Below are positions 1-64,000 of a stretch of 64,000 bases of DNA, in pieces; positions within the stretch are counted from its first letter, which is position 1, and every line of letters starts with the position of its first letter. A model generated the notes under the pieces. The model was not told the origin of the DNA, made no database searches, and worked only from the letters and a program-made list of their open reading frames with translations. Position numbers and translations under genes: made by a program. Source of the stretch: an uncultured candidate division Zixibacteria bacterium (GTDB lineage: Bacteria > Zixibacteria > MSB-5A5 > GN15 > FEB-12); assembly GCA_963806185.1 (NCBI GenBank), contig CAWDXE010000001.1:928001-992000 (forward strand), read 5' to 3'.

Positions 1-1928
1 TTTTCTTGACTGGACAATCGTCTTCGTATCGCTCGATCCTGATGATCCTCTCGGTGGAGGCCGGACGCAGGGTAATGCGGAGTGTGGCCGATTTTCTGGC
101 GGCGGGACGGTCGGCCGGGCGGTACGTGCTCTGTGTCGCCAGTGGCGCCGCCGGAATCGGCGCGATCACCGTGGTCGGCAATCTGGAGATGAATCTGATC
201 GCCGGTTTCTCCCTCACCTGGTGGGGAATGACCACGGCGCTGGTCGTGCTCATTATCACAGTGTCGGGCTGGGTCATCTATCGTTTCCGGGAGACGCGAT
301 CGCTGACACTGGCGCAGTATTTCGAGGTCCGCTACAGCCGAGAGTTCCGCATTTTCACCGGCATCATCGCCTTTCTGTCGGGCATCGTGAATTTCGGCAT
401 CTTCCCGGCGGTCGAGGCGAGATTTTTCATCTACTTCTGCGGCATACCGGAGAGCTTCTCGGTATTCGGGCTGAACGTCGCCACCTTCCCGGTCATGATG
501 CTATTCCTGCTGGGCATATCGCTCTACTTCGTGCTTGGCGGCGGGCAGGTGTCGGTGATCTACGCCGATTTCTTCCAGGGGATACTGGTGTACGGCGTGT
601 TCGTCATCCTGATCGTCTATTTCTTCTTCACCTTCGACTGGGGTCATATCGAGACAGACACTCATGCAGGCGCCGCAGAATGCGTCGCTGATAAATCCGT
701 TCAAGACCAGCCAGGTGGAGGATTTCAATTTCTGGTATTTCCTGGTGGGTATTGTCGGCGTGATTTACGGCACGATGTCCTGGCAGGGGACGCAGGCGTA
801 CAACTCGTCGGCCAAAAGCGCGCACGAGGCCAAGATGGCCAGCGTGCTGACCGCCTGGCGCAACCTGCCGATGAACATCATGTTCCTGTTCGTTCCGATT
901 ATTGCCTACACGGTGCTCAACCATCCCGACTTCTCCGGCATCGCCAATTCAGTCGGCGGGCACGCTGTCGAGGATCGACGGGAAGGCGGTGCAAAGTCAA
1001 TTGAAAGTACCGCTGGTGCTGACCCATATTCTCCCACGCGGATTGATCGGCGCCTTTGCGGCGATGATGCTGGCCGCCAGTATCAGCACGCTCGACGCCT
1101 ACATGCATTCGTGGGGAAGTATCATCGTGCAGGATGTCATTATCCCAATTCGCAGGAAGCCGTTCGAGCCGAAGCAGCATCTTCGCGTGCTGCGCTGGGC
1201 GATTACTCTTCGTCGGCGTGTTCGCTTTCTTCTTCAGCCTGATCTTCAAGCAAAGCGAATACATCTTTCTGTTCTTCGCCATCACCGGCGCCATTTTTGC
1301 CGGCGGTTCCGGAGCGGTGATTATCGGCGGTCTGTACTGGAAACGTGGCACCACGGCGGCGGCGTGGGCGGCGATGATCACCGGCTCGGGGATTGCCGTC
1401 GCGGGGATCATCATTCATCAGATCATTCCGGATTTCTTTATCAACGGTCAGTGGTTCTGGGGAATCAGCATGGCTGGGGCAACGATTGTGTACTGTTGTT
1501 CTCGCTGTTTGGCAAACGCGAGGACTTTGATCTCGATAAGCTGTTGCACCGGGGGAAGTATGCGATTGCCGGCGAGACGAGTGTGGTCGAAGCTGCACCC
1601 TCGAAAGGCTGGAAGATGCTCGGCATGGGCAAGGAGTTTACGCGCGGCGACAAGATCATTTACATCTGCAACTACGTCTGGACCGGCGCCTGGTTGCTCA
1701 TATTTGCGGTCGGCACGATTTACAATCTGACGCACGACGTCGACGATCTCGCCTGGTCACAGTTTCTGGCGAATCTATCTTGCGATTCACATTGTTCTAT
1801 CGGCTGTAATCATCATCTGGTTTGTCATTGGTGGTTTCCGCGATCTTCGCCGCATGAATCACAGCCTGAGTACCGCCACACGCGATCACCGGGACGATGG
1901 CTTTGTCACTCAGAAAGATCATTCGTGA
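1..1928 (+). CDS. Sodium:solute symporter (SSS) family transporter; 5'-partial and broken by about six single-base frameshifts
   Basis: Consecutive frames give FLDWTIVFVSL / ILMILSVEAGRRVMRSVADFLAAGR...TLAQYFEVRY / MQAPQNASLINPF / LPRGLIGAFAAMMLAASIST / GGLYWKRGTTAAAW / FDLDKLLHRGKY / WFVIGGFRDLRRM...RDDGFV, ending at TGA 1926-1928. Shifts lie near 35, 655, 955, 1205, 1495 and 1765. Confidence 0.85.
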
Positions 1929-4900
1929 ATCAGAAAGAAATCGCACTGAATATTCGGCGAATCGAGCAGTTCTATAATCGAATGTTGCCGCTGATTCTGG
2001 CGGAGACCGCGCCGCTCGAAGCGGTGTACGCCTGCACGGCCGAACCTGTTCCGTTTGCGGAGCGGCTAAAACTTGAGTACAAACCGATTCGACCCGGTGA
2101 GGTGTGGGGACATTTCTGGGAGAGCGGCTGGTTCCGATTGAATGGCACCGTGCCGAGTTCCTGGCGCGGCAAGCCGCTCGTGGCGCATCTCGATCTCGGC
2201 GGCGAGGCGTTGGTGTTTCGTCCCGACGGATTCATCATGCAAGGGGTCACCAACGGGTCAGTATTCGATACCGAATTTGGGCGCGACATTGTGCGGCTTT
2301 CTGATTCGTGCGCCGGTGGGGAGAAGATAGAACTCTGGGTCGAAGGGGCAGCCAATGCGCTGTTCGGGATGTTCTGCGATCTCGATCCCGGCCCGCAATC
2401 GACCAATCGGTACGGCTACTATGACGCCAAGGCCAATTCGCTCAAGCTGGCGGTGTTTGACACCGAAATGTGGCAGCTGACTCTTGACCTCAAAGTTCTT
2501 ATCGGCCTGATCAAGACCTTGCCGGAAGCAAGTGTGCGCCGGGCGAGAATCATTCGAGCTGCATGCGAGGCGATCAATGCGTACGCCAAGAGCAATGGTG
2601 ATGCGGCCGCCTGCCGGGCATTGCTCAAGAAGGAACTGACGAAGCCGGCGGAGGCATCATCACTCTCGGTATTGGCAGTCGGCCATGCACATATCGATAC
2701 CGCCTGGCTGTGGCCGGTCCGGGAGTCGATTCGCAAGTGCGCCCGAACCTTCTCCACCCAGCTCGATTTGATTGACCGGTATCCTGATTACGTCTTCGGC
2801 GCGTCGCAGGCTCAGCATTATGCCTTCGTGAAGCAATATTATCCCGGTTTGTATGATCGGATCAAGGCTGCCGTCAAGGCCGGACGATGGGAGATACAGG
2901 GAGGCATGTGGGTGGAGGCGGACTGCAATGTTACCAGCGGCGAGTCGCTGGTGCGGCAGATTCTCCACGGCAAGAACTTCTTTCGCGATGAATTTGGCGT
3001 TGATGTGGACAATCTCTGGCTGCCTGATGTCTTCGGGTACTCGGCCGCGCTGCCGCAGATACTGCAAAAGAGCGGCATACGGTATTTTCTGACCCAGAAG
3101 TTATCCTGGAGCCAGTTCAATGACTTTCCTCATCATACATTTCATTGGGAGGGGATTGACGGTACGCGCGTGTTGACGCATTTCCCTCCGGAAGACACCT
3201 ACAACAGTCAGTTGTGGCCGGAATCGCTAGTGCCGGCGCAGGCACGCTTTCATGAACGAGACTACATCGACGAATTTATTTCCTTATTTGGCGTTGGCGA
3301 CGGCGGCGGCGGACCCAAGGCTGAACATATCGAAATCGGACGCCGTCAGGCGAATCTCGAGGGTGCGCCGCGCGTTAGATTCGGCACGGCGAAGGAATTC
3401 TTCCACAATCTCGACCAACACAAAGACAAACTGCCCACATGGGTAGGCGAATTATATTTGGAGCTTCATCGCGGTACGCTCACTACGCAGGCGTTTGTGA
3501 AGTGGGCCAATCGCCGATTCGAACAGAAGCTGAGAGTAGTTGAAATGCTCTGGTCATGCTTGCCGTACGACAAGTACCCTCAGAGTGAAATTGACAGCGT
3601 ATGGAAACTTCTTCTGTTGAATCAATTCCACGACATCATTCCGGGGTCGAGTATTTCTCAGGTCTACCGACTGGCGCGAACTCAATACCTGGCGGAGCTG
3701 AAGAAGTGTGATGAGCTCGTTCTGCGGGCGGCGGGGCAGATGTTCAAACGCGAAGCTGACGCCGTGACACTTTTCAATCCACATCATCACCCATATGTTG
3801 AACCAGTCCGCCTGCCGGACGCCTGGCAAGGAAGTTCTGTGATCGGCCAAGCAGGCAGGCCTCTCCCCTGCCAGAACGAATCAGGGCAGGTCGTGGCTCT
3901 GGTCGATATCCCCCCATACTCCTTTGTCACTCTGCGCAAGGGGGCCCCAGTGGCGACGCCACACGAGCAGCCATCGCTGGTGCTCGAAAACGACCGGGTC
4001 AGATATGAATTCAGTGATCAGGGAACGTTATTGTGCTGCTTCGATAAGGATGCGCAGATTGAAATCGTCGCGCCCGATAAACCGGGAAATCTCCTAACGC
4101 TTTATGATGATCATCCGAATGACTGGGATGCCTGGGATGTCGATGCCTTCTATCGGGAAACACCGATTGAGAACGCGCGGATCACATCAGTTGAATACTT
4201 GTCAGCCGGAGAGGTGCGTCAGGGGGTCAAGTTCAGTTTTGCGATCGGTCAATCGACGATCGAGCAGCGGGTATACCTGGGGGCAAAATCGAAGCGCCTC
4301 GACTTCGAGACGACAGTTGACTGGCGGGAGAAACATCGCATGCTGCGCGTGGCGTTTCCCGTGACGGTGCGCGCCGAACAGGCAACGTTTGATATTCAAT
4401 ACGGTTACCTGAAGCGAGCCACACACGAAAACACGTCGTGGGAGAAAGCCAAATTCGAGGTACCGGCCCATCGGTACGCCGATCTTTCGATCGCCGATCA
4501 TGGGGTCGCCTTGCTGAACGACAGCAAGTACGGGTACAAAGTCGAAAACGGCTTGCTTGATCTGAATCTTCTCCGTTCACCCAATTACCCCGACCCTGAC
4601 GCCGATCAAGGTGAGCATCACTTTGTCTACAGCCTGCTGCCGCACACCGGCGACCTGATCCATTCCGATGTGATGGCGGAGGCGGCCAAGGTGAACCAGC
4701 CGGTCGTGATCGTTGACGGGTATGCGGCAGAATCAAACACGACGCCGGTACGCCTGACGGGGCACGGACTCTCGATGGAAGTTCTCAAAAAGGCGGAGAG
4801 AGAATCGTGTTGGATCGTGCGCGTGGTCGAGACGCTGGGCTGTACCTCCCACGGTACGATCGATATCGCCATCAATGGCGCAACGCTTCAGGAGACCGAT

Positions 4901-5011
4901 CTCATGGAATGGACCGACGGAACGACGACGCCAGTCACCGGTCCGATGGCGCTGGTCCTAAGACCGTTCGAGATTCGCACTTACAGGATACGGACAGGAG
5001 TAGCCAAGTGA
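1925..5011 (+). CDS. Alpha-mannosidase, glycoside hydrolase family 38
   Basis: Motifs GHAHIDTAWLWP, WLPDVFGYS, GVGDGGGGP, ELYLELHRGT and NQFHDIIPGS. The GTG start overlaps the upstream stop (GTGA). No signal peptide. The ORF-track start at 902 is an artefact of the frameshifted symporter. Confidence 0.95.
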   Translation: MNQKEIALNIRRIEQFYNRMLPLILAETAPLEAVYACTAEPVPFAERLKLEYKPIRPGEVWGHFWESGWFRLNGTVPSSWRGKPLVAHLDLGGEALVFRPDGFIMQGVTNGSVFDTEFGRDIVRLSDSCAGGEKIELWVEGAANALFGMFCDLDPGPQSTNRYGYYDAKANSLKLAVFDTEMWQLTLDLKVLIGLIKTLPEASVRRARIIRAACEAINAYAKSNGDAAACRALLKKELTKPAEASSLSVLAVGHAHIDTAWLWPVRESIRKCARTFSTQLDLIDRYPDYVFGASQAQHYAFVKQYYPGLYDRIKAAVKAGRWEIQGGMWVEADCNVTSGESLVRQILHGKNFFRDEFGVDVDNLWLPDVFGYSAALPQILQKSGIRYFLTQKLSWSQFNDFPHHTFHWEGIDGTRVLTHFPPEDTYNSQLWPESLVPAQARFHERDYIDEFISLFGVGDGGGGPKAEHIEIGRRQANLEGAPRVRFGTAKEFFHNLDQHKDKLPTWVGELYLELHRGTLTTQAFVKWANRRFEQKLRVVEMLWSCLPYDKYPQSEIDSVWKLLLLNQFHDIIPGSSISQVYRLARTQYLAELKKCDELVLRAAGQMFKREADAVTLFNPHHHPYVEPVRLPDAWQGSSVIGQAGRPLPCQNESGQVVALVDIPPYSFVTLRKGAPVATPHEQPSLVLENDRVRYEFSDQGTLLCCFDKDAQIEIVAPDKPGNLLTLYDDHPNDWDAWDVDAFYRETPIENARITSVEYLSAGEVRQGVKFSFAIGQSTIEQRVYLGAKSKRLDFETTVDWREKHRMLRVAFPVTVRAEQATFDIQYGYLKRATHENTSWEKAKFEVPAHRYADLSIADHGVALLNDSKYGYKVENGLLDLNLLRSPNYPDPDADQGEHHFVYSLLPHTGDLIHSDVMAEAAKVNQPVVIVDGYAAESNTTPVRLTGHGLSMEVLKKAERESCWIVRVVETLGCTSHGTIDIAINGATLQETDLMEWTDGTTTPVTGPMALVLRPFEIRTYRIRTGVAK

Positions 5012-6024
5012 CACGGATCGGCCTGCTCTTTTGGCTTTCGGTAGCTGTGATTGTCAATTGCTGCTTTGCCTACTCAGCAGCGGGGCAGGCGTCAGGCCGG
5101 CTGACGCAGACAGTGATCGTCTTCGACTCCAATATGATTCACTTTGCCCCTGAAGACTCCACCCGGTACGACACCGATACAGTGAAGTCGTCGGATCGAG
5201 GGCGAGTCATCAACCGGACGGTGACACTTCCCCACTTTGCGACGCCGGTACGGGTCGCCGGGCACTTGATCATCAGGCCGACCCCAAAAGACGAGTTGGA
5301 GATGTACGACCGGTGGGACCGGGCCGGCAATGTGCGTCTGGCGGTAGAAGGCGGTCCCGATCTGGAACTCATCAAGTTCATGACCGCGTACGGCGGACGG
5401 ACTGAATACGATGTGGATCTCTCACCTCTTGCTGCGCTTTTGCAGGGTGAATGCAACATCAGGGCGTTTATTGACACGTGGGTGACGCCGGCCTGGACGA
5501 TTGATTTCTCACTGACGTATGCAAGTGATTCGACCGCGAACAATGCCGATTGGGTAACGAGTGTGCTGTTTGAAGAATCGTACACGCGTGAGTCGCCGGG
5601 GGACTTGGGAAAGGAAGTTCCAGTCGAGGTACCGGCTGAACTTCGGCGAGTTGTGCTTCGCTATTATGTCAGCGGGCATTGCACTGACGGTACGGGGGCG
5701 GATGAATTCGAGCGGAAAGATAATGTCATCTCCGTCGACGGCGTGGTGGTGTATCGGTTTCAACCATGGCGTGACGACTGCAGGCAGTTTCGGGCAATCA
5801 ATCCGTATTGTCGTCGCTGGACCGACGGCTCCTGGTCGTGTGACTACAGTCGAAGCGGCTGGTGTCCCGGGGACCTGGTCAAGCCGGTGGAGCTTGATTT
5901 GACTGACCATCTGACACCGGGCCGGCACACGATTCACTTGGTAGTTGAGAACGTCCGCCCAACGGATGACAAGGGGAATTTCGGGTACTGGCGTAATTCA
6001 ATCCAGCTACTGGGATACAAATAG
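5008..6024 (+). CDS. Peptide:N-glycosidase F (PNGase F)-like amidase, secreted
   Basis: Signal peptide, then motifs DRWDRAGNV, ELIKFMTAYG, FIDTW, GH...DEF, WRDDC...NP and SRSGWCPG. GTG start with AGGAG RBS overlaps the GH38 stop. Confidence 0.85.
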   Translation: MTRIGLLFWLSVAVIVNCCFAYSAAGQASGRLTQTVIVFDSNMIHFAPEDSTRYDTDTVKSSDRGRVINRTVTLPHFATPVRVAGHLIIRPTPKDELEMYDRWDRAGNVRLAVEGGPDLELIKFMTAYGGRTEYDVDLSPLAALLQGECNIRAFIDTWVTPAWTIDFSLTYASDSTANNADWVTSVLFEESYTRESPGDLGKEVPVEVPAELRRVVLRYYVSGHCTDGTGADEFERKDNVISVDGVVVYRFQPWRDDCRQFRAINPYCRRWTDGSWSCDYSRSGWCPGDLVKPVELDLTDHLTPGRHTIHLVVENVRPTDDKGNFGYWRNSIQLLGYK

Positions 6025-6030
6025 AAGCCA

Positions 6031-7536
6031 ATGAACTACAGCATTGCTCTCATACCGCAACCGGTGGAGTTGCGTACCACCGACCAGAAGTTGCAGCTGG
6101 CCGACCGGGCGCCGCTTTATGTTATGGGCGGCCCTCATGCAGATGACATGGCTGAGTACTTGTGCGACGAATTGGCGCACTATGGCCTGAGCTTGCTGCC
6201 GCGAGAAGATTCGATCGATGGACCAGGCGTGTCGATATCGCTCGTCGATGAGGAATCGCTGGTCGAGAACGGCGCCTATCGCCTCTGGGTCGGCGAGGAG
6301 GGTGCGACCATTGTGGCGGGGACAGCGGCCGGAATATTCTACGGGATACAGACATTTCTCCAGTTGCTACCGGTCTCCGGAAGCCACTCTGGCACTGCCA
6401 CTATTCCAGGCGTTGAGATTGTCGATTTTCCGCGGTATCGCTGGCGCGGCATGCATCTTGATGTCAGCAGACATTTCTTCCCCGTCGCCTTCGTGAAACG
6501 ATACATCGATCTCCTCGCCCGTCACAAGATGAACGTGTTTCACTGGCACCTTACTGACGATCAGGGGTGGCGGATCGAGATCGAGAAATATCCCCGACTC
6601 ACTTCCGTCGGAGCCTGGCGCAAGGAAGCGGACGGTACGATATGCGGTGGTTTCTACACGCAGGAAGAGGTACGCGACGTGGTGGCGTACGCCGCACGTC
6701 GAGCCGTAATGATTGTACCTGAAATTGAGATGCCCGGCCACGCGCGAGCGGCGCTGGCGGCCTATCCGGAATTCTCCTGCACCGGCGGCCCACATCACGT
6801 GGCAACTGAGTGGGGGGTGTTTGATGACGTGTTTTGTGCCGGGAATGAACGCACCTATCTCTTTCTTCGAGATATTCTCTCCGAAGTGGCGGCATTGTTT
6901 CCCGGGCCGTACATACATATCGGCGGTGACGAATGCCCGCACGTCCGATGGCAGGGACACAGCCTATGCGCTGAATTTGCGAGTATCCTCAGGCTGGCCA
7001 GTGTGGACGAATTGCAGAGCACATTCATCGCACGCCTCGCTCGGGACCTACTGCATCTGAACAAGCAACTGATCGGCTGGGACGAGATTCTCGATGGTGG
7101 TGCGCCGGAGGGTGCTACCGTGATGGCATGGCGGGGTGCAGAAAAAGGGGTGGTTGCCGCGGCGCTGGGGCACGACGTTGTCATGACACCGATGTCACAC
7201 TGTTATTTCGATCATTATCAGGGAAAAGAGAATGAGCCGAAGGCGATCGGCGGCTTTACTCCGCTGGAGAAGGTGTATGCCTTTGAGCCAATGCCGAAGG
7301 GACTGGTCCCGGAACTGCAGCCTCGCATACTCGGCGCTCAGGGAAATGTCTGGACGGAGTATATGAACGATGAGCTTCATGTCGAGTACATGGTCTTTCC
7401 CCGCCTCTGCGCGCTCGCGGAAGTGCTGTGGTCGCCGGAAGACGGGCGAGTATACGAGCAATTCCATCGGCGCCTGGGAGTACATCTAAAGCGACTGGAT
7501 CGGCTGGGTGTGCATTACCGGCCGTTGGATCACTGA
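6031..7536 (+). CDS. Beta-N-acetylhexosaminidase, GH20
   Basis: Motifs DFPRYRWRGMHLDVSRHF, HWHLTDDQGWR, PEIEMPGH, catalytic HIGGDE and WTEY. No signal peptide. Confidence 0.95.
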   Translation: MNYSIALIPQPVELRTTDQKLQLADRAPLYVMGGPHADDMAEYLCDELAHYGLSLLPREDSIDGPGVSISLVDEESLVENGAYRLWVGEEGATIVAGTAAGIFYGIQTFLQLLPVSGSHSGTATIPGVEIVDFPRYRWRGMHLDVSRHFFPVAFVKRYIDLLARHKMNVFHWHLTDDQGWRIEIEKYPRLTSVGAWRKEADGTICGGFYTQEEVRDVVAYAARRAVMIVPEIEMPGHARAALAAYPEFSCTGGPHHVATEWGVFDDVFCAGNERTYLFLRDILSEVAALFPGPYIHIGGDECPHVRWQGHSLCAEFASILRLASVDELQSTFIARLARDLLHLNKQLIGWDEILDGGAPEGATVMAWRGAEKGVVAAALGHDVVMTPMSHCYFDHYQGKENEPKAIGGFTPLEKVYAFEPMPKGLVPELQPRILGAQGNVWTEYMNDELHVEYMVFPRLCALAEVLWSPEDGRVYEQFHRRLGVHLKRLDRLGVHYRPLDH

Positions 7537-7599
7537 TTGCCGAACCGGCACAATTGCCCTATCTTCCACTATCAGCCGCCAGAAAGAGAGATTGCCTTT

Positions 7600-8850
7600 A
7601 TGCTGCTAGATTTCAGCAAAGCCTTGGCATGCGCGTTTTTGGTGATGGCCATTGGAGTGCCCTCGCCGTCTCATGCCGAGTCAGATGTTGCGAACAGTCA
7701 CGAGGAAGATTTCATCGATGCACCATCCGTGGTGTGGAAATTTGCGGCCGGTGCGCCCATTTTTTCCTCCCCGGTAATCAGTGATTCGCTCGTGTTTTTT
7801 GGCACGCTCAACGGCAATCTTCATGCCATCGAAATACGGACCGGCAGATTGACCTGGACCTATGCGACCAAAGGAGAGATTCGGTCAACGGTCTGTCTGA
7901 GCGGCGATACGCTCTATCTGATAAGTGGTGATGGGATGCTGCATGCAATTGACAGAAATTCCGGAAATTCGCTATGGCATTTTGCCACCAAAGGCGAAAA
8001 GAAGCAGGATTTTGCGGATTACTACCAATCATCGCCGGTGGTATTTGATGGTATCGTGTATTTCGGGTCGGGCGACGGCGGCGTATACGCCGTTAGAGCT
8101 TCTGATGGCAGCGAGGTCTGGCACTTTGCAACCGAGGGTGTAGTTCATGCGACACCTGCGGTGGTTAGCGATCGGGTGTTCGTGGGATCATTCGACGGGT
8201 ACTTCTATTCGCTGGACCGGACCACGGGAGAATTGATCTGGAAATTCAAGTCCGTTGGCCATCGCTACTTTCCCAGGGGAGCGTTTTCCGGTGCACCGGT
8301 AGTCGCCGACGGAGTAGTGATTGTCGGCGCTCGAGATTATAACCTCTATGCGCTTGATCGGGACTCCGGACATTGCCTTTGGAACAAGGCCTATTCTCGC
8401 GGCTGGGCGTTACCGAATACGGTCAGAGACAGCATTCTCTACACTGGCACGTCGGATGACCGGATACTGGTCGCATCGGACCTGGCCACGGGTCGCGAAT
8501 ACTGGCGCACAAATCTTGGTTTCAATATCTTCGGCGGTATGGCGATGAGCCGGTCGATGGGTTACGTGGGTACGCTCATGGGAAAGTTGCACGCGGTAGA
8601 CCTGAACACGGGCAGGATCGTCTGGACAGTGGCCATGGACGGGTATCAGAAGAATCATCTCAAGTATTTCAAGCCGGACGATTCATTTCGGGATGACATA
8701 TTCGAGATCGTCAAGTCGGATGAGGCGTTTATCGACGTCGAATACGATCTCGGAGCGATCTACTCGACACCGCTCATAACCGGAGACCTACTCATCGTGA
8801 CAAGCACTGACGGCAATGTGTACTGCTATCGCCGGCAGCAATCAGAATGA
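7600..8850 (+). CDS. PQQ-binding-like (BamB-type) beta-propeller repeat protein, secreted
   Basis: Signal peptide plus repeated SSPVV...VYFGS.DG..YA.D...G...W.F blades. Confidence 0.85.
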   Translation: MLLDFSKALACAFLVMAIGVPSPSHAESDVANSHEEDFIDAPSVVWKFAAGAPIFSSPVISDSLVFFGTLNGNLHAIEIRTGRLTWTYATKGEIRSTVCLSGDTLYLISGDGMLHAIDRNSGNSLWHFATKGEKKQDFADYYQSSPVVFDGIVYFGSGDGGVYAVRASDGSEVWHFATEGVVHATPAVVSDRVFVGSFDGYFYSLDRTTGELIWKFKSVGHRYFPRGAFSGAPVVADGVVIVGARDYNLYALDRDSGHCLWNKAYSRGWALPNTVRDSILYTGTSDDRILVASDLATGREYWRTNLGFNIFGGMAMSRSMGYVGTLMGKLHAVDLNTGRIVWTVAMDGYQKNHLKYFKPDDSFRDDIFEIVKSDEAFIDVEYDLGAIYSTPLITGDLLIVTSTDGNVYCYRRQQSE

Positions 8851-8905
8851 GGGGATCGTTCGACACCTTGGGATACCGGATCTGAGGCAGGATCGGCGAC
8901 CGATT

Positions 8906-11545
8906 TCACTTGCCGACAGTCAGGATGCCGCGCAAGCGAATGTCCTTTGATGAAGCGCCGATCATGATCGTAAAGTCACCCGGTTCGACAACGGTGTGTA
9001 GATTCTTATCCAACATCGACAGCATGGCCGGAGTGACGGCAAATTGTACGACCTGCGTTTCCCCCGGCAGCAAATGAACACGCTTGAACCCCTTGAGTTC
9101 TGTTATGGGACGGGCAACTGAGGCGAATTGATCTCGGATATATAGTTGCACAACCTCGTCTCCGGCCACAACCCCAGAGTTTTTCACCCGGCAGGTAACA
9201 ACGCCTGAGTCCGTCGGCGAAATCCGGTTATCATCCAATGACAGGTCAGTGTATTCGAAAGTTGCGTAGCTCAAGCCGTAGCCGAACGGAAATAGTGGTT
9301 GACCGGTAAGGTCGGCATAGTCATCTCCCCGGCCGGTCGGCTTATGATTGTAGACAAGCGGTAGTTGTCCTTCCGCCACCGGGAAGGTGATCGGCAAACG
9401 CCCGGCTGGAGAGTAATCACCAAATAGGATATCGGCGACCGCGTCGCCCCCCGCCTCGCCGGGGTACCAGACATCAAGGACGGCAGAAACATCGGCCAGC
9501 CAGGAATTCATAGTGATCGCGCTGCCGCCCACGAGGACGACGACAACCGGCTTTCCTGTGGCGGCCACACGCTTGATCAACTCCTCCTGACGACCGGGCA
9601 AGGCGAGGTTGGCGCGATCGCGAAACTCACCCTCCTCGATTCCCACCACGACAATCGCAACATCACTCCGAGCCGCAAGAGCCACCGCTTCAGCCATAGC
9701 GGAATCGGATTGTGGGGGAAGACCGGCATCCCACACGAGTCGAAACCAGGCGTTGCCGAAAGGTTCGAAGAACTCGATGCGAATGTCGTATAGCCTCTCC
9801 TTCTCGAAGCGATAGTCGGTGACCAGCGTGCGTCGGCTGATCTTGTGCCAGTTGTCGATGAGGAGTGAGTCGTTAAGGTAGAGCCGGTAGCCATCGTTAC
9901 CGTCGATGCCAATCTTGTAGACACCGGTGCCCGGACCCCTGAGTTTTCCCGTCCAGCGAACGGAATAGAAATCATACGGCAGCTTGGCGGGGTCCGGCGA
10001 GAAGAGGGTCCATTGAAATTGAACTTGCCGATCCACTCGACTGAGGACCGGGGTTCCGCTCAGTGCGACATTAGCGAAATACGACCCGACCAGACCGGTC
10101 TGTACAGTGTCATGCAACGTACAAGAAAGGTAGTCGGCTGCGACAGTGCCGTAGTCAGCCTCGACTCTTGGGCACCCCTTGGCATACTGCACGTTGGCCG
10201 AGGTGCCCACTTTCTTACGGATGCCGTCGAGTATACTCACCGGGTTGTTCCCCGGCCCGCTGTAACCGCCCAACCGCACTTCGGATGCATCCGGACCAAG
10301 CACGGCGATTGATTTCAATTTCTTGCTGAATGGAAGCGTCTTGTAATCGTTCTTCAGGAGTACGGTAGACTCCAGAGACGCCTTGAGCGCCAGTTGTCGA
10401 GGTGAGACATCAGAGTCATCCGGCTTATCCGAAGTATTCAGGCCATACGGATTCTCAAACAATCCCAGCTCGAACTTGGCTCGCAACACTCGAGCGACGG
10501 CGCTATCGATCATATCACCGGGAATCCGTCCGTCCAGAAATGGCGGACTGAAAAGCGAGAAATGGTCAAACGAGGTCTGGAAGATGACGTCGAGCCCACC
10601 CTTGAGGGCCAGCTCGCCGGATTCCGCATAATCTTTCGACGTGAAATGAAGAACGTTGGCGCCGCCCACCGCGCCGGCGTCGGAAATAATGAAGCCGGCA
10701 AAGCCGAGTTCCTTTTTCAAGAGCGTTGTGTTGAGCCACTCATTGGCCGAACAGGGAGTGCCGTCATACGAATTGTAGGATGTCATCAGCGAACGCGACC
10801 CGCCGCGGGTGATGCAGTCAACAAACGGCGGTATATGAATTTCGCGAAGAAGGCGTTCGCTATACTGAATCGGATAGCTGTCGCGACCGCCGTCGCCGAC
10901 ATTGGCGATGAAGTGCTTCGGCGTCGTGATAACGCCGCGTTTTTCGAACTCCGATACAAACGCCACGCCCATCGCGGAGGTCAAAAAGGGATCTTCGCCG
11001 TAGGTCTCCTCCACCCGGCCCCAGCGGACGTCGCCGGCGATGTTCACGACAGGCGACAGAACCTGCCGGATACCGCGACTGCGGCAGTCGCGAGCGATGA
11101 CCGCTGACACCTGATGCATGAGCGATGTGTCGAATGTCGCCGCCAACGCAATCGCCTGGGGAAACGAGGTGGCACCTTTTTGTACTGCGCCGTGCAATGC
11201 CTCACAGAACGGAATTATTGGGATGCCGAGTCGGGTGCTGTCTACAAAGTGACGCTGGATGGCGTTGACGAGCGCGACGGTGAGCGCGCTATCATAGGAA
11301 GCGGGGATCTGAAAGCCAAACGCACCATCGCGATATTTGGCGGCACCGCTATCGAGATCGGCAGCCAGCATGAACAGTTGCCAGAATTTCTCCTCAGGCG
11401 TCATCCGCTTCAGCAGGTCCTGAACGCGTGGTTCGATCGGGAGGCGGGCATCTCTGTACGGCTGACCGCATACCGTTGCCGCCATAAGCAGCAGCAGGAA
11501 CAAACCAGCCATAATAGGCAACCGGTCAGTGCACGGAGATTTCAT
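8906..11545 (-). CDS. GH3 beta-glucosidase/beta-xylosidase with PA14 and Fn3-like domains, secreted
   Basis: Motifs RWGRVEETYGEDP, TPKHF, IISDAG, a PA14 insert (YSVRWTG...DGYRLYLN), PAGRLPITFP, PFGYGLSY and ELKGF. Signal peptide present. Confidence 0.93.
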   Translation of the reverse strand: MKSPCTDRLPIMAGLFLLLLMAATVCGQPYRDARLPIEPRVQDLLKRMTPEEKFWQLFMLAADLDSGAAKYRDGAFGFQIPASYDSALTVALVNAIQRHFVDSTRLGIPIIPFCEALHGAVQKGATSFPQAIALAATFDTSLMHQVSAVIARDCRSRGIRQVLSPVVNIAGDVRWGRVEETYGEDPFLTSAMGVAFVSEFEKRGVITTPKHFIANVGDGGRDSYPIQYSERLLREIHIPPFVDCITRGGSRSLMTSYNSYDGTPCSANEWLNTTLLKKELGFAGFIISDAGAVGGANVLHFTSKDYAESGELALKGGLDVIFQTSFDHFSLFSPPFLDGRIPGDMIDSAVARVLRAKFELGLFENPYGLNTSDKPDDSDVSPRQLALKASLESTVLLKNDYKTLPFSKKLKSIAVLGPDASEVRLGGYSGPGNNPVSILDGIRKKVGTSANVQYAKGCPRVEADYGTVAADYLSCTLHDTVQTGLVGSYFANVALSGTPVLSRVDRQVQFQWTLFSPDPAKLPYDFYSVRWTGKLRGPGTGVYKIGIDGNDGYRLYLNDSLLIDNWHKISRRTLVTDYRFEKERLYDIRIEFFEPFGNAWFRLVWDAGLPPQSDSAMAEAVALAARSDVAIVVVGIEEGEFRDRANLALPGRQEELIKRVAATGKPVVVVLVGGSAITMNSWLADVSAVLDVWYPGEAGGDAVADILFGDYSPAGRLPITFPVAEGQLPLVYNHKPTGRGDDYADLTGQPLFPFGYGLSYATFEYTDLSLDDNRISPTDSGVVTCRVKNSGVVAGDEVVQLYIRDQFASVARPITELKGFKRVHLLPGETQVVQFAVTPAMLSMLDKNLHTVVEPGDFTIMIGASSKDIRLRGILTVGK

Positions 11546-13772
11546 CGATGAATATCCACGCCTTTCCACCTGACCCCTTATGCCAGGTTGGGCAAGTTTC
11601 CATGTTATCCGCGCTCACGCGAACATAGCGCGCCTCGGTCGGCGGAAACGTGACATCGAATGGAGCTATGATGGCGCCGTCCTTGTCCGCCGGCGTTACG
11701 TTGGCGACACTACCAACTGTGCGATAGGCCTTTCCGTCAGTAGAAAGCGAGAAAGTCACGGTGAGGGGCATGAAGACCCAGGAATTGATGTCCTGCAGGA
11801 AATCGGTGTTGATCGCGGAGATCGTCTGAACGGAACCCAGATCGATAGTGGCCTGCATATCCTCGCCCTCGAAACCGAGCCAGTGGGCGTGATAGTCACC
11901 CCACCCCTTCATACCGTCGACCAGAGCGGTGGCGTCACCGCCATGGTATTTCTTGCTTGCGGGCGGTTCCAATGTGATCGTCTTGCGACGAGCGAGGTGA
12001 TTGACAGTACCTTCCTCAAAGAATGCAGATGTTGAGGCAAGGTACTCATCGGGTGAGATACCGCTCTCCCAAAGTCTGGGAACGCCAGCCGCCTTGCAGC
12101 GCTGGACGAAGAGCTTCAGCAGCTCGGAAATCTCCGGTCGGACGGTCAGTTGGCCGTTGTCATTCACGGCGAAACAGCCGCGGTCTCCCGTGCCGCCCAC
12201 TTTGGCCTGCTCGAGGACGGCATATTGCAGGGGAAGTCGGCAGGTCCGCACGCGGGCCAGCACCGCGGAGTCGTTTCGAACCGCATCCTCGGCCCGGTCG
12301 AACAGCGCACCATACGTATCGAGCATCGCCGGAGACAGATACCCGTGTTCGGACACCAGCGGATAACCGTAAATATCGAGGTTTTCGCCGGAGGCAACCA
12401 GCGCGGCATGCATGGTGTCAATATACTGCCTGATATGCGGAGCGGCGTCGCCGTAGAAGCCGTGCAGGAAGTCGTTCATGACGGAATCGACGTTGAGATT
12501 CGGATTCCACAGCAACTTGGCGATCAGGTAGATGCGTAGTTCGGCAAATTCGCCGTACATCTGGCCGAGACCCTGCTCGAAGACGGTGGCTATCCCGTTG
12601 TTTACAAAGAACTGTATGTTGGGTTGGAGGACATGGAGGTTCGGGAACGGGCTCATCAAGTTGCGAAATTGAATGACATAATCCCATAGAAAGATATTGT
12701 GCGTCAGGCTGCTCCAGTCGCGGACATCCTTCACAAACGAAGTACTGCTCGGATCCTCAGCGAGAGGTTTGCTCCGATTGCACTCGATACTGCACAGCAT
12801 GATGTTGACGTTCGGTCGCGGTTTCAGGTGCTTCGGCGCGGAACGGGAATACTGGTAGGCCAGCGTGGATATGGTCTTATCCGGGAATTCGTCGGCGACG
12901 CGATTGACGAAAGCGAGAAGTGATCCGGAGGGGGAGCCCTCGACACTTTCAATCGCCCGACAGGCGGCGCATTCGCATGGGACATACGTGTCATTCTGTG
13001 AGACGGACCAGAAGGTCGCTTCCGGTTTGGCGGCCATGAGGGTACGGAGACGGTCGACGACGATACGAAAGACATCCGGGTTAGTCAGGCACAACTGACC
13101 GCGCGGAGTCCGGTTACCGTTGAGCAGCGAGAAATACTCAGGGTGTGACGAGAAGAAAGAGTCCGGCGGAACGAGGGTTTTGAAGGTGTGCACAAACAGG
13201 CCGAATTCATTATGGGTGTCAAGCTTGTGCCAGGCGACATACGATGAATCGTGGATATCCTGCATACGAAAGATGATGGCGGGAATTTGGGTGTCATCAC
13301 CAAGCAGGAGCTCAATCGTCGTAGTGTGCGGTATTACACGGACCCATTGGCTGTACATCCGACAGTTGAGGTAGGATTCAAGAAACGTGTAGACGCCGTT
13401 CTGCAGACCGCGATCGGTATGTCCGGTCAAGTAGATACGCTTTGGCTCGATGCTGATCCGGAAGCCGTCTTCGCCGAGTTGAGAAGTCACCAATTTGGGG
13501 TCATGACTCTCGCCCACCGCAAGTATGATCTGCCGGCCACCTTTCGCAAGGGCATGGGTAATGGGCAGCTCTGCGCCTGAGACACGAATAATGTAGGACT
13601 GCAACGTATCGGCTATGGCGGTCGTACTCGTGGAAGCTCCGTCCTTCACATAGATACTGAATCGGGAGTGTGAGTTTTTCACCAGCTCCATAGAGGTTGA
13701 GAAAGCCGTCGGCACAACCGTCAGCCAGAACAACGTGACGGTGAGGGCAACTTTCATGCGATGCAAGTTCAT
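11526..13772 (-). CDS. DUF4838 domain protein with GH67-N-like N-terminus and C-terminal F5/8 type C (discoidin) domain
   Basis: Motifs HPEYFSL...QLCLTNP, SQND..CECAAC, TLAYQY, WDY and KLLWNP, with C-terminal IDLG...ARYVRV...FIDEI. ATG overlaps the fucosidase stop. Confidence 0.8.
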   Translation of the reverse strand: MNLHRMKVALTVTLFWLTVVPTAFSTSMELVKNSHSRFSIYVKDGASTSTTAIADTLQSYIIRVSGAELPITHALAKGGRQIILAVGESHDPKLVTSQLGEDGFRISIEPKRIYLTGHTDRGLQNGVYTFLESYLNCRMYSQWVRVIPHTTTIELLLGDDTQIPAIIFRMQDIHDSSYVAWHKLDTHNEFGLFVHTFKTLVPPDSFFSSHPEYFSLLNGNRTPRGQLCLTNPDVFRIVVDRLRTLMAAKPEATFWSVSQNDTYVPCECAACRAIESVEGSPSGSLLAFVNRVADEFPDKTISTLAYQYSRSAPKHLKPRPNVNIMLCSIECNRSKPLAEDPSSTSFVKDVRDWSSLTHNIFLWDYVIQFRNLMSPFPNLHVLQPNIQFFVNNGIATVFEQGLGQMYGEFAELRIYLIAKLLWNPNLNVDSVMNDFLHGFYGDAAPHIRQYIDTMHAALVASGENLDIYGYPLVSEHGYLSPAMLDTYGALFDRAEDAVRNDSAVLARVRTCRLPLQYAVLEQAKVGGTGDRGCFAVNDNGQLTVRPEISELLKLFVQRCKAAGVPRLWESGISPDEYLASTSAFFEEGTVNHLARRKTITLEPPASKKYHGGDATALVDGMKGWGDYHAHWLGFEGEDMQATIDLGSVQTISAINTDFLQDINSWVFMPLTVTFSLSTDGKAYRTVGSVANVTPADKDGAIIAPFDVTFPPTEARYVRVSADNMETCPTWHKGSGGKAWIFIDEISVH

Positions 13773-15205
13773 GGTTGGCCCGGCGTGAAATGAAAGGCCC
13801 AGGCGTAGCGGCAAGGCGGATTGCTGCGGAGGGATTCCGGAATCTTAATCACGCAGCCGCCGGCAACGTTCTCCCACGTAAGCGGTTCGTTGACACCGAG
13901 CATGGTGACTGCGCTGCCTGCTTCCGGGGCAAAGGCTCTGATTTCGACAGTGGCAGGCATTGTAGTTTCACCGTCATCGGCAAGATATATGGCGTTGATC
14001 GAGTGATCGGGCAGGCGTGTGTAACAGACCTTCCCTTCCTTGTACGGCGCAACCGCGCGGCTGTAGTAGAGCGCGCTCCCGTTGATCTTCATCCACGCAC
14101 CGAGGTCCTTCAGGCGGAGCAATGATTCCGGCGGCAGTTCACCCTCGGGGCTGGGGCCGATATTCAGCAGCAGATTGCCGCCTTTGGCGACAATATCGAC
14201 CAGGAGATGAATCAGTTTGGCGGTTGGCTTGTAGGTATCGGTCGAGACATAGCTCCAGGAGGTGGCCATGGTCATGCAGGTTTCCCAGACGTAACTGAGC
14301 GCCGTGTCGGGGATTTCCTGTTCGGGCGTGCGATAGTTCTGGTACCGTCCTTCGACGGCGCGATCGACGATGATCAGTCCGGGCTGAAGTTCGCGCGCCA
14401 TGGCGGCAATACGCGGCATGTCGATATTCTGATCGCACGGGTTCTTCCCCCAGCGCGGCGACGTCGGGGTCATCGGCTGTACCCAGCCGCCGTCGAGCCA
14501 GAGGATGTCGACACTGCCGTAGTTGGTCATCAACTCCTTGATCTGGTTGGTCGTGAACGTTTTGAACGCCTCCCACCTTTGCGGATATCTTTGCATATCG
14601 TAGTTGACGTTACGGTCAAACGGCGGAAAGTAGGGACACCAGTAGTCGGGGCAGTGCCAGTCCGCCTTGGAAAAATAGGCGCCGATGCCAAAACCTTGTG
14701 TGCGAAACGACTTGAATATCTCGGCGGCAATATTGCTCTTCGGATTGGTGCTGAACGGACATGCTGGGTCGGTCACTTTGTAGTCGGTCTCTTTCGTGTC
14801 GAACATGCAGAAACCGTCGTGGTGCTTGGTCGTGAAGATGACATACTTCATCCCGGCCTCCTTGGCGGCGGCCGCCCAGGAGTCGGGGTCGAATCTGGTC
14901 GGATTAAAGGTCGTTTTCAGATTCTCATACGCCGTCTTGTAGGCAAAGTAATCCTTCGCAAACGGCCCCCGACGTTCGCACCAGTTTTCGTCTTCGGGAC
15001 AGAGGCTCCAGCTCTCGACAATCTGCCACTGACTATAGGTGCCCCAGTGCATGAGAAGACCGAATTTCATGTCCTGGAACCACTCCAGCTTTTTGAGCAC
15101 AAGCGGGTCGGTTTCCTTGTCGGTGGCGGCCTCCGGTTGTGCGAGACAGGCTGCGCCGAGGAGTAGGCAAGCAAGACAACCGATGAGAACACGAGCATTG
15201 AGCAT
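13769..15205 (-). CDS. Alpha-L-fucosidase, GH29, secreted
   Basis: Motifs KFGLLMHWG, TTKHHDGF, nucleophile region LWLDG, WETCMTM and GGNLLLNIGP. Signal peptide present. Confidence 0.95.
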   Translation of the reverse strand: MLNARVLIGCLACLLLGAACLAQPEAATDKETDPLVLKKLEWFQDMKFGLLMHWGTYSQWQIVESWSLCPEDENWCERRGPFAKDYFAYKTAYENLKTTFNPTRFDPDSWAAAAKEAGMKYVIFTTKHHDGFCMFDTKETDYKVTDPACPFSTNPKSNIAAEIFKSFRTQGFGIGAYFSKADWHCPDYWCPYFPPFDRNVNYDMQRYPQRWEAFKTFTTNQIKELMTNYGSVDILWLDGGWVQPMTPTSPRWGKNPCDQNIDMPRIAAMARELQPGLIIVDRAVEGRYQNYRTPEQEIPDTALSYVWETCMTMATSWSYVSTDTYKPTAKLIHLLVDIVAKGGNLLLNIGPSPEGELPPESLLRLKDLGAWMKINGSALYYSRAVAPYKEGKVCYTRLPDHSINAIYLADDGETTMPATVEIRAFAPEAGSAVTMLGVNEPLTWENVAGGCVIKIPESLRSNPPCRYAWAFHFTPGQP

Positions 15206-15422
15206 TGGACGAGAATCTGATTTATCGAACACGCTGACCTCCAACGATGCTGTTAGCAATCATCCAAGGATAAGCAGGACGATTGCCGATAGGCAAGGCT
15301 CAGTTTGTGAGTTTTCCGGCCACCCGACCCAGAGCCGCCAGTCGTACCCTTGCAAAACCGGGTCGATAGGGCTAGATTGACTATATACGGTTAGACAATT
15401 GAGCGAAGGGGTGACTACGATT

Positions 15423-16892
15423 ATGCGCCGGTTATGGTTTTCAGTAATCTTGATCCTCGCGTGCTTTGCGTTAACTCTCCGCGCTACGGCCGTCACGACG
15501 CCCGAAAGCGGATGCTACGCGATTGTGGTCGGCCAGGACGTATCCGTCACAGGTTCTGTGCTGATGGCCCACAATGAGGATGACTATGGTCCGCAAATTG
15601 TCAATCACCGTTGGGTACCTCGTACTTCCCACGGCGCGGATGAGGTCATTCGTGTCAACGGCGGTCTGACCATTCCACAGGTTTCCGAAACGTGGGGGTA
15701 TGTCTGGTCGGAAATTCCGGGTATGCTTTTCTCCGACAGCTACATTAATGAGAAGGGGGTTGGCGTCTGCTCGGATGCTTGCAGTTCACGTGAAGACCGG
15801 TCGGACCTGACCGGCGGCGGAATCGATTACATGCTTCGCCGAATTGTCGCGGAGCGGGCGTCTTCTTCGCGCGAAGGTGTGCACCTGGCGGGCGAGTTGG
15901 TCGAGCGATTTGGGTACACCGGATCGGGAAGGACGTATGTGATTTGTGATCCCAATGAAGGTTGGCTGTTTTGCGTCGTTATGGGGAGACATTGGGTGGC
16001 CGAGCGAGTGCCCGATAGTCAAGTGGCGATAATAGCCAACACATACACCGTGCAGACAGTTGATCTTGCCGACACGGTCAATTTCCTCGGCTCAGCAGAT
16101 CTGATCGATTATGCGATGGCGCGAGGGTGGTACAATCCGAAGACTTCTGGTTCCTTCAGTTTTGCCAAAGTGTATGCCGAACCGGGCGTCGCGGCTGATT
16201 CGAGCAACATAGTCCGGCAATGGAACGGGTATCGCATGATTCTGGCGGAGCCGCCGGATATCACCAAGCCCCTTCCCTTTTCAGGCAGACCATCGCGCAA
16301 AATCGGCGTGCGAGACATCCTGCCGGTCTTGCGCAGTCATTTTGAGCAGACGCCGATGTATGCCGAGGATTCCGCAACCAGTTGTCCTCACGCCAACAGA
16401 ATCTCTCCTACGTGCAATCAGATGACACAAACCAGCTTTGTCGCGGAATTGAGAAGTGAGACGGCGGACGGTATCGGGTCGGCGTACTGGGTGTGCCTGT
16501 CGGCGCCATGTCTATCCTGTTACGTTCCCTTCTATGTTGGATCATCTGACTTTCCGGCCGCATACACGGGTGAGAGTGTTACACCGACTGAAGAGTATTT
16601 CCACGCGCGGTTGGCGCAGCCATTTGCCGTGGATGATTCGAGCGCCTTTTGGACGTTTTCGAACATGCGATATCTGGTCGAACAGGAATACGGCCGTAAG
16701 GCAGACGTGCTCCGCACGGTTCTTGAACTGGTGGAAGCCGAGTCACTTGGTGAGCAGGGTGAGGTTGAGTCAGAAGCCCAACGGTTGATGATCACTGATC
16801 CGGATGGAGCGCGGCGAATTCTCAGTGAGTATTCAGGCACCATATATCAGGCGGCGATCAGTGCGCTGGCGCAATTTCAACCTAAGAAGTAG
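15423..16892 (+). CDS. C69 family dipeptidase (Ntn-hydrolase), secreted
   Basis: Signal peptide, then CYAIVVG...MAHNED, INEKGV and ERASSSREGV. Confidence 0.88.
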   Translation: MRRLWFSVILILACFALTLRATAVTTPESGCYAIVVGQDVSVTGSVLMAHNEDDYGPQIVNHRWVPRTSHGADEVIRVNGGLTIPQVSETWGYVWSEIPGMLFSDSYINEKGVGVCSDACSSREDRSDLTGGGIDYMLRRIVAERASSSREGVHLAGELVERFGYTGSGRTYVICDPNEGWLFCVVMGRHWVAERVPDSQVAIIANTYTVQTVDLADTVNFLGSADLIDYAMARGWYNPKTSGSFSFAKVYAEPGVAADSSNIVRQWNGYRMILAEPPDITKPLPFSGRPSRKIGVRDILPVLRSHFEQTPMYAEDSATSCPHANRISPTCNQMTQTSFVAELRSETADGIGSAYWVCLSAPCLSCYVPFYVGSSDFPAAYTGESVTPTEEYFHARLAQPFAVDDSSAFWTFSNMRYLVEQEYGRKADVLRTVLELVEAESLGEQGEVESEAQRLMITDPDGARRILSEYSGTIYQAAISALAQFQPKK

Positions 16893-16893
16893 C

Positions 16894-17322
16894 TCACCCC
16901 TTGAATCCGACTTGTGAGTGAGTACCGTCGCAAAACGGTTTGTTGCCTGATTGACCGCATCGGCAGAAGGAAGTCTTACCCTCCCGCGATTCTTCCGCCC
17001 CGTCATCATGGGAAATTCGGAGATTGCCGGAAATCACCAGCGGGCCGTCCGGCTGGACCGCTACCGTTGCGGTTGCCTTGGCATCCGACGCGAGGGCAGC
17101 CTGATCGTTGCGAAAACTCGAGAGTGCGCCGGAGGGACACCTGCCGACCTGCGCGACGATCCGGTCGCTGGGAGCGCCGTCAATCGTAATCCAGGGACGC
17201 CGTTTGGGCTCGAAGACCGCATTTAATTCCCGCCAGCAATTACCGGAATGAATGCACATATCCGGTTTCCACACGACGGTGACTTCACCGTTTGAATACT
17301 TCTTGATCACTTGCTTTGTCAT
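16894..17322 (-). CDS. YjdI-like Fe-S protein (Fer4_19) fused to a CDGSH iron-sulfur domain
   Basis: Motifs CIHSGNC...RPWI...CPSGAL and CRCGQSGNKPFCDGTH. Confidence 0.9.
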   Translation of the reverse strand: MTKQVIKKYSNGEVTVVWKPDMCIHSGNCWRELNAVFEPKRRPWITIDGAPSDRIVAQVGRCPSGALSSFRNDQAALASDAKATATVAVQPDGPLVISGNLRISHDDGAEESREGKTSFCRCGQSGNKPFCDGTHSQVGFKG

Positions 17323-17338
17323 CTTCTGAACGCTCCAT

Positions 17339-17623
17339 TCATCCGGTCAGGACATCGGCATATTCGGGGTTCTTGGCAAACTCGGCCTTGGCGAACGGAC
17401 AAAGCGGGATAATCTTCACTTGCTGTTCGCGGGCATATTTGACCCCCTCGGCAACGAGCAGCTTGCCGACCCCCTGCCCCTTAAGAGACGAGGAAACTTC
17501 GGTGTGATCGATGATCATGGCCGACGGCCCATTCATGACAAACGTCATGCGGGCGATGCACTTACCCTCTCGTTCGATAAAGAACTCGCCCTTCTGTCCG
17601 TCGAAAGTGCGTTTGATCTCCAT
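17339..17623 (-). CDS. YjdJ-like small GNAT acetyltransferase
   Basis: Motifs IIDHTEV...LKGQGVGKLLV...KIIPLCPFAK. ATG at 17623 has an AGGA RBS. Confidence 0.9.
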   Translation of the reverse strand: MEIKRTFDGQKGEFFIEREGKCIARMTFVMNGPSAMIIDHTEVSSSLKGQGVGKLLVAEGVKYAREQQVKIIPLCPFAKAEFAKNPEYADVLTG

Positions 17624-17729
17624 GGTGACTTTCCTGTTATTGGTACCGCTCGATGGTATTCCGAACGACTTGTGATGGCTAAACACGCGTGCGATCGAAT
17701 CGGTTCCGGCGACGTTCTGACAAACGCGC

Positions 17730-18515
17730 TCACCCACGATCCGACAGTCGCTCCTTTGGAAGTCGACCCAGTAGCTGCAGCAGGCCGTCGAGAATCGTAA
17801 TCGGATGAGGAGGGCAACCGGGGATGAACAGATCAACCGGCAACGTTCTGGAGACACCGTTGTGCACCTGCTGATGGTCGATATATGGTCCGCCGGAGAT
17901 AGCGCAGGCGCCGACAGCGATCACGATCTTTGGGTCGGGCACTGCGTCATATGTCTTTTGGAGAGCCAGAAGCATGTTCTCGGTCACCGGACCGGTGATT
18001 AATAGGCCATCGGCGTGCCGCGGTGATGCGACCAACTGAATGCCGAAGCGGCCGAGGTCAAAGACAATCGTTCCGAGGACATTGACCTCAACTTCGCACC
18101 CGTTGCACCCACCGGCGCTCACCTGGCGCAGTCTCAGGGATCGCTTGAACAGGCGGAGAGTTTCATCGTTAAGTTTCTGAACCAACGCCCGTTCCGAGCC
18201 GTGCGCGACGATCAGGTCGGACCGCACGCTCGTCGCCAGGTGGTAGTCATCCGAGAAGTGAATCAGATCGGATGGACAAGCTTGCTCGCATTCTCCGCAA
18301 AACAGGCACCGTCCGAGATCGATTGCCGGATGGCGATCGACGAGCGAAATAGCCGAGGTCGGGCAGGCCGCCACACAATCAGAACATCCGCTGCCACAAG
18401 GGTCGGAGCTGATAATCGGACGTCCCTCAAATCGATCTGGCAAGTTTGGCGATTCATCGGGAAAGCCGATCGTGCGGTTACCGAATTTGGCGCGAGCGAG
18501 TAATGCTTTCAACAT
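17730..18515 (-). CDS. hyfI: Ehr/hydrogenase-4 small subunit (HyfI/NuoB-like) with fused N-terminal 2x[4Fe-4S] ferredoxin
   Basis: Ferredoxin motifs C.DCVAACP and CLFCGECEQACP, then GGCNGCE, SPRHAD, GACA and PGCPP. Confidence 0.9.
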   Translation of the reverse strand: MLKALLARAKFGNRTIGFPDESPNLPDRFEGRPIISSDPCGSGCSDCVAACPTSAISLVDRHPAIDLGRCLFCGECEQACPSDLIHFSDDYHLATSVRSDLIVAHGSERALVQKLNDETLRLFKRSLRLRQVSAGGCNGCEVEVNVLGTIVFDLGRFGIQLVASPRHADGLLITGPVTENMLLALQKTYDAVPDPKIVIAVGACAISGGPYIDHQQVHNGVSRTLPVDLFIPGCPPHPITILDGLLQLLGRLPKERLSDRG

Positions 18516-18524
18516 AATGACACT

Positions 18525-19997
18525 CTACAGGTCGTGGCCGCAGTACGAGAGGTTGAAGCTCTTGTTACACAAGGGAAAGTCCGATATTTGCTGATTTCTC
18601 ATGGCGGTGGCCAGCCCGGTCCAGTTGTGAAAGGATGGATCGATGACCTTGTACCAGGCGAACTTGCCGTTAGTATCGGTGCAGGCGACGTGACAGATTT
18701 CGCCTCGCCAACCCTCGACGAGCGAGATCGATAACGAGTCAGGCTTTAGTTGACCTACGTCCACACGAGCTGTTTCGGAGGGGAGCGCTGCTAGTCGCGC
18801 CCGGATAAATTCGACCGAACGGACAATCTCCAGCCAGCGAACGTGCGCACGCCCGAATACATCCCCCACGTGCCAGAGCGACACCGGAATCTGGGCAAAG
18901 CTGAAGACATCAGAGGGATAGTCAAGCCGGGCGTCCAGCTCGACTCCGGCGGCTCGGGCCGGCGGTCCCACGATTCCCAGTTCGCGACAATCCGCAGCGG
19001 TGAGCATCCCTGTTCCCTCAAAGCGATTGATCACGGAGGGGGTTTCCCACAGGAGCTGCGCCACGATGTTCATGTCGGCGAAGGCTTGCTCAAGTTTTTG
19101 CGCGAGAGTCTCCACCTGATGGTCATCGAGATCAATTCCAACGCCACCCGGGCGGGCAATTCCACGTCCCAAACGATTACCGCACAGCAAGGCCGTGATA
19201 TTTAGGAAGTCACCCCTGATTCTTCCGCAATGTGCCGCCACAGGCAAGAAGCCGACGTCGCCGGCCAGTGCACCGAGATCGCCGGCGTGATTTGCCAGGC
19301 GCTCCAGTTCCAGGGCGATACTGCGAAGCATCATGCCACGGAAGGAAACGTGGCAGTGCGACAATGTTTCCATATTCTGGCTGAAGGCCGTCGCGTGACC
19401 TACCGAGGCATCGCCGGACAGTGTTTCCATATAGTGCATTGTGCGTTTGTCAGGTCCGCCACGGAGGGCTTGCTCCACACCGCGATGCTGGTAGCCAAGG
19501 GAAATCTCCAGGTGACGAACACTCTCTCCCACGCAGGAGAATCTGAAGTGCCCCGGTTCGATGACGCCGGCGTGTACCGGGCCAACCGCGACTTCATGAA
19601 CGCCTGAGCCGGTCATCGCATAGAATTCCGTCATGCCGACCGGTGCCTTGCTGAACCGGATCGGTTTCAGCCAGGGGTGACCAAGAGGTGTAATGCCCCA
19701 CAACTCCGCGATTTCGCGCTCGAACCAATTCGCCTGTGTACATCGAGGAGTAAGCGCGTCATATCGGCCGTCTACTTTCGTCGAGCAGATGCCCAAAGAC
19801 CCCTCGTCGCGCGATGACATGATGGCAATCAGGTCATGCCCGGTTTGATTGGGCTGAGCGAACAGGGAAATGAGCCGGTCACCATGACGTGTGGCGCCGA
19901 TGACTTCATCGGCGAAATCGGTGATCGGCAGGACCGGGAGATCCTTCCGCCCTATCATTTCGCAATTGCGGCAATGAAGCGAGCGACGGAGGCTCAT
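18525..19997 (-). CDS. hyfG: Ehr/hydrogenase-4 large subunit-like protein (NuoC/NuoD fold) lacking the NiFe CxxC motifs
   Basis: Motifs WFEREI, VGPVHAGVIEPGHFRF, LGYQHRGVE, ELERLANH and VEGWRG. C-terminus is DFPLCNKSFNLSYCGHDL. Confidence 0.9.
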   Translation of the reverse strand: MSLRRSLHCRNCEMIGRKDLPVLPITDFADEVIGATRHGDRLISLFAQPNQTGHDLIAIMSSRDEGSLGICSTKVDGRYDALTPRCTQANWFEREIAELWGITPLGHPWLKPIRFSKAPVGMTEFYAMTGSGVHEVAVGPVHAGVIEPGHFRFSCVGESVRHLEISLGYQHRGVEQALRGGPDKRTMHYMETLSGDASVGHATAFSQNMETLSHCHVSFRGMMLRSIALELERLANHAGDLGALAGDVGFLPVAAHCGRIRGDFLNITALLCGNRLGRGIARPGGVGIDLDDHQVETLAQKLEQAFADMNIVAQLLWETPSVINRFEGTGMLTAADCRELGIVGPPARAAGVELDARLDYPSDVFSFAQIPVSLWHVGDVFGRAHVRWLEIVRSVEFIRARLAALPSETARVDVGQLKPDSLSISLVEGWRGEICHVACTDTNGKFAWYKVIDPSFHNWTGLATAMRNQQISDFPLCNKSFNLSYCGHDL

Positions 19998-21475
19998 CAG
20001 TGCCCTCCCAACAAACGTGCGGCGTCAGTCAACAATTGATTCAACGCCGGCGGAATGTACACGCCGAGCACCAATACGCCCATGCAGAGCAATGCCGGCG
20101 GCATGACTGCCGCCAGAGATTCCCTTGCGGCCGTTCCTTCGCGCTCGCTGCGCCTTGCGCCGTACACCATGCCGAGAATAATGCTCGCCATGCTGACGAA
20201 GATGATTCCGAGGGCGACCAACAAAACGAGGGCCACCACCCAGTGACCAGAATCCAGTGATGCACGAATGATCGTGAGTTCACTTTGAAAAAGGCCAAAA
20301 GGAGGCGCTCCAGTGACGGCAAAGAGTCCGGCCAGCCAGAGAAAGCCCGAGCGCGGGAGTTCTCCCAGGACGCCGGTGATCAAACGTGTGGATTTGGTCC
20401 GATACCGGGCAAGAATGTTCCCCGCGACCAGAAACAGCATTCCCTTCACCAGGGAATGATTTACCGCGTGGAGCAGCCCGCCAAACGAGCCGAGGCCGCC
20501 GATGCCAACGCCGATGGCCATGATACCCATATGTTCTATACTCGAATAGGCAAGCATACGTTTGAAGTCGAGCTGCCCGACGATAAAAATGGTGGCAATG
20601 ACAACGGAGAACAATCCGAAGATGAGCAGCAATTCACGGGCAAACCCGCCCGATCCGGCTGCATCGAGCACCTGCGTCATGCGCAGAATACCGAGAAAGG
20701 CGCAATTGAGGAGTGCGCCGGAAAGCAGCGCCGACACCACCGACGGCGCCTCGCTGTGGGCGTCCGGCAGCCAACTGTGCAACGGGGCCAGGCCCATCTT
20801 GGTGCCGTAACCGATCAGCATGAAGATGAAGGCGATCTTGATCCAGGGAAGCTGCAGCATCGGTGCATTCGCTATCAAGGCTTCAAGTACCAACGGAACG
20901 CCGGCAACGCCCCTTCCGGACGCGGCAAAGGCCAGAAAGAATGTACCGAGCAGCGCCAACGCGATGCCTACTGAGCAGATCAACAGATATTTCCAGGTTG
21001 CTTCCAACGAGCGGTGGTGTCGGTGGAAGAAGATCAGCGGCGCCGACGAGAGCGTGGTCGCCTCGATCGCCACCCACAACACACCGAAGTTGTGACTCAT
21101 GGTGACCAGTGTCATGGTCGATAGAAACAACAGAAGACAGCCGACAAATACCGCCTCGGGTTCGTTCACGAATAGAACTGATTCCTCGAAATCCGGCCGT
21201 GCCCCCGACGGTTCGTGCGACAAGTATTGGACGGCGTAGACCGACGCCACGGTGAACAGGCCGCTGACAATGGCAAGAAAGAGCAGCCCCAGCGGATCGA
21301 GATTCAGCCAGCCGTCCATAATGGGATCGGGCCGCCATAGCCAAACGGCCGCCGTCATCGCGCTGTGCGACAGAGCCGCGGCCAGCAGGATGGTCCGACG
21401 CAGAGTATTGTTACGGATAACGAACGACGCGAATCCCGCCATCGCCGGAACCAGGATGAGGGCGAGCAGTATCAT
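19997..21475 (-). CDS. hyfF: HyfF-like proton-conducting membrane subunit
   Basis: Motifs WVAIEATTL, LEATWKY, GTKMGLAPLHSWLPDAHSEAP and KRMLAYSSIEH. Confidence 0.92.
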   Translation of the reverse strand: MILLALILVPAMAGFASFVIRNNTLRRTILLAAALSHSAMTAAVWLWRPDPIMDGWLNLDPLGLLFLAIVSGLFTVASVYAVQYLSHEPSGARPDFEESVLFVNEPEAVFVGCLLLFLSTMTLVTMSHNFGVLWVAIEATTLSSAPLIFFHRHHRSLEATWKYLLICSVGIALALLGTFFLAFAASGRGVAGVPLVLEALIANAPMLQLPWIKIAFIFMLIGYGTKMGLAPLHSWLPDAHSEAPSVVSALLSGALLNCAFLGILRMTQVLDAAGSGGFARELLLIFGLFSVVIATIFIVGQLDFKRMLAYSSIEHMGIMAIGVGIGGLGSFGGLLHAVNHSLVKGMLFLVAGNILARYRTKSTRLITGVLGELPRSGFLWLAGLFAVTGAPPFGLFQSELTIIRASLDSGHWVVALVLLVALGIIFVSMASIILGMVYGARRSEREGTAARESLAAVMPPALLCMGVLVLGVYIPPALNQLLTDAARLLGGH

Positions 21476-22161
21476 TCCTCAGCGTCCTCCCCGGCAAGTT
21501 TCTTCCGATTGCGAATCCAGTCCCGAAGAGTACTCAGTTGCCCGGCCTCGATACTGTCAAATTCCCTGCTGATATGGAAAACCATCACGCCCATGATGAA
21601 TACACCTACGAACACGTCGAGCAAAATCCCGATTTCGATTAGCATCGACTCCGATTGTGCGAAAAATACCCCAAACGCATAGATGCCGTTTTCCAGGGCC
21701 AGATAGCCGATGATCTGCATGAGTGCCTGTCGTCGACTCACGATGAGGAAAAGACCGGTGACAATGGTGAAGAACACCATTGGAATGGTCAATCGGTACC
21801 CCATGTTATCCGGCAACGGCAGCACATACCCCCACCAGAGCGAACTGCTCATCACCATGATTCCGATGAGAAGCGACATGGTCGGCCCGACGTAGAAAGT
21901 GATGATGCGGGCTGACTCCAGCTCGCGAAGTCCGCGCATCAGGAGACGGGGAAAGATGACACCCTTCAGAATGATCACCATCGCTGCGATGGCGGCAAGG
22001 CGGATACTGAGCCCCCCCTGATGGACAAAGAGAGGCAAGAGACCAAGGGCGAGCCCCTGGAGAGCGACAATGCGAATAGACGCGCGCAAAGATCCGGCGC
22101 CGAGCAGCAGGAAGTCGGTGATGACAATGAGCGCGATGATCGCATTTACGACGTCATGCAT
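21472..22161 (-). CDS. hyfE: HyfE-like membrane subunit
   Basis: Hydrophobic protein with QIIGYLALENG and EIGILLD, located between the hyfC- and hyfF-like genes. Confidence 0.85.
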   Translation of the reverse strand: MHDVVNAIIALIVITDFLLLGAGSLRASIRIVALQGLALGLLPLFVHQGGLSIRLAAIAAMVIILKGVIFPRLLMRGLRELESARIITFYVGPTMSLLIGIMVMSSSLWWGYVLPLPDNMGYRLTIPMVFFTIVTGLFLIVSRRQALMQIIGYLALENGIYAFGVFFAQSESMLIEIGILLDVFVGVFIMGVMVFHISREFDSIEAGQLSTLRDWIRNRKKLAGEDAEE

Positions 22162-22165
22162 AACA

Positions 22166-23080
22166 TCACCCCAGCACCAGAATGGCGGCCAGCATCGACA
22201 GCGCTCCCGCACCGACCAGCAATTGCGGGACCTTCAGCAGACGCAGACGGGCCATGGATGATTCAACAACACCTACGGCAATTGCCAGCGCGATCATGCC
22301 ACCGACGGCAAATCCTTCGCGCCACCAAAGGCCCGCTTCCGTCAGATTTGGTGAAAAGACCCCCACAAACAGCGCGCCTAGCAGCCAGAGTTTCAACGCG
22401 CTCCCATAGACGACGAGGCCGAAATCAGGGCCGCCATGATCGAGCACCATCACCTCGTGAATCATGGTGAGCTCGAGATGGGTGGTTGGGTCGTCCACCG
22501 GGATGCGGGCGTTCTCCGCCAGATACAGCACGAAGAGTGCGGCCGCCACCAGCACCGGCGCGCCGATACTCCAGCCGGTAACTCCAGTCGCATAGAGTAT
22601 TCCACTTAGCGACAGACTGTGACTGATACGTGACAGCGCGAGCAGCCCTACTAAAAGTGACGGCTCCATTAACATTGCGAAGGTCGCCTCGCGACTGGCG
22701 CCCATGCCTTCAAAACTTGAACCGGTGTCGAGCGCTGCAAGAACCGTGAAGAGTCTGGCCAAACCAAGAGCGCAGGCCAGGACGATAACGTCTCCCCCAA
22801 AGGCCAGCAATGCCGGACTTCCGGCAAATGGTACGATCAGCAATCCGACCACCATGACAGCAAGATTGACTACCGGTCCGGCACGGAACAGCCACGAGGT
22901 CGTCCGGCTGTACACAGCGCCTTTGCGCAGCAATTTGGCGATATCGTAATAAGCCTGGAGCAGCGGCTGACCGCGTCGACCGGCCATGATCGCCTTGGTG
23001 CGATTGATGATCCCGGGCAGCAACGGGGCGGCGACAAGCGCCAGGAGGACGTGAGCCAATGAGAGCATGGTGACTTTCAT
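22166..23080 (-). CDS. hyfC: HyfC/NuoH-like membrane subunit
   Basis: Motifs GQPLLQAYYDIAKL, GMGASRE and ENARIPVDDPTTHLELTMIHE. Confidence 0.92.
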   Translation of the reverse strand: MKVTMLSLAHVLLALVAAPLLPGIINRTKAIMAGRRGQPLLQAYYDIAKLLRKGAVYSRTTSWLFRAGPVVNLAVMVVGLLIVPFAGSPALLAFGGDVIVLACALGLARLFTVLAALDTGSSFEGMGASREATFAMLMEPSLLVGLLALSRISHSLSLSGILYATGVTGWSIGAPVLVAAALFVLYLAENARIPVDDPTTHLELTMIHEVMVLDHGGPDFGLVVYGSALKLWLLGALFVGVFSPNLTEAGLWWREGFAVGGMIALAIAVGVVESSMARLRLLKVPQLLVGAGALSMLAAILVLG

Positions 23081-25053
23081 CGCAGCTTCCAGAACATGAG
23101 GGTGAGCAGCGAGATCAGAATGTAGAGAATGTACAGATGGACATTGCCGTGCTGAAGCCAGCGAAGTTGACCGAGCGTCCAGGCCACGCCGCGAAAGAGC
23201 GGCTCATATACGCGCGAAAGAAACGCGTCGGGGATTTTCACCGCTGCAACTGATCGGTGAGGAAAGGGACCGGTCGGCAAAGTAGAATTCACATGCACGG
23301 GGCTCAAACGGGAGAAGAGACGGCTCACAGTCTGCACGAACGAGTATCCCCGGTACTGCATGCGCGCCGTCGGCGCCGCATAGCCACAGTCCCAGGTGAC
23401 TGTGGTGCGGATCGAGCGGGACTGGAGAAGCAGCGATCGTACGATGGCCACGACGGCAATCGCGAACAGGAGCACGGCCAACGTAAGACTCAATCCTTTC
23501 AGAAAGCCCCATGACAATTGGAAGGACTCCGTGATCGAATGTATCGACATACCGGTAAGTGATGCCAGCGCCGGCCCAATCAACAGAGGTACGGCGAATG
23601 CGCTCAAGCCAATCAGCACGCACATCCCAGCCAGCAACCAGATCGGAAATGTCATTAGCAGACCGGATTCAGCCGCTCCTTCGGCTGCCGAACTCCTCGG
23701 CTGACCGAGGAAACCGATACCGAAAAACTTGCAGAAGCAGATTGCCGAGAGACCGCCGATAAGCGCCAATCCGATGACCACGGCGATCGAGATCGCCGCC
23801 AGATCGGTTCGAGCTGATGACGCGCCGTTGAAGGCGCCCATATACACGAGGAATTCGCTGATAAAACCATTGCCAAGCGGCAGACCGGCAATCGATATCG
23901 TTGCGATGAGTGCGGCTATTGACGTGCGCGGCATCCGTTTAAAGAGACCGCCCAGTTGGTCGCAGTCCAGCGTGCCACATCGTTGTAGTATGGAGCCGGC
24001 GACGAGAAACAGGCCGCCTTTAAACAGGGCGTGATTAATCACGTGCAGCAACGCGCCGCCGAAGCCAAGAGTGGTGAGGACAGTCGAATGAGTCGACCAC
24101 CCTAACACGCCTACCCCCATGCCGATGGCCATGATGCCGACGTTTTCGACACTGGAGTAAGCCAACAGACGCTTCAGATTGGATTGACTCAAGGCGAAAA
24201 GGACACCGATCAAGCCGGATACCAGGCCGATCCCGATGAGCAGGATCCCCCACCAGTAGGCGGGCGGACCGAGGAGAGTGAGCGCCCGGAATAATCCGTA
24301 AATCCCCATCTTGATCATCACGCCCGACATCAGTGCCGAAATGTGACTGGGGGCGGCCGGGTGGGCCTCCGGAAGCCACACATGAAACGGCAGAAAGCCG
24401 GCCTTGGAGCCAAAGCCGATCAGGGCGATGATGAACAGTACTCCGGCCAGTGCGGGCGTGGCCGCAAAGCTCTCAAAATCCAGCGACCCCGATTGCCGGC
24501 CGAGGAGCAGAAAGAAGACGAGCAGAAAGGCAGCCCCAATGTGAGCGGCAATAAGATAGATCAAGCCGGCTCGCCGGACCGAGCGCTTATCACTTTCAAA
24601 GATCACCAGGAAAAACGAGCTGATCGACATCAACTCCCAGGCCACCAGAAACAGAACCGCATTGCGTGCTACGACAACAATGATCATAGACGCGATGAGC
24701 GCCGCAGTGAAGAACCAAATCGATCCCAGATTGTGTCCTTCCCGGTGCTGCCAAAGATATGACGCCCCAAACAAGCAGACCGGTACGGAGACAACGAAAA
24801 TTATCAGGAGAAATACGGCCGACAGCGCGTCCACCCCTACGCCAAAACTCCCGCCCGGAACCTGCCATGCCCAGCGAAGTAAATCGACGTCGCCGGTCAG
24901 AAGCGCGTGGACAGCCGGAATCAAACCGACCAGACAGCCGAGCACAATTCCCGCAGCACCGACAGATGATGCCGTCGCTGGAGATCGATGTAAGGCCAGC
25001 GATGCGATTCCGGAGAGCAGAATGATGGCCGTGGCCGCGAGTATGGTCTCCAT
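23077..25053 (-). CDS. hyfB: HyfB-like (NuoL/MrpA-type) proton-translocating subunit
   Basis: Motifs WELMS, HVWLPEAHPAAPSHISALMSG, KRLLAYSSVEN, NHALFK and TWDCGY...RMQY. Confidence 0.92.
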   Translation of the reverse strand: METILAATAIILLSGIASLALHRSPATASSVGAAGIVLGCLVGLIPAVHALLTGDVDLLRWAWQVPGGSFGVGVDALSAVFLLIIFVVSVPVCLFGASYLWQHREGHNLGSIWFFTAALIASMIIVVVARNAVLFLVAWELMSISSFFLVIFESDKRSVRRAGLIYLIAAHIGAAFLLVFFLLLGRQSGSLDFESFAATPALAGVLFIIALIGFGSKAGFLPFHVWLPEAHPAAPSHISALMSGVMIKMGIYGLFRALTLLGPPAYWWGILLIGIGLVSGLIGVLFALSQSNLKRLLAYSSVENVGIMAIGMGVGVLGWSTHSTVLTTLGFGGALLHVINHALFKGGLFLVAGSILQRCGTLDCDQLGGLFKRMPRTSIAALIATISIAGLPLGNGFISEFLVYMGAFNGASSARTDLAAISIAVVIGLALIGGLSAICFCKFFGIGFLGQPRSSAAEGAAESGLLMTFPIWLLAGMCVLIGLSAFAVPLLIGPALASLTGMSIHSITESFQLSWGFLKGLSLTLAVLLFAIAVVAIVRSLLLQSRSIRTTVTWDCGYAAPTARMQYRGYSFVQTVSRLFSRLSPVHVNSTLPTGPFPHRSVAAVKIPDAFLSRVYEPLFRGVAWTLGQLRWLQHGNVHLYILYILISLLTLMFWKLR

Positions 25054-25065
25054 GCGTTCTTCCGA

Positions 25066-25761
25066 TTACGGTTTCTTACCTGTGCCGGAGATCAGAGTCT
25101 CTTCCACTTTTCTGGCGGCATCGAGAATCTCTTCGCGCAATCCCTGGCGCCTGATGGCAGCACTAAAGGCCGGATCGCGAAGCGACCAGGCGAGTCGGGA
25201 AATCAAGTGGAGATGAGCCCGCACGGTTGGGCTGATGAGCATGAACAGCGCGTATACCGGTTGACCGTCGATCGCGCCGAAATCAATCGGCTTCTCAAGA
25301 AAGTAGAGCGTGATCATCGGTTTCGCGATATGGAGCACAACGGGATTCCGCACGTGCGGAATGGCGATGCCCTCGCCGATGCCGGTAGAGGATAATTCCT
25401 CTCGTGCGACGAGCACCCGGTAGAGAAATTCTCGATCAACTTCTTCAGGCAACTGAAGCAACTGCACGACATTTTTCAGCACCGCCCACTTGTCCGCACC
25501 AACTACCCGATAGTGGACTCCCCCGTTTTGCAGTGCGTCGTAGAGTGAGGGCATGGGTACGCCGCTGGATTCCGGCTCGGCGAAGATCTCGGGAGAAATG
25601 GGGATTTTGCGCGAGGTTGCCCATTCGAGAATCTCGGCTCTATTGAACCGGTATTGCTCGTGTACCTGGTACGCCGGGAGAGCGCCCTGGGTAATCCAAC
25701 GGTAAACTGTTTTCTCAGAGACAGTTAGGAGGCGTGCAACGTCCTTGACAGTCAGTGTCAT
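25066..25761 (-). CDS. Excisionase-like (HTH_17) DNA-binding domain fused to a PTS EIIA (Ntr/Fru-type) domain
   Basis: N-terminal LTVKDVARLLTVSEKTVYRW. C-terminal RE..SSTGIGEGIAIPH (phospho-His) and FGAIDGQPV. Confidence 0.9.
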   Translation of the reverse strand: MTLTVKDVARLLTVSEKTVYRWITQGALPAYQVHEQYRFNRAEILEWATSRKIPISPEIFAEPESSGVPMPSLYDALQNGGVHYRVVGADKWAVLKNVVQLLQLPEEVDREFLYRVLVAREELSSTGIGEGIAIPHVRNPVVLHIAKPMITLYFLEKPIDFGAIDGQPVYALFMLISPTVRAHLHLISRLAWSLRDPAFSAAIRRQGLREEILDAARKVEETLISGTGKKP

Positions 25762-25786
25762 GATGCCCCATCTTTCTCACTCATGT

Positions 25787-25848
25787 CTCATCTATGACTT
25801 CTAATGCTCAACAGAAGACATTTATGAGCAAATGGGATCAGATGTCAA
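25787..25848 (-). promoter_or_regulatory. Promoter/operator of the Ehr operon
   Basis: TTGACA at 25848-25843, and an imperfect palindrome CTCATctATGaCTTCT-N10-AGAAGaCATttATGAG at 25787-25828 (13 of 16 arm positions pair). Confidence 0.6.
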
Positions 25849-26043
25849 GATTGAAAGTAGACAGAAATCGGGTAAAGCCGGCTGGGAGTGATCGCAAAGC
25901 AGGCGTACCTGATTGGCGAGACCAATTCAAGGAAGTAATGAGAAATGTAGGGTCACTACGGCATTGGGCAAGGACCAGTATCATGAGTCCGAACGTGCAG
26001 CACCCTCGCGTCGCCGATGATAGTCGTCTGCGTTCTGGTCTGG

Positions 26044-28710
26044 TCAGCTACGGCCGTGGTCGCCCATGTGCTTTCCCAACATGGCCTGGAAGGCCGGGGT
26101 GGCGCGAAGTGCATCAAACCCCGGAGCGATTCGCAGCCAATTTGCCGACACATTGGCCGGCTCAGAAAGCAAATGATCAAACAGGGCCGTCGCCTGATCG
26201 TACTCGCCAACTAACGCCAAAACCATGGCGAGATTCCGCAGGTGAGTGGGCCCTTCCAGTGCATCTCGGGATTCGGGAACAAGTTCGACGGCCCTCCTGG
26301 CGGCCTGCACCGCCTTCTCTTCCTGACCAAGTCCGGCATACACTCTCGACAACGAACCGAGCAGCATCGCGGATCTCGGTGTGGACGCAACTTTGGCTTC
26401 TAATTGCACTCGGGCGGAGTCATAGTAGATTCGCGCCTGGGCCACACGGTTCATAAGTTCGCAGACGAATCCTTTCGTGTAATAATAGTCGGTAGTATCG
26501 GCACCGTCTGGAAACAGGACGTCACCAGGGGCGTTCAGCAGATGAAGGGCCGGTTCGTATTCTCTATCGCAGCAATGATAGTACGTTTCAAACCAGGTCA
26601 ACTCCGGCCAGCGACCGATAGTCGCGCGCGCGGTGTCGAGGACCTTAAGCGCTTCCGTCGTTCGGCCGGTCAGACTGAAAAGCGCCCACGACTTAATATG
26701 ATATGCCCAGTGATGATTTGGCTCGAGGTCGATAACGTGGTCCTGCTGAGTTACTGCCTCCTGATAGCGACGGCAAAGATAATATGTTAGACCAAGTTCA
26801 TACTTGTACCATGCATCGCGGGGAGCAAGGCGTGTAACCGTCTCGAGACCGCGGATCGCTTCGTCCCATTTGCCAAGGCGCCTCTGCACCCACGCCGTGC
26901 TGGCCAGTGCCAGAACGTTGTTGGGTTGTATCTCAAGGACTCTGGAGAATTCCTCCAACGCGTGGTCATAGTCACGAGTGCCATGGTAGTAGTACCAGCC
27001 GAGCGCCTGGCGGGTCTCGGGTAGGTTGGGTGCCAGACTAAGGGACAGATCCACCAGCTTTTTGGCGCTGTCTAGAAGAAGGGCTGACGACGGCACGTTT
27101 TGATCCCAGTTCATTTCGATGTACAGAGAACTCAATTCGGCATAGGCCGGGGCAAAACTGGGCGCCAGCTCGATCGCTTTGCGAAACATGATCTCAGCGA
27201 GTTTCAGTTCATTCTGCTGATAGCGCGCGATTGAGAAATATTGCTTTCCGCGCAGATAGTGATCGTAGGCGGCGGCATTTACCTCGGTGTTGTGTGACAG
27301 CGCTTCTTGTTCCGGTTGAAGCAGAGTGACGTTCAGCGCGGCGGCCACCTCCTGTGCGATCTTGGACTGGGCCGTGAGGACGTCCGTCAGCACGGCGTCT
27401 ATGCTGGCCGCCCATAGGTGAGAATCGTCCGCCACTCTCACCAGTTGCGGATTGATCCGGACCCGGCTCTCCGATCCCGTCTTGTCCCAGCGGATGGTTC
27501 CCTCGAGGACGTACTCGACATTCAGCTCCTTTCCGATTTGTTTTAGATTCTTGGTCGACTTCTTGTATTGCATGGAGCTGGTGCGGGATATAACGCCCAG
27601 ACCTGAAAGGCCGGCCAGACGAGTCGTAATTTCGTCAGTGATGCCGTCAGCAAAGTACTCCTCCTGCGCGGAGCCGAGATTTTCGAAGGGAAGAACGGCC
27701 AGCATCTTTCTCTTCGCCTCAGCCGGCATGCCGGAATGCGAGGTGAAGCGCGTGACCAGCCAGTACGTCATCAAAACAATCAAGACGCCGACTGTGGTGG
27801 TGGTGACATACAGGCCCCAGCGGCGACGACGTTTGGCAGTTGGCGTAGCTCCGCGCGACGAGAGGCGTCTGAGATCTCCGGCCAGTTCGTCGGCATGCTG
27901 GTAGCGGGCAGTCACATTCTTGTCAAGCGCCTTGTCAACGATGGTCTGCAACTCCGGGGGGACGTCTCGCCGGAACCGAGCCAGAAGCTCCGGCTTTGCA
28001 TTCGTGATCGCATGCAGGGTGGCGGCCTCAGAGTCAGCCTTGAAGGGCGGGTGGCCGGTAATCATCTCATACAAGACAACGCCGAATGAGAAGAGATCGG
28101 TGCGATGATCGACTTTCTCTCCTCTGACTTGCTCCGGCGACATATACCCGACGGTCCCGAGCGTCGAGCCGGTCCTGGTCAGTTGTTCAACCCCGCCGAC
28201 CGCGGCAAGACCAAAATCGGCGATGCGGGCTCGTCCGTACGAATCGATGAGAATATTCGGCGGTTTGATATCCCGGTGGGTAATCCCCTTGTCATGGGCA
28301 GCCTGAAGACCGTCGCAGATCTGGACACCCAAGTGCAGGACTTGCTCGAGGGACAGCGGCTTGGCGGCCGGTACTTCCTTGAGTGATTTCCCCTCCACAT
28401 ACTGCATGGAAAAATACGGCCGACCCTGGAACTCGCCGACTTCGAACACCGACACAATATTGGGATGATCGAGCTGCGCGGCTGCCTGGGCCTCGCGCTT
28501 GAAGCGGGCGCGGCACCCGGCGTCCTGACACAGGTAGACGGGAAGGAATTTGAGAGCGACTTTGCGGCCAAGGTCGGCGTCTTCGGCGAGGTATACCTCA
28601 CCCATGCCGCCGGCACCGATCTTCTCAATGATCCGGTAGTGCCCTACAATTGTGTCGTTCGCAAGCTGAAGGTGCGATCGGGTTATGTCATTTGAGTCGC
28701 TGTCCGGCAT
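26044..28710 (-). CDS. Hanks-type Ser/Thr protein kinase with TM helix, TolB_N-like domain and TPR repeats
   Basis: Kinase motifs GAGGMGEVY, VALK, HRDIKPPN, DFG and GTVGYMSPEQ, then a TM segment, LAVLPFENL and TPR helices. Confidence 0.93.
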   Translation of the reverse strand: MPDSDSNDITRSHLQLANDTIVGHYRIIEKIGAGGMGEVYLAEDADLGRKVALKFLPVYLCQDAGCRARFKREAQAAAQLDHPNIVSVFEVGEFQGRPYFSMQYVEGKSLKEVPAAKPLSLEQVLHLGVQICDGLQAAHDKGITHRDIKPPNILIDSYGRARIADFGLAAVGGVEQLTRTGSTLGTVGYMSPEQVRGEKVDHRTDLFSFGVVLYEMITGHPPFKADSEAATLHAITNAKPELLARFRRDVPPELQTIVDKALDKNVTARYQHADELAGDLRRLSSRGATPTAKRRRRWGLYVTTTTVGVLIVLMTYWLVTRFTSHSGMPAEAKRKMLAVLPFENLGSAQEEYFADGITDEITTRLAGLSGLGVISRTSSMQYKKSTKNLKQIGKELNVEYVLEGTIRWDKTGSESRVRINPQLVRVADDSHLWAASIDAVLTDVLTAQSKIAQEVAAALNVTLLQPEQEALSHNTEVNAAAYDHYLRGKQYFSIARYQQNELKLAEIMFRKAIELAPSFAPAYAELSSLYIEMNWDQNVPSSALLLDSAKKLVDLSLSLAPNLPETRQALGWYYYHGTRDYDHALEEFSRVLEIQPNNVLALASTAWVQRRLGKWDEAIRGLETVTRLAPRDAWYKYELGLTYYLCRRYQEAVTQQDHVIDLEPNHHWAYHIKSWALFSLTGRTTEALKVLDTARATIGRWPELTWFETYYHCCDREYEPALHLLNAPGDVLFPDGADTTDYYYTKGFVCELMNRVAQARIYYDSARVQLEAKVASTPRSAMLLGSLSRVYAGLGQEEKAVQAARRAVELVPESRDALEGPTHLRNLAMVLALVGEYDQATALFDHLLSEPANVSANWLRIAPGFDALRATPAFQAMLGKHMGDHGRS

Positions 28711-28865
28711 GATCGACAATATCCTGTTATAGGCGGTGGTCAACCCGCCCGTTGTCATATGCCAGATTCAAGATACATGTCACAAACAACTATGGCAACA
28801 GACTTAGATAGGCCCATACCGCCCACCAAACTGTCGACCGCCTACGGTGAAAGATACGGAAACGG

Positions 28866-28899
28866 AAAAAGGCCGGGAGGCGCAATACCTCCGGCCTTC
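28866..28899 (-). terminator. Rho-independent terminator of the large secreted protein gene
   Basis: On the minus strand: AAGGCCGGAGG-loop-CCTCCCGGCC followed by TTTTT. Confidence 0.75.
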
Positions 28900-28924
28900 T
28901 CATGATGCGGGCCTGCTTATCGTC

Positions 28925-31900
28925 CTACTTCAGCAGCAACATCTTCTTTACTTCAACGAAACTGCCTGCCTGTAAGCGATAGAAGTAGACGCCACTGGTC
29001 GAAGGTCCGCCGTCGTGATCGCGGCCATCCCATTGTAGCCTGTGCTCACCGGCTTCCATCTGACTCTGGATCAGGGTGGCAACCCGTTGTCCCACGATGT
29101 TGAACACGTCGACCGTGACGAAACTCATGGTCGGCAAGGCAATATCGATGGTCGTGGTCGGGTTGAACGGGTTGGGATAGTTCTGCCCAAGGGCAAATCG
29201 GTCCGGGATGAGGTTGTTGTGATCGTCATCGACGCCGGCAACAATTGAGGGCGCAAAGTCCTGATCGAGCTGATCCGAATGGACATTCGTATAGCTCCGG
29301 CTGACCGGAACAAAGGAATACCCGGTCATGCTCGGTGTCACTGTGCCGCTCCAGTCGTACGGAACGGCAAACAAGTAATCACCGTTACTGTCGGCAATCG
29401 TGGTTCTGGTCGAATCATCGACATAACTCAGGGTCACACCAGCTATGCCGGCGCTGCCGGAAATGGTGACTGGATCATGCGCGGCCACCCTAATAGCCAC
29501 CACCTCGCTGTCGACCAACGCTCCATCAGAAGCGACAAAGGTAACGTGGTATACGCCTGCTTGCGTATAGTCGGGACTAAAACGCAAGTTGCCGGTGCCG
29601 CCCCCGAGATCGACAAAAGCGGCGTTTGTCGGAAGGTTCTCCGTCGACACAATCAGGCTGTCATCATCAGCATCAATGGCACTCACATTAATGTCCAGCG
29701 TATCACCTTCAAGCACCATCTGCGCACCAATCGCAGAGAGCACCGGCACACGATTGACGTTGCTCACCGTAATCGACGTCATCTGTGTGTCAGCCAACGA
29801 GCCGTCAGAAGCAATCAGGCTCACTGAGTAAGATCCGGCCTGCGTGTAATCGGGCGAAAATGTCAAGGTGCCCGCGCCGTTGGCAGAATCGGTAAACGTC
29901 GCGTTGGCCGGTAGGTTTAGAGCGGCCAGCGACGGAACGGTACCGTCAGAATCGCTCGCCTGGACGTGCAGATTCAGCGTCTGATTTTCAGCCATCGACT
30001 GTGTGCCGCTCACGAACAACAGCGGCTTGCGATTGACACCGGTTACCGTGATCGATACCGACGCACTGTCGGCCAGGGCTCCGTCAGAAACGATGAAAAC
30101 AACGTCGTACGCTCCCGCCTGAGTATAGTCGGGACTGAAGGTCAGGCTACCGGTCCCATCTCCGTGGTCGACAAAGGCGGCCTGTGTCGGAAGGTTCTCC
30201 GCCGAGAGAGTCAGGCCGTCTCCGTCAGGGTCAGTGGCAGTCACCACAGTACTCAGAGTGTCACCTTCAGGTACCGACTGCGCACCAATGGCAGCCAGAG
30301 ACGGAGGCGCGTTGACCGCGGTTACCGTAATGACCACCGTCTCACTGTCGACCAGGATTCCGTCGGAAACGATGAAAGTCACGGTGTAAGCTCCGGCCTG
30401 CGTGAAGGTGGGGCTGAAAGTCAGAATGCCCGTCCCGTTCCCATTATCCGACAAGTCGGCGTTCGGAGGTAGATTGACGGCCGACAGCATCAGGCTGTCA
30501 CCGTCAGCGTCAGCAGCACTGATGCCAACCACCAGCGTGTCGCCCTCCGGCACTGACTGCGCACCGATGGATGCAAGCACCGGCGGATCGGGACGATCTT
30601 CACCGACGGCAAAATCGCCGAAGGCGTCAACCGCTGTCGCCTCGGTGCTGGTCTCTCCTTTGATGCCTGTCATCGGATAAGACCAGACTCCGCCGGCATA
30701 TCTGCCCGGCTTGAACAGCTCAGGATTAGCCCCGGCATCAACATCGCCGGCACCAAAGTTGAAAGTGACGTCGAAATCAGTAAAGGCAATACCGCTATTG
30801 GTAAGTCTCCAGAATCTGTTAACACTCTGGAGAGGGTCGATTGTTGAGGTTGCGATGCCGGCGTGTTCGCCGGCTGTTGTGCTCGCTGTCAAGTCACCAT
30901 CTGCGGTAATTCCTGAGAATGATATACTCAACGGAGAATAATTGTTCGCGTCTCCGATCTCGAAGGTCTGAGACGGTGACGCCGCTGAGATATGCTTTCT
31001 CAGATCACCGACCACGTGGCCGCTTATGTGCGACACGCTACCTGTTCCGGTGACCACGACGGCATTCGCACCGGTACTGATGTTGCCGCCCGCAAGAGTA
31101 AGTGTCCCGCTGACATTGAATGTCCTGTTGACCACGACTTTCCCGGTCAACTTGTCAATCGTCAGATCGTTGAAAGTCGTGGTGGCGCTTCCACCGATTG
31201 ACTGATCGGTGACGCCGGCAAAAACGATGTTGCTTCCCGACGCTCCAAATGTGTTGTTGTTGCTGAATCCCCCCTTGAGCTCAAGAGCATAGGCGCCGGC
31301 ATTGAAAGAGGCGCTGGATCCAATGGTAAAGGTCCCGGCTGTTACAATAGCTGATCCGGCGGTGGCGGATGCGGTTCCCGAAATGGTGAAGTCGCCGCCG
31401 ACGGTGAGCGTCGAGACCGGCAGAGTTTTCGCGCCACTGCCACTAAGGGTAAGATGGTGGTAGGCCGTTGCCGGCACAATCTGAGCCGCTCCATTGTAGT
31501 TGACGGTGTTGGAATTGGTAGTTGCGTCAAGGGTGGAGATGCCCTGGATTCCGGCTACACTAAGCGTCGCACCCGCACCCTGGAGAAACTCACCGGTTCC
31601 ATTTAGGACCGTGGACACCGTGAAGTTCGTCAGATTATTGGTCAGTGTGACCTGGTTAACAGTGACATTGCCGATGGTAACGGCGCCCGCGCCGTCCAGC
31701 GATTGTGAGTTGGCGCTGAAAGTGTAAACGCCGGTACCGGAACTGAAGGTAGTACCATTGTGTATGAGACCGCCCTGGAGAGTGATCGCAGAGTTACCGG
31801 CATTCGTCCAGGCGCCACCCGATTCGATGGTGACCAGACCGTTGTAGGTCTTTGTACCGGCGGCGGAGGAGTGTGCCAATGTTCCGCTCACGGACGTCGT

Positions 31901-33901
31901 CCCCGTGACGGAAAGACCGAAACCCGCCACGGTGAGAGTTGTACCGCTACCGACTGAGAGCTTGCCCCCGGTCGAGACGGAAATTGCCGTGGTGGCAGAG
32001 CACGTCCCCGACAGTGTGAGATCGCCGTTGATCGTGCCCACACTGGTGAGCGTCTTAACGCCACTTCCACTTAGCGTGAGATTGTGATATGCCGTAGGCT
32101 TCACCGTCTGCGCTCCACCGCTGTAGTTGACAGTGTTGGCGCCGGCGGAAGCGTCAAGAGTGGTGATGGCCGACGTGCCGCCGATAGTGAGGGCGGCACC
32201 AGTTCCTTGAACCAGATCCCCGGCCCCACTCAAGGCAGTGGAAACCGCGAAATTTGTCGCGTTGTTGGTGAGCGTAACCGCGTTGACGGTCACGTTGCTG
32301 ATTGTGAGAGCGTTGCCGCCGTCAACGGTCTGGGGATTAGTACCAAAGGTATAGACTCCGGTACCGGAACTGAACGTGGTTCCGTTGTAGGTGAGTCCTC
32401 CCTGAAGGGTGATCGCCGAGTTACCGGCATTTGTCCAGGAACCACCCGAGTCGATTGTGATCCGACCGTTATACGTCTTCGTGCCGGTTGCTGAGGAATG
32501 GGCGAGTGTCCCGCCCACCGAGGTCGTGCCTGTCACGGTCAGGTCGAAACCGGCCACCGTAAACGTCGTGCCAGTGCCGACCGTGAGGTTTCCGCCGATC
32601 GCAGTAGCTACTGCTGTAGCGGCTGTACATGTTCCTGACAAGGTGAGGTTGCCGCTGATGGTCCCCACGCCGGTGAGCGTCTTGGCGCCGCTTCCGCTCA
32701 GGGTGAGGTGCTGATAGGCGATGGGCTTGACCGTCTGGGCCGCTCCATTGTAGTTGACGAGGTTGAGAGCGGCGGTACAGGTGAGAGTGGTGATGGCGGA
32801 GGTACCGCCGATATTGAGGGTGGCGCCGGCTCCATTGGTAAGCGTGCCGGTCCCCGCGAGCGCCGTACTCACAGTCAGGACGCCGTTGTTGGTGACGGTT
32901 CCGTTGGTGGTGAGATTCGGAATTGGGACAATGCTGGCACCGCTAATAGTCTTGGTTGCACCGCTAAACGTGTAGACCCCCGTACCCGCGTTGATCGTGC
33001 CATCATTGCGAAGACTTCCGGCCAGATCTATTGATTCGTTGCCGGAGGTGTTGTCCCAGAGTCCCCCGTTGTTGATAGTGATGTCGCCGGTGAAGGTCTT
33101 GGTGCCGGTCGATGAGGTGAAGGCGAGTCGGCCGGTCACGCTGGTCGATCCGGAAACCGTGAACGTGTAGGGACCAACCGTGAGAGTACCGCTCGCGACG
33201 GTGAGGGCGCCGCCGATGGTAGTTGTGCCGGTGAGAGTCACGCCACCGGAGGTATTGCTGACAGTGACATTGGCATAGGTGGTATACGTACCCAGGGTCT
33301 GTGCCGCGCTACCGTTGAAGTTGATAGTGCCGGCCCCGCCGGTGGTGAGCGTGCCACCACTTTCGAAATTGCCACCGACGTTGACTGTACTCGCGCCGGT
33401 AGAGATGAATTGTGCCTGGGCCGCCGTACCGGTAAACGTGACAGATCCGGCGACGGTGATGGTGCCGGTGCTGACAGTGACAACGCAGGTACGTCCGGCA
33501 GTGGCACTGCCGGGAATGGCAATGCTCGCAACATTGAGCGTACCGGCGCCAACATTAATTGTGGCCGTGCCTGCCGTTGGTGACGTCATCGCAATCGCAC
33601 CACTCACATTCAATAGTATGCCGGAACTGACAGTGATGCCATTCGTCCCACCTGTATTGGCAGCGATTGTTACCGAAGTAGCCTCCGCGTCAACCGCGAC
33701 GGTGACCACGTGACTGCTCGCGATTGTCACGTCATCTCCTGCTCCCGGCGGCACACCGCCAACCCAGGTCGTGCCGGCATCCCAGTTACCGCTTTGTGCC
33801 GTAACTATGCCGGCCGCCCGGGCGCGTGTTGCCGCAACGGATATAGACAGAAGGATTAGCGCAACTAGTAGGAGTCTTGAAGTTTGAATGCAGTGAGACA
33901 G
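28925..33901 (-). CDS. Large secreted repetitive protein: Gly/Thr-rich beta-solenoid repeats, four Ig/cadherin-like repeats and a C-terminal FlgD-Ig/T9SS-like sorting domain; start uncertain
   Basis: C-terminus QNYPNPFNPTT...WDG...SGVYFYRL...KKMLLLK. The frame stays open upstream of GTG 33754 through SGNWDAGTTW and a signal peptide RLLLVALILLSISVAATRARA. The end coordinate given is a candidate CTG start. Confidence 0.85.
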   Translation of the reverse strand: MSHCIQTSRLLLVALILLSISVAATRARAAGIVTAQSGNWDAGTTWVGGVPPGAGDDVTIASSHVVTVAVDAEATSVTIAANTGGTNGITVSSGILLNVSGAIAMTSPTAGTATINVGAGTLNVASIAIPGSATAGRTCVVTVSTGTITVAGSVTFTGTAAQAQFISTGASTVNVGGNFESGGTLTTGGAGTINFNGSAAQTLGTYTTYANVTVSNTSGGVTLTGTTTIGGALTVASGTLTVGPYTFTVSGSTSVTGRLAFTSSTGTKTFTGDITINNGGLWDNTSGNESIDLAGSLRNDGTINAGTGVYTFSGATKTISGASIVPIPNLTTNGTVTNNGVLTVSTALAGTGTLTNGAGATLNIGGTSAITTLTCTAALNLVNYNGAAQTVKPIAYQHLTLSGSGAKTLTGVGTISGNLTLSGTCTAATAVATAIGGNLTVGTGTTFTVAGFDLTVTGTTSVGGTLAHSSATGTKTYNGRITIDSGGSWTNAGNSAITLQGGLTYNGTTFSSGTGVYTFGTNPQTVDGGNALTISNVTVNAVTLTNNATNFAVSTALSGAGDLVQGTGAALTIGGTSAITTLDASAGANTVNYSGGAQTVKPTAYHNLTLSGSGVKTLTSVGTINGDLTLSGTCSATTAISVSTGGKLSVGSGTTLTVAGFGLSVTGTTSVSGTLAHSSAAGTKTYNGLVTIESGGAWTNAGNSAITLQGGLIHNGTTFSSGTGVYTFSANSQSLDGAGAVTIGNVTVNQVTLTNNLTNFTVSTVLNGTGEFLQGAGATLSVAGIQGISTLDATTNSNTVNYNGAAQIVPATAYHHLTLSGSGAKTLPVSTLTVGGDFTISGTASATAGSAIVTAGTFTIGSSASFNAGAYALELKGGFSNNNTFGASGSNIVFAGVTDQSIGGSATTTFNDLTIDKLTGKVVVNRTFNVSGTLTLAGGNISTGANAVVVTGTGSVSHISGHVVGDLRKHISAASPSQTFEIGDANNYSPLSISFSGITADGDLTASTTAGEHAGIATSTIDPLQSVNRFWRLTNSGIAFTDFDVTFNFGAGDVDAGANPELFKPGRYAGGVWSYPMTGIKGETSTEATAVDAFGDFAVGEDRPDPPVLASIGAQSVPEGDTLVVGISAADADGDSLMLSAVNLPPNADLSDNGNGTGILTFSPTFTQAGAYTVTFIVSDGILVDSETVVITVTAVNAPPSLAAIGAQSVPEGDTLSTVVTATDPDGDGLTLSAENLPTQAAFVDHGDGTGSLTFSPDYTQAGAYDVVFIVSDGALADSASVSITVTGVNRKPLLFVSGTQSMAENQTLNLHVQASDSDGTVPSLAALNLPANATFTDSANGAGTLTFSPDYTQAGSYSVSLIASDGSLADTQMTSITVSNVNRVPVLSAIGAQMVLEGDTLDINVSAIDADDDSLIVSTENLPTNAAFVDLGGGTGNLRFSPDYTQAGVYHVTFVASDGALVDSEVVAIRVAAHDPVTISGSAGIAGVTLSYVDDSTRTTIADSNGDYLFAVPYDWSGTVTPSMTGYSFVPVSRSYTNVHSDQLDQDFAPSIVAGVDDDHNNLIPDRFALGQNYPNPFNPTTTIDIALPTMSFVTVDVFNIVGQRVATLIQSQMEAGEHRLQWDGRDHDGGPSTSGVYFYRLQAGSFVEVKKMLLLK
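29490..30590 (-). repeat. Four tandem ~93-aa Ig/cadherin-like repeats
   Basis: P.L..IGAQ.V.EGDTL...D.DGD.L...NLP..A...D...GTG.L.FSPDYTQAG.Y.V.F..SDG occurs four times. Boundaries are approximate. Confidence 0.85.
31300..33350 (-). repeat. About three tandem ~209-aa (627-nt) intragenic repeats
   Basis: GTTACCGGCATT recurs at 31793 and 32420. The peptides VNY.G.AQ...Y..LTLSGSG.KTL and GTGVYTF recur with this period. Boundaries are approximate. Confidence 0.8.
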
Positions 33902-34772
33902 GGCAACCTGAAGTATTCCCCGTCTTGATCTGAAATCCCCCCGCGGATACCGGGCGCGAACGGATCGCGGGCAATATCCATTGACACCAGCCCGTTCACA
34001 GCACCAACGGGCAGGGTTGGTTTTGAAACACGCTCACGTTTAACTCCATTTCCAAAGCTGGATAGTAGTCGACAGTCCGACACCAAGAGCGACCAGCAGG
34101 CAATTGCCGGACTAATCGATAGGATCGGGACTGACAGCTAATTCTCGCATTCCAGATTGTCTACTTTGGTGTCGGCTTTCCCGGGGCGAACTTGAGTCAT
34201 CGATAACTCAACTGCCACTACGCAAGCTGATGAAACTGCAATGGGTTGCGCTCATGAAAAACGGAGCGGCAAGAACGCGCAGCCTGACCTCATCGGTAGG
34301 GCTTTCTCCAAGGTCAAGAACAACCGGACGATCAGGGACTCGTAGCTGTACGTTTTCAAGGTGGGCCTGCCCCACGCGCGTTCAGCCGCCAGGGAGTTGA
34401 CGACTCGACAGCGCAAACCCTTGGTTAGTGAACGGGCAGAGTTCGGCAACTGTTGCGCGCCCAACATCTTTACTGTCGGAGGCCGCTCGCCCAACTTTTC
34501 CACAATCTGCCTTCGTAGAATCCCCTGTATGTGGACCTCTTCAACCTCTGAAGGAATTCGCGCTTCTTCCGACCTACACAAGTAAGTAGAACTCCTCAGG
34601 TGCTTGCTATTGAAGCACTTCATGAAGTACGGCGACTTGTTTCCCGAGCAGCACACAAAGCGACGGACATGGGGAAACGAAGAAAGGGTTTTCACATGAC
34701 ACCAGACGACTGCGTTTGTGTGAACGAGTTCATAGCGCTTGCTGAGCATCGCTCCGATGGAGTATCGGTACG

Positions 34773-37271
34773 ATGAAGGTTTGCGTGACTCGCGAGCCTG
34801 CCGAAAAGGCGCTCGGACATGACGAAGAGAAGTATCGGATCCTACTCGAGGCGACCGGTTACGGTTTTGCCGTATTCGGTGATGACTGCAAAGTGATCGA
34901 CGCCAATCTGGAGTACGTTCGTCTTGCCGGCCGTTCCAACCCCAGCGAGGTGGTTGGGCACAGCATGATGGAATGGACCGCCGACGGTGAGCGCTCAAAG
35001 AGTGAGGCGGCGGTACGTGAATGCCTGAAGAAAGGCTCAATCAGGGGTCTGGAAGTCAATTACCTCAGTCTTTCCGGCACTATTATTCCAGTGGAAGTGA
35101 GCGCCATCGTTGTTGATTCGGGGAATGGTCCGCATATACTGGCTCTCTGCCGCGATATCTCGCAACCTCGGCCATCTGACAGGAAGCTGCGTGAAACCGA
35201 GCGGGGGCTGGCCGACGCCGAGGGCTTTGTCAGGAACATCCTTAATTCAATTGGAACCGGAATTGTTATTGTCGACGCCCTCACGCACGAGATCGTAGAA
35301 ATCAACGACTACGCGCTGAGACTTATCGGGACGGACCTGGATGCTGCCAGGGGGAGGGTGTGCCATCAGTTCATCTGCCCGGCCCAAAAGGGGGCCTGCC
35401 CCATCTCTGACCTGAAGAACACCGTAGACAATTCCGAGCGGGTGCTGCTAACCGCGAATGGGAGCATGATTCCCATCCTGAAGACAGTGACACCTATCAC
35501 CCGCCAGGGTCGACCGTATCTCATCGAGAGTTTCTGGGATATAACCGATCGCAAGCGGGCCGAAGAAGCGCTCAAGCTCGACGAGTCCCGCCTCGGCGCA
35601 CTGTTGCAACTGCACCAGATGATCAACGCGACGGAGAGCCAGATCACGCACTTCGCGATGGAGGAAGCGGTCCGCCTGACCGGCAGCACGATCGGCTATA
35701 TCGCATTTGCCGACGAAACCGAATCGGTATTGACCATGTACGCCTGGTCAAGTACGGCCATGAAGGAATGCCGGATTCAGGACAAACCGATTGTCTACCC
35801 AGTGAAGGATACCGGCCTGTGGGGTGAAGCTGTTCGCCAGCGCCGTCCGGTAGTCACCAACGAATACGCCGAGCCTAGTCCACTGAAGAAGGGAATCCCC
35901 GAGGGCCACGTCCGCATCGCGCGTCACATGAACGTGCCCATATTCGATAATGATCGCATTGTCATCGTCGCCGGCGTCGGTAATAAATCAACGGCCTACG
36001 ACGACACGGACATCCGGCAGTTGACTCTGCTTATGTCCGGGCTCTGGAGTATTGTGCAATACAGGCGGTCTCAGGAACAGGCTCTGACCCTTCAGGACAA
36101 ACTCGAACGCGCCGAGCGCATGGAGTCGCTCGGCGTACTGGCCGGAGGTGTCGCCCACGACCTCAATAACATGCTCGGACCGGTGGTCGGATTCTCGGAG
36201 TTGGTCCTACGCGATCTTCCCAACGATTCTAAAATTGCCAGTCGAGTGGCCAAAATTATGAAATCGGCCCAGGACGCGGCCGACGTCATTCAGGATCTGC
36301 TCACACTCGCCCGCCGCGGCCGCTATGAGATGTGTCCGCTGTTGCTCAACGACGTGATCACGTCGTATCTCGAGTCGCCGGGTTTTGCCAAACTCAAGGA
36401 ACGACACCCAAACGCGCAACTCGATCTTGCCCTGGCTCCCGACCTCAAGCCGATAAACGGGTCGCACGTGCATTTGTCAAAGGTCATTATGAACCTCGTC
36501 GCGAACGCCTGCGAAGCCATGCCCGATTCAGGGATTCTGTCATTGCAGACAGAAACACATCACATCAAAACGTTGTTCAGCGGCTATGCCAAAATCGAAG
36601 AGGGCGAGTACGTCGTCCTCAAGGTAAAGGACTCCGGCATCGGGATCAGCCAGGAGGATTTGGCCAAGATTTTCGAGCCGTACTATTCAAAGAAGAAGTT
36701 GGGTCTGAGCGGCAGTGGCCTCGGTCTTTCGGTCGTATACGGCGTTGCCAAGGACCATGGCGGCTACTATGACGTCTTTTCCGAACTCGGCCAAGGAACG
36801 GAATTTGTGTTGTACTTTCCGGTGTGCGGGGACGCGCTTCCGATCAAAGAAGATCAAATCAACATTGCCTTCGGCACCGAACACGTACTGATAGTCGACG
36901 ATAGCCCGGACCAGCGCGAGCTGGCGAAGGAAATTGTCTCGACTCTCGGCTATCGCGTGGATGTGGTTGAAGACGGCCACGAGGCACTGCGCTTCCTTAA
37001 GCGGCAATCCGTCGATATAATCATGCTGGATATGATCATGGAAACCGGCTTCGACGGCCTCGATACTTACCGGGAAATCCTGAAGATCCGATCCGATCAG
37101 AAGGTTGTCATAGTCAGCGGCTTCTCTGCCACCGAGAGAGTAGAGGCGATGCAGGCACTCGGTGCCGGTACGTATGTCAGAAAACCTTACAACATGAATT
37201 CCATCGCCAAAGCGCTCCGAGACGAACTGAACCAATTACCGAAAAATGCCATCATGCACACGACGACCTAG
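34773..37271 (+). CDS. Hybrid sensor histidine kinase (PAS-PAS-GAF-HisKA-HATPase-REC)
   Basis: Motifs GGVAHDLNN, NLVANA, DSGIG, GSGLGLS, receiver LIVDD...LDMIM...KP and GAF GLWGEAVRQRRP. Confidence 0.93.
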   Translation: MKVCVTREPAEKALGHDEEKYRILLEATGYGFAVFGDDCKVIDANLEYVRLAGRSNPSEVVGHSMMEWTADGERSKSEAAVRECLKKGSIRGLEVNYLSLSGTIIPVEVSAIVVDSGNGPHILALCRDISQPRPSDRKLRETERGLADAEGFVRNILNSIGTGIVIVDALTHEIVEINDYALRLIGTDLDAARGRVCHQFICPAQKGACPISDLKNTVDNSERVLLTANGSMIPILKTVTPITRQGRPYLIESFWDITDRKRAEEALKLDESRLGALLQLHQMINATESQITHFAMEEAVRLTGSTIGYIAFADETESVLTMYAWSSTAMKECRIQDKPIVYPVKDTGLWGEAVRQRRPVVTNEYAEPSPLKKGIPEGHVRIARHMNVPIFDNDRIVIVAGVGNKSTAYDDTDIRQLTLLMSGLWSIVQYRRSQEQALTLQDKLERAERMESLGVLAGGVAHDLNNMLGPVVGFSELVLRDLPNDSKIASRVAKIMKSAQDAADVIQDLLTLARRGRYEMCPLLLNDVITSYLESPGFAKLKERHPNAQLDLALAPDLKPINGSHVHLSKVIMNLVANACEAMPDSGILSLQTETHHIKTLFSGYAKIEEGEYVVLKVKDSGIGISQEDLAKIFEPYYSKKKLGLSGSGLGLSVVYGVAKDHGGYYDVFSELGQGTEFVLYFPVCGDALPIKEDQINIAFGTEHVLIVDDSPDQRELAKEIVSTLGYRVDVVEDGHEALRFLKRQSVDIIMLDMIMETGFDGLDTYREILKIRSDQKVVIVSGFSATERVEAMQALGAGTYVRKPYNMNSIAKALRDELNQLPKNAIMHTTT

Positions 37272-37361
37272 GTGAGTCTCCGGCCGATACTCACTCTATG
37301 AACAAGAGTGGTTGAGAATCAACTTTGTGTGCGAATGCAACAGGTTAGAATGGGCGCAGGT

Positions 37362-38850
37362 TCAGCCGGTACAGGTTTTCGCCTTTTCCAGGCTGGATTT
37401 CAGGCGCTGCAGGGATTCCTGCTGGCCGAGAATCTCAAGGATGTCGGTTGCTCCGCCGGGCGTGGCGCTCGTACCGGATATTGCAATCCTGACAGCCCAC
37501 ATAACGGTTCCTGTTTTCAAACCAAGAGATGTGCTAAGTTTCTTAAGTTCTTCCCACAGAGATTCGTTTTTCCACGGCTGGACGGTATTGAGAACCTCAA
37601 TTGCCGCCGGCAGAATTTGTTTTGTGCTATCGAGAGTGGCCTTCTGCCCCTTGTTTACGAACAGCTCGCAGTCAAAACTCGGGAAGAGCCTCAAAGAAAG
37701 CAATGTGCTGCGGAATCTGAGAGAATTTTTCAATGCGAGGCTGAATCAAGGCCATCAATTTGGCAATATCAATATCCCGCGTGATGACGCCCTTCACATG
37801 CGGTAACGCAAGTTCGCTGAATCGCTCTGGCGTCAACTTGCGGATATACATGCCATTAAACCAGAGCAACTTCTCGAAATCAAATATCGACGACGATTTG
37901 TTTATCCCTGATACGCGAAATCTCTGTACCAGCTCCCCGAGTGTGAAAAATTCCTCACTCGTGTCTTTCGGGCTCCAGCCAAGCAATGCAATATAATTGA
38001 CTATGCTTTCAGGCATGAAGCCGTCTTGAACAAGGTCCTGAAAGCTGACGGCACCGTGTCGCTTCGAGAGCTTGGATACCGTACCGTCCTCGCTCTTTCC
38101 CATAATCAATGGCAGATGTACATACGCGGGACGTTCCCAACCGAAGTGATCATAGAGGATAACATACTGTGGAGTCGACGAGAGATATTCCGATCCGCGA
38201 ACAACGTGCGTCACTCCCATAAGGTGGTCGTCAACTACGTGGGCAAAATTGTAGGTTGGATAACCATCTGATTTGATGAGCACACTATCCTGGAGGTCCG
38301 AATTCGCTCGCGAAATACTACCGAAAACCAGGTCATCGAAGGTGGTCGTTCCGTCCAGCGGCACTTTCTGGCGAATCACATAGGGCATACCGCTCTGGAG
38401 CTTGTCACTTACTTCCTCCGGCGACAGGTTCCTGCAATGTCGGCCATAGCCGTAACTGCTACTATCTTCGGTCGCTTCATCGGGTTCCTGATTGCCGCAG
38501 AAGCAGTAGTACGCGTGGCCGGCGGAAATCAGTCTCTCAGCATATTCAATGTAAATGTCCTTCCTCTCACTTTGCACATAAGGGCCATTGGCCCCCCCTT
38601 TGCCCGGCCCTTCATCGTACTGTAGACCTGCCAGATTAAGCGTGTCGTAGATGATTTGAATGGCGTTCTCAACCAGTCGTTTTCTATCCGTATCTTCGAT
38701 GCGAAGTATGAATGTCCCGCCATTGGACTTTGCCAACAAGTATGAGTACAGTGCCGTGCGAAGATTACCAATGTGCATGTAACCAGAGGGGCTGGGTGCA
38801 AAGCGTGTGACAACCTTATCCTTGTTCATTCCATCCAATACCGGTTTCAT
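37362..38850 (-). CDS. gltX: Glutamate--tRNA ligase, with a +1 frameshift at about 37675
   Basis: Motifs RFAPSPSG, HIGN, RIEDTD, VVDDHLMGVTHVVRG and KLSKR. The anticodon-domain end (MWAVRIAISG...TPG) lies in the +1 frame after GAG TTT TGA C. Confidence 0.93.
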
Positions 38851-38876
38851 ATGCTGACGATAGACTGTTTCTCGAT

Positions 38877-40886
38877 CTACGACTTGTACTGGCTGATCTG
38901 CGCAGCGTGCTTCTCGAAGAAATCAAAATGCGGCGGAAGCGCTTTGAATTCATGCGTCGCAAAATCGCCCACAAAAGCATCCAGCGGATCGAAGATCCGG
39001 TTCCACGACCAGAATTCTTCACCGACTCCAAAATACTCACGTATCAATTCGGTGCCGCGAGGAGCTATCGGATGCACCAGGACGGCCGCGATGCGCACGT
39101 AATGGAACAGATCAGTGAGAGCCTGGGGATCGATACCGCCGGTCGACTCAGATTTTGAGTGCTTTGCCCAGAACTTCGAAATATCACGAATATACTTGTC
39201 CACTGTTATCATGACTTGCTGGAATTGATGCGCATGCATCTGTCGTTCATACGTCAGCACGGTCTGGCTCGACGCGCTTCGCGCTTCTTCACTTACCTTG
39301 TTGGCGGGCAGGCGGCCACTGAACTCCTTCTGAACGGTGTAGAAACAGGATCTGGCACAGCGATTGAGCACATTGCTGAGCAGATTTCCCTCAACCAGCA
39401 CCGGATCGGCATCTTGCGGCTTGGCGTCGGGATCAAAGGCCTTTGGTTTGAAACTCACGCCCTGCTTTCCGAGTCCAAGCCCGAAGAAGTGAGCCCGCAA
39501 TTGATCCGAGGTGTAATGATCAAGCAGTTCCGTGGCGGCGGGAGGTTTAATGGGGCCGCTGCTGCTGATCTTCTTATTGAGAAACTGCACATGTTTATTT
39601 ACGACCAGCACCGGTAGCCGCATTGTCCCTTCAGGAGGAGGAAGTGCCGGCCGTTTGCCCTGCAGGCCGAGAAACATGGCCATTTCTGCCGGACCATAGA
39701 AATAGACGTTGTCTTCGCCGATGAACTGAAAGACGGAAGCGTCTTTGGAACACCACCATGCTTCCCACCCTGACGTGTTCGCCAGTCCACTCTGGCAGCA
39801 ATAGGCCGTAAATGAAATAGGGGCGAACAGCGACTCCGGCCATACCCACCAGGTTCGTTCCGGTTCGTTTTCCAAGACTGGCGCCGGCAGGCCCCATTCC
39901 TGATTGCCGGTCAAGCGAAATGGCACAAACGTCTTGCCGGTCCGAAAACGGAAACCGGCCGCGACAAGTGTCGCGCAGGCTTGCTCCCGTTCTTCAAGAC
40001 TTTCGAAAACCAATCCCACGGATTGGCTCTTGCTGCTTCGCTCAGTGTACCCGTGAACCGATCCCAGGATCTTATTGACCGATTCCAGATCATCTTTTTT
40101 GACAAAGACAATCGGCGGTTCAAAGAATTCCCTGATAGCTTTGACGGCAAACGGACGACCCTGTGGGCTTTCTTCTATTTCGCCAAGCCAACCTTCGAGC
40201 AGAGTCCTGAATTTGGGAACATCAACGTACCAGTTGCTGACCTGCTTGAGTACCGGTACCGATCCGGAAAGCGTACTCTTGGGGTTAATGAGATCCTGTG
40301 GTTCATATTGATGCCCCAATGAGCACTCGTCAGCATACCCCTTATCGGAGCCGCAACCGTCGATCGGGCAGATCCCTTCGACCTGGCGACCATTCAGAAA
40401 CATGGAAGTCACAGAATCATAGAATTGCTGACCCGACCTCTGGGTCAGGTGCCCCTCCTCAAATAGCCGTTTCATTAGTTGCTCGCACAGCTCCTTATGT
40501 GTCTTTGCGGGGCCGTCGAGAGCCGAGGCGGCAAACAGATTGAGCGAAATACCAAAAGCGGATAGGGACGCTTTTTGCAGCTCGTGGTTTTGGCGTACGA
40601 ACTGCTCAATACTGCCGGTAAAACCCTTCTCCGACACAGCGACCCGAAAGGCTTCGACAATCGAAGACCCATAGCAATCAGTGCCGGACACGAAGAGTAC
40701 ATTCTCTTTGCCGATACGATCACGAAGGAAACGGGCAAAGATATCCGCGTGTACAAAAACCCCGCCGATGTGGCCAAAGTGAAGGTCCTTGTTACCGTAC
40801 GGCATGCCCGCGGTCACGATGGCACGACGCGGAAAGGTCGGACGAGTATCACGATCCCCTGATTTATCCGGAGCAAAAGAATTCAT
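38877..40886 (-). CDS. metG: Methionine--tRNA ligase (divergent class I type)
   Basis: Motifs TAGMPYGNKDLHFGH, SGTDCYG, CP...C...DEC..GH, WVW, FIGEDNVYFY and KKISSS in place of KMSKS. Confidence 0.88.
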   Translation of the reverse strand: MNSFAPDKSGDRDTRPTFPRRAIVTAGMPYGNKDLHFGHIGGVFVHADIFARFLRDRIGKENVLFVSGTDCYGSSIVEAFRVAVSEKGFTGSIEQFVRQNHELQKASLSAFGISLNLFAASALDGPAKTHKELCEQLMKRLFEEGHLTQRSGQQFYDSVTSMFLNGRQVEGICPIDGCGSDKGYADECSLGHQYEPQDLINPKSTLSGSVPVLKQVSNWYVDVPKFRTLLEGWLGEIEESPQGRPFAVKAIREFFEPPIVFVKKDDLESVNKILGSVHGYTERSSKSQSVGLVFESLEEREQACATLVAAGFRFRTGKTFVPFRLTGNQEWGLPAPVLENEPERTWWVWPESLFAPISFTAYCCQSGLANTSGWEAWWCSKDASVFQFIGEDNVYFYGPAEMAMFLGLQGKRPALPPPEGTMRLPVLVVNKHVQFLNKKISSSGPIKPPAATELLDHYTSDQLRAHFFGLGLGKQGVSFKPKAFDPDAKPQDADPVLVEGNLLSNVLNRCARSCFYTVQKEFSGRLPANKVSEEARSASSQTVLTYERQMHAHQFQQVMITVDKYIRDISKFWAKHSKSESTGGIDPQALTDLFHYVRIAAVLVHPIAPRGTELIREYFGVGEEFWSWNRIFDPLDAFVGDFATHEFKALPPHFDFFEKHAAQISQYKS

Positions 40887-41052
40887 TTGGCCTTGTAACC
40901 TCTGGAACTGCTTATAGTAAGGTCGCTTTTTATGGCAGACAACATAGGTGATTGTCACGGCAGTTGCAACATGTTCTTCAGCAGGCACTTTCCCGGGCCC
41001 GGACGAAAATCACGCCCGGCGATTGACGACAGGTATCCCGTAAATTTCTCTC

Positions 41053-41087
41053 TTGACATTGTCTAAATTAGTACTTAATCTAATTCC
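41053..41087 (+). promoter_or_regulatory. Sigma70-type promoter with overlapping inverted repeat; leaderless start of fur
   Basis: TTGACA(41053)-17 nt-TAATCT(41076)-6 nt-ATG. AATTAG-N8-CTAATT at 41066-41085. Confidence 0.65.
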
Positions 41088-41486
41088 ATGAAAGACGCCA
41101 TCTCGATCCTGCGACAGTGTGATATTCAGCCAACGCCTCAGCGGATTGCTGTTGTCGAGTGCATCTTGGCCAGTAAGACCCACCCGACTGCCGACGACGT
41201 CCTGATCCTCGCTCGAAAGAAGTGCCCGACCGTTTCTCGAGCCACGGTTTACAACACCCTGAACCTACTCGTCGAAAAGAAGCTTGTTGGTATGCAGACG
41301 ATCAGGGAAGGTGCCGTTATTTTTGATCCCAATATTCAGAAGCACCATCATCTCATCGATGAAGACACTGGTGACATACATGACATTCCGTGGGATCAAT
41401 TGGAGGTTAAAGGAATTAAGAAATTCGAGGATTTCGAGATTCTGGAGTTTCAGGTGATATTGCGAGGAAAGCGGAGAAGGAAATGA
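41088..41486 (+). CDS. Fur/PerR family transcriptional repressor
   Basis: Motifs TPQRIAV, HPTADDV, SRATVYNTL and HHHLID. Lies directly upstream of katG. Confidence 0.93.
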   Translation: MKDAISILRQCDIQPTPQRIAVVECILASKTHPTADDVLILARKKCPTVSRATVYNTLNLLVEKKLVGMQTIREGAVIFDPNIQKHHHLIDEDTGDIHDIPWDQLEVKGIKKFEDFEILEFQVILRGKRRRK

Positions 41487-41611
41487 TTTTTTTGTCCGGC
41501 AGTGACACTCTGTTTAAACATAGACTGTCTCTGCCTTTCCCCGTTGCCGGAAGCGATCGTGAATCCACACAGATATTGACAATCACGCGTATGAACGTTT
41601 GTACTTTGTAA

Positions 41612-43822
<2,211 letters not shown>

Positions 43823-43859
43823 TCGACTGGGTGGTTCGGGACATAGTCTGCATTTGTAG

Positions 43860-43897
43860 CCGCAACCGGGCATCGGAATATCCGAACCGGTTGCGGT
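43860..43897. other. Nested stem-loop after katG, possibly a terminator or stabilizer
   Basis: CCGCAACCGG...TCGGA-ata-TCCGA...CCGGTTGCGG. No long U tract follows. Confidence 0.4.
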
Positions 43898-43975
43898 GTT
43901 AGAACAAATCCCACTATGTCAACATATGCGAAAGAGTAGACCAGTCATCACTAGCTTGAATCCAAGGAGTGCATT

Positions 43976-44372
43976 GTGGCACTATTAGTCGGAGCGATCC
44001 TTGCAATTGCGGTAGCGATATTGGCGACCAGCGTCGGGCTGGATCGCGACCGGGCCTTTTATCCAGTCGTCACAATTGTCGTCGCCTCTTACTATGCGCT
44101 CTTTGCGGCCATGGGAGCTTCCACCGATACAATCGTTCTGGAGTCACTGGTCGGCGTGGCCTTTCTGGCGCTCGCAGTGGTGGGTTTCAGATCGTCGCTC
44201 TGGATCGTTATGGTTGCGCTTGGCGGGGCACGGCATTTTCGACCTCAGCCATGGGCTTATCATATCAAATCCGGGCATGCCGAATTGGTGGCCAAAATTC
44301 TGTTCCACATTCGATGTTTTGTTGGCGGCGTACCTGGCCTGGCAGCTCAAAACGGGGCGCATCCGAGGGTGA
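43976..44372 (+). CDS. Small hypothetical membrane protein with a single-base frameshift near 44220
   Basis: GTG start after AAGGAG. The sequence GLDRDRAFYP...WIVMVAL continues in the +1 frame as AGHGIFD..H...NPGMPNWWP.FC..FD. Confidence 0.65.
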
Positions 44373-45030
44373 TGGGCTTTACGATTGTTTGGGCCGCATG
44401 CGCGAATCCTTCAAGGCGTACCTGCGTACCAAGAGGCTGACCACTCCGACTATGCGAATAGACGTCTGAGTCAAGTACGCTTCAACCATTACCTGGGAGA
44501 TCGTATGGTCATTCAGCAGCATGAACACCAGGGGCATGGCCATTCCCGGCGTTGCGGCCCCAAACTCACTCTCCTCTAACTCCTGTGGGCCTCATTCTTC
44601 CGATCCGATTGTAGTACATGACGGTCATGGAGAGTCGTTGGAAGGCAATCCACTGAGGAGACCTGTGCAAATAGGATGGACCTATTTCAGGAATGGAGGC
44701 AGGGAAATCGATCCCCAAAATTCGCGTTGTGGGACAAGGATTTACTAGCCATTGTGGCCAGATTGTGACGCTTTTTTGCATTCTCAGAAGCGTCGGTATG
44801 GCCCGAGTCAATCCACACAATTATGGGCGACACTGTCGAAGCGTCGTCAGGCCGCCGCTCCGCAATAATCTAGAAGATAACGTATATCCATGTAGTATAT
44901 TATCGGAGCTGTCGCGCCCATCATTCCAGTTCTTTTTTGGCAGGTCCAACAACTTTGCGACGATTGGTACATATCGAGGTCCCCCTCTCACGAAGACAGA
45001 AGTGCAATTTAGTATAACGAGGTTCGTGTT

Positions 45031-46554
45031 ATGAAACGTAACGTTTCGGTTATGGCCATCATGGTCTTGCTGTGCGGTCAGCTCCTGGCAGCTGTCCCGA
45101 CAATGATCAACTATCAGGGCCGCTTGACTGATGCCGGTGGCAATCCTGTCGCTGACGGCAATTATTCGATCGTCTTTAGAATCTATGACGCCGCCTCGGG
45201 TGGGACTAGCAAGTGGACCGAAACGCAATCTGTTTCCACCGCCGGAGGATTCTTTGCGGTTCTGCTGGGAACCCTTTCCCCGCTTACGGACACAATCTTT
45301 ACCTCAGCTACCCGCTATCTTAGTGTGAAGGTCGGCACAGATCCTGAGTTGACTCCTCGCACTCGGCTGCTTACTGTCCCCTTTGCAGACCGGGTCAGCA
45401 CAGTTGACGGCTCCAGCGGCGGAAGCATCAGTGGGAATCTCAATCTGAACAATTCGACAGCCACGACGGGTAATATCCTGAAGGAGGGCGTGTCGTTCAT
45501 TCAGAATTTTGGTACAAGCAATACGGCTATTGGTCTGAATGCCGGGAACCTGACAATGAGCGGCACTGAGAACACGATGACGGGGAGAAATGCCCTGCAC
45601 TCAAACACAAGTGGCAATTGGAATACGAGCACTGGTTTCAATGCACTTTCTTCCAACACGGTAGGTCATGGAAACACTGCTAACGGCCACAACGCTCTTC
45701 TCAACAACACGACCGGTCGGTACAACGCCGCCTTTGGAAAAGACGCTCTTTACAGCAGCACGGTCGGAGACAGCAATACAGCGTGCGGTTTCCAGGCACT
45801 CTTCTACAATACCGACGGGACATGTAATTCAGCCTTTGGTTTTCAGGCACTCCTCTTCAACACAGCAGACTACAATACCGCAGACGGCTACTTGGCGCTC
45901 TTGAACAACACTACTGGTTTCCAAAACACGGCTTCTGGTTGGGCCGCGCTTAGAAACAACGTAGCTGGCACCGGCAATACCGCGTATGGGGCTAATGCAC
46001 TCGCAGCCAACGTCAATGGAGGTGGTAATACGGGAATCGGAATCTATGCCGATGTTTCAACCGGCGGTCTTTTCAATGCCACTGCCATAGGTTCAGGCGC
46101 CGTTGTCGATGCCAGTAACAAGATTCGGTTGGGCAATAGTGCTGTTACTGTGATTCAGGGTCAAGTGGCCTACACCTTCACCTCCGACCGAAATCAGAAG
46201 GAGAATTTCCTGCCAGTCGATGGCGAGGCAGTCTTGCAAAAGATCCGTAGTTTGAGTCTTAGCAGCTGGAATTACAAGAACAACGATCCTAAGCAGTTCC
46301 GCCATTACGGTCCAGTGGCTCAAGATTTTTTTGCGGCCTTCGGACATGACAGTGTTGGAACCTGCGGAGACTCTGTTAGCATCAATTCTGGTGACATGGC
46401 GGGAATCACGCTGATTGCGGTGCAGACTCTCGAGACAGATAGGGAGCAGCTCAGAGCAAGGGTGGAAACTATTCAGGCGGAGAATACTGAACTCAAGGCG
46501 CGGCTCGAAAAATTGGAAGCGACGATGAACAAAATCGTGCACCATAAACTTTGA
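45031..46554 (+). CDS. Secreted tail-fibre-like protein with N/T/G-rich beta-helix repeats and a C-terminal peptidase S74 chaperone domain
   Basis: Signal peptide, INYQGRL, ~14-aa NTA.G..AL..NT.G repeats, SDRNQKENF...WNYK...HYGPVAQDF and a terminal coiled coil. Confidence 0.85.
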   Translation: MKRNVSVMAIMVLLCGQLLAAVPTMINYQGRLTDAGGNPVADGNYSIVFRIYDAASGGTSKWTETQSVSTAGGFFAVLLGTLSPLTDTIFTSATRYLSVKVGTDPELTPRTRLLTVPFADRVSTVDGSSGGSISGNLNLNNSTATTGNILKEGVSFIQNFGTSNTAIGLNAGNLTMSGTENTMTGRNALHSNTSGNWNTSTGFNALSSNTVGHGNTANGHNALLNNTTGRYNAAFGKDALYSSTVGDSNTACGFQALFYNTDGTCNSAFGFQALLFNTADYNTADGYLALLNNTTGFQNTASGWAALRNNVAGTGNTAYGANALAANVNGGGNTGIGIYADVSTGGLFNATAIGSGAVVDASNKIRLGNSAVTVIQGQVAYTFTSDRNQKENFLPVDGEAVLQKIRSLSLSSWNYKNNDPKQFRHYGPVAQDFFAAFGHDSVGTCGDSVSINSGDMAGITLIAVQTLETDREQLRARVETIQAENTELKARLEKLEATMNKIVHHKL

Positions 46555-46628
46555 TGCACAGTTCAGCGAAGTCAGAAATAGCCCGGAGCTCCTGGAGTTT
46601 CACACATAATGCGAATCATAGACCTATT

Positions 46629-46996
46629 TGGTGGAGGTGGGGGGAATCGAACCCCCGTCCGAGAATACCGTCAAGCCGTCCTCTACGTGCGTAGCCAATC
46701 TATAAATTCTCGTACTCCGTGCTGCCGATCAGCAGGCCACACAAAGTACCAGTCGCGTATCGTTTAAGCTGTCTGCAACGACATCAGACCGCCGAGCCTC
46801 CTTTTACGTCGTCGTGTCCCACCGTCGAAGGCAAGACTGTGAGCACAACGGGCACATCAACTAATCAGTTACGATTAGGCAGCCATGGCGTAGTTGTTTT
46901 CGCCATTTATTGGTTCGCCCAGTTTGGTAACGGAGACCCAGACAACTCCGGCACGCCAACAACCCCCCGATAAACCCGTCGAAACCTGTCACCCCC
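46629..46996 (-). ncRNA. ssrA: tmRNA; tag peptide (A)GENNYAMAA
   Basis: 5' end GGGGGTGACAGGTTTCGAC and 3' end GGTTCGATTCCCCCCACCTCCACCA. The tag ORF at 46904-46875 follows ATAAAT. Confidence 0.97.
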
Positions 46997-47056
46997 AAAA
47001 TCTCGAAGAGTATCGAAAAGGCAGGGCCTTTTCGTTTGTCAAAGAACACGTGGGTC

Positions 47057-47085
47057 AATATACGCTATCGGCTGAATGCGCACAA
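47057..47085 (-). promoter_or_regulatory. Putative ssrA promoter
   Basis: TTGTGC-17 nt-TATATT. A 9-bp hairpin at 47014-47034 lies in the leader. Confidence 0.5.
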
Positions 47086-47362
47086 ACTCCCCACACCCGT
47101 ATAACGAAATACTCGACTCAAAGTTCCAATTTCGAGACGTCAGCCAATCCTATCCGCACCCTCTATCCCTCCTCCCATCAAGCGATTACGCGTCATGTCT
47201 CAGGCGCCGCAACGGAAAAACTTGCCCTTGTGATATCTGCCCTATGCCTTATACTTGTTAAGCTGCGCCGGCACCCGCTTCTACGGGCGTGGGTCCAAGT
47301 ACCTGACGGCAACAACGAACCACTCGCCTGTTCGAACGGCGGACAGCCATTTGGAGGATTCA

Positions 47363-47812
47363 ATGCCCAGTCCCGTAGGCCCGTTTCTTGATCGTCACCG
47401 ACTGCGCACAATCCATGATCTCGGGTTATTCTTCCTTCGCGTGGCGATGGCTCTACTCCTCCTGTTCGGCCACGGCTGGCCGAAATTGATGCAATTTGGC
47501 GAACGATCAGCGAGCTTCGCCGATCCCCTCGGCATAGGATCGATCGCCAGTTTGATTCTTACGCTTTTCTCCGAGGTTGGTTGTTCCGTCTTCGTCGCGC
47601 TCGGACTTTTCACCCGCTACGCCGTAATTCCACTCATCATCATGTTCACCGTCATACTGCTCTTCGTGCACGATGACGATCCGTTCACCAAACAGGAACT
47701 CGCCCTGATGTATCTGATACCGTTCATTACGTTGTTGTTGACCGGGCCAGGACGCTTTTCACTCGACAGAAAGTTGCGGAAGACGGAGACCTGGTGGTCG
47801 TGGGATCGCTGA
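47363..47812 (+). CDS. DoxX family membrane protein
   Basis: GGAGG RBS. Motifs LR...HGWPKL, E...LGLFTR and GPGRFSLD. Confidence 0.92.
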   Translation: MPSPVGPFLDRHRLRTIHDLGLFFLRVAMALLLLFGHGWPKLMQFGERSASFADPLGIGSIASLILTLFSEVGCSVFVALGLFTRYAVIPLIIMFTVILLFVHDDDPFTKQELALMYLIPFITLLLTGPGRFSLDRKLRKTETWWSWDR

Positions 47813-47815
47813 GCG

Positions 47816-49714
47816 TCAGTTGAAGAGCATGAGGTGACAATTTTCCGGTAGCCGACCAATGAGACCGTTGACCACGTGCCCGCGTAAGAGATGGTAGATG
47901 GCACTGCGGTGCCCGACGCCCAGTACAACCGTATCCACGTTGAGCGCCCGTGCGGCGCGCGCCACGCCCTCCGCTACTGTGTACGAAATCGTCCAGACCG
48001 GAATGAGATTGAAGTTCTGTTGCTGAGCTTCGCGATAGGCAAACAGGAGTGATTCCTTGGCCTGCTGTGTCGGCGTGTTGGCGGTTGGATCGACAAACAG
48101 CCCGGGCCGTTCTTCCACATACAAGGCATATATGAAATTGCCGGCCAGTCCCTTCTCGCGGGTAATGGCCTCGTCGATCAGGCGTGGATTCTGTCCGAGC
48201 ACGGCCACCAGGGTGCGCGACGGATACAGCGGTGCGATACTCTCGGCGGCGCTCAAGCTGATCAACTCCGGAAAATCCTCGATGCTTCTTTCCGCCTCGG
48301 TAATCCGTTTGCTCGCCAGGCGGGCCATCATCGGCACCTTGTAGAACCAACTGAAGAACAGTCCCTGTTTATAGGGAATGGCTATCAGCATGCCGATGCC
48401 CACGACGATGCCGCCGAAGATGGTCGCCTGATGTTTTGTGATAATGACTACGATCCATGCGACCAGCACCATGCCGGTGGTGAGGATACCAACCCAGAAG
48501 CGTGTCCCGCGCTGACCTTCACGATACCGAATGACATCCAGCCCCCCCGAACTCAACACGAACGCACCCAATAAACCAAAGGCGTACATCTCGCCCAGCA
48601 GAGCAAGATTCCCTTTGGTGAATACGATGACACCGATAGGCACGACGGTAGCCAACAGGATAGCCCAGTGCGGCGTGCTAAACCGTTTGTTGCGGCGCGT
48701 CACGATTGACGGGAGAAAGTTCTGATTCGCCAGCGCCAGGAACACGTGATAGGTGCCGATAATCGCCGTGTTGGCGGCGAACAAAAGCAGCACTGAGGCG
48801 GTGACGACCACCGCTACTTTCAGCGGAAGACCGCCGTATACATCACCCAGCTCGGAAATGAACCGCTCCGAACCGGTCACCTTGACCGAATCCGACAGAA
48901 GCGATACCGAAAACAAGGTGAGCAAGGGTGACGTGAGCAATACGGTCACGATCACGATCATCATGCCTTTGTGTGCCGTACCCTTCAGCGGCGACTGCAT
49001 TGCGGGCGACAGCTGGCTGATGCTCTCCAACCCGGAGAAGGCCAGCCACGCGCCACCGAAACCGACCAGCAGCGTGGTAAGCGGCACTCCGCTGGGCACC
49101 TTGACATGCTGCCACACTAGATCCCACTGCGGCGGCCCCATCATGATCACGGTCACCAGGATAACCGCCAGCGACACCGCCAGCGCCGAGACCGCCATCA
49201 TCAGCGAGATGCCGGCACTTTCGCGAATACCGATGACGTTTATGAGTGCGAGAAAACTCAGTGCGATGACGGCAATCATAACGACATTCTCGCCTGCAAC
49301 CGGGATGACGGAGCCCAGATAATGCATGCCCGAAACCGCCGAGACGGCGGAGGTGAGAAAATAGTCGACCGTGATAAGCAATCCCCCAAATACGCCGAAG
49401 CGAGGGGAAAAGGCCTTCGTGGATACGGTGACAACACCGCCACCCTCCGGATTGCGCCAGCAGATTTCAATGTACTTGCTGGCCAGCAGCAGGAACCCGA
49501 CCGTAACGGCGAGCACCATGAGCGGCGCAAGCGATCCGATCTGACCGTACAAAATCCCCGGCACGTAGTATACCGACGTGCCAATGTCGCAAAACACCAC
49601 CGCCCAAACCAGCAGAGGCGAAAGGAGCTTGGGGTGCAGCTCAATCGCCTTTTCCGCGATCGAAGGGTTCTGCCCGGATGGTTCTTCGGTACTGGGGTTC
49701 GTGGCTGCGCTCAC
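47816..49714 (-). CDS. APC family permease with C-terminal USP-like domain
   Basis: Motifs DIGTSVYY, PEGGGV, DYFLTSAVS, FSGLESISQL and MYAFG across many TM helices. The soluble C-terminus ends ...DTVVLG...LRGHV. Confidence 0.88.
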   Translation of the reverse strand: MSAATNPSTEEPSGQNPSIAEKAIELHPKLLSPLLVWAVVFCDIGTSVYYVPGILYGQIGSLAPLMVLAVTVGFLLLASKYIEICWRNPEGGGVVTVSTKAFSPRFGVFGGLLITVDYFLTSAVSAVSGMHYLGSVIPVAGENVVMIAVIALSFLALINVIGIRESAGISLMMAVSALAVSLAVILVTVIMMGPPQWDLVWQHVKVPSGVPLTTLLVGFGGAWLAFSGLESISQLSPAMQSPLKGTAHKGMMIVIVTVLLTSPLLTLFSVSLLSDSVKVTGSERFISELGDVYGGLPLKVAVVVTASVLLLFAANTAIIGTYHVFLALANQNFLPSIVTRRNKRFSTPHWAILLATVVPIGVIVFTKGNLALLGEMYAFGLLGAFVLSSGGLDVIRYREGQRGTRFWVGILTTGMVLVAWIVVIITKHQATIFGGIVVGIGMLIAIPYKQGLFFSWFYKVPMMARLASKRITEAERSIEDFPELISLSAAESIAPLYPSRTLVAVLGQNPRLIDEAITREKGLAGNFIYALYVEERPGLFVDPTANTPTQQAKESLLFAYREAQQQNFNLIPVWTISYTVAEGVARAARALNVDTVVLGVGHRSAIYHLLRGHVVNGLIGRLPENCHLMLFN

Positions 49715-49813
49715 AAAATATCCAAAATTGAATTGTCCCTGGATGGTGCCGCGGTCACCGTTACCTTCATAACGGCTATGGACAGAGTGTTTTCATACGT
49801 AAGAGCAGCGCTA

Positions 49814-49842
49814 AGTATATTGTCGTCGCCATGTTAAGGCAA
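49814..49842 (-). promoter_or_regulatory. Putative promoter of the APC permease
   Basis: TTGCCT-17 nt-TATACT. Confidence 0.55.
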
Positions 49843-49972
49843 GCTTGTTTCGAGTGATCGGAGATTCCACCCCCGCCCACGTTTAACTCCTGCCGTCGGA
49901 GATTTCGCTGACGTAAGCATTTGGAATACTATAACTTAGATGGCCGATTCGGGTAGCCCACCGTCGCCGGCA

Positions 49973-51052
49973 TTATCTCGGCGCGGCGGAGGGAGACTTT
50001 GTCACAGTGGAAGCTCCGGGGTCGGGTCTCATATATGTCCCGACGAAATTGTTGGTGAACAAGTCTCCGAGCGTCGTGTGAATCGATCGGGTAGTATATC
50101 CCAATTCCTGACGGGCCTTCGAGGAAGAGAAGGCCCAGTCGTAGTCAAGCAGTTTGGTCAGTTCCGGATACATCCTGATGCGACTTCTTCCCAAAATGAC
50201 AGTCAGGGCATAACCGATTCTGGCCAGTCCGCGATAGACCCAGTTGGGAAGCCATAACAGATGTGGGCTCTTGCCGACGAAGACGGATACAGCCAGAACA
50301 AGCTCTCGTGCCGTCATGTTGTCACCGCCGAGGATATAACGCTCGTTGGGGCGACCCTTCCGCAGCGCGGCAATAACGCCCGGCGCCAGATCCCGCAAAT
50401 CGACCAGGTTCATCAGATTGGGAAAATCGGGCATGACGATGCCATTGATCCGCCTACGGCCGCGGCCGCGATCATCGCGGGTCGTTGACGGTGAGAGAAT
50501 GATCGATGGATTGACAATGACCAGCTCCGGCCCGCCGGCGGCGGCGAGCTTAAGCAATTCTTCCTCAGCGGCCCACTTCGTCATGAGATATGGGATCTTC
50601 ACGTCAGCGAGATTGAACGGCCATTGCTCGTTCAGCGACGCCGCAACAATGGGTACATTCTTGCCGTTTCCGCGGGGTCGACCGCCGATGGCCGCGACCG
50701 ACGATATATGTACGAATCGTTTGACCCGCGCCTTAGCGGCCGCATGATAAAGATACACGGCGCCGAAAGTGTTGATGCCGGTAAACTGCGTCAGTTTGTC
50801 CTTGCGGAAATCAACCCACGCGGCCGCGTGGATGATGGCATCGACACCAGCTACCAGTTGATCCAGCTCCGGCCGGTTGCGAAGATCGGCCAGCCGCTTT
50901 TCAAGGCCCAGAGAATCGATGAAGGTAGTGTCCGAACCCTCCCGTACGTGGGCAACGACGCGAATGCCCTGCTTGGCCAGTTCATAGATGATCTGCTGTC
51001 CAACCGAGCCGGACGCTCCGGTAATGAGTATGGTCTGCCCCTGTAAATCCAT
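49973..51052 (-). CDS. NAD-dependent epimerase/dehydratase (extended SDR)
   Basis: Motifs TGASGSVG, HAAA, HISS and catalytic YLMTK. Confidence 0.9.
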   Translation of the reverse strand: MDLQGQTILITGASGSVGQQIIYELAKQGIRVVAHVREGSDTTFIDSLGLEKRLADLRNRPELDQLVAGVDAIIHAAAWVDFRKDKLTQFTGINTFGAVYLYHAAAKARVKRFVHISSVAAIGGRPRGNGKNVPIVAASLNEQWPFNLADVKIPYLMTKWAAEEELLKLAAAGGPELVIVNPSIILSPSTTRDDRGRGRRRINGIVMPDFPNLMNLVDLRDLAPGVIAALRKGRPNERYILGGDNMTARELVLAVSVFVGKSPHLLWLPNWVYRGLARIGYALTVILGRSRIRMYPELTKLLDYDWAFSSSKARQELGYTTRSIHTTLGDLFTNNFVGTYMRPDPGASTVTKSPSAAPR

Positions 51053-51295
51053 GAGTTCACTCACCCCTTCAGCCTGAGGCCGCCGCTCTGCATCGCGTTT
51101 ATCAGTCGGGGCTAACATAACCAATTTCTCTCCAAAGTGCCGCCAAATCTGAAAGCAAGTGTCAGCGGCGAATCTCGGAAAGGGAACGGTTACAGGCGAA
51201 AAAGGTCAGTTATCGACTGTCCGGCATAATCTTACAAGCGAGCCGAAAGCTCTGCAGCTTCCCGTGTCGTTCTAATGGCCAAATGCAGGTATCCA

Positions 51296-52015
51296 TTACC
51301 ACCGATCTATTAACTTAACCTGTTCGTCAAGCATAAACCGCGGGGGCACTCGCTCAGCGAGTGTGTCCAATATCACGGATTTTATCCAGAGGATGGAACT
51401 ACGGGCATCGCGGGCGCAACGCGTGTTGAAATTTCTAACATCTTTCGGAGATTTTGTCTTCGGCCAGTGATTTCGAGAATCTGAATCATCAACCGTATGC
51501 ACCCCTTGCTCTCCCATCGTAATCACCCACGCCACTTCTTCCGGTCGAGCGTGCACGATTGCATTTCGAATCTTAATGTACTCATCCAATCGTTGCCAAT
51601 CGCTCCTGTCTCGTTTGAGTACTTTTCTAGGGTCAACAATCGAATTCGCACAAATGGGAATTATGAAATACAGTTTTTCATTTAATGGCCACCATTCAAA
51701 GCCCTGCCCTCGCAAATGGTCCAGCCGTTTCTTAGTCCTAAAAATCTCATCCGGCAGACTGTCTTCCGAACGACTCTTGTACTCCTCATAAAGGCACATG
51801 ACAAAGGACTCAAGTCCGCTCATGCCCAGCAAGAAGCTAGCTGTAGCGAGATGCTTCTCCTTCGCCCATTCTCCCTGGTCAAGATTCATGTCATGTTTCC
51901 TTCGCTTATCTTCAATCATGTTGAAGATCGGTTCGGCCTCGATTAATAGCGCCTCCATCCCCGCAAACAGAGGTTGAAATGGTCGTGTCTGTAGAACCGA
52001 TTTAATGGTCGCCAT
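51296..52015 (-). CDS. Hypothetical protein, possible HEPN-fold nuclease
   Basis: A 239-aa ORF starting 12 nt after the upstream stop, in visibly more AT-rich DNA. It has an Rx4H motif (RNAIVH) and an N-terminal helix with LE. Confidence 0.6.
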   Translation of the reverse strand: MATIKSVLQTRPFQPLFAGMEALLIEAEPIFNMIEDKRRKHDMNLDQGEWAKEKHLATASFLLGMSGLESFVMCLYEEYKSRSEDSLPDEIFRTKKRLDHLRGQGFEWWPLNEKLYFIIPICANSIVDPRKVLKRDRSDWQRLDEYIKIRNAIVHARPEEVAWVITMGEQGVHTVDDSDSRNHWPKTKSPKDVRNFNTRCARDARSSILWIKSVILDTLAERVPPRFMLDEQVKLIDRW

Positions 52016-52027
52016 CTGGCGATATCC

Positions 52028-53204
52028 TCATTTGTGTGCGGCAAACCGATCCAGGATTCCAGTCAGTCGGTCGATGTCCTGTTCATTGTTGAACAAGTGA
52101 CAAGAGACGCGAATTGAGCCCTCCCGCTGCACCAGAATAATCCGCTCCTTCAAAATCGCCTTGTGCAATCTGGCGATGTCGTCGCACGCAAACGTGAAGA
52201 TTGACGACCGGTGCTTTTCTTCCATTGACGACGTAATCCGATAATACGGCTTCTGTCTGATATAGGCGGCCAATCGATCAATCAGGCCGTGGGTATGTTT
52301 CTGAATATTCGGAATGCCCAGATCTACGAAAAGGTCCGCCGCGGCACGCATGCCGAAGATATTCAGCACGGCGTAATACCCCAATTCGAACTTCCGCGCT
52401 TCGTCGAACCACTCTTTGTCGTAGTGGAATAGGTCGGTGTACTGCATGTGCCAGTCGACGCCCAGCCAGCTCATGAAAGGTATCTGTAGCGATTGCTGCA
52501 CCTCGTCACTCAGGTAGAAAAAGGCACACCCTTGCGGCGCCAATAGCCACTTCTGGCAGCCGGAACTGAAGACATCAATCCCCAGCTCGACCACATTGAG
52601 TCGGCTCGACTCCCATCCCCTGAATACCGTCGACGATCAAGTAACAGCCATGTTCTTTCGCAATCCGTGAAATAGTCGCCAGATCGTTCTTGTACCCGTT
52701 GAAAAACTGCACGTACGAGAGCGCGATCACCCGCGTTTTCGGATTGATTGCCTTTTCCAGCTCAGCGATGTCAAAGCGACGGTTGTGCGACGGCACAAAG
52801 GTGAGTTTCAGTTCCCGTCGTTCCGCCGCCGCACGCCAGGCATAAACGATCGCCGGAAATTCAATATCGGATACCAGTACCTCGTCACCCGCCTTCAGCG
52901 GCAAGCCGAAGGCCGCCACATTGATGCCGAAACTGGTATTCAGGCCAAGACCTACCTGGTGCGACTTGGCGCCGATCAGCGAGGCGTAAATGTCGCGCAG
53001 TTCGCACTGCGCCACGTCGGCATCATGGCTGTCGTCTGTGGCGGCGTCCACCCGAATCTGGACATTGTGTCGGACGGCCTCGGCCACCGGAGTGCAAAAC
53101 GGACCGTAGGAGGCACTGTTGAAGTATATAACGTCCTTCGTATGAGGAAACAGGCTGCGCGCCTGTGCAAACTTCGCTTCAGTCGTCGGCGTGACGGTCG
53201 ACAT
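52028..53204 (-). CDS. Class V PLP-dependent aminotransferase (cysteine desulfurase-like), with a single-base frameshift near 52600
   Basis: YFNSAS, NTSFG, EFPA and VDGIQ in one frame. SGCQKWLLAPQG (PLP lysine) and IRVSCHLFN in the next frame. Confidence 0.88.
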
Positions 53205-53215
53205 GTCACACTCCT

Positions 53216-53632
53216 TCACATGGCGTATATGAGTCCAATTACGGTCAGACACCCGGCTAACTTGATCAAGTGCGAAAGCAGCAGAAAAAGCAGGAAAGGC
53301 ATGGGCAATTTCAATCGGACCGACAGTGACATGATCACCGGCGCCGCTCCAAGTATGAACGCAAATATCGCGGCAGCAAACCCCGCCCGTACCGTTTCCA
53401 AGGGCAGGATCAGCCGGAGAAAGCCGTAGCCAAAGGCGGGAATGGCCACATAAAACAGGGCCTCCATCGTGAAATTCATGAAGGTCCACACAAATCCGGT
53501 CTCTTCTTTCAGTTCTTTCGGAATGGCATACGAAAGACGCAACCGGCGCTCGATGAAGTCGAGGATGAACGAGATGACCAGCAGGTACGCACCCGCGGCC
53601 AACAGGCAGACCAATGCCAGCGAACCGGACAT
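53216..53632 (-). CDS. Hypothetical membrane protein
   Basis: About four hydrophobic helices, tightly packed within the operon. Confidence 0.7.
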   Translation of the reverse strand: MSGSLALVCLLAAGAYLLVISFILDFIERRLRLSYAIPKELKEETGFVWTFMNFTMEALFYVAIPAFGYGFLRLILPLETVRAGFAAAIFAFILGAAPVIMSLSVRLKLPMPFLLFLLLSHLIKLAGCLTVIGLIYAM

Positions 53633-53634
53633 TA

Positions 53635-54627
53635 TCACAGCCATCCCTCCTTGAGGTACCAGTCAAATGTTTCTCGTGCACCCCGGTCAAACGGGATTGA
53701 CGATTCAAAGCCCAGCTCCCGCTTCGCTTTGTCGGTTGATACACTCCACGACGCCAACAGCTCACGCGATTTTTCGACCGTCAGCATCGGCACCGCTCGG
53801 ACCAATCGAAAGGCAGATTCCGACACGAAGGCAATGAATTTGAAGAGCGGCGCCGGTATCGGCAGCGGCAGCGCCCTTCGCCCGCAAACGGTCTCGAGCG
53901 TGGCCACAAGCTGCGCCATGGTATATGCCCGCGATTCGCCAATGAAATAGATTGAACCCGAAACCGTATTAGCCGTCAAGCCGCGCAATACACCGGCACA
54001 GACGTCGTCGACGTGCACCAATTGAATCAACCGCTTCGGATTACCGAAGAGCGGGTTGATACGACGGTATACCGTCTTGAACACAGTGAGTATTTCTTTG
54101 TCGCCGGGACCGTACACACCCATCGGACGAAGGATCACGGTCGGCAAGCGACTGGCGAATTCCTGTACCACCTTCTCTCCCGCCGCTTTCGATCGACCAT
54201 ACGTGGTGATAGGATTGGGCGGATCGGCCTCGGTCAGCGGTGTGTCACCTCTCATCGGTCCCGAAACGGCCAGTGATGAGACATAGATGACTTTCCTGAC
54301 GTGCGGATTGTGCGCGACAATCGCTTCAAGCAGATTGAGCGTCCCGGTTTCGTTGACCGCAAAAAATGTCTCGGCCGCTTTTGCCTTAACGATGCCGGCG
54401 TTATGAATGACATAATCAACGCCCGCTACCATGGCCGGCAGCGTATCCGGACTGCAGACATCACCATACCTGTAGGTGACCGGCAGCGTCTTCAACAACG
54501 ACAGATCGGCGGTTCGTCGCACACCGGCGTAGACGATGTACCCGTGTTCGAGGAAAGTGTTGCAGAGTCGTGAGCCAATGAAGCCATTGGCTCCCGTGAT
54601 CAGGACTGACGGTTTCGCTTCGGACAT
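53635..54627 (-). CDS. NAD-dependent epimerase/dehydratase (extended SDR)
   Basis: Motifs TGANGFIG, HNAG, YVSS, YGRSK and VYGPGD. Confidence 0.92.
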   Translation of the reverse strand: MSEAKPSVLITGANGFIGSRLCNTFLEHGYIVYAGVRRTADLSLLKTLPVTYRYGDVCSPDTLPAMVAGVDYVIHNAGIVKAKAAETFFAVNETGTLNLLEAIVAHNPHVRKVIYVSSLAVSGPMRGDTPLTEADPPNPITTYGRSKAAGEKVVQEFASRLPTVILRPMGVYGPGDKEILTVFKTVYRRINPLFGNPKRLIQLVHVDDVCAGVLRGLTANTVSGSIYFIGESRAYTMAQLVATLETVCGRRALPLPIPAPLFKFIAFVSESAFRLVRAVPMLTVEKSRELLASWSVSTDKAKRELGFESSIPFDRGARETFDWYLKEGWL

Positions 54628-54678
54628 CGTCCGAATCTACCCATTTGAGCAGGCGCTTTCAAGCTGTTATCTTGCCCC
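54628..54678. promoter_or_regulatory. Overlapping divergent leaderless promoters
   Basis: Plus strand: TTGAGC(54645)-17-TATCTT-5-ATG(54679). Minus strand: TTGAAA(54662)-17-TAGATT-6-ATG(54627). Confidence 0.6.
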
Positions 54679-55029
54679 ATGGATTTCGGCTATCGCCTGG
54701 TGACGGACGAACAGGGACGGATTGAGTACAAGCAGCGCCCGGGCCGCAAAAAGCACTTTCATCTTGAAGTCTTTGTGGATGAACCCGATTCGGTGCTGGA
54801 TTCTGTTCGTCTGGTCGAATATCGTCTGCACGAGTCGTTTAGCGAGCCGATCCGTCACAACGATGACCGTCGCCGCCGCTTCGCCGAACGATTCTTCACC
54901 TGGGGGAAATTTGCCATTGCTGTCACAGTGCTGTTTGTCGACGGCCGCCGCGAGTCGTTTCAGTTCAACCTGGATTACTCACTCCCACCCGATTACGGCC
55001 TGAATTACGTGAAAATTCCGGCGGAGTGA
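54679..55029 (+). CDS. Stand-alone prokaryotic YEATS (pYEATS) domain protein
   Basis: V..VEYRLHESFSEP.R......F....FTWGKF.I.V.V matches the YEATS LH.SF..P...WG.F signature. Confidence 0.75.
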   Translation: MDFGYRLVTDEQGRIEYKQRPGRKKHFHLEVFVDEPDSVLDSVRLVEYRLHESFSEPIRHNDDRRRRFAERFFTWGKFAIAVTVLFVDGRRESFQFNLDYSLPPDYGLNYVKIPAE

Positions 55030-55032
55030 GTC

Positions 55033-55557
55033 TCACCCCGCATTGTGCCGTCGCACTGCCGCCACCAATAACGGTATCACAATGATTTGCACGGCAATTC
55101 CGGGCAATCCGCTGACTATCGCCCCGCCGGTCGAGAAAAAGGCCGCCGCCGTGTACGGCAATTCTATAAACATGCCCAGCACGAACAATCCAAGTCCAAA
55201 CATGAGGCGACCCACGATCAATGCCAATACGAGAGCAATATAGATATTGAAATGTAGATGCTTGTAGGCCAACCCCGCCACCAGGCCGTAGATCGGCAGT
55301 TCCAACGACATCAACGGCACAGCGTAGGTCGGCGGCATGCCGGTGAGCAAGTGCGACATGAGCGGGGCAATCAAACCGACTACCACTCCCGAAGCCGGCC
55401 CTACCAGAAACCCGGCCAGGAGTACCGGGATGTGCATCGGAAGAAGAATACGGCCGCTGATGCCAAAGAGGTGGAAGCCGATCGGCAGGAGTACCGCCAA
55501 CGCCAAATACAGCGCGGTGTGAGTCAACCATCGCGCTTTGGTGTGCTGATCTTTCAC
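55033..55557 (-). CDS. ECF transporter S component
   Basis: LLPMHIPVLLAG...G, SHLLTGMPP and LPGIAVQ across about six TM helices. Confidence 0.85.
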   Translation of the reverse strand: MKDQHTKARWLTHTALYLALAVLLPIGFHLFGISGRILLPMHIPVLLAGFLVGPASGVVVGLIAPLMSHLLTGMPPTYAVPLMSLELPIYGLVAGLAYKHLHFNIYIALVLALIVGRLMFGLGLFVLGMFIELPYTAAAFFSTGGAIVSGLPGIAVQIIVIPLLVAAVRRHNAG

Positions 55558-55569
55558 GGAGAACTATGA

Positions 55570-56172
55570 TTAGTCGGCGCGGCTGGCCGACGCTGTGAAC
55601 AGCGAGGGATGGTCTTCAATCGCCACAGCCCCGAATCTGGACTGCTCGAACATCTTCTGCAATTCCGCGGCTGACGGCAACTGGTCCTTTTCCACCACCC
55701 CGCCGATTCGCTTATGCAGCTCACCCACTTCCTTTGACGAGGCGAGGTGGACGATGTGAAATTCGGCCCCGGACTTGAGCACGCGGTGGATTTCATCGAG
55801 AGCTTTGCGTTTCTCCACAAAGTGCGGAAAGGAGGCAAAGGCAATTGCCAGGTCGAACTTCTTGTCACTGAATGGGAGCATGGAAACGTCGGCATCGACG
55901 ACATTAACATTGTCGAACGGAAAATTGCGGTGGGCAATGCGGATCATGTTTATCGAGAAATCCAGGCCGGTCACGGTCCCCTTCTCTCCGGTTTTGCGCC
56001 GAAGCATGTCAAACAAGATACCGGTGCCACACCCGACATCGAGAATGTCCATACCGGGCTTGACGCCGAGCTTGTCCACCAGATGCATCAGCCGCTCAAG
56101 GTCCTCGGCGGTGAACATCAAGTCCCATTCTTCGGCAAGTTTATCAAAAAAGGCCTGATGGGGGTCGTGCAT
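55570..56172 (-). CDS. Class I SAM-dependent methyltransferase
   Basis: Motifs ILDVGCGTG, GLDFS, DADV..LPF and RVLKSG. Confidence 0.92.
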   Translation of the reverse strand: MHDPHQAFFDKLAEEWDLMFTAEDLERLMHLVDKLGVKPGMDILDVGCGTGILFDMLRRKTGEKGTVTGLDFSINMIRIAHRNFPFDNVNVVDADVSMLPFSDKKFDLAIAFASFPHFVEKRKALDEIHRVLKSGAEFHIVHLASSKEVGELHKRIGGVVEKDQLPSAAELQKMFEQSRFGAVAIEDHPSLFTASASRAD

Positions 56173-56372
56173 AGGCCCGCAATGTAAATCCTACACCAAG
56201 CTTGTCAAGTTAAATTCCCCCCTTGTCACACAACGACTTACGACGCACGCACGGACGGCCTTTGTCGGCCGCACTGTCAGAATGTGACAACCAGCCGCCA
56301 AATCGTCGCCCCCGGGGAACCGGCAATCGTTATATTATGGGTTCCGCATTTGGTGGGAGAGACAAACAAACT

Positions 56373-59225
<2,853 letters not shown>

Positions 59226-59270
59226 TCGTCTGTTGTTGTTCCCGCAGTCCCAAGCCGATATATTCGCCCC

Positions 59271-60938
59271 ATGCAAACCGTCCTTCATATTCTCAACCTG
59301 GTCACCGAACTGCGGCGCGAACTGATCGGCGCCGAATTGGTCGGCACCGAGTACTACAAAAAGGAAAGGGCGGCTTACTTCTTCTTTCGGCAGGAGAAAA
59401 CGCGCTGGGCACTCGGCTTTCGCTTCCATCCGGCCGGGTCCGGTACGTTTCTGGTGCCGGCCTCAAAGATCACGATCGATACCACCGAAAAGCCCTGGCC
59501 GATGTTTGGCCTTTCGTCAGGAACAGTCAGCGCGGTGGAGCAACTCGGTCTGGATCGCCTTTTCTTCGTTACGCTTGCCATTAATGATGAGAAGAAACTC
59601 CTCGTGTTCGAGGCGATTGGCCCCAACGGCAATATCTGGTGCCTCGACAGTGATCGCCGCAAACAGGCTACGCTTCGCAACCGTGAATACAAAATCGGCG
59701 ATCAATACGACTTTCCCGCGCCGCCGGCTCGTCTCGATCCCTTCACAGTCGAGGCCTCAGCTATGCGCGAAAGGCTGACGGCTGAAATGCCATCCATGGT
59801 AACCTATGTCGAAAAACAGCTTATCGGCTTCACGCGCACGATGGCAAAGGAAGCTGTCGCTCGCGCCGGCATTGATTTCGTCGAGCCGTCAGCAGTGACC
59901 GATGAACAGCTTGCCACGTTGGCTAGGTCCGTCTGTGATCTTGCCGCTCGGTTTCCGGCGGCGGATTCTGCCTACCTCTACGTAATAAAGGGAGCGGCCG
60001 AGGTATACCCGTTCAAACTCTCAACCGTCACCGACGAGCCGGAGAAATTCAAATCGTTGTCACAGGCCGTGCTTGCCATGACCGAACATCGTCAGACCGT
60101 CGAGGAGGATGCTGATCGCGAAAAGCAAGTGACCGGCGCCGTCTCGCGAGCCATCAAACGACTCGAAGGACGGATACTTAAGATCGAGCACGACGTCACG
60201 GACGCCGAGAACTTCGAAATTTATAAGCGATACGGCGAACTCCTGCAAATTCACCATGCCGAGCTCAAGCGCGGGATGAGCAAGATCACAGTCGACGATA
60301 TCTTTCTCGAGCCGCATCAACCCGTCACCATAAAGCTCGATCCGGCGTTGCCACCGAGCGACAATATTGACGCTTATTTCAAACGCCACCGCAAAGGGCG
60401 CGAGGGTCTGGAGATTCTCCAGCGCCGGCTCGAGGTTTCCCGCCACGAGCTGGCCGAACTGCGGACAATTGCGGAGGCCCTTGAGATTAATTTCGACGTT
60501 GCCGTCAAGCAGTTCGACTCAGAACTTCAGGCTCTTCTCCCCCGCGAAGGCGAGCGAACCAAAGAAGCCCCCCGCCTGCCGTATCGCGAACACCAACTTT
60601 CCACCGGCGTGACCATCTTTGTCGGGCGCGAGGGGGCCGACAACGACCGACTGACGTTTGAGTTTGCCAAACCGCATGAGCTTTGGTTCCACGCCCAGCA
60701 GTGCCCCGGCTCACACGTGGTGATGAAATTCCCCAACAAGAGCTTTATCCCGTCCAAAAAGGAAATCGAAGAGACCGCTGCCTATGCGGCCGGCCATTCC
60801 AAGGCGAGAAATGACCGCCTGGTGCCGGTGATTTACACCGAACGCCGCTACGTCCGCAAACCGCGCAAAGCCAAGCCGGGGCTGGTGACGGTCGAGCGCG
60901 AGAAGTCGGTGATGGTGGTACCGAAGCGGCTCGGCTGA
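59271..60938 (+). CDS. rqcH: NFACT/RqcH (FbpA-DUF814) ribosome quality control protein
   Basis: NFACT-N region, coiled coils with YGELL and I.LDP, and C-terminal VGR...ND.LT...LWFHAQ..PGSHV...YT.RRYVRKP...PG.V. Confidence 0.85.
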   Translation: MQTVLHILNLVTELRRELIGAELVGTEYYKKERAAYFFFRQEKTRWALGFRFHPAGSGTFLVPASKITIDTTEKPWPMFGLSSGTVSAVEQLGLDRLFFVTLAINDEKKLLVFEAIGPNGNIWCLDSDRRKQATLRNREYKIGDQYDFPAPPARLDPFTVEASAMRERLTAEMPSMVTYVEKQLIGFTRTMAKEAVARAGIDFVEPSAVTDEQLATLARSVCDLAARFPAADSAYLYVIKGAAEVYPFKLSTVTDEPEKFKSLSQAVLAMTEHRQTVEEDADREKQVTGAVSRAIKRLEGRILKIEHDVTDAENFEIYKRYGELLQIHHAELKRGMSKITVDDIFLEPHQPVTIKLDPALPPSDNIDAYFKRHRKGREGLEILQRRLEVSRHELAELRTIAEALEINFDVAVKQFDSELQALLPREGERTKEAPRLPYREHQLSTGVTIFVGREGADNDRLTFEFAKPHELWFHAQQCPGSHVVMKFPNKSFIPSKKEIEETAAYAAGHSKARNDRLVPVIYTERRYVRKPRKAKPGLVTVEREKSVMVVPKRLG

Positions 60939-61012
60939 CACCCTCGTTGCTTTTGACACCGAATAACGCAATATTCTCCCCACTAATAGACACTACCCCG
61001 AAAGGACTTGCG

Positions 61013-62839
61013 ATGGCTACAGAGTCAGCCACCTCAAAAACCGCAATACCGCAGCGCAACGAAATCGCCGAACAGCACACCTGGCGACTTTCTGACATCT
61101 ATCCCTCCGATGCGGCCTGGGAAGCCGATTACGCCAAAGCTCAACAGCTTCTGGAGAAGGCGAAAGAGTTCGCCGGCAAACTGGCCTCGTCGCCGGCCGT
61201 TATGTACGACTGCTTTGAGTCGCGCAGTACCCTTTCGCTGATCCTCCACTCGCTCTATCAATACGCTTATCTCAATAAGGATCTCGACAACCGTGTCTCG
61301 AAGTGGCAGGCCTTCACCGAACGCGTCGCCATGCTCTCCTCGCAGGTGGCCGCGGCGTTCTCGTTTGTCGAGCCGGAATTGCTCAAAATGCCCGACGAGA
61401 AACTGCTGGCCATGGAAGCGCAGTTCCCCAAGCGGGGCATTTACGATTTCTATCTGAAGGAGCTGGTCCGTTCCAAAGCGCACGTGCGCAACGAAGAGGT
61501 AGAAGAAGTGCTCGCTATGTCATCGGTGATGGCCCGCGGCGCGGACAACATCTTTTCCATGCTCGACGATGCCGATATTACCTACCCGATCGTCAAAGGC
61601 GAGGACGGTCAGGAAATCAAGCTGACCAAACAGCGCTACGCCAAATTGATCGAATGCAAGGACCGCACCGTCCGCCGCGACGCCCACAATGCCTTCTACC
61701 AGCCGTATAAGGAACATGTCAATACACTCGGGGCATCGCTGTCGGCGTCGGTAAGTCGCGATATCTTTTACTCCCGCGTTCGTCGCTACGGCAACTGTCT
61801 CGAAAGTGCGCTCGACGGCAATAATATCCCGCTTTCGGTTTACCACTCCCTCCTCGACACCACCGAGGCGAACCTGCCGGGCATGCACGCGTACACGGCC
61901 CTGCGCAAACGCATTTTCAAGATCGACAACGTTTACACCTACGATATGGCCAACCCCCTCTTTCCGGAGCAGAACTACGAGGTTCCGTACGACCGCGCAG
62001 TTGAGCGGCTGCTCGAGGCGGTGGGGCCGCTGGGTGGCAAGTATGTCAGTGTGCTTCGCGACGCCATGCGGTCGCGCTGGGTTGACGTGTATGAAACCGA
62101 GGGCAAAGGCGGCGGCGCGTACAGCTGGGGGAACTACTCGATCCATCCGTATGTGCTGATGAATTACAACGACACCGTCGATAACATGTTTACGCTGGCG
62201 CACGAAATGGGCCACGCCATGCATTCGTACCTGTCGAATACGACCCAGCCCTTCCCCAAATCGCATTATGCCATCTTCATTGCCGAAATCGCCTCGACCC
62301 TGAATGAAGGGCTGCTCTGGAATCTGCTGATCAAAGAGGCCACCGATATCCGCGTCAAGCTCGACCTCTATAACCGGTATCTCGACATGACTTTCGGGAC
62401 GTTCTTCAATCAGGTCATGTACGCCCGGTTTGAACTGCTGATCCACGACCACGTCGAACAAGGAAATGCCCTCTCCCCCGAGTACTTCAACCAGGTCTGG
62501 GGCGATCTCACAAAGAAGTATTACGGCCCGGCTTTTACGCTCGACGAATTGACAGCCCTTAAGTGGTCGCGCATCCCGCACTTCTACAATTCGTTTTACG
62601 TGTACCAGTACGCCACATCCTATGCCGCGTCGCAGGCTATTCTGCAGAAATTCCTCAACGGCGAGCCGGGCATCATCGATCGGTATTTGGAAATGCTGTC
62701 CTCCGGCGGCAAGGACTACCCGATCGAACTGGTGAAGATCTGTGGGATAGACATGACCACTCCGGAGCCGTTTTTGGCGACTATTAATAGATTCGCCCAG
62801 CATGTGGCCGAGGTAGATCAACTGACTCGCGACCTCTAG
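61013..62839 (+). CDS. pepF: Oligoendopeptidase F (M3B)
   Basis: Motifs W.L.DIY, GGAYSWG, HPYVLMN, HEMGHAMH, AEIAS and RIPHFY..FYVYQYA. Confidence 0.96.
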   Translation: MATESATSKTAIPQRNEIAEQHTWRLSDIYPSDAAWEADYAKAQQLLEKAKEFAGKLASSPAVMYDCFESRSTLSLILHSLYQYAYLNKDLDNRVSKWQAFTERVAMLSSQVAAAFSFVEPELLKMPDEKLLAMEAQFPKRGIYDFYLKELVRSKAHVRNEEVEEVLAMSSVMARGADNIFSMLDDADITYPIVKGEDGQEIKLTKQRYAKLIECKDRTVRRDAHNAFYQPYKEHVNTLGASLSASVSRDIFYSRVRRYGNCLESALDGNNIPLSVYHSLLDTTEANLPGMHAYTALRKRIFKIDNVYTYDMANPLFPEQNYEVPYDRAVERLLEAVGPLGGKYVSVLRDAMRSRWVDVYETEGKGGGAYSWGNYSIHPYVLMNYNDTVDNMFTLAHEMGHAMHSYLSNTTQPFPKSHYAIFIAEIASTLNEGLLWNLLIKEATDIRVKLDLYNRYLDMTFGTFFNQVMYARFELLIHDHVEQGNALSPEYFNQVWGDLTKKYYGPAFTLDELTALKWSRIPHFYNSFYVYQYATSYAASQAILQKFLNGEPGIIDRYLEMLSSGGKDYPIELVKICGIDMTTPEPFLATINRFAQHVAEVDQLTRDL

Positions 62840-62867
62840 CCCCGCCAGCGACGTCTTAGACTGCAAC

Positions 62868-62904
62868 AAACCACCGGTCCACAGCAAACCGGTGGTTTTT
62901 CTTT
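62868..62904 (+). terminator. Rho-independent terminator after pepF
   Basis: AAACCACCGGT-loop-ACCGGTGGTTT followed by TTCTTT. Confidence 0.8.
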
Positions 62905-62989
62905 GACGATCACTCCTAATTGTATCTGACGGCGCTCTGCCAGGAGATCGACCGGTCCGCCAAAAACGAGAATGACTGATTGACGGAGG

Positions 62990-63484
62990 ATGAATGTCGT
63001 GAATACAATCACCCGATTTCTTTGTCTGGGACTGATCCTTGCCGCCGTGTCGGCGTCGGCTCAGCCTCTTGTCCCCACCGACAGTGTCAAACTGGCCAAA
63101 CTTCGTGCCCATATCGACTGGTCCAACAGCAAGTGGTGCGAGGCGCACAAGATCAGCGACCCCAAGCTGTTGGCCTCGCTCTTTTCCGACGATGGCGCCC
63201 TGCTTTTGGGCGGCGGCGTTCTGGTTCAGGGGCATGAGAATATCGAGAAGCGGATCGGCCGGTTTATGGAAAAGTACGGTCCCTTTGAGATGACTATCAC
63301 TACGGCGACTGTCTGGCTGGTCGATTCAATTGGTTACGAATTCGGCCGGTACACTCGCAAGTCCCTGAGTACAGCGGCCGATGTCGACACTACGACCGAA
63401 CATGGGCAGTATTTCGAGATGTGGAAGGAGCGCCCCGACGGCACTTGGCGGATCTGGCGCGACGCCGGGATACCGAAAGAGTGA
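62990..63484 (+). CDS. Secreted NTF2-like (DUF4440/SnoaL-like) protein
   Basis: GGAGG RBS, signal peptide, LASLFSDDG and YEFGRY...GQYFEMWKERPDGTWRIWRD. Confidence 0.85.
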   Translation: MNVVNTITRFLCLGLILAAVSASAQPLVPTDSVKLAKLRAHIDWSNSKWCEAHKISDPKLLASLFSDDGALLLGGGVLVQGHENIEKRIGRFMEKYGPFEMTITTATVWLVDSIGYEFGRYTRKSLSTAADVDTTTEHGQYFEMWKERPDGTWRIWRDAGIPKE

Positions 63485-63582
63485 GCCTCGGTTCCCGGTA
63501 GCATCCTGTCTCAGAACTGTCGAGTTTTTCAGAGCCAAATTCCCAATTGCTATCTTTTTCGTCTAACCATATATTCCTTGGT

Positions 63583-64000
63583 ATGATAACCAAGAAGACG
63601 GAGTATGCCATCCGCGCCCTCTGGGAGCTTTCGACTCACCCCGAGGGTCAGAGTACCGCCAACGAAATTGCCCAACGTCAGGCGATTCCCCCCAAGTACC
63701 TTCCCCAGATTATTGCGGAACTGGTTCGGGCTGGATTGGTTATTACTGCCAGAGGTTTTGGCGGCGGCCTGCGACTGGCCCGCCCGGCGTCCGAAATCTC
63801 GCTCCTTGATGTCATTGAAGGAATCCAGGGGAAGTTCACGATGTTTGAATGCCAGATGGGTACAATGGAGTGTATCCACCTGCCGGATTGCGACCTAAAA
63901 GACGCGTATTGCGAGGCGCAGACGGCGGTCGAAAGAGTTTTCACCAATAAGCGGCTGTCCGACATAAGGCTCAGCTCGCCGCAACGGGGACCCCATGCCG
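63583..64000 (+). CDS. Rrf2 family transcriptional regulator, 3'-partial (absent from the ORF track)
   Basis: Hand translation gives MITKKTEYAIRALWEL...EIAQRQAIPPKYLPQII..L.RAGLV...RGFGGG.RLARP..EISLLDVI...ECQMGTMECIHLPDC. No stop before the window end. Confidence 0.92.
   Translation, partial: MITKKTEYAIRALWELSTHPEGQSTANEIAQRQAIPPKYLPQIIAELVRAGLVITARGFGGGLRLARPASEISLLDVIEGIQGKFTMFECQMGTMECIHLPDCDLKDAYCEAQTAVERVFTNKRLSDIRLSSPQRGPHA

Follow-up and report, generated by a model that had tools for sequence, protein, structure and literature searches.

The window, a stretch of 64,000 nucleotides from an uncultured member of the Zixibacteria, carries at positions 1 to 16,892 a gene cluster that probably serves a two-compartment scavenging of eukaryotic N-glycans. 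From its gene content, synteny, and catalytic residues, we infer the activities, localizations, transported species, and order of steps that follow. A PNGase F-type amidase, predicted to be periplasmic, would free the glycan from imported glycopeptides, a CBM9-like protein would capture the freed glycan, and a sodium:solute symporter (SSS) would bring in the mannose-chitobiose core. In the cytoplasm, GH38 would take off the alpha-mannoses, GH130 would phosphorolyse Man-beta-1,4-GlcNAc to Man-1-phosphate, and GH20 would split the chitobiose. An optional exported trio, GH29-DUF4838-GH3, may strip fucose, GlcNAc/LacNAc antennae, and xylose, thereby reducing complex glycans to an importable core. 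The first-pass annotation had already read the locus as N-glycan catabolism with exported and cytoplasmic parts joined by SSS import; gene content and synteny support this reading, with transport itself as a predicted step, while its choice of plant glycans as the main substrate is unproven.

Gene content and synteny

Pfam bears out the gene order and families first proposed, with refined coordinates (Table 1). The extent of the locus had been underestimated: to the left of the window, the operon extends by a GH130 phosphorylase gene and an exported CBM9-like gene, and these two, the GH163-like layout of the DUF4838 protein, and the frameshifts in the SSS gene had been missed. The SSS start lies approximately 10 nucleotides left of the window and overlaps the stop of the CBM9-like gene, which is usually found just ahead of SSS. 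In relatives, the SSS is a single intact ORF of about 640 to 700 residues. The operon reads GH130-CBM9-SSS-GH38-PNGase-GH20. Nearly all parts of the cluster are members of known enzyme families, and Atlas look-ups gave nothing besides these Pfam families. A promoter and terminator scan returned no more than chance (9 versus 9.2 and 21 versus 15.9, respectively).

Table 1. Genes of the cluster within the window, with the evidence for each.
Feature	Positions	Strand	Evidence
SSS, sodium:solute symporter (SSF)	1..1928	+	Pfam, frameshift map, dN/dS, relatives
GH38 alpha-mannosidase, Ams1/Bifidobacterium-type clade, presumably cytoplasmic	1925..5011	+	Pfam, PDB matches, N-termini
PNGase F-family (N/C) amidase, group 1 type, predicted exported	5008..6024	+	Pfam, residues, fold, N-termini
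GH20 beta-N-acetylhexosaminidase, without signal-like N-terminus	6031..7536	+	Pfam, PDB, HxGGDE motif
PQQ/BamB-like beta-propeller, signal-like N-terminus	7600..8850	+	Pfam, synteny
GH3 with PA14 insert, predicted exported	8906..11545	-	Pfam, NCBIfam, PDB
DUF4838 + F5/8 protein, predicted exported	11526..13772	-	Pfam, GH163 layout (available text of PMC10570127)
GH29 alpha-L-fucosidase, predicted exported	13769..15205	-	Pfam, PDB, motifs
C69 dipeptidase-family protein, predicted exported	15423..16892	+	Pfam, NCBIfam, synteny

The locus is conserved in relatives. Of 80 PNGase loci, 28 combine SSS, CBM9, GH130, and a GH38. Where SSS accompanies PNGase (35 loci), CBM9 is present in 31, GH130 in 29, and a GH38 in 34. 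Among 80 SSS-anchored metagenome loci, many of them short contigs, CBM9 and GH130 were each found in 44 and PNGase in only three. Moreover, 21 of 47 well-flanked PNGase loci carry no core gene, and at least five genomes with the core gave no PNGase match. The PNGase had been cast as the hub of the locus, a role that does not fit an SSS-CBM9-GH130 core that also occurs without it. Within the phylum, 23 of 240 genomes bear the SSS: eight have PNGase only, eight PNGase and the trio, seven the trio only, and none lacks both. Genes seen as replacements or additions (GH84 for GH20, GH99, GH94, GH125, GH92, NagB, and an asparaginase-2 protein) fit the same substrate. Transfer across phyla, considered for loci labeled "Ignavibacteriales", was rejected, as these loci coincide with genomes of the same family.

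The trio adjoins the core in convergent, divergent, and co-directional arrangements, which argues that it is part of the system. DUF4838 orthologs occur in 17 of the 240 phylum genomes, 15 with SSS; in the other two, the core is cut by contig ends. The propeller and the C69 peptidase, both included in the first-pass annotation, fared less well. Six other genomes carry the propeller, only one of them with SSS and then approximately 40 kb apart, and it is a lineage-specific insertion outside the conserved system. For C69, the earlier role as user of the peptide is weakly supported: it is an occasional neighbor, adjacent in a single locus of each set of 80 (PNGase and SSS).

Export was judged heuristically from hydrophobicity: within the N-terminal 40 residues, the highest Kyte-Doolittle mean over any 11-residue stretch was taken. 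This value is 2.2 to 3.1 for PNGase, propeller, GH3, DUF4838, GH29, and C69, compared with 1.45 for GH38 and 1.05 for GH20, in agreement with the division drawn earlier between exported proteins and GH38/GH20. The pattern is kept across orthologs, from which the actual localizations are predicted: a hydrophobic N-terminus is found for PNGase in 75/80, CBM9 31/32, GH29 8/9, DUF4838 7/10, and GH3 5/8, and for GH38 in 0/18, GH20 1/18, and GH130 2/30.

The PNGase F-family amidase

The PNGase (338 residues) has the two eight-stranded beta-sandwich domains, PF09112 and PF09113. Its model (pLDDT 77.5) matches the folds of 4R4X, 3KS7, 7ZGN, and 1PNF with TMq 0.61-0.74, and identity to solved PNGases is only about 20 to 25%. 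Residues D104, R105, D156, W158, H224, E233, R282, and W285 are invariant in 80 of 80 loci, with W103 in 78 and Y128 in 75. By alignment, the PNGase F equivalents are W59/D60/R61, Y85, E118, W120, H193, E206, and R248; in PNGase F, the catalytic residues Asp60 and Glu206 are accompanied by Trp59, Arg61, Tyr85, Trp120, His193, and Arg248. The alignment shows all PNGase F catalytic residues kept, and amidase activity on N-glycopeptides is likely, as judged from these residues.

A role for Glu118 in the family has been described (PMC9522356). Here Asp156 occupies that position, as does Asp in all 80 relatives, in an FIDTW motif to which YIDTW (3KS7) and TETW (1PNF) align. The motifs of group 2 enzymes that align with it, AFIGNY in 4R4X and AYIGNW in 7ZGN, differ, which places the enzyme outside group 2. 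The acidic residue together with the lack of an N-terminal bowl domain places it in group 1 (PNGase F/BF0811 type), although it lacks the beta-twist insert that Bacteroides enzymes of this group carry. With Asp at the Glu118 position, the enzyme is predicted to act on plant glycans bearing core alpha-1,3-fucose only after their defucosylation, consistent with the earlier suggestion of a PNGase blocked by this fucose.

Predicted capture and cytoplasmic breakdown

The CBM9-like protein has the CBM9 fold by Pfam and by a model (pLDDT 87.6) that matches 4JPQ, 7NWN, and 1I82. In 1I82, a tryptophan pair binds the reducing end. The profile alignment spans the N-terminal half only, and in it no Trp stands at the first position of the pair. 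Capture of the released glycan is its likely role.

GH38 is closest in sequence to Ams1 and, among bacterial structures, to the B. longum enzymes 7UFR/7UFS (best PDB matches 7VQO, 7UFS, and 7UFR, E about 1e-161 to 1e-164). GH20 has the HxGGDE motif and matches 6Q63 best (E 7e-141). All full-length GH130 rows among 38 keep the equivalents of UhgbMP R59/Y103/D104/R150/D304 and the phosphate-binding Arg/His pair. The donor Asp, the Arg/His pair, the Y/R pair, and the lack of a signal peptide are those expected of a beta-1,4-mannoside phosphorylase; in the available text of PMC7660257, a Y/R pair of this kind points to phosphorolysis of beta-1,4-mannosides, and the UhgbMP cluster is drawn with 63% identity edges. 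The GH130 lies far from characterized N-glycan enzymes (best PDB matches E 5e-56 and 3e-44) and outside the UhgbMP/BT1033 N-glycan subgroup (a distant match to 4UDG, E 2.6e-44), and it differs from UhgbMP in the His174 loop and in a Lys208 equivalent that is mostly Leu.

The predicted exported trio and glycan release

The DUF4838 protein combines a catalytic domain with a C-terminal F5/8 domain and is predicted to be exported, the layout which, in the available text of PMC10570127, is that of the GH163 endo-beta-N-acetylglucosaminidase BT1035. It is thus GH163-like by domain layout with a putative endo activity on GlcNAc-beta-1,2-Man; no full-length PDB homolog was found. Of the 120 DUF4838 homologs listed, six are fusions with GH29. 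The closest solved structures to GH3 are beta-xylosidases (7ZB3 and 8C7F), and its best NCBIfam model is betaxyl_Flavo, at a score below the model cut-off. GH29 matches 6GN6 best (E 1e-58); linkage specificity is not predictable from its sequence.

GH18 and GH85, considered as PNGase substitutes, were not found in any of five genomes tested, including three PNGase-less core genomes, a point against the main reading. Glycosylasparaginase was likewise rejected: the PF01112 matches of genomes G009 and G052, of about 315 residues, lack both linkage and a signal-like start, and G027 has none. NagA (TIGR00221) was not found in the five genomes, and the NagB family gave a single match across them, of 23% identity in G000; hence the search did not recover the standard path of GlcNAc breakdown. 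Every SSS genome has PNGase, the trio, or both, and on this basis a DUF4838 clade might be a new releasing endo-hexosaminidase able to replace PNGase. In addition, SSS and the CBM9-like protein might form a new binding-protein-assisted secondary importer of intact N-glycan cores, shared by several uncultured diderm phyla. We regard this combined proposal as speculative and rather improbable.

Alternative explanations

The locus might instead act mainly on plant complex N-glycans, with exported GH29 and GH3 unblocking the group 1 PNGase, as the first-pass annotation proposed. The need of an Asp118-type PNGase for earlier defucosylation, the proximity of GH3 to beta-xylosidases, the linkage of the trio to the core, and the B. 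massiliensis pathway (PMC9522356), in which GH29 and GH3 process N-glycans of plants, are all consistent with this idea. However, the characterized plant beta-1,2-xylosidase and core fucosidase require an exported alpha-1,3-mannosidase first (PMC9522356), and neither this enzyme nor a GH92 was found here. The eight SSS and PNGase genomes without DUF4838, the relatives (at least five) that hold core and trio without PNGase, the missing NagA, and GH99 in three loci, which points toward high-mannose substrates, also argue against it, and we give it a small chance. A different possibility is that trio and core work on beta-mannan or fucosylated xyloglucan oligosaccharides and that PNGase is a late passenger. 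The GH130 Y/R pair is compatible with beta-1,4-mannan too, GH3 and GH29 are broad families, and many PNGase genes are orphans, just as many core loci have no PNGase. Yet the recurrent partners are alpha-mannosidases (GH38, GH92, GH125, and GH99) and GlcNAc enzymes (GH20, GH84, NagB, and GH94), no mannanase or xyloglucanase appeared among the recurrent neighbor clusters scanned, and the operon includes PNGase in each of two distinct gene orders, which makes this explanation highly improbable.

The system could also be decaying in this strain, with SSS (six frameshifts) and GH130 (one) as pseudogenes. The SSS breaks, near 41, 657, 958, 1214, 1498, and 1763, fall within 1.9 kb and stand against intact genes over the next 15 kb. 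Nevertheless, the segments between the breaks lack stop codons and are 85 to 88% identical, and their dN/dS (0.05-0.08) is similar to that of intact pairs (0.04-0.10). Moreover, 22 of 157 genome-wide test alignments are frame-split, three being this SSS and the neighboring carB among the others, which is the pattern of an error-prone assembly. The SSS frameshifts are therefore probably assembly errors, and decay is very unlikely. Scavenging of eukaryotic N-glycans remains our preferred reading. Weighing against it are the missing NagA, the lack of a nearby TonB-dependent receptor, the core loci without PNGase and PNGase loci without the core, the distance of GH130 from characterized N-glycan enzymes, and the frameshifted SSS.

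Relation to known systems

The locus is a variant of known N-glycan utilization loci. The plant N-glycan pathway of Bacteroides massiliensis (PNGase B035DRAFT_03341, GH92, GH3, and GH29; PMC9522356) shares release by a signal-peptide-bearing PNGase F-family enzyme, a GH3 xylosidase, and a GH29 fucosidase, and some Bacteroides PNGase loci likewise have GH130 nearby. Its PNGase is of group 2 (Gly pocket, usually a bowl domain), unlike the group 1 enzyme here, and SusC/D and GH92 stand in place of SSS, the CBM9-like protein, and a cytoplasmic-type GH38. The complex N-glycan system of Bacteroides thetaiotaomicron resembles the present locus in the DUF4838 + F5/8 layout (BT1035), a GH130 core phosphorylase (BT1033), and GH20 (BT0459), and differs in GH18 release; here release would be by PNGase, neither SusD nor GH92 was found, and alpha-mannose trimming is predicted to be cytoplasmic. 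The high-mannose loci of Bifidobacterium longum and Streptococcus, which include GH125, also use intracellular GH38 after oligosaccharide import. These monoderms use ABC import and release by GH85 or GH18, in contrast to an amidase and a sodium symporter in a diderm. The Xanthomonas campestris nix cluster, whose GH3 is NixI, also groups a fucosidase and hexosaminidase for N-glycans. It is described in the available text of PMC4173781 as NixD (a TonB-dependent transporter at its head), NixE-L, and AspG, and it uses NixF and a beta-mannosidase; unlike here, that text mentions no PNGase, SSS, or GH130.

The contrast with SusC/D loci drawn at the outset held. SusC/D, GH18, GH85, and GH92 were not found in this genome, and SusD was not found in any of the five genomes tested. 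An adjacent SusC-type receptor and SusD, the mark of a SusC/D polysaccharide utilization locus, are not seen. The first-pass annotation had pointed to the sequence left of the window as a place for a TonB-dependent receptor; none is in or near the locus, GH130 and CBM9-like genes lie there instead, and the nearest of six receptor matches is about 59 kb away. Such receptors occur in two of 80 loci in each of two surveyed sets. A published account of this arrangement without a SusC/D importer was not found.

Every enzyme family involved was known beforehand, and the novelty lies in an arrangement without SusC/D. It points to SusC/D-independent uptake of N-glycans and offers as candidates for study a compact group 1 PNGase clade, an uncharacterized GH130 clade, a GH29-tied DUF4838 clade, and a CBM9-like protein whose ligand is predicted. 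Eukaryotic N-glycans would constitute a specific, testable carbon source for some Zixibacteria, a minority of the phylum, and for other uncultured diderms.

Gene organization and predicted compartments

All nine genes named in the first-pass annotation were matched by Pfam. The plus-strand genes overlap or almost abut (a GTGA is common to SSS/GH38 and to GH38/PNGase). On the minus strand, the same holds for GH29, DUF4838, and GH3 (the "trio"). The sequence left of the window, which that annotation had proposed inspecting, holds no SusC/D pair; carA/carB are followed there by a GH130 and a CBM9-like gene [see table]. In this Zixibacteria genome (G000; 82% complete, 8 contigs, the window spanning C1:928001-992000), six TBDT matches all lie away from the locus, the nearest ~59 kb past C69. 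TBDT homologs occur in two of the best 80 of 146 PNGase-anchored loci and in two of the best 80 of 509 SSS-anchored loci. The proposed split between exported and cytoplasmic proteins holds according to a hydrophobicity heuristic (not SignalP) and is kept in orthologs. On this heuristic, a hydrophobic N-terminus is present in orthologs of PNGase (75/80), CBM9 (31/32), GH29 (8/9), DUF4838 (7/10), and GH3 (5/8), the last two counts being too low as some windows cut through the segment, and it is rare in GH38 (0/18), GH20 (1/18), and GH130 (2/30).

Features of the operon start, of paralogs, and of homologous loci (C, contigs of G000; L, loci from genomes or metagenomes)
Feature	Position	Context	Basis or detail
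GH130	C1:925921-926902	operon start; one frameshift	Pfam on intact ortholog, 59% identical
CBM9-like gene	C1:926899-927993	after GH130, left of window	
Second, distant PNGase F-like protein	G000:C7:173497-175437 (L145:2497-4437)		647 aa; signal-like N-terminus, PF09113, Por-secretion-tail match
Second GH38	G000:C1:891000-897000 (L149, L002)	next to sugar ABC transporter genes, ~35 kb left of window	
Second GH130 paralog	G000:C1:443327-444220		34% identical to locus clade
Hydrogenase-4-like membrane complex	window 17730-25053		resemblance; named from the sequences
GH99 endo-mannosidase	L099:2993-4867; L106:872-2746; L018:2699-4342	between CBM9 and SSS	L099 and L106: CBM9 fusion, and GH84 replaces GH20
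PNGase homolog, asparaginase-2 family protein, ROK regulator, GH94 phosphorylase	L109:5645-13382; also L102		
Exported protein	L001:46-2496		816 aa; thrombospondin type 3 repeats, dockerin-like tail
Divergent GH38-like proteins	L044:1063-3486; L034:5729-9097; L146:14503-17883		~800 aa without or ~1125 aa with signal-like N-terminus

Conservation and the hub of the locus

The locus and its conservation across relatives are real; synteny, suggested earlier as a check, was seen around both PNGase and SSS. Among the best 80 of 146 PNGase-anchored genome loci, 35 carry SSS, accompanied by CBM9 in 31, GH38 in 34, GH130 in 29, and GH20 in 13. SSS, CBM9, GH130, and a GH38 occur all together in 28 of these 80, and PNGase is an orphan in 21 of the 47 that are well flanked. 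Two gene arrangements appear repeatedly: GH130-CBM9-SSS-GH38-PNGase-GH20, and CBM9-SSS-PNGase-GH130-GH38, in which the GH38 belongs to a different clade. When SSS is the anchor (best 80 of 509 metagenome matches, many on short contigs), CBM9 and GH130 are each found in 44 loci and PNGase in three. Hence, the hub is the SSS-CBM9-GH130 unit (the "core") and not PNGase, which had been named, along with SSS, as the center of the locus. Recurrent extras in these 80 SSS loci are GH94 (13), GH125 (10), GH92 (6), and a ROK regulator (6). Taxon labels of the loci are unreliable since two labeled "Ignavibacteriales" coincide with same-family genomes.

The SSS gene of G000 carries six frameshifts, for which assembly error is the likeliest cause. 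Between them the gene is stop-free and 85-88% identical to five intact orthologs, with dN/dS values (0.05-0.08) equal to those among the intact orthologs. Genome-wide, 22 of 157 test alignments were frame-split, three in SSS and one in the adjacent carB. Very recent inactivation of SSS is a less likely explanation than assembly error.

Two further members proposed earlier fall away. No propeller ortholog adjoins any other core locus, and C69, with orthologs in 22 of 240 phylum genomes, is core-adjacent in 0/21 others; among the loci, L052 and L156 have it next to the core. A hydrogenase-4-like cluster similar to that of the window lies beside the trio in the related genome G106 (L146), with an OPT oligopeptide transporter in between.

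Among the 240 genomes, SSS is present in 23, PNGase in 29, and DUF4838 in 17. SSS accompanies DUF4838 in 15 of these 17; in the other two (G106, G123) contig ends cut the core. Relative to the core, the trio is oriented convergently (G000, L039, L041, G123, G125, G071), divergently (L033, L036), or co-directionally (G009, G027, G052, L156); in G012 and G127 the two are unlinked. A DUF4838-GH29 fusion occurs in 6/120 of the DUF4838 homologs listed. Eight of the 23 SSS genomes carry PNGase only, eight both, seven the trio only, and none neither (two-sided Fisher p 0.052, kin not being independent). Contig ends cut two trio-only genomes (G071, G150), and the five firm ones spread over about three lineages in a quick tree. 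In metagenome locus L154, the core has no PNGase or trio within 10 kb. This PNGase-or-trio pattern is suggestive only.

Enzyme assignments

The predicted PNGase model resembles PNGase F, F-II, BF0811, and 7ZGN, and its WDR, Y128, FIDTW, GH, DEF, and RSGWCPG elements line up with the PNGase F active site. All of the best 80 of 146 PNGase loci have Asp at the Glu118 position. According to PMC9522356, the Asp-type BF0811 frees high-mannose and complex glycans, not plant glycans, and Gly-type PNGases tolerate core alpha-1,3-fucose. A preprint (10.1101/2025.05.27.656428) attributes such tolerance in some PNGases to an open site; loop shape therefore matters besides the Glu118 position, and in our model loops 228-233 and 254-285 are of low confidence. 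Long forms akin to the second PNGase F-like protein, found in L030, L031, L032, and L139, possibly constitute a secreted PNGase clade.

Although far from UhgbMP, the GH130 clade has kept its proton donor and phosphate-binding Arg/His pair, together with a Tyr/Arg pair that PMC7660257 links to beta-1,4-mannosides. The closest matches are Ams1 and 7UFR/7UFS for GH38, 6Q63 for GH20, beta-xylosidases for GH3, and 6GN6 for GH29. The CBM9-like protein has a CBM9 fold in its predicted model. The DUF4838 protein shares its DUF4838 plus F5/8 layout with the GH163 founder BT1035, which cleaves GlcNAc-beta-1,2-Man (PMC10570127 and PMC10154615); DUF4838 also contains GH185.

Proposed pathway and its meaning

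Glycopeptides made by proteolysis would cross the outer membrane and could be trimmed by GH29, DUF4838, and GH3 before PNGase frees the glycan. The CBM9-like protein would capture it for sodium-coupled uptake, with GH38, GH130, and GH20 acting in the cytoplasm. The two compartments of the scheme first proposed are kept. A problem for its exported defucosylation and dexylosylation is that the characterized plant xylosidase and core fucosidase require prior GH92 action (PMC9522356), and searches of G000, G009, G012, G027, and G052 recovered no GH92, nor any SusD, GH18, or GH85. The ~1125-aa GH38-like form, with its signal-like N-terminus, is a candidate for the exported alpha-mannosidase that the locus lacks. 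Despite GlcNAc-releasing enzymes, canonical NagA was not found in any of these five genomes (5/5), and their sole NagB-family match, in G000, is 23% identical to NagB of L039; GlcNAc may therefore enter envelope synthesis or a non-canonical route. Genomes that lack PNGase must either take up glycan that is already free or release it with some unrecognized enzyme.

The nix cluster was compared using parts of PMC4173781, PMC5700972, and PMC10154630. A search of open-access literature listings found neither a description of the gene combination nor a paper that brings Zixibacteria and PNGase together. The enzyme families are known, and what appears new is their arrangement, with all activities predicted from sequence. 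The best reading of the locus is a putative system, spread over two compartments, by which Zixibacteria and other uncultured diderms scavenge N-glycans.
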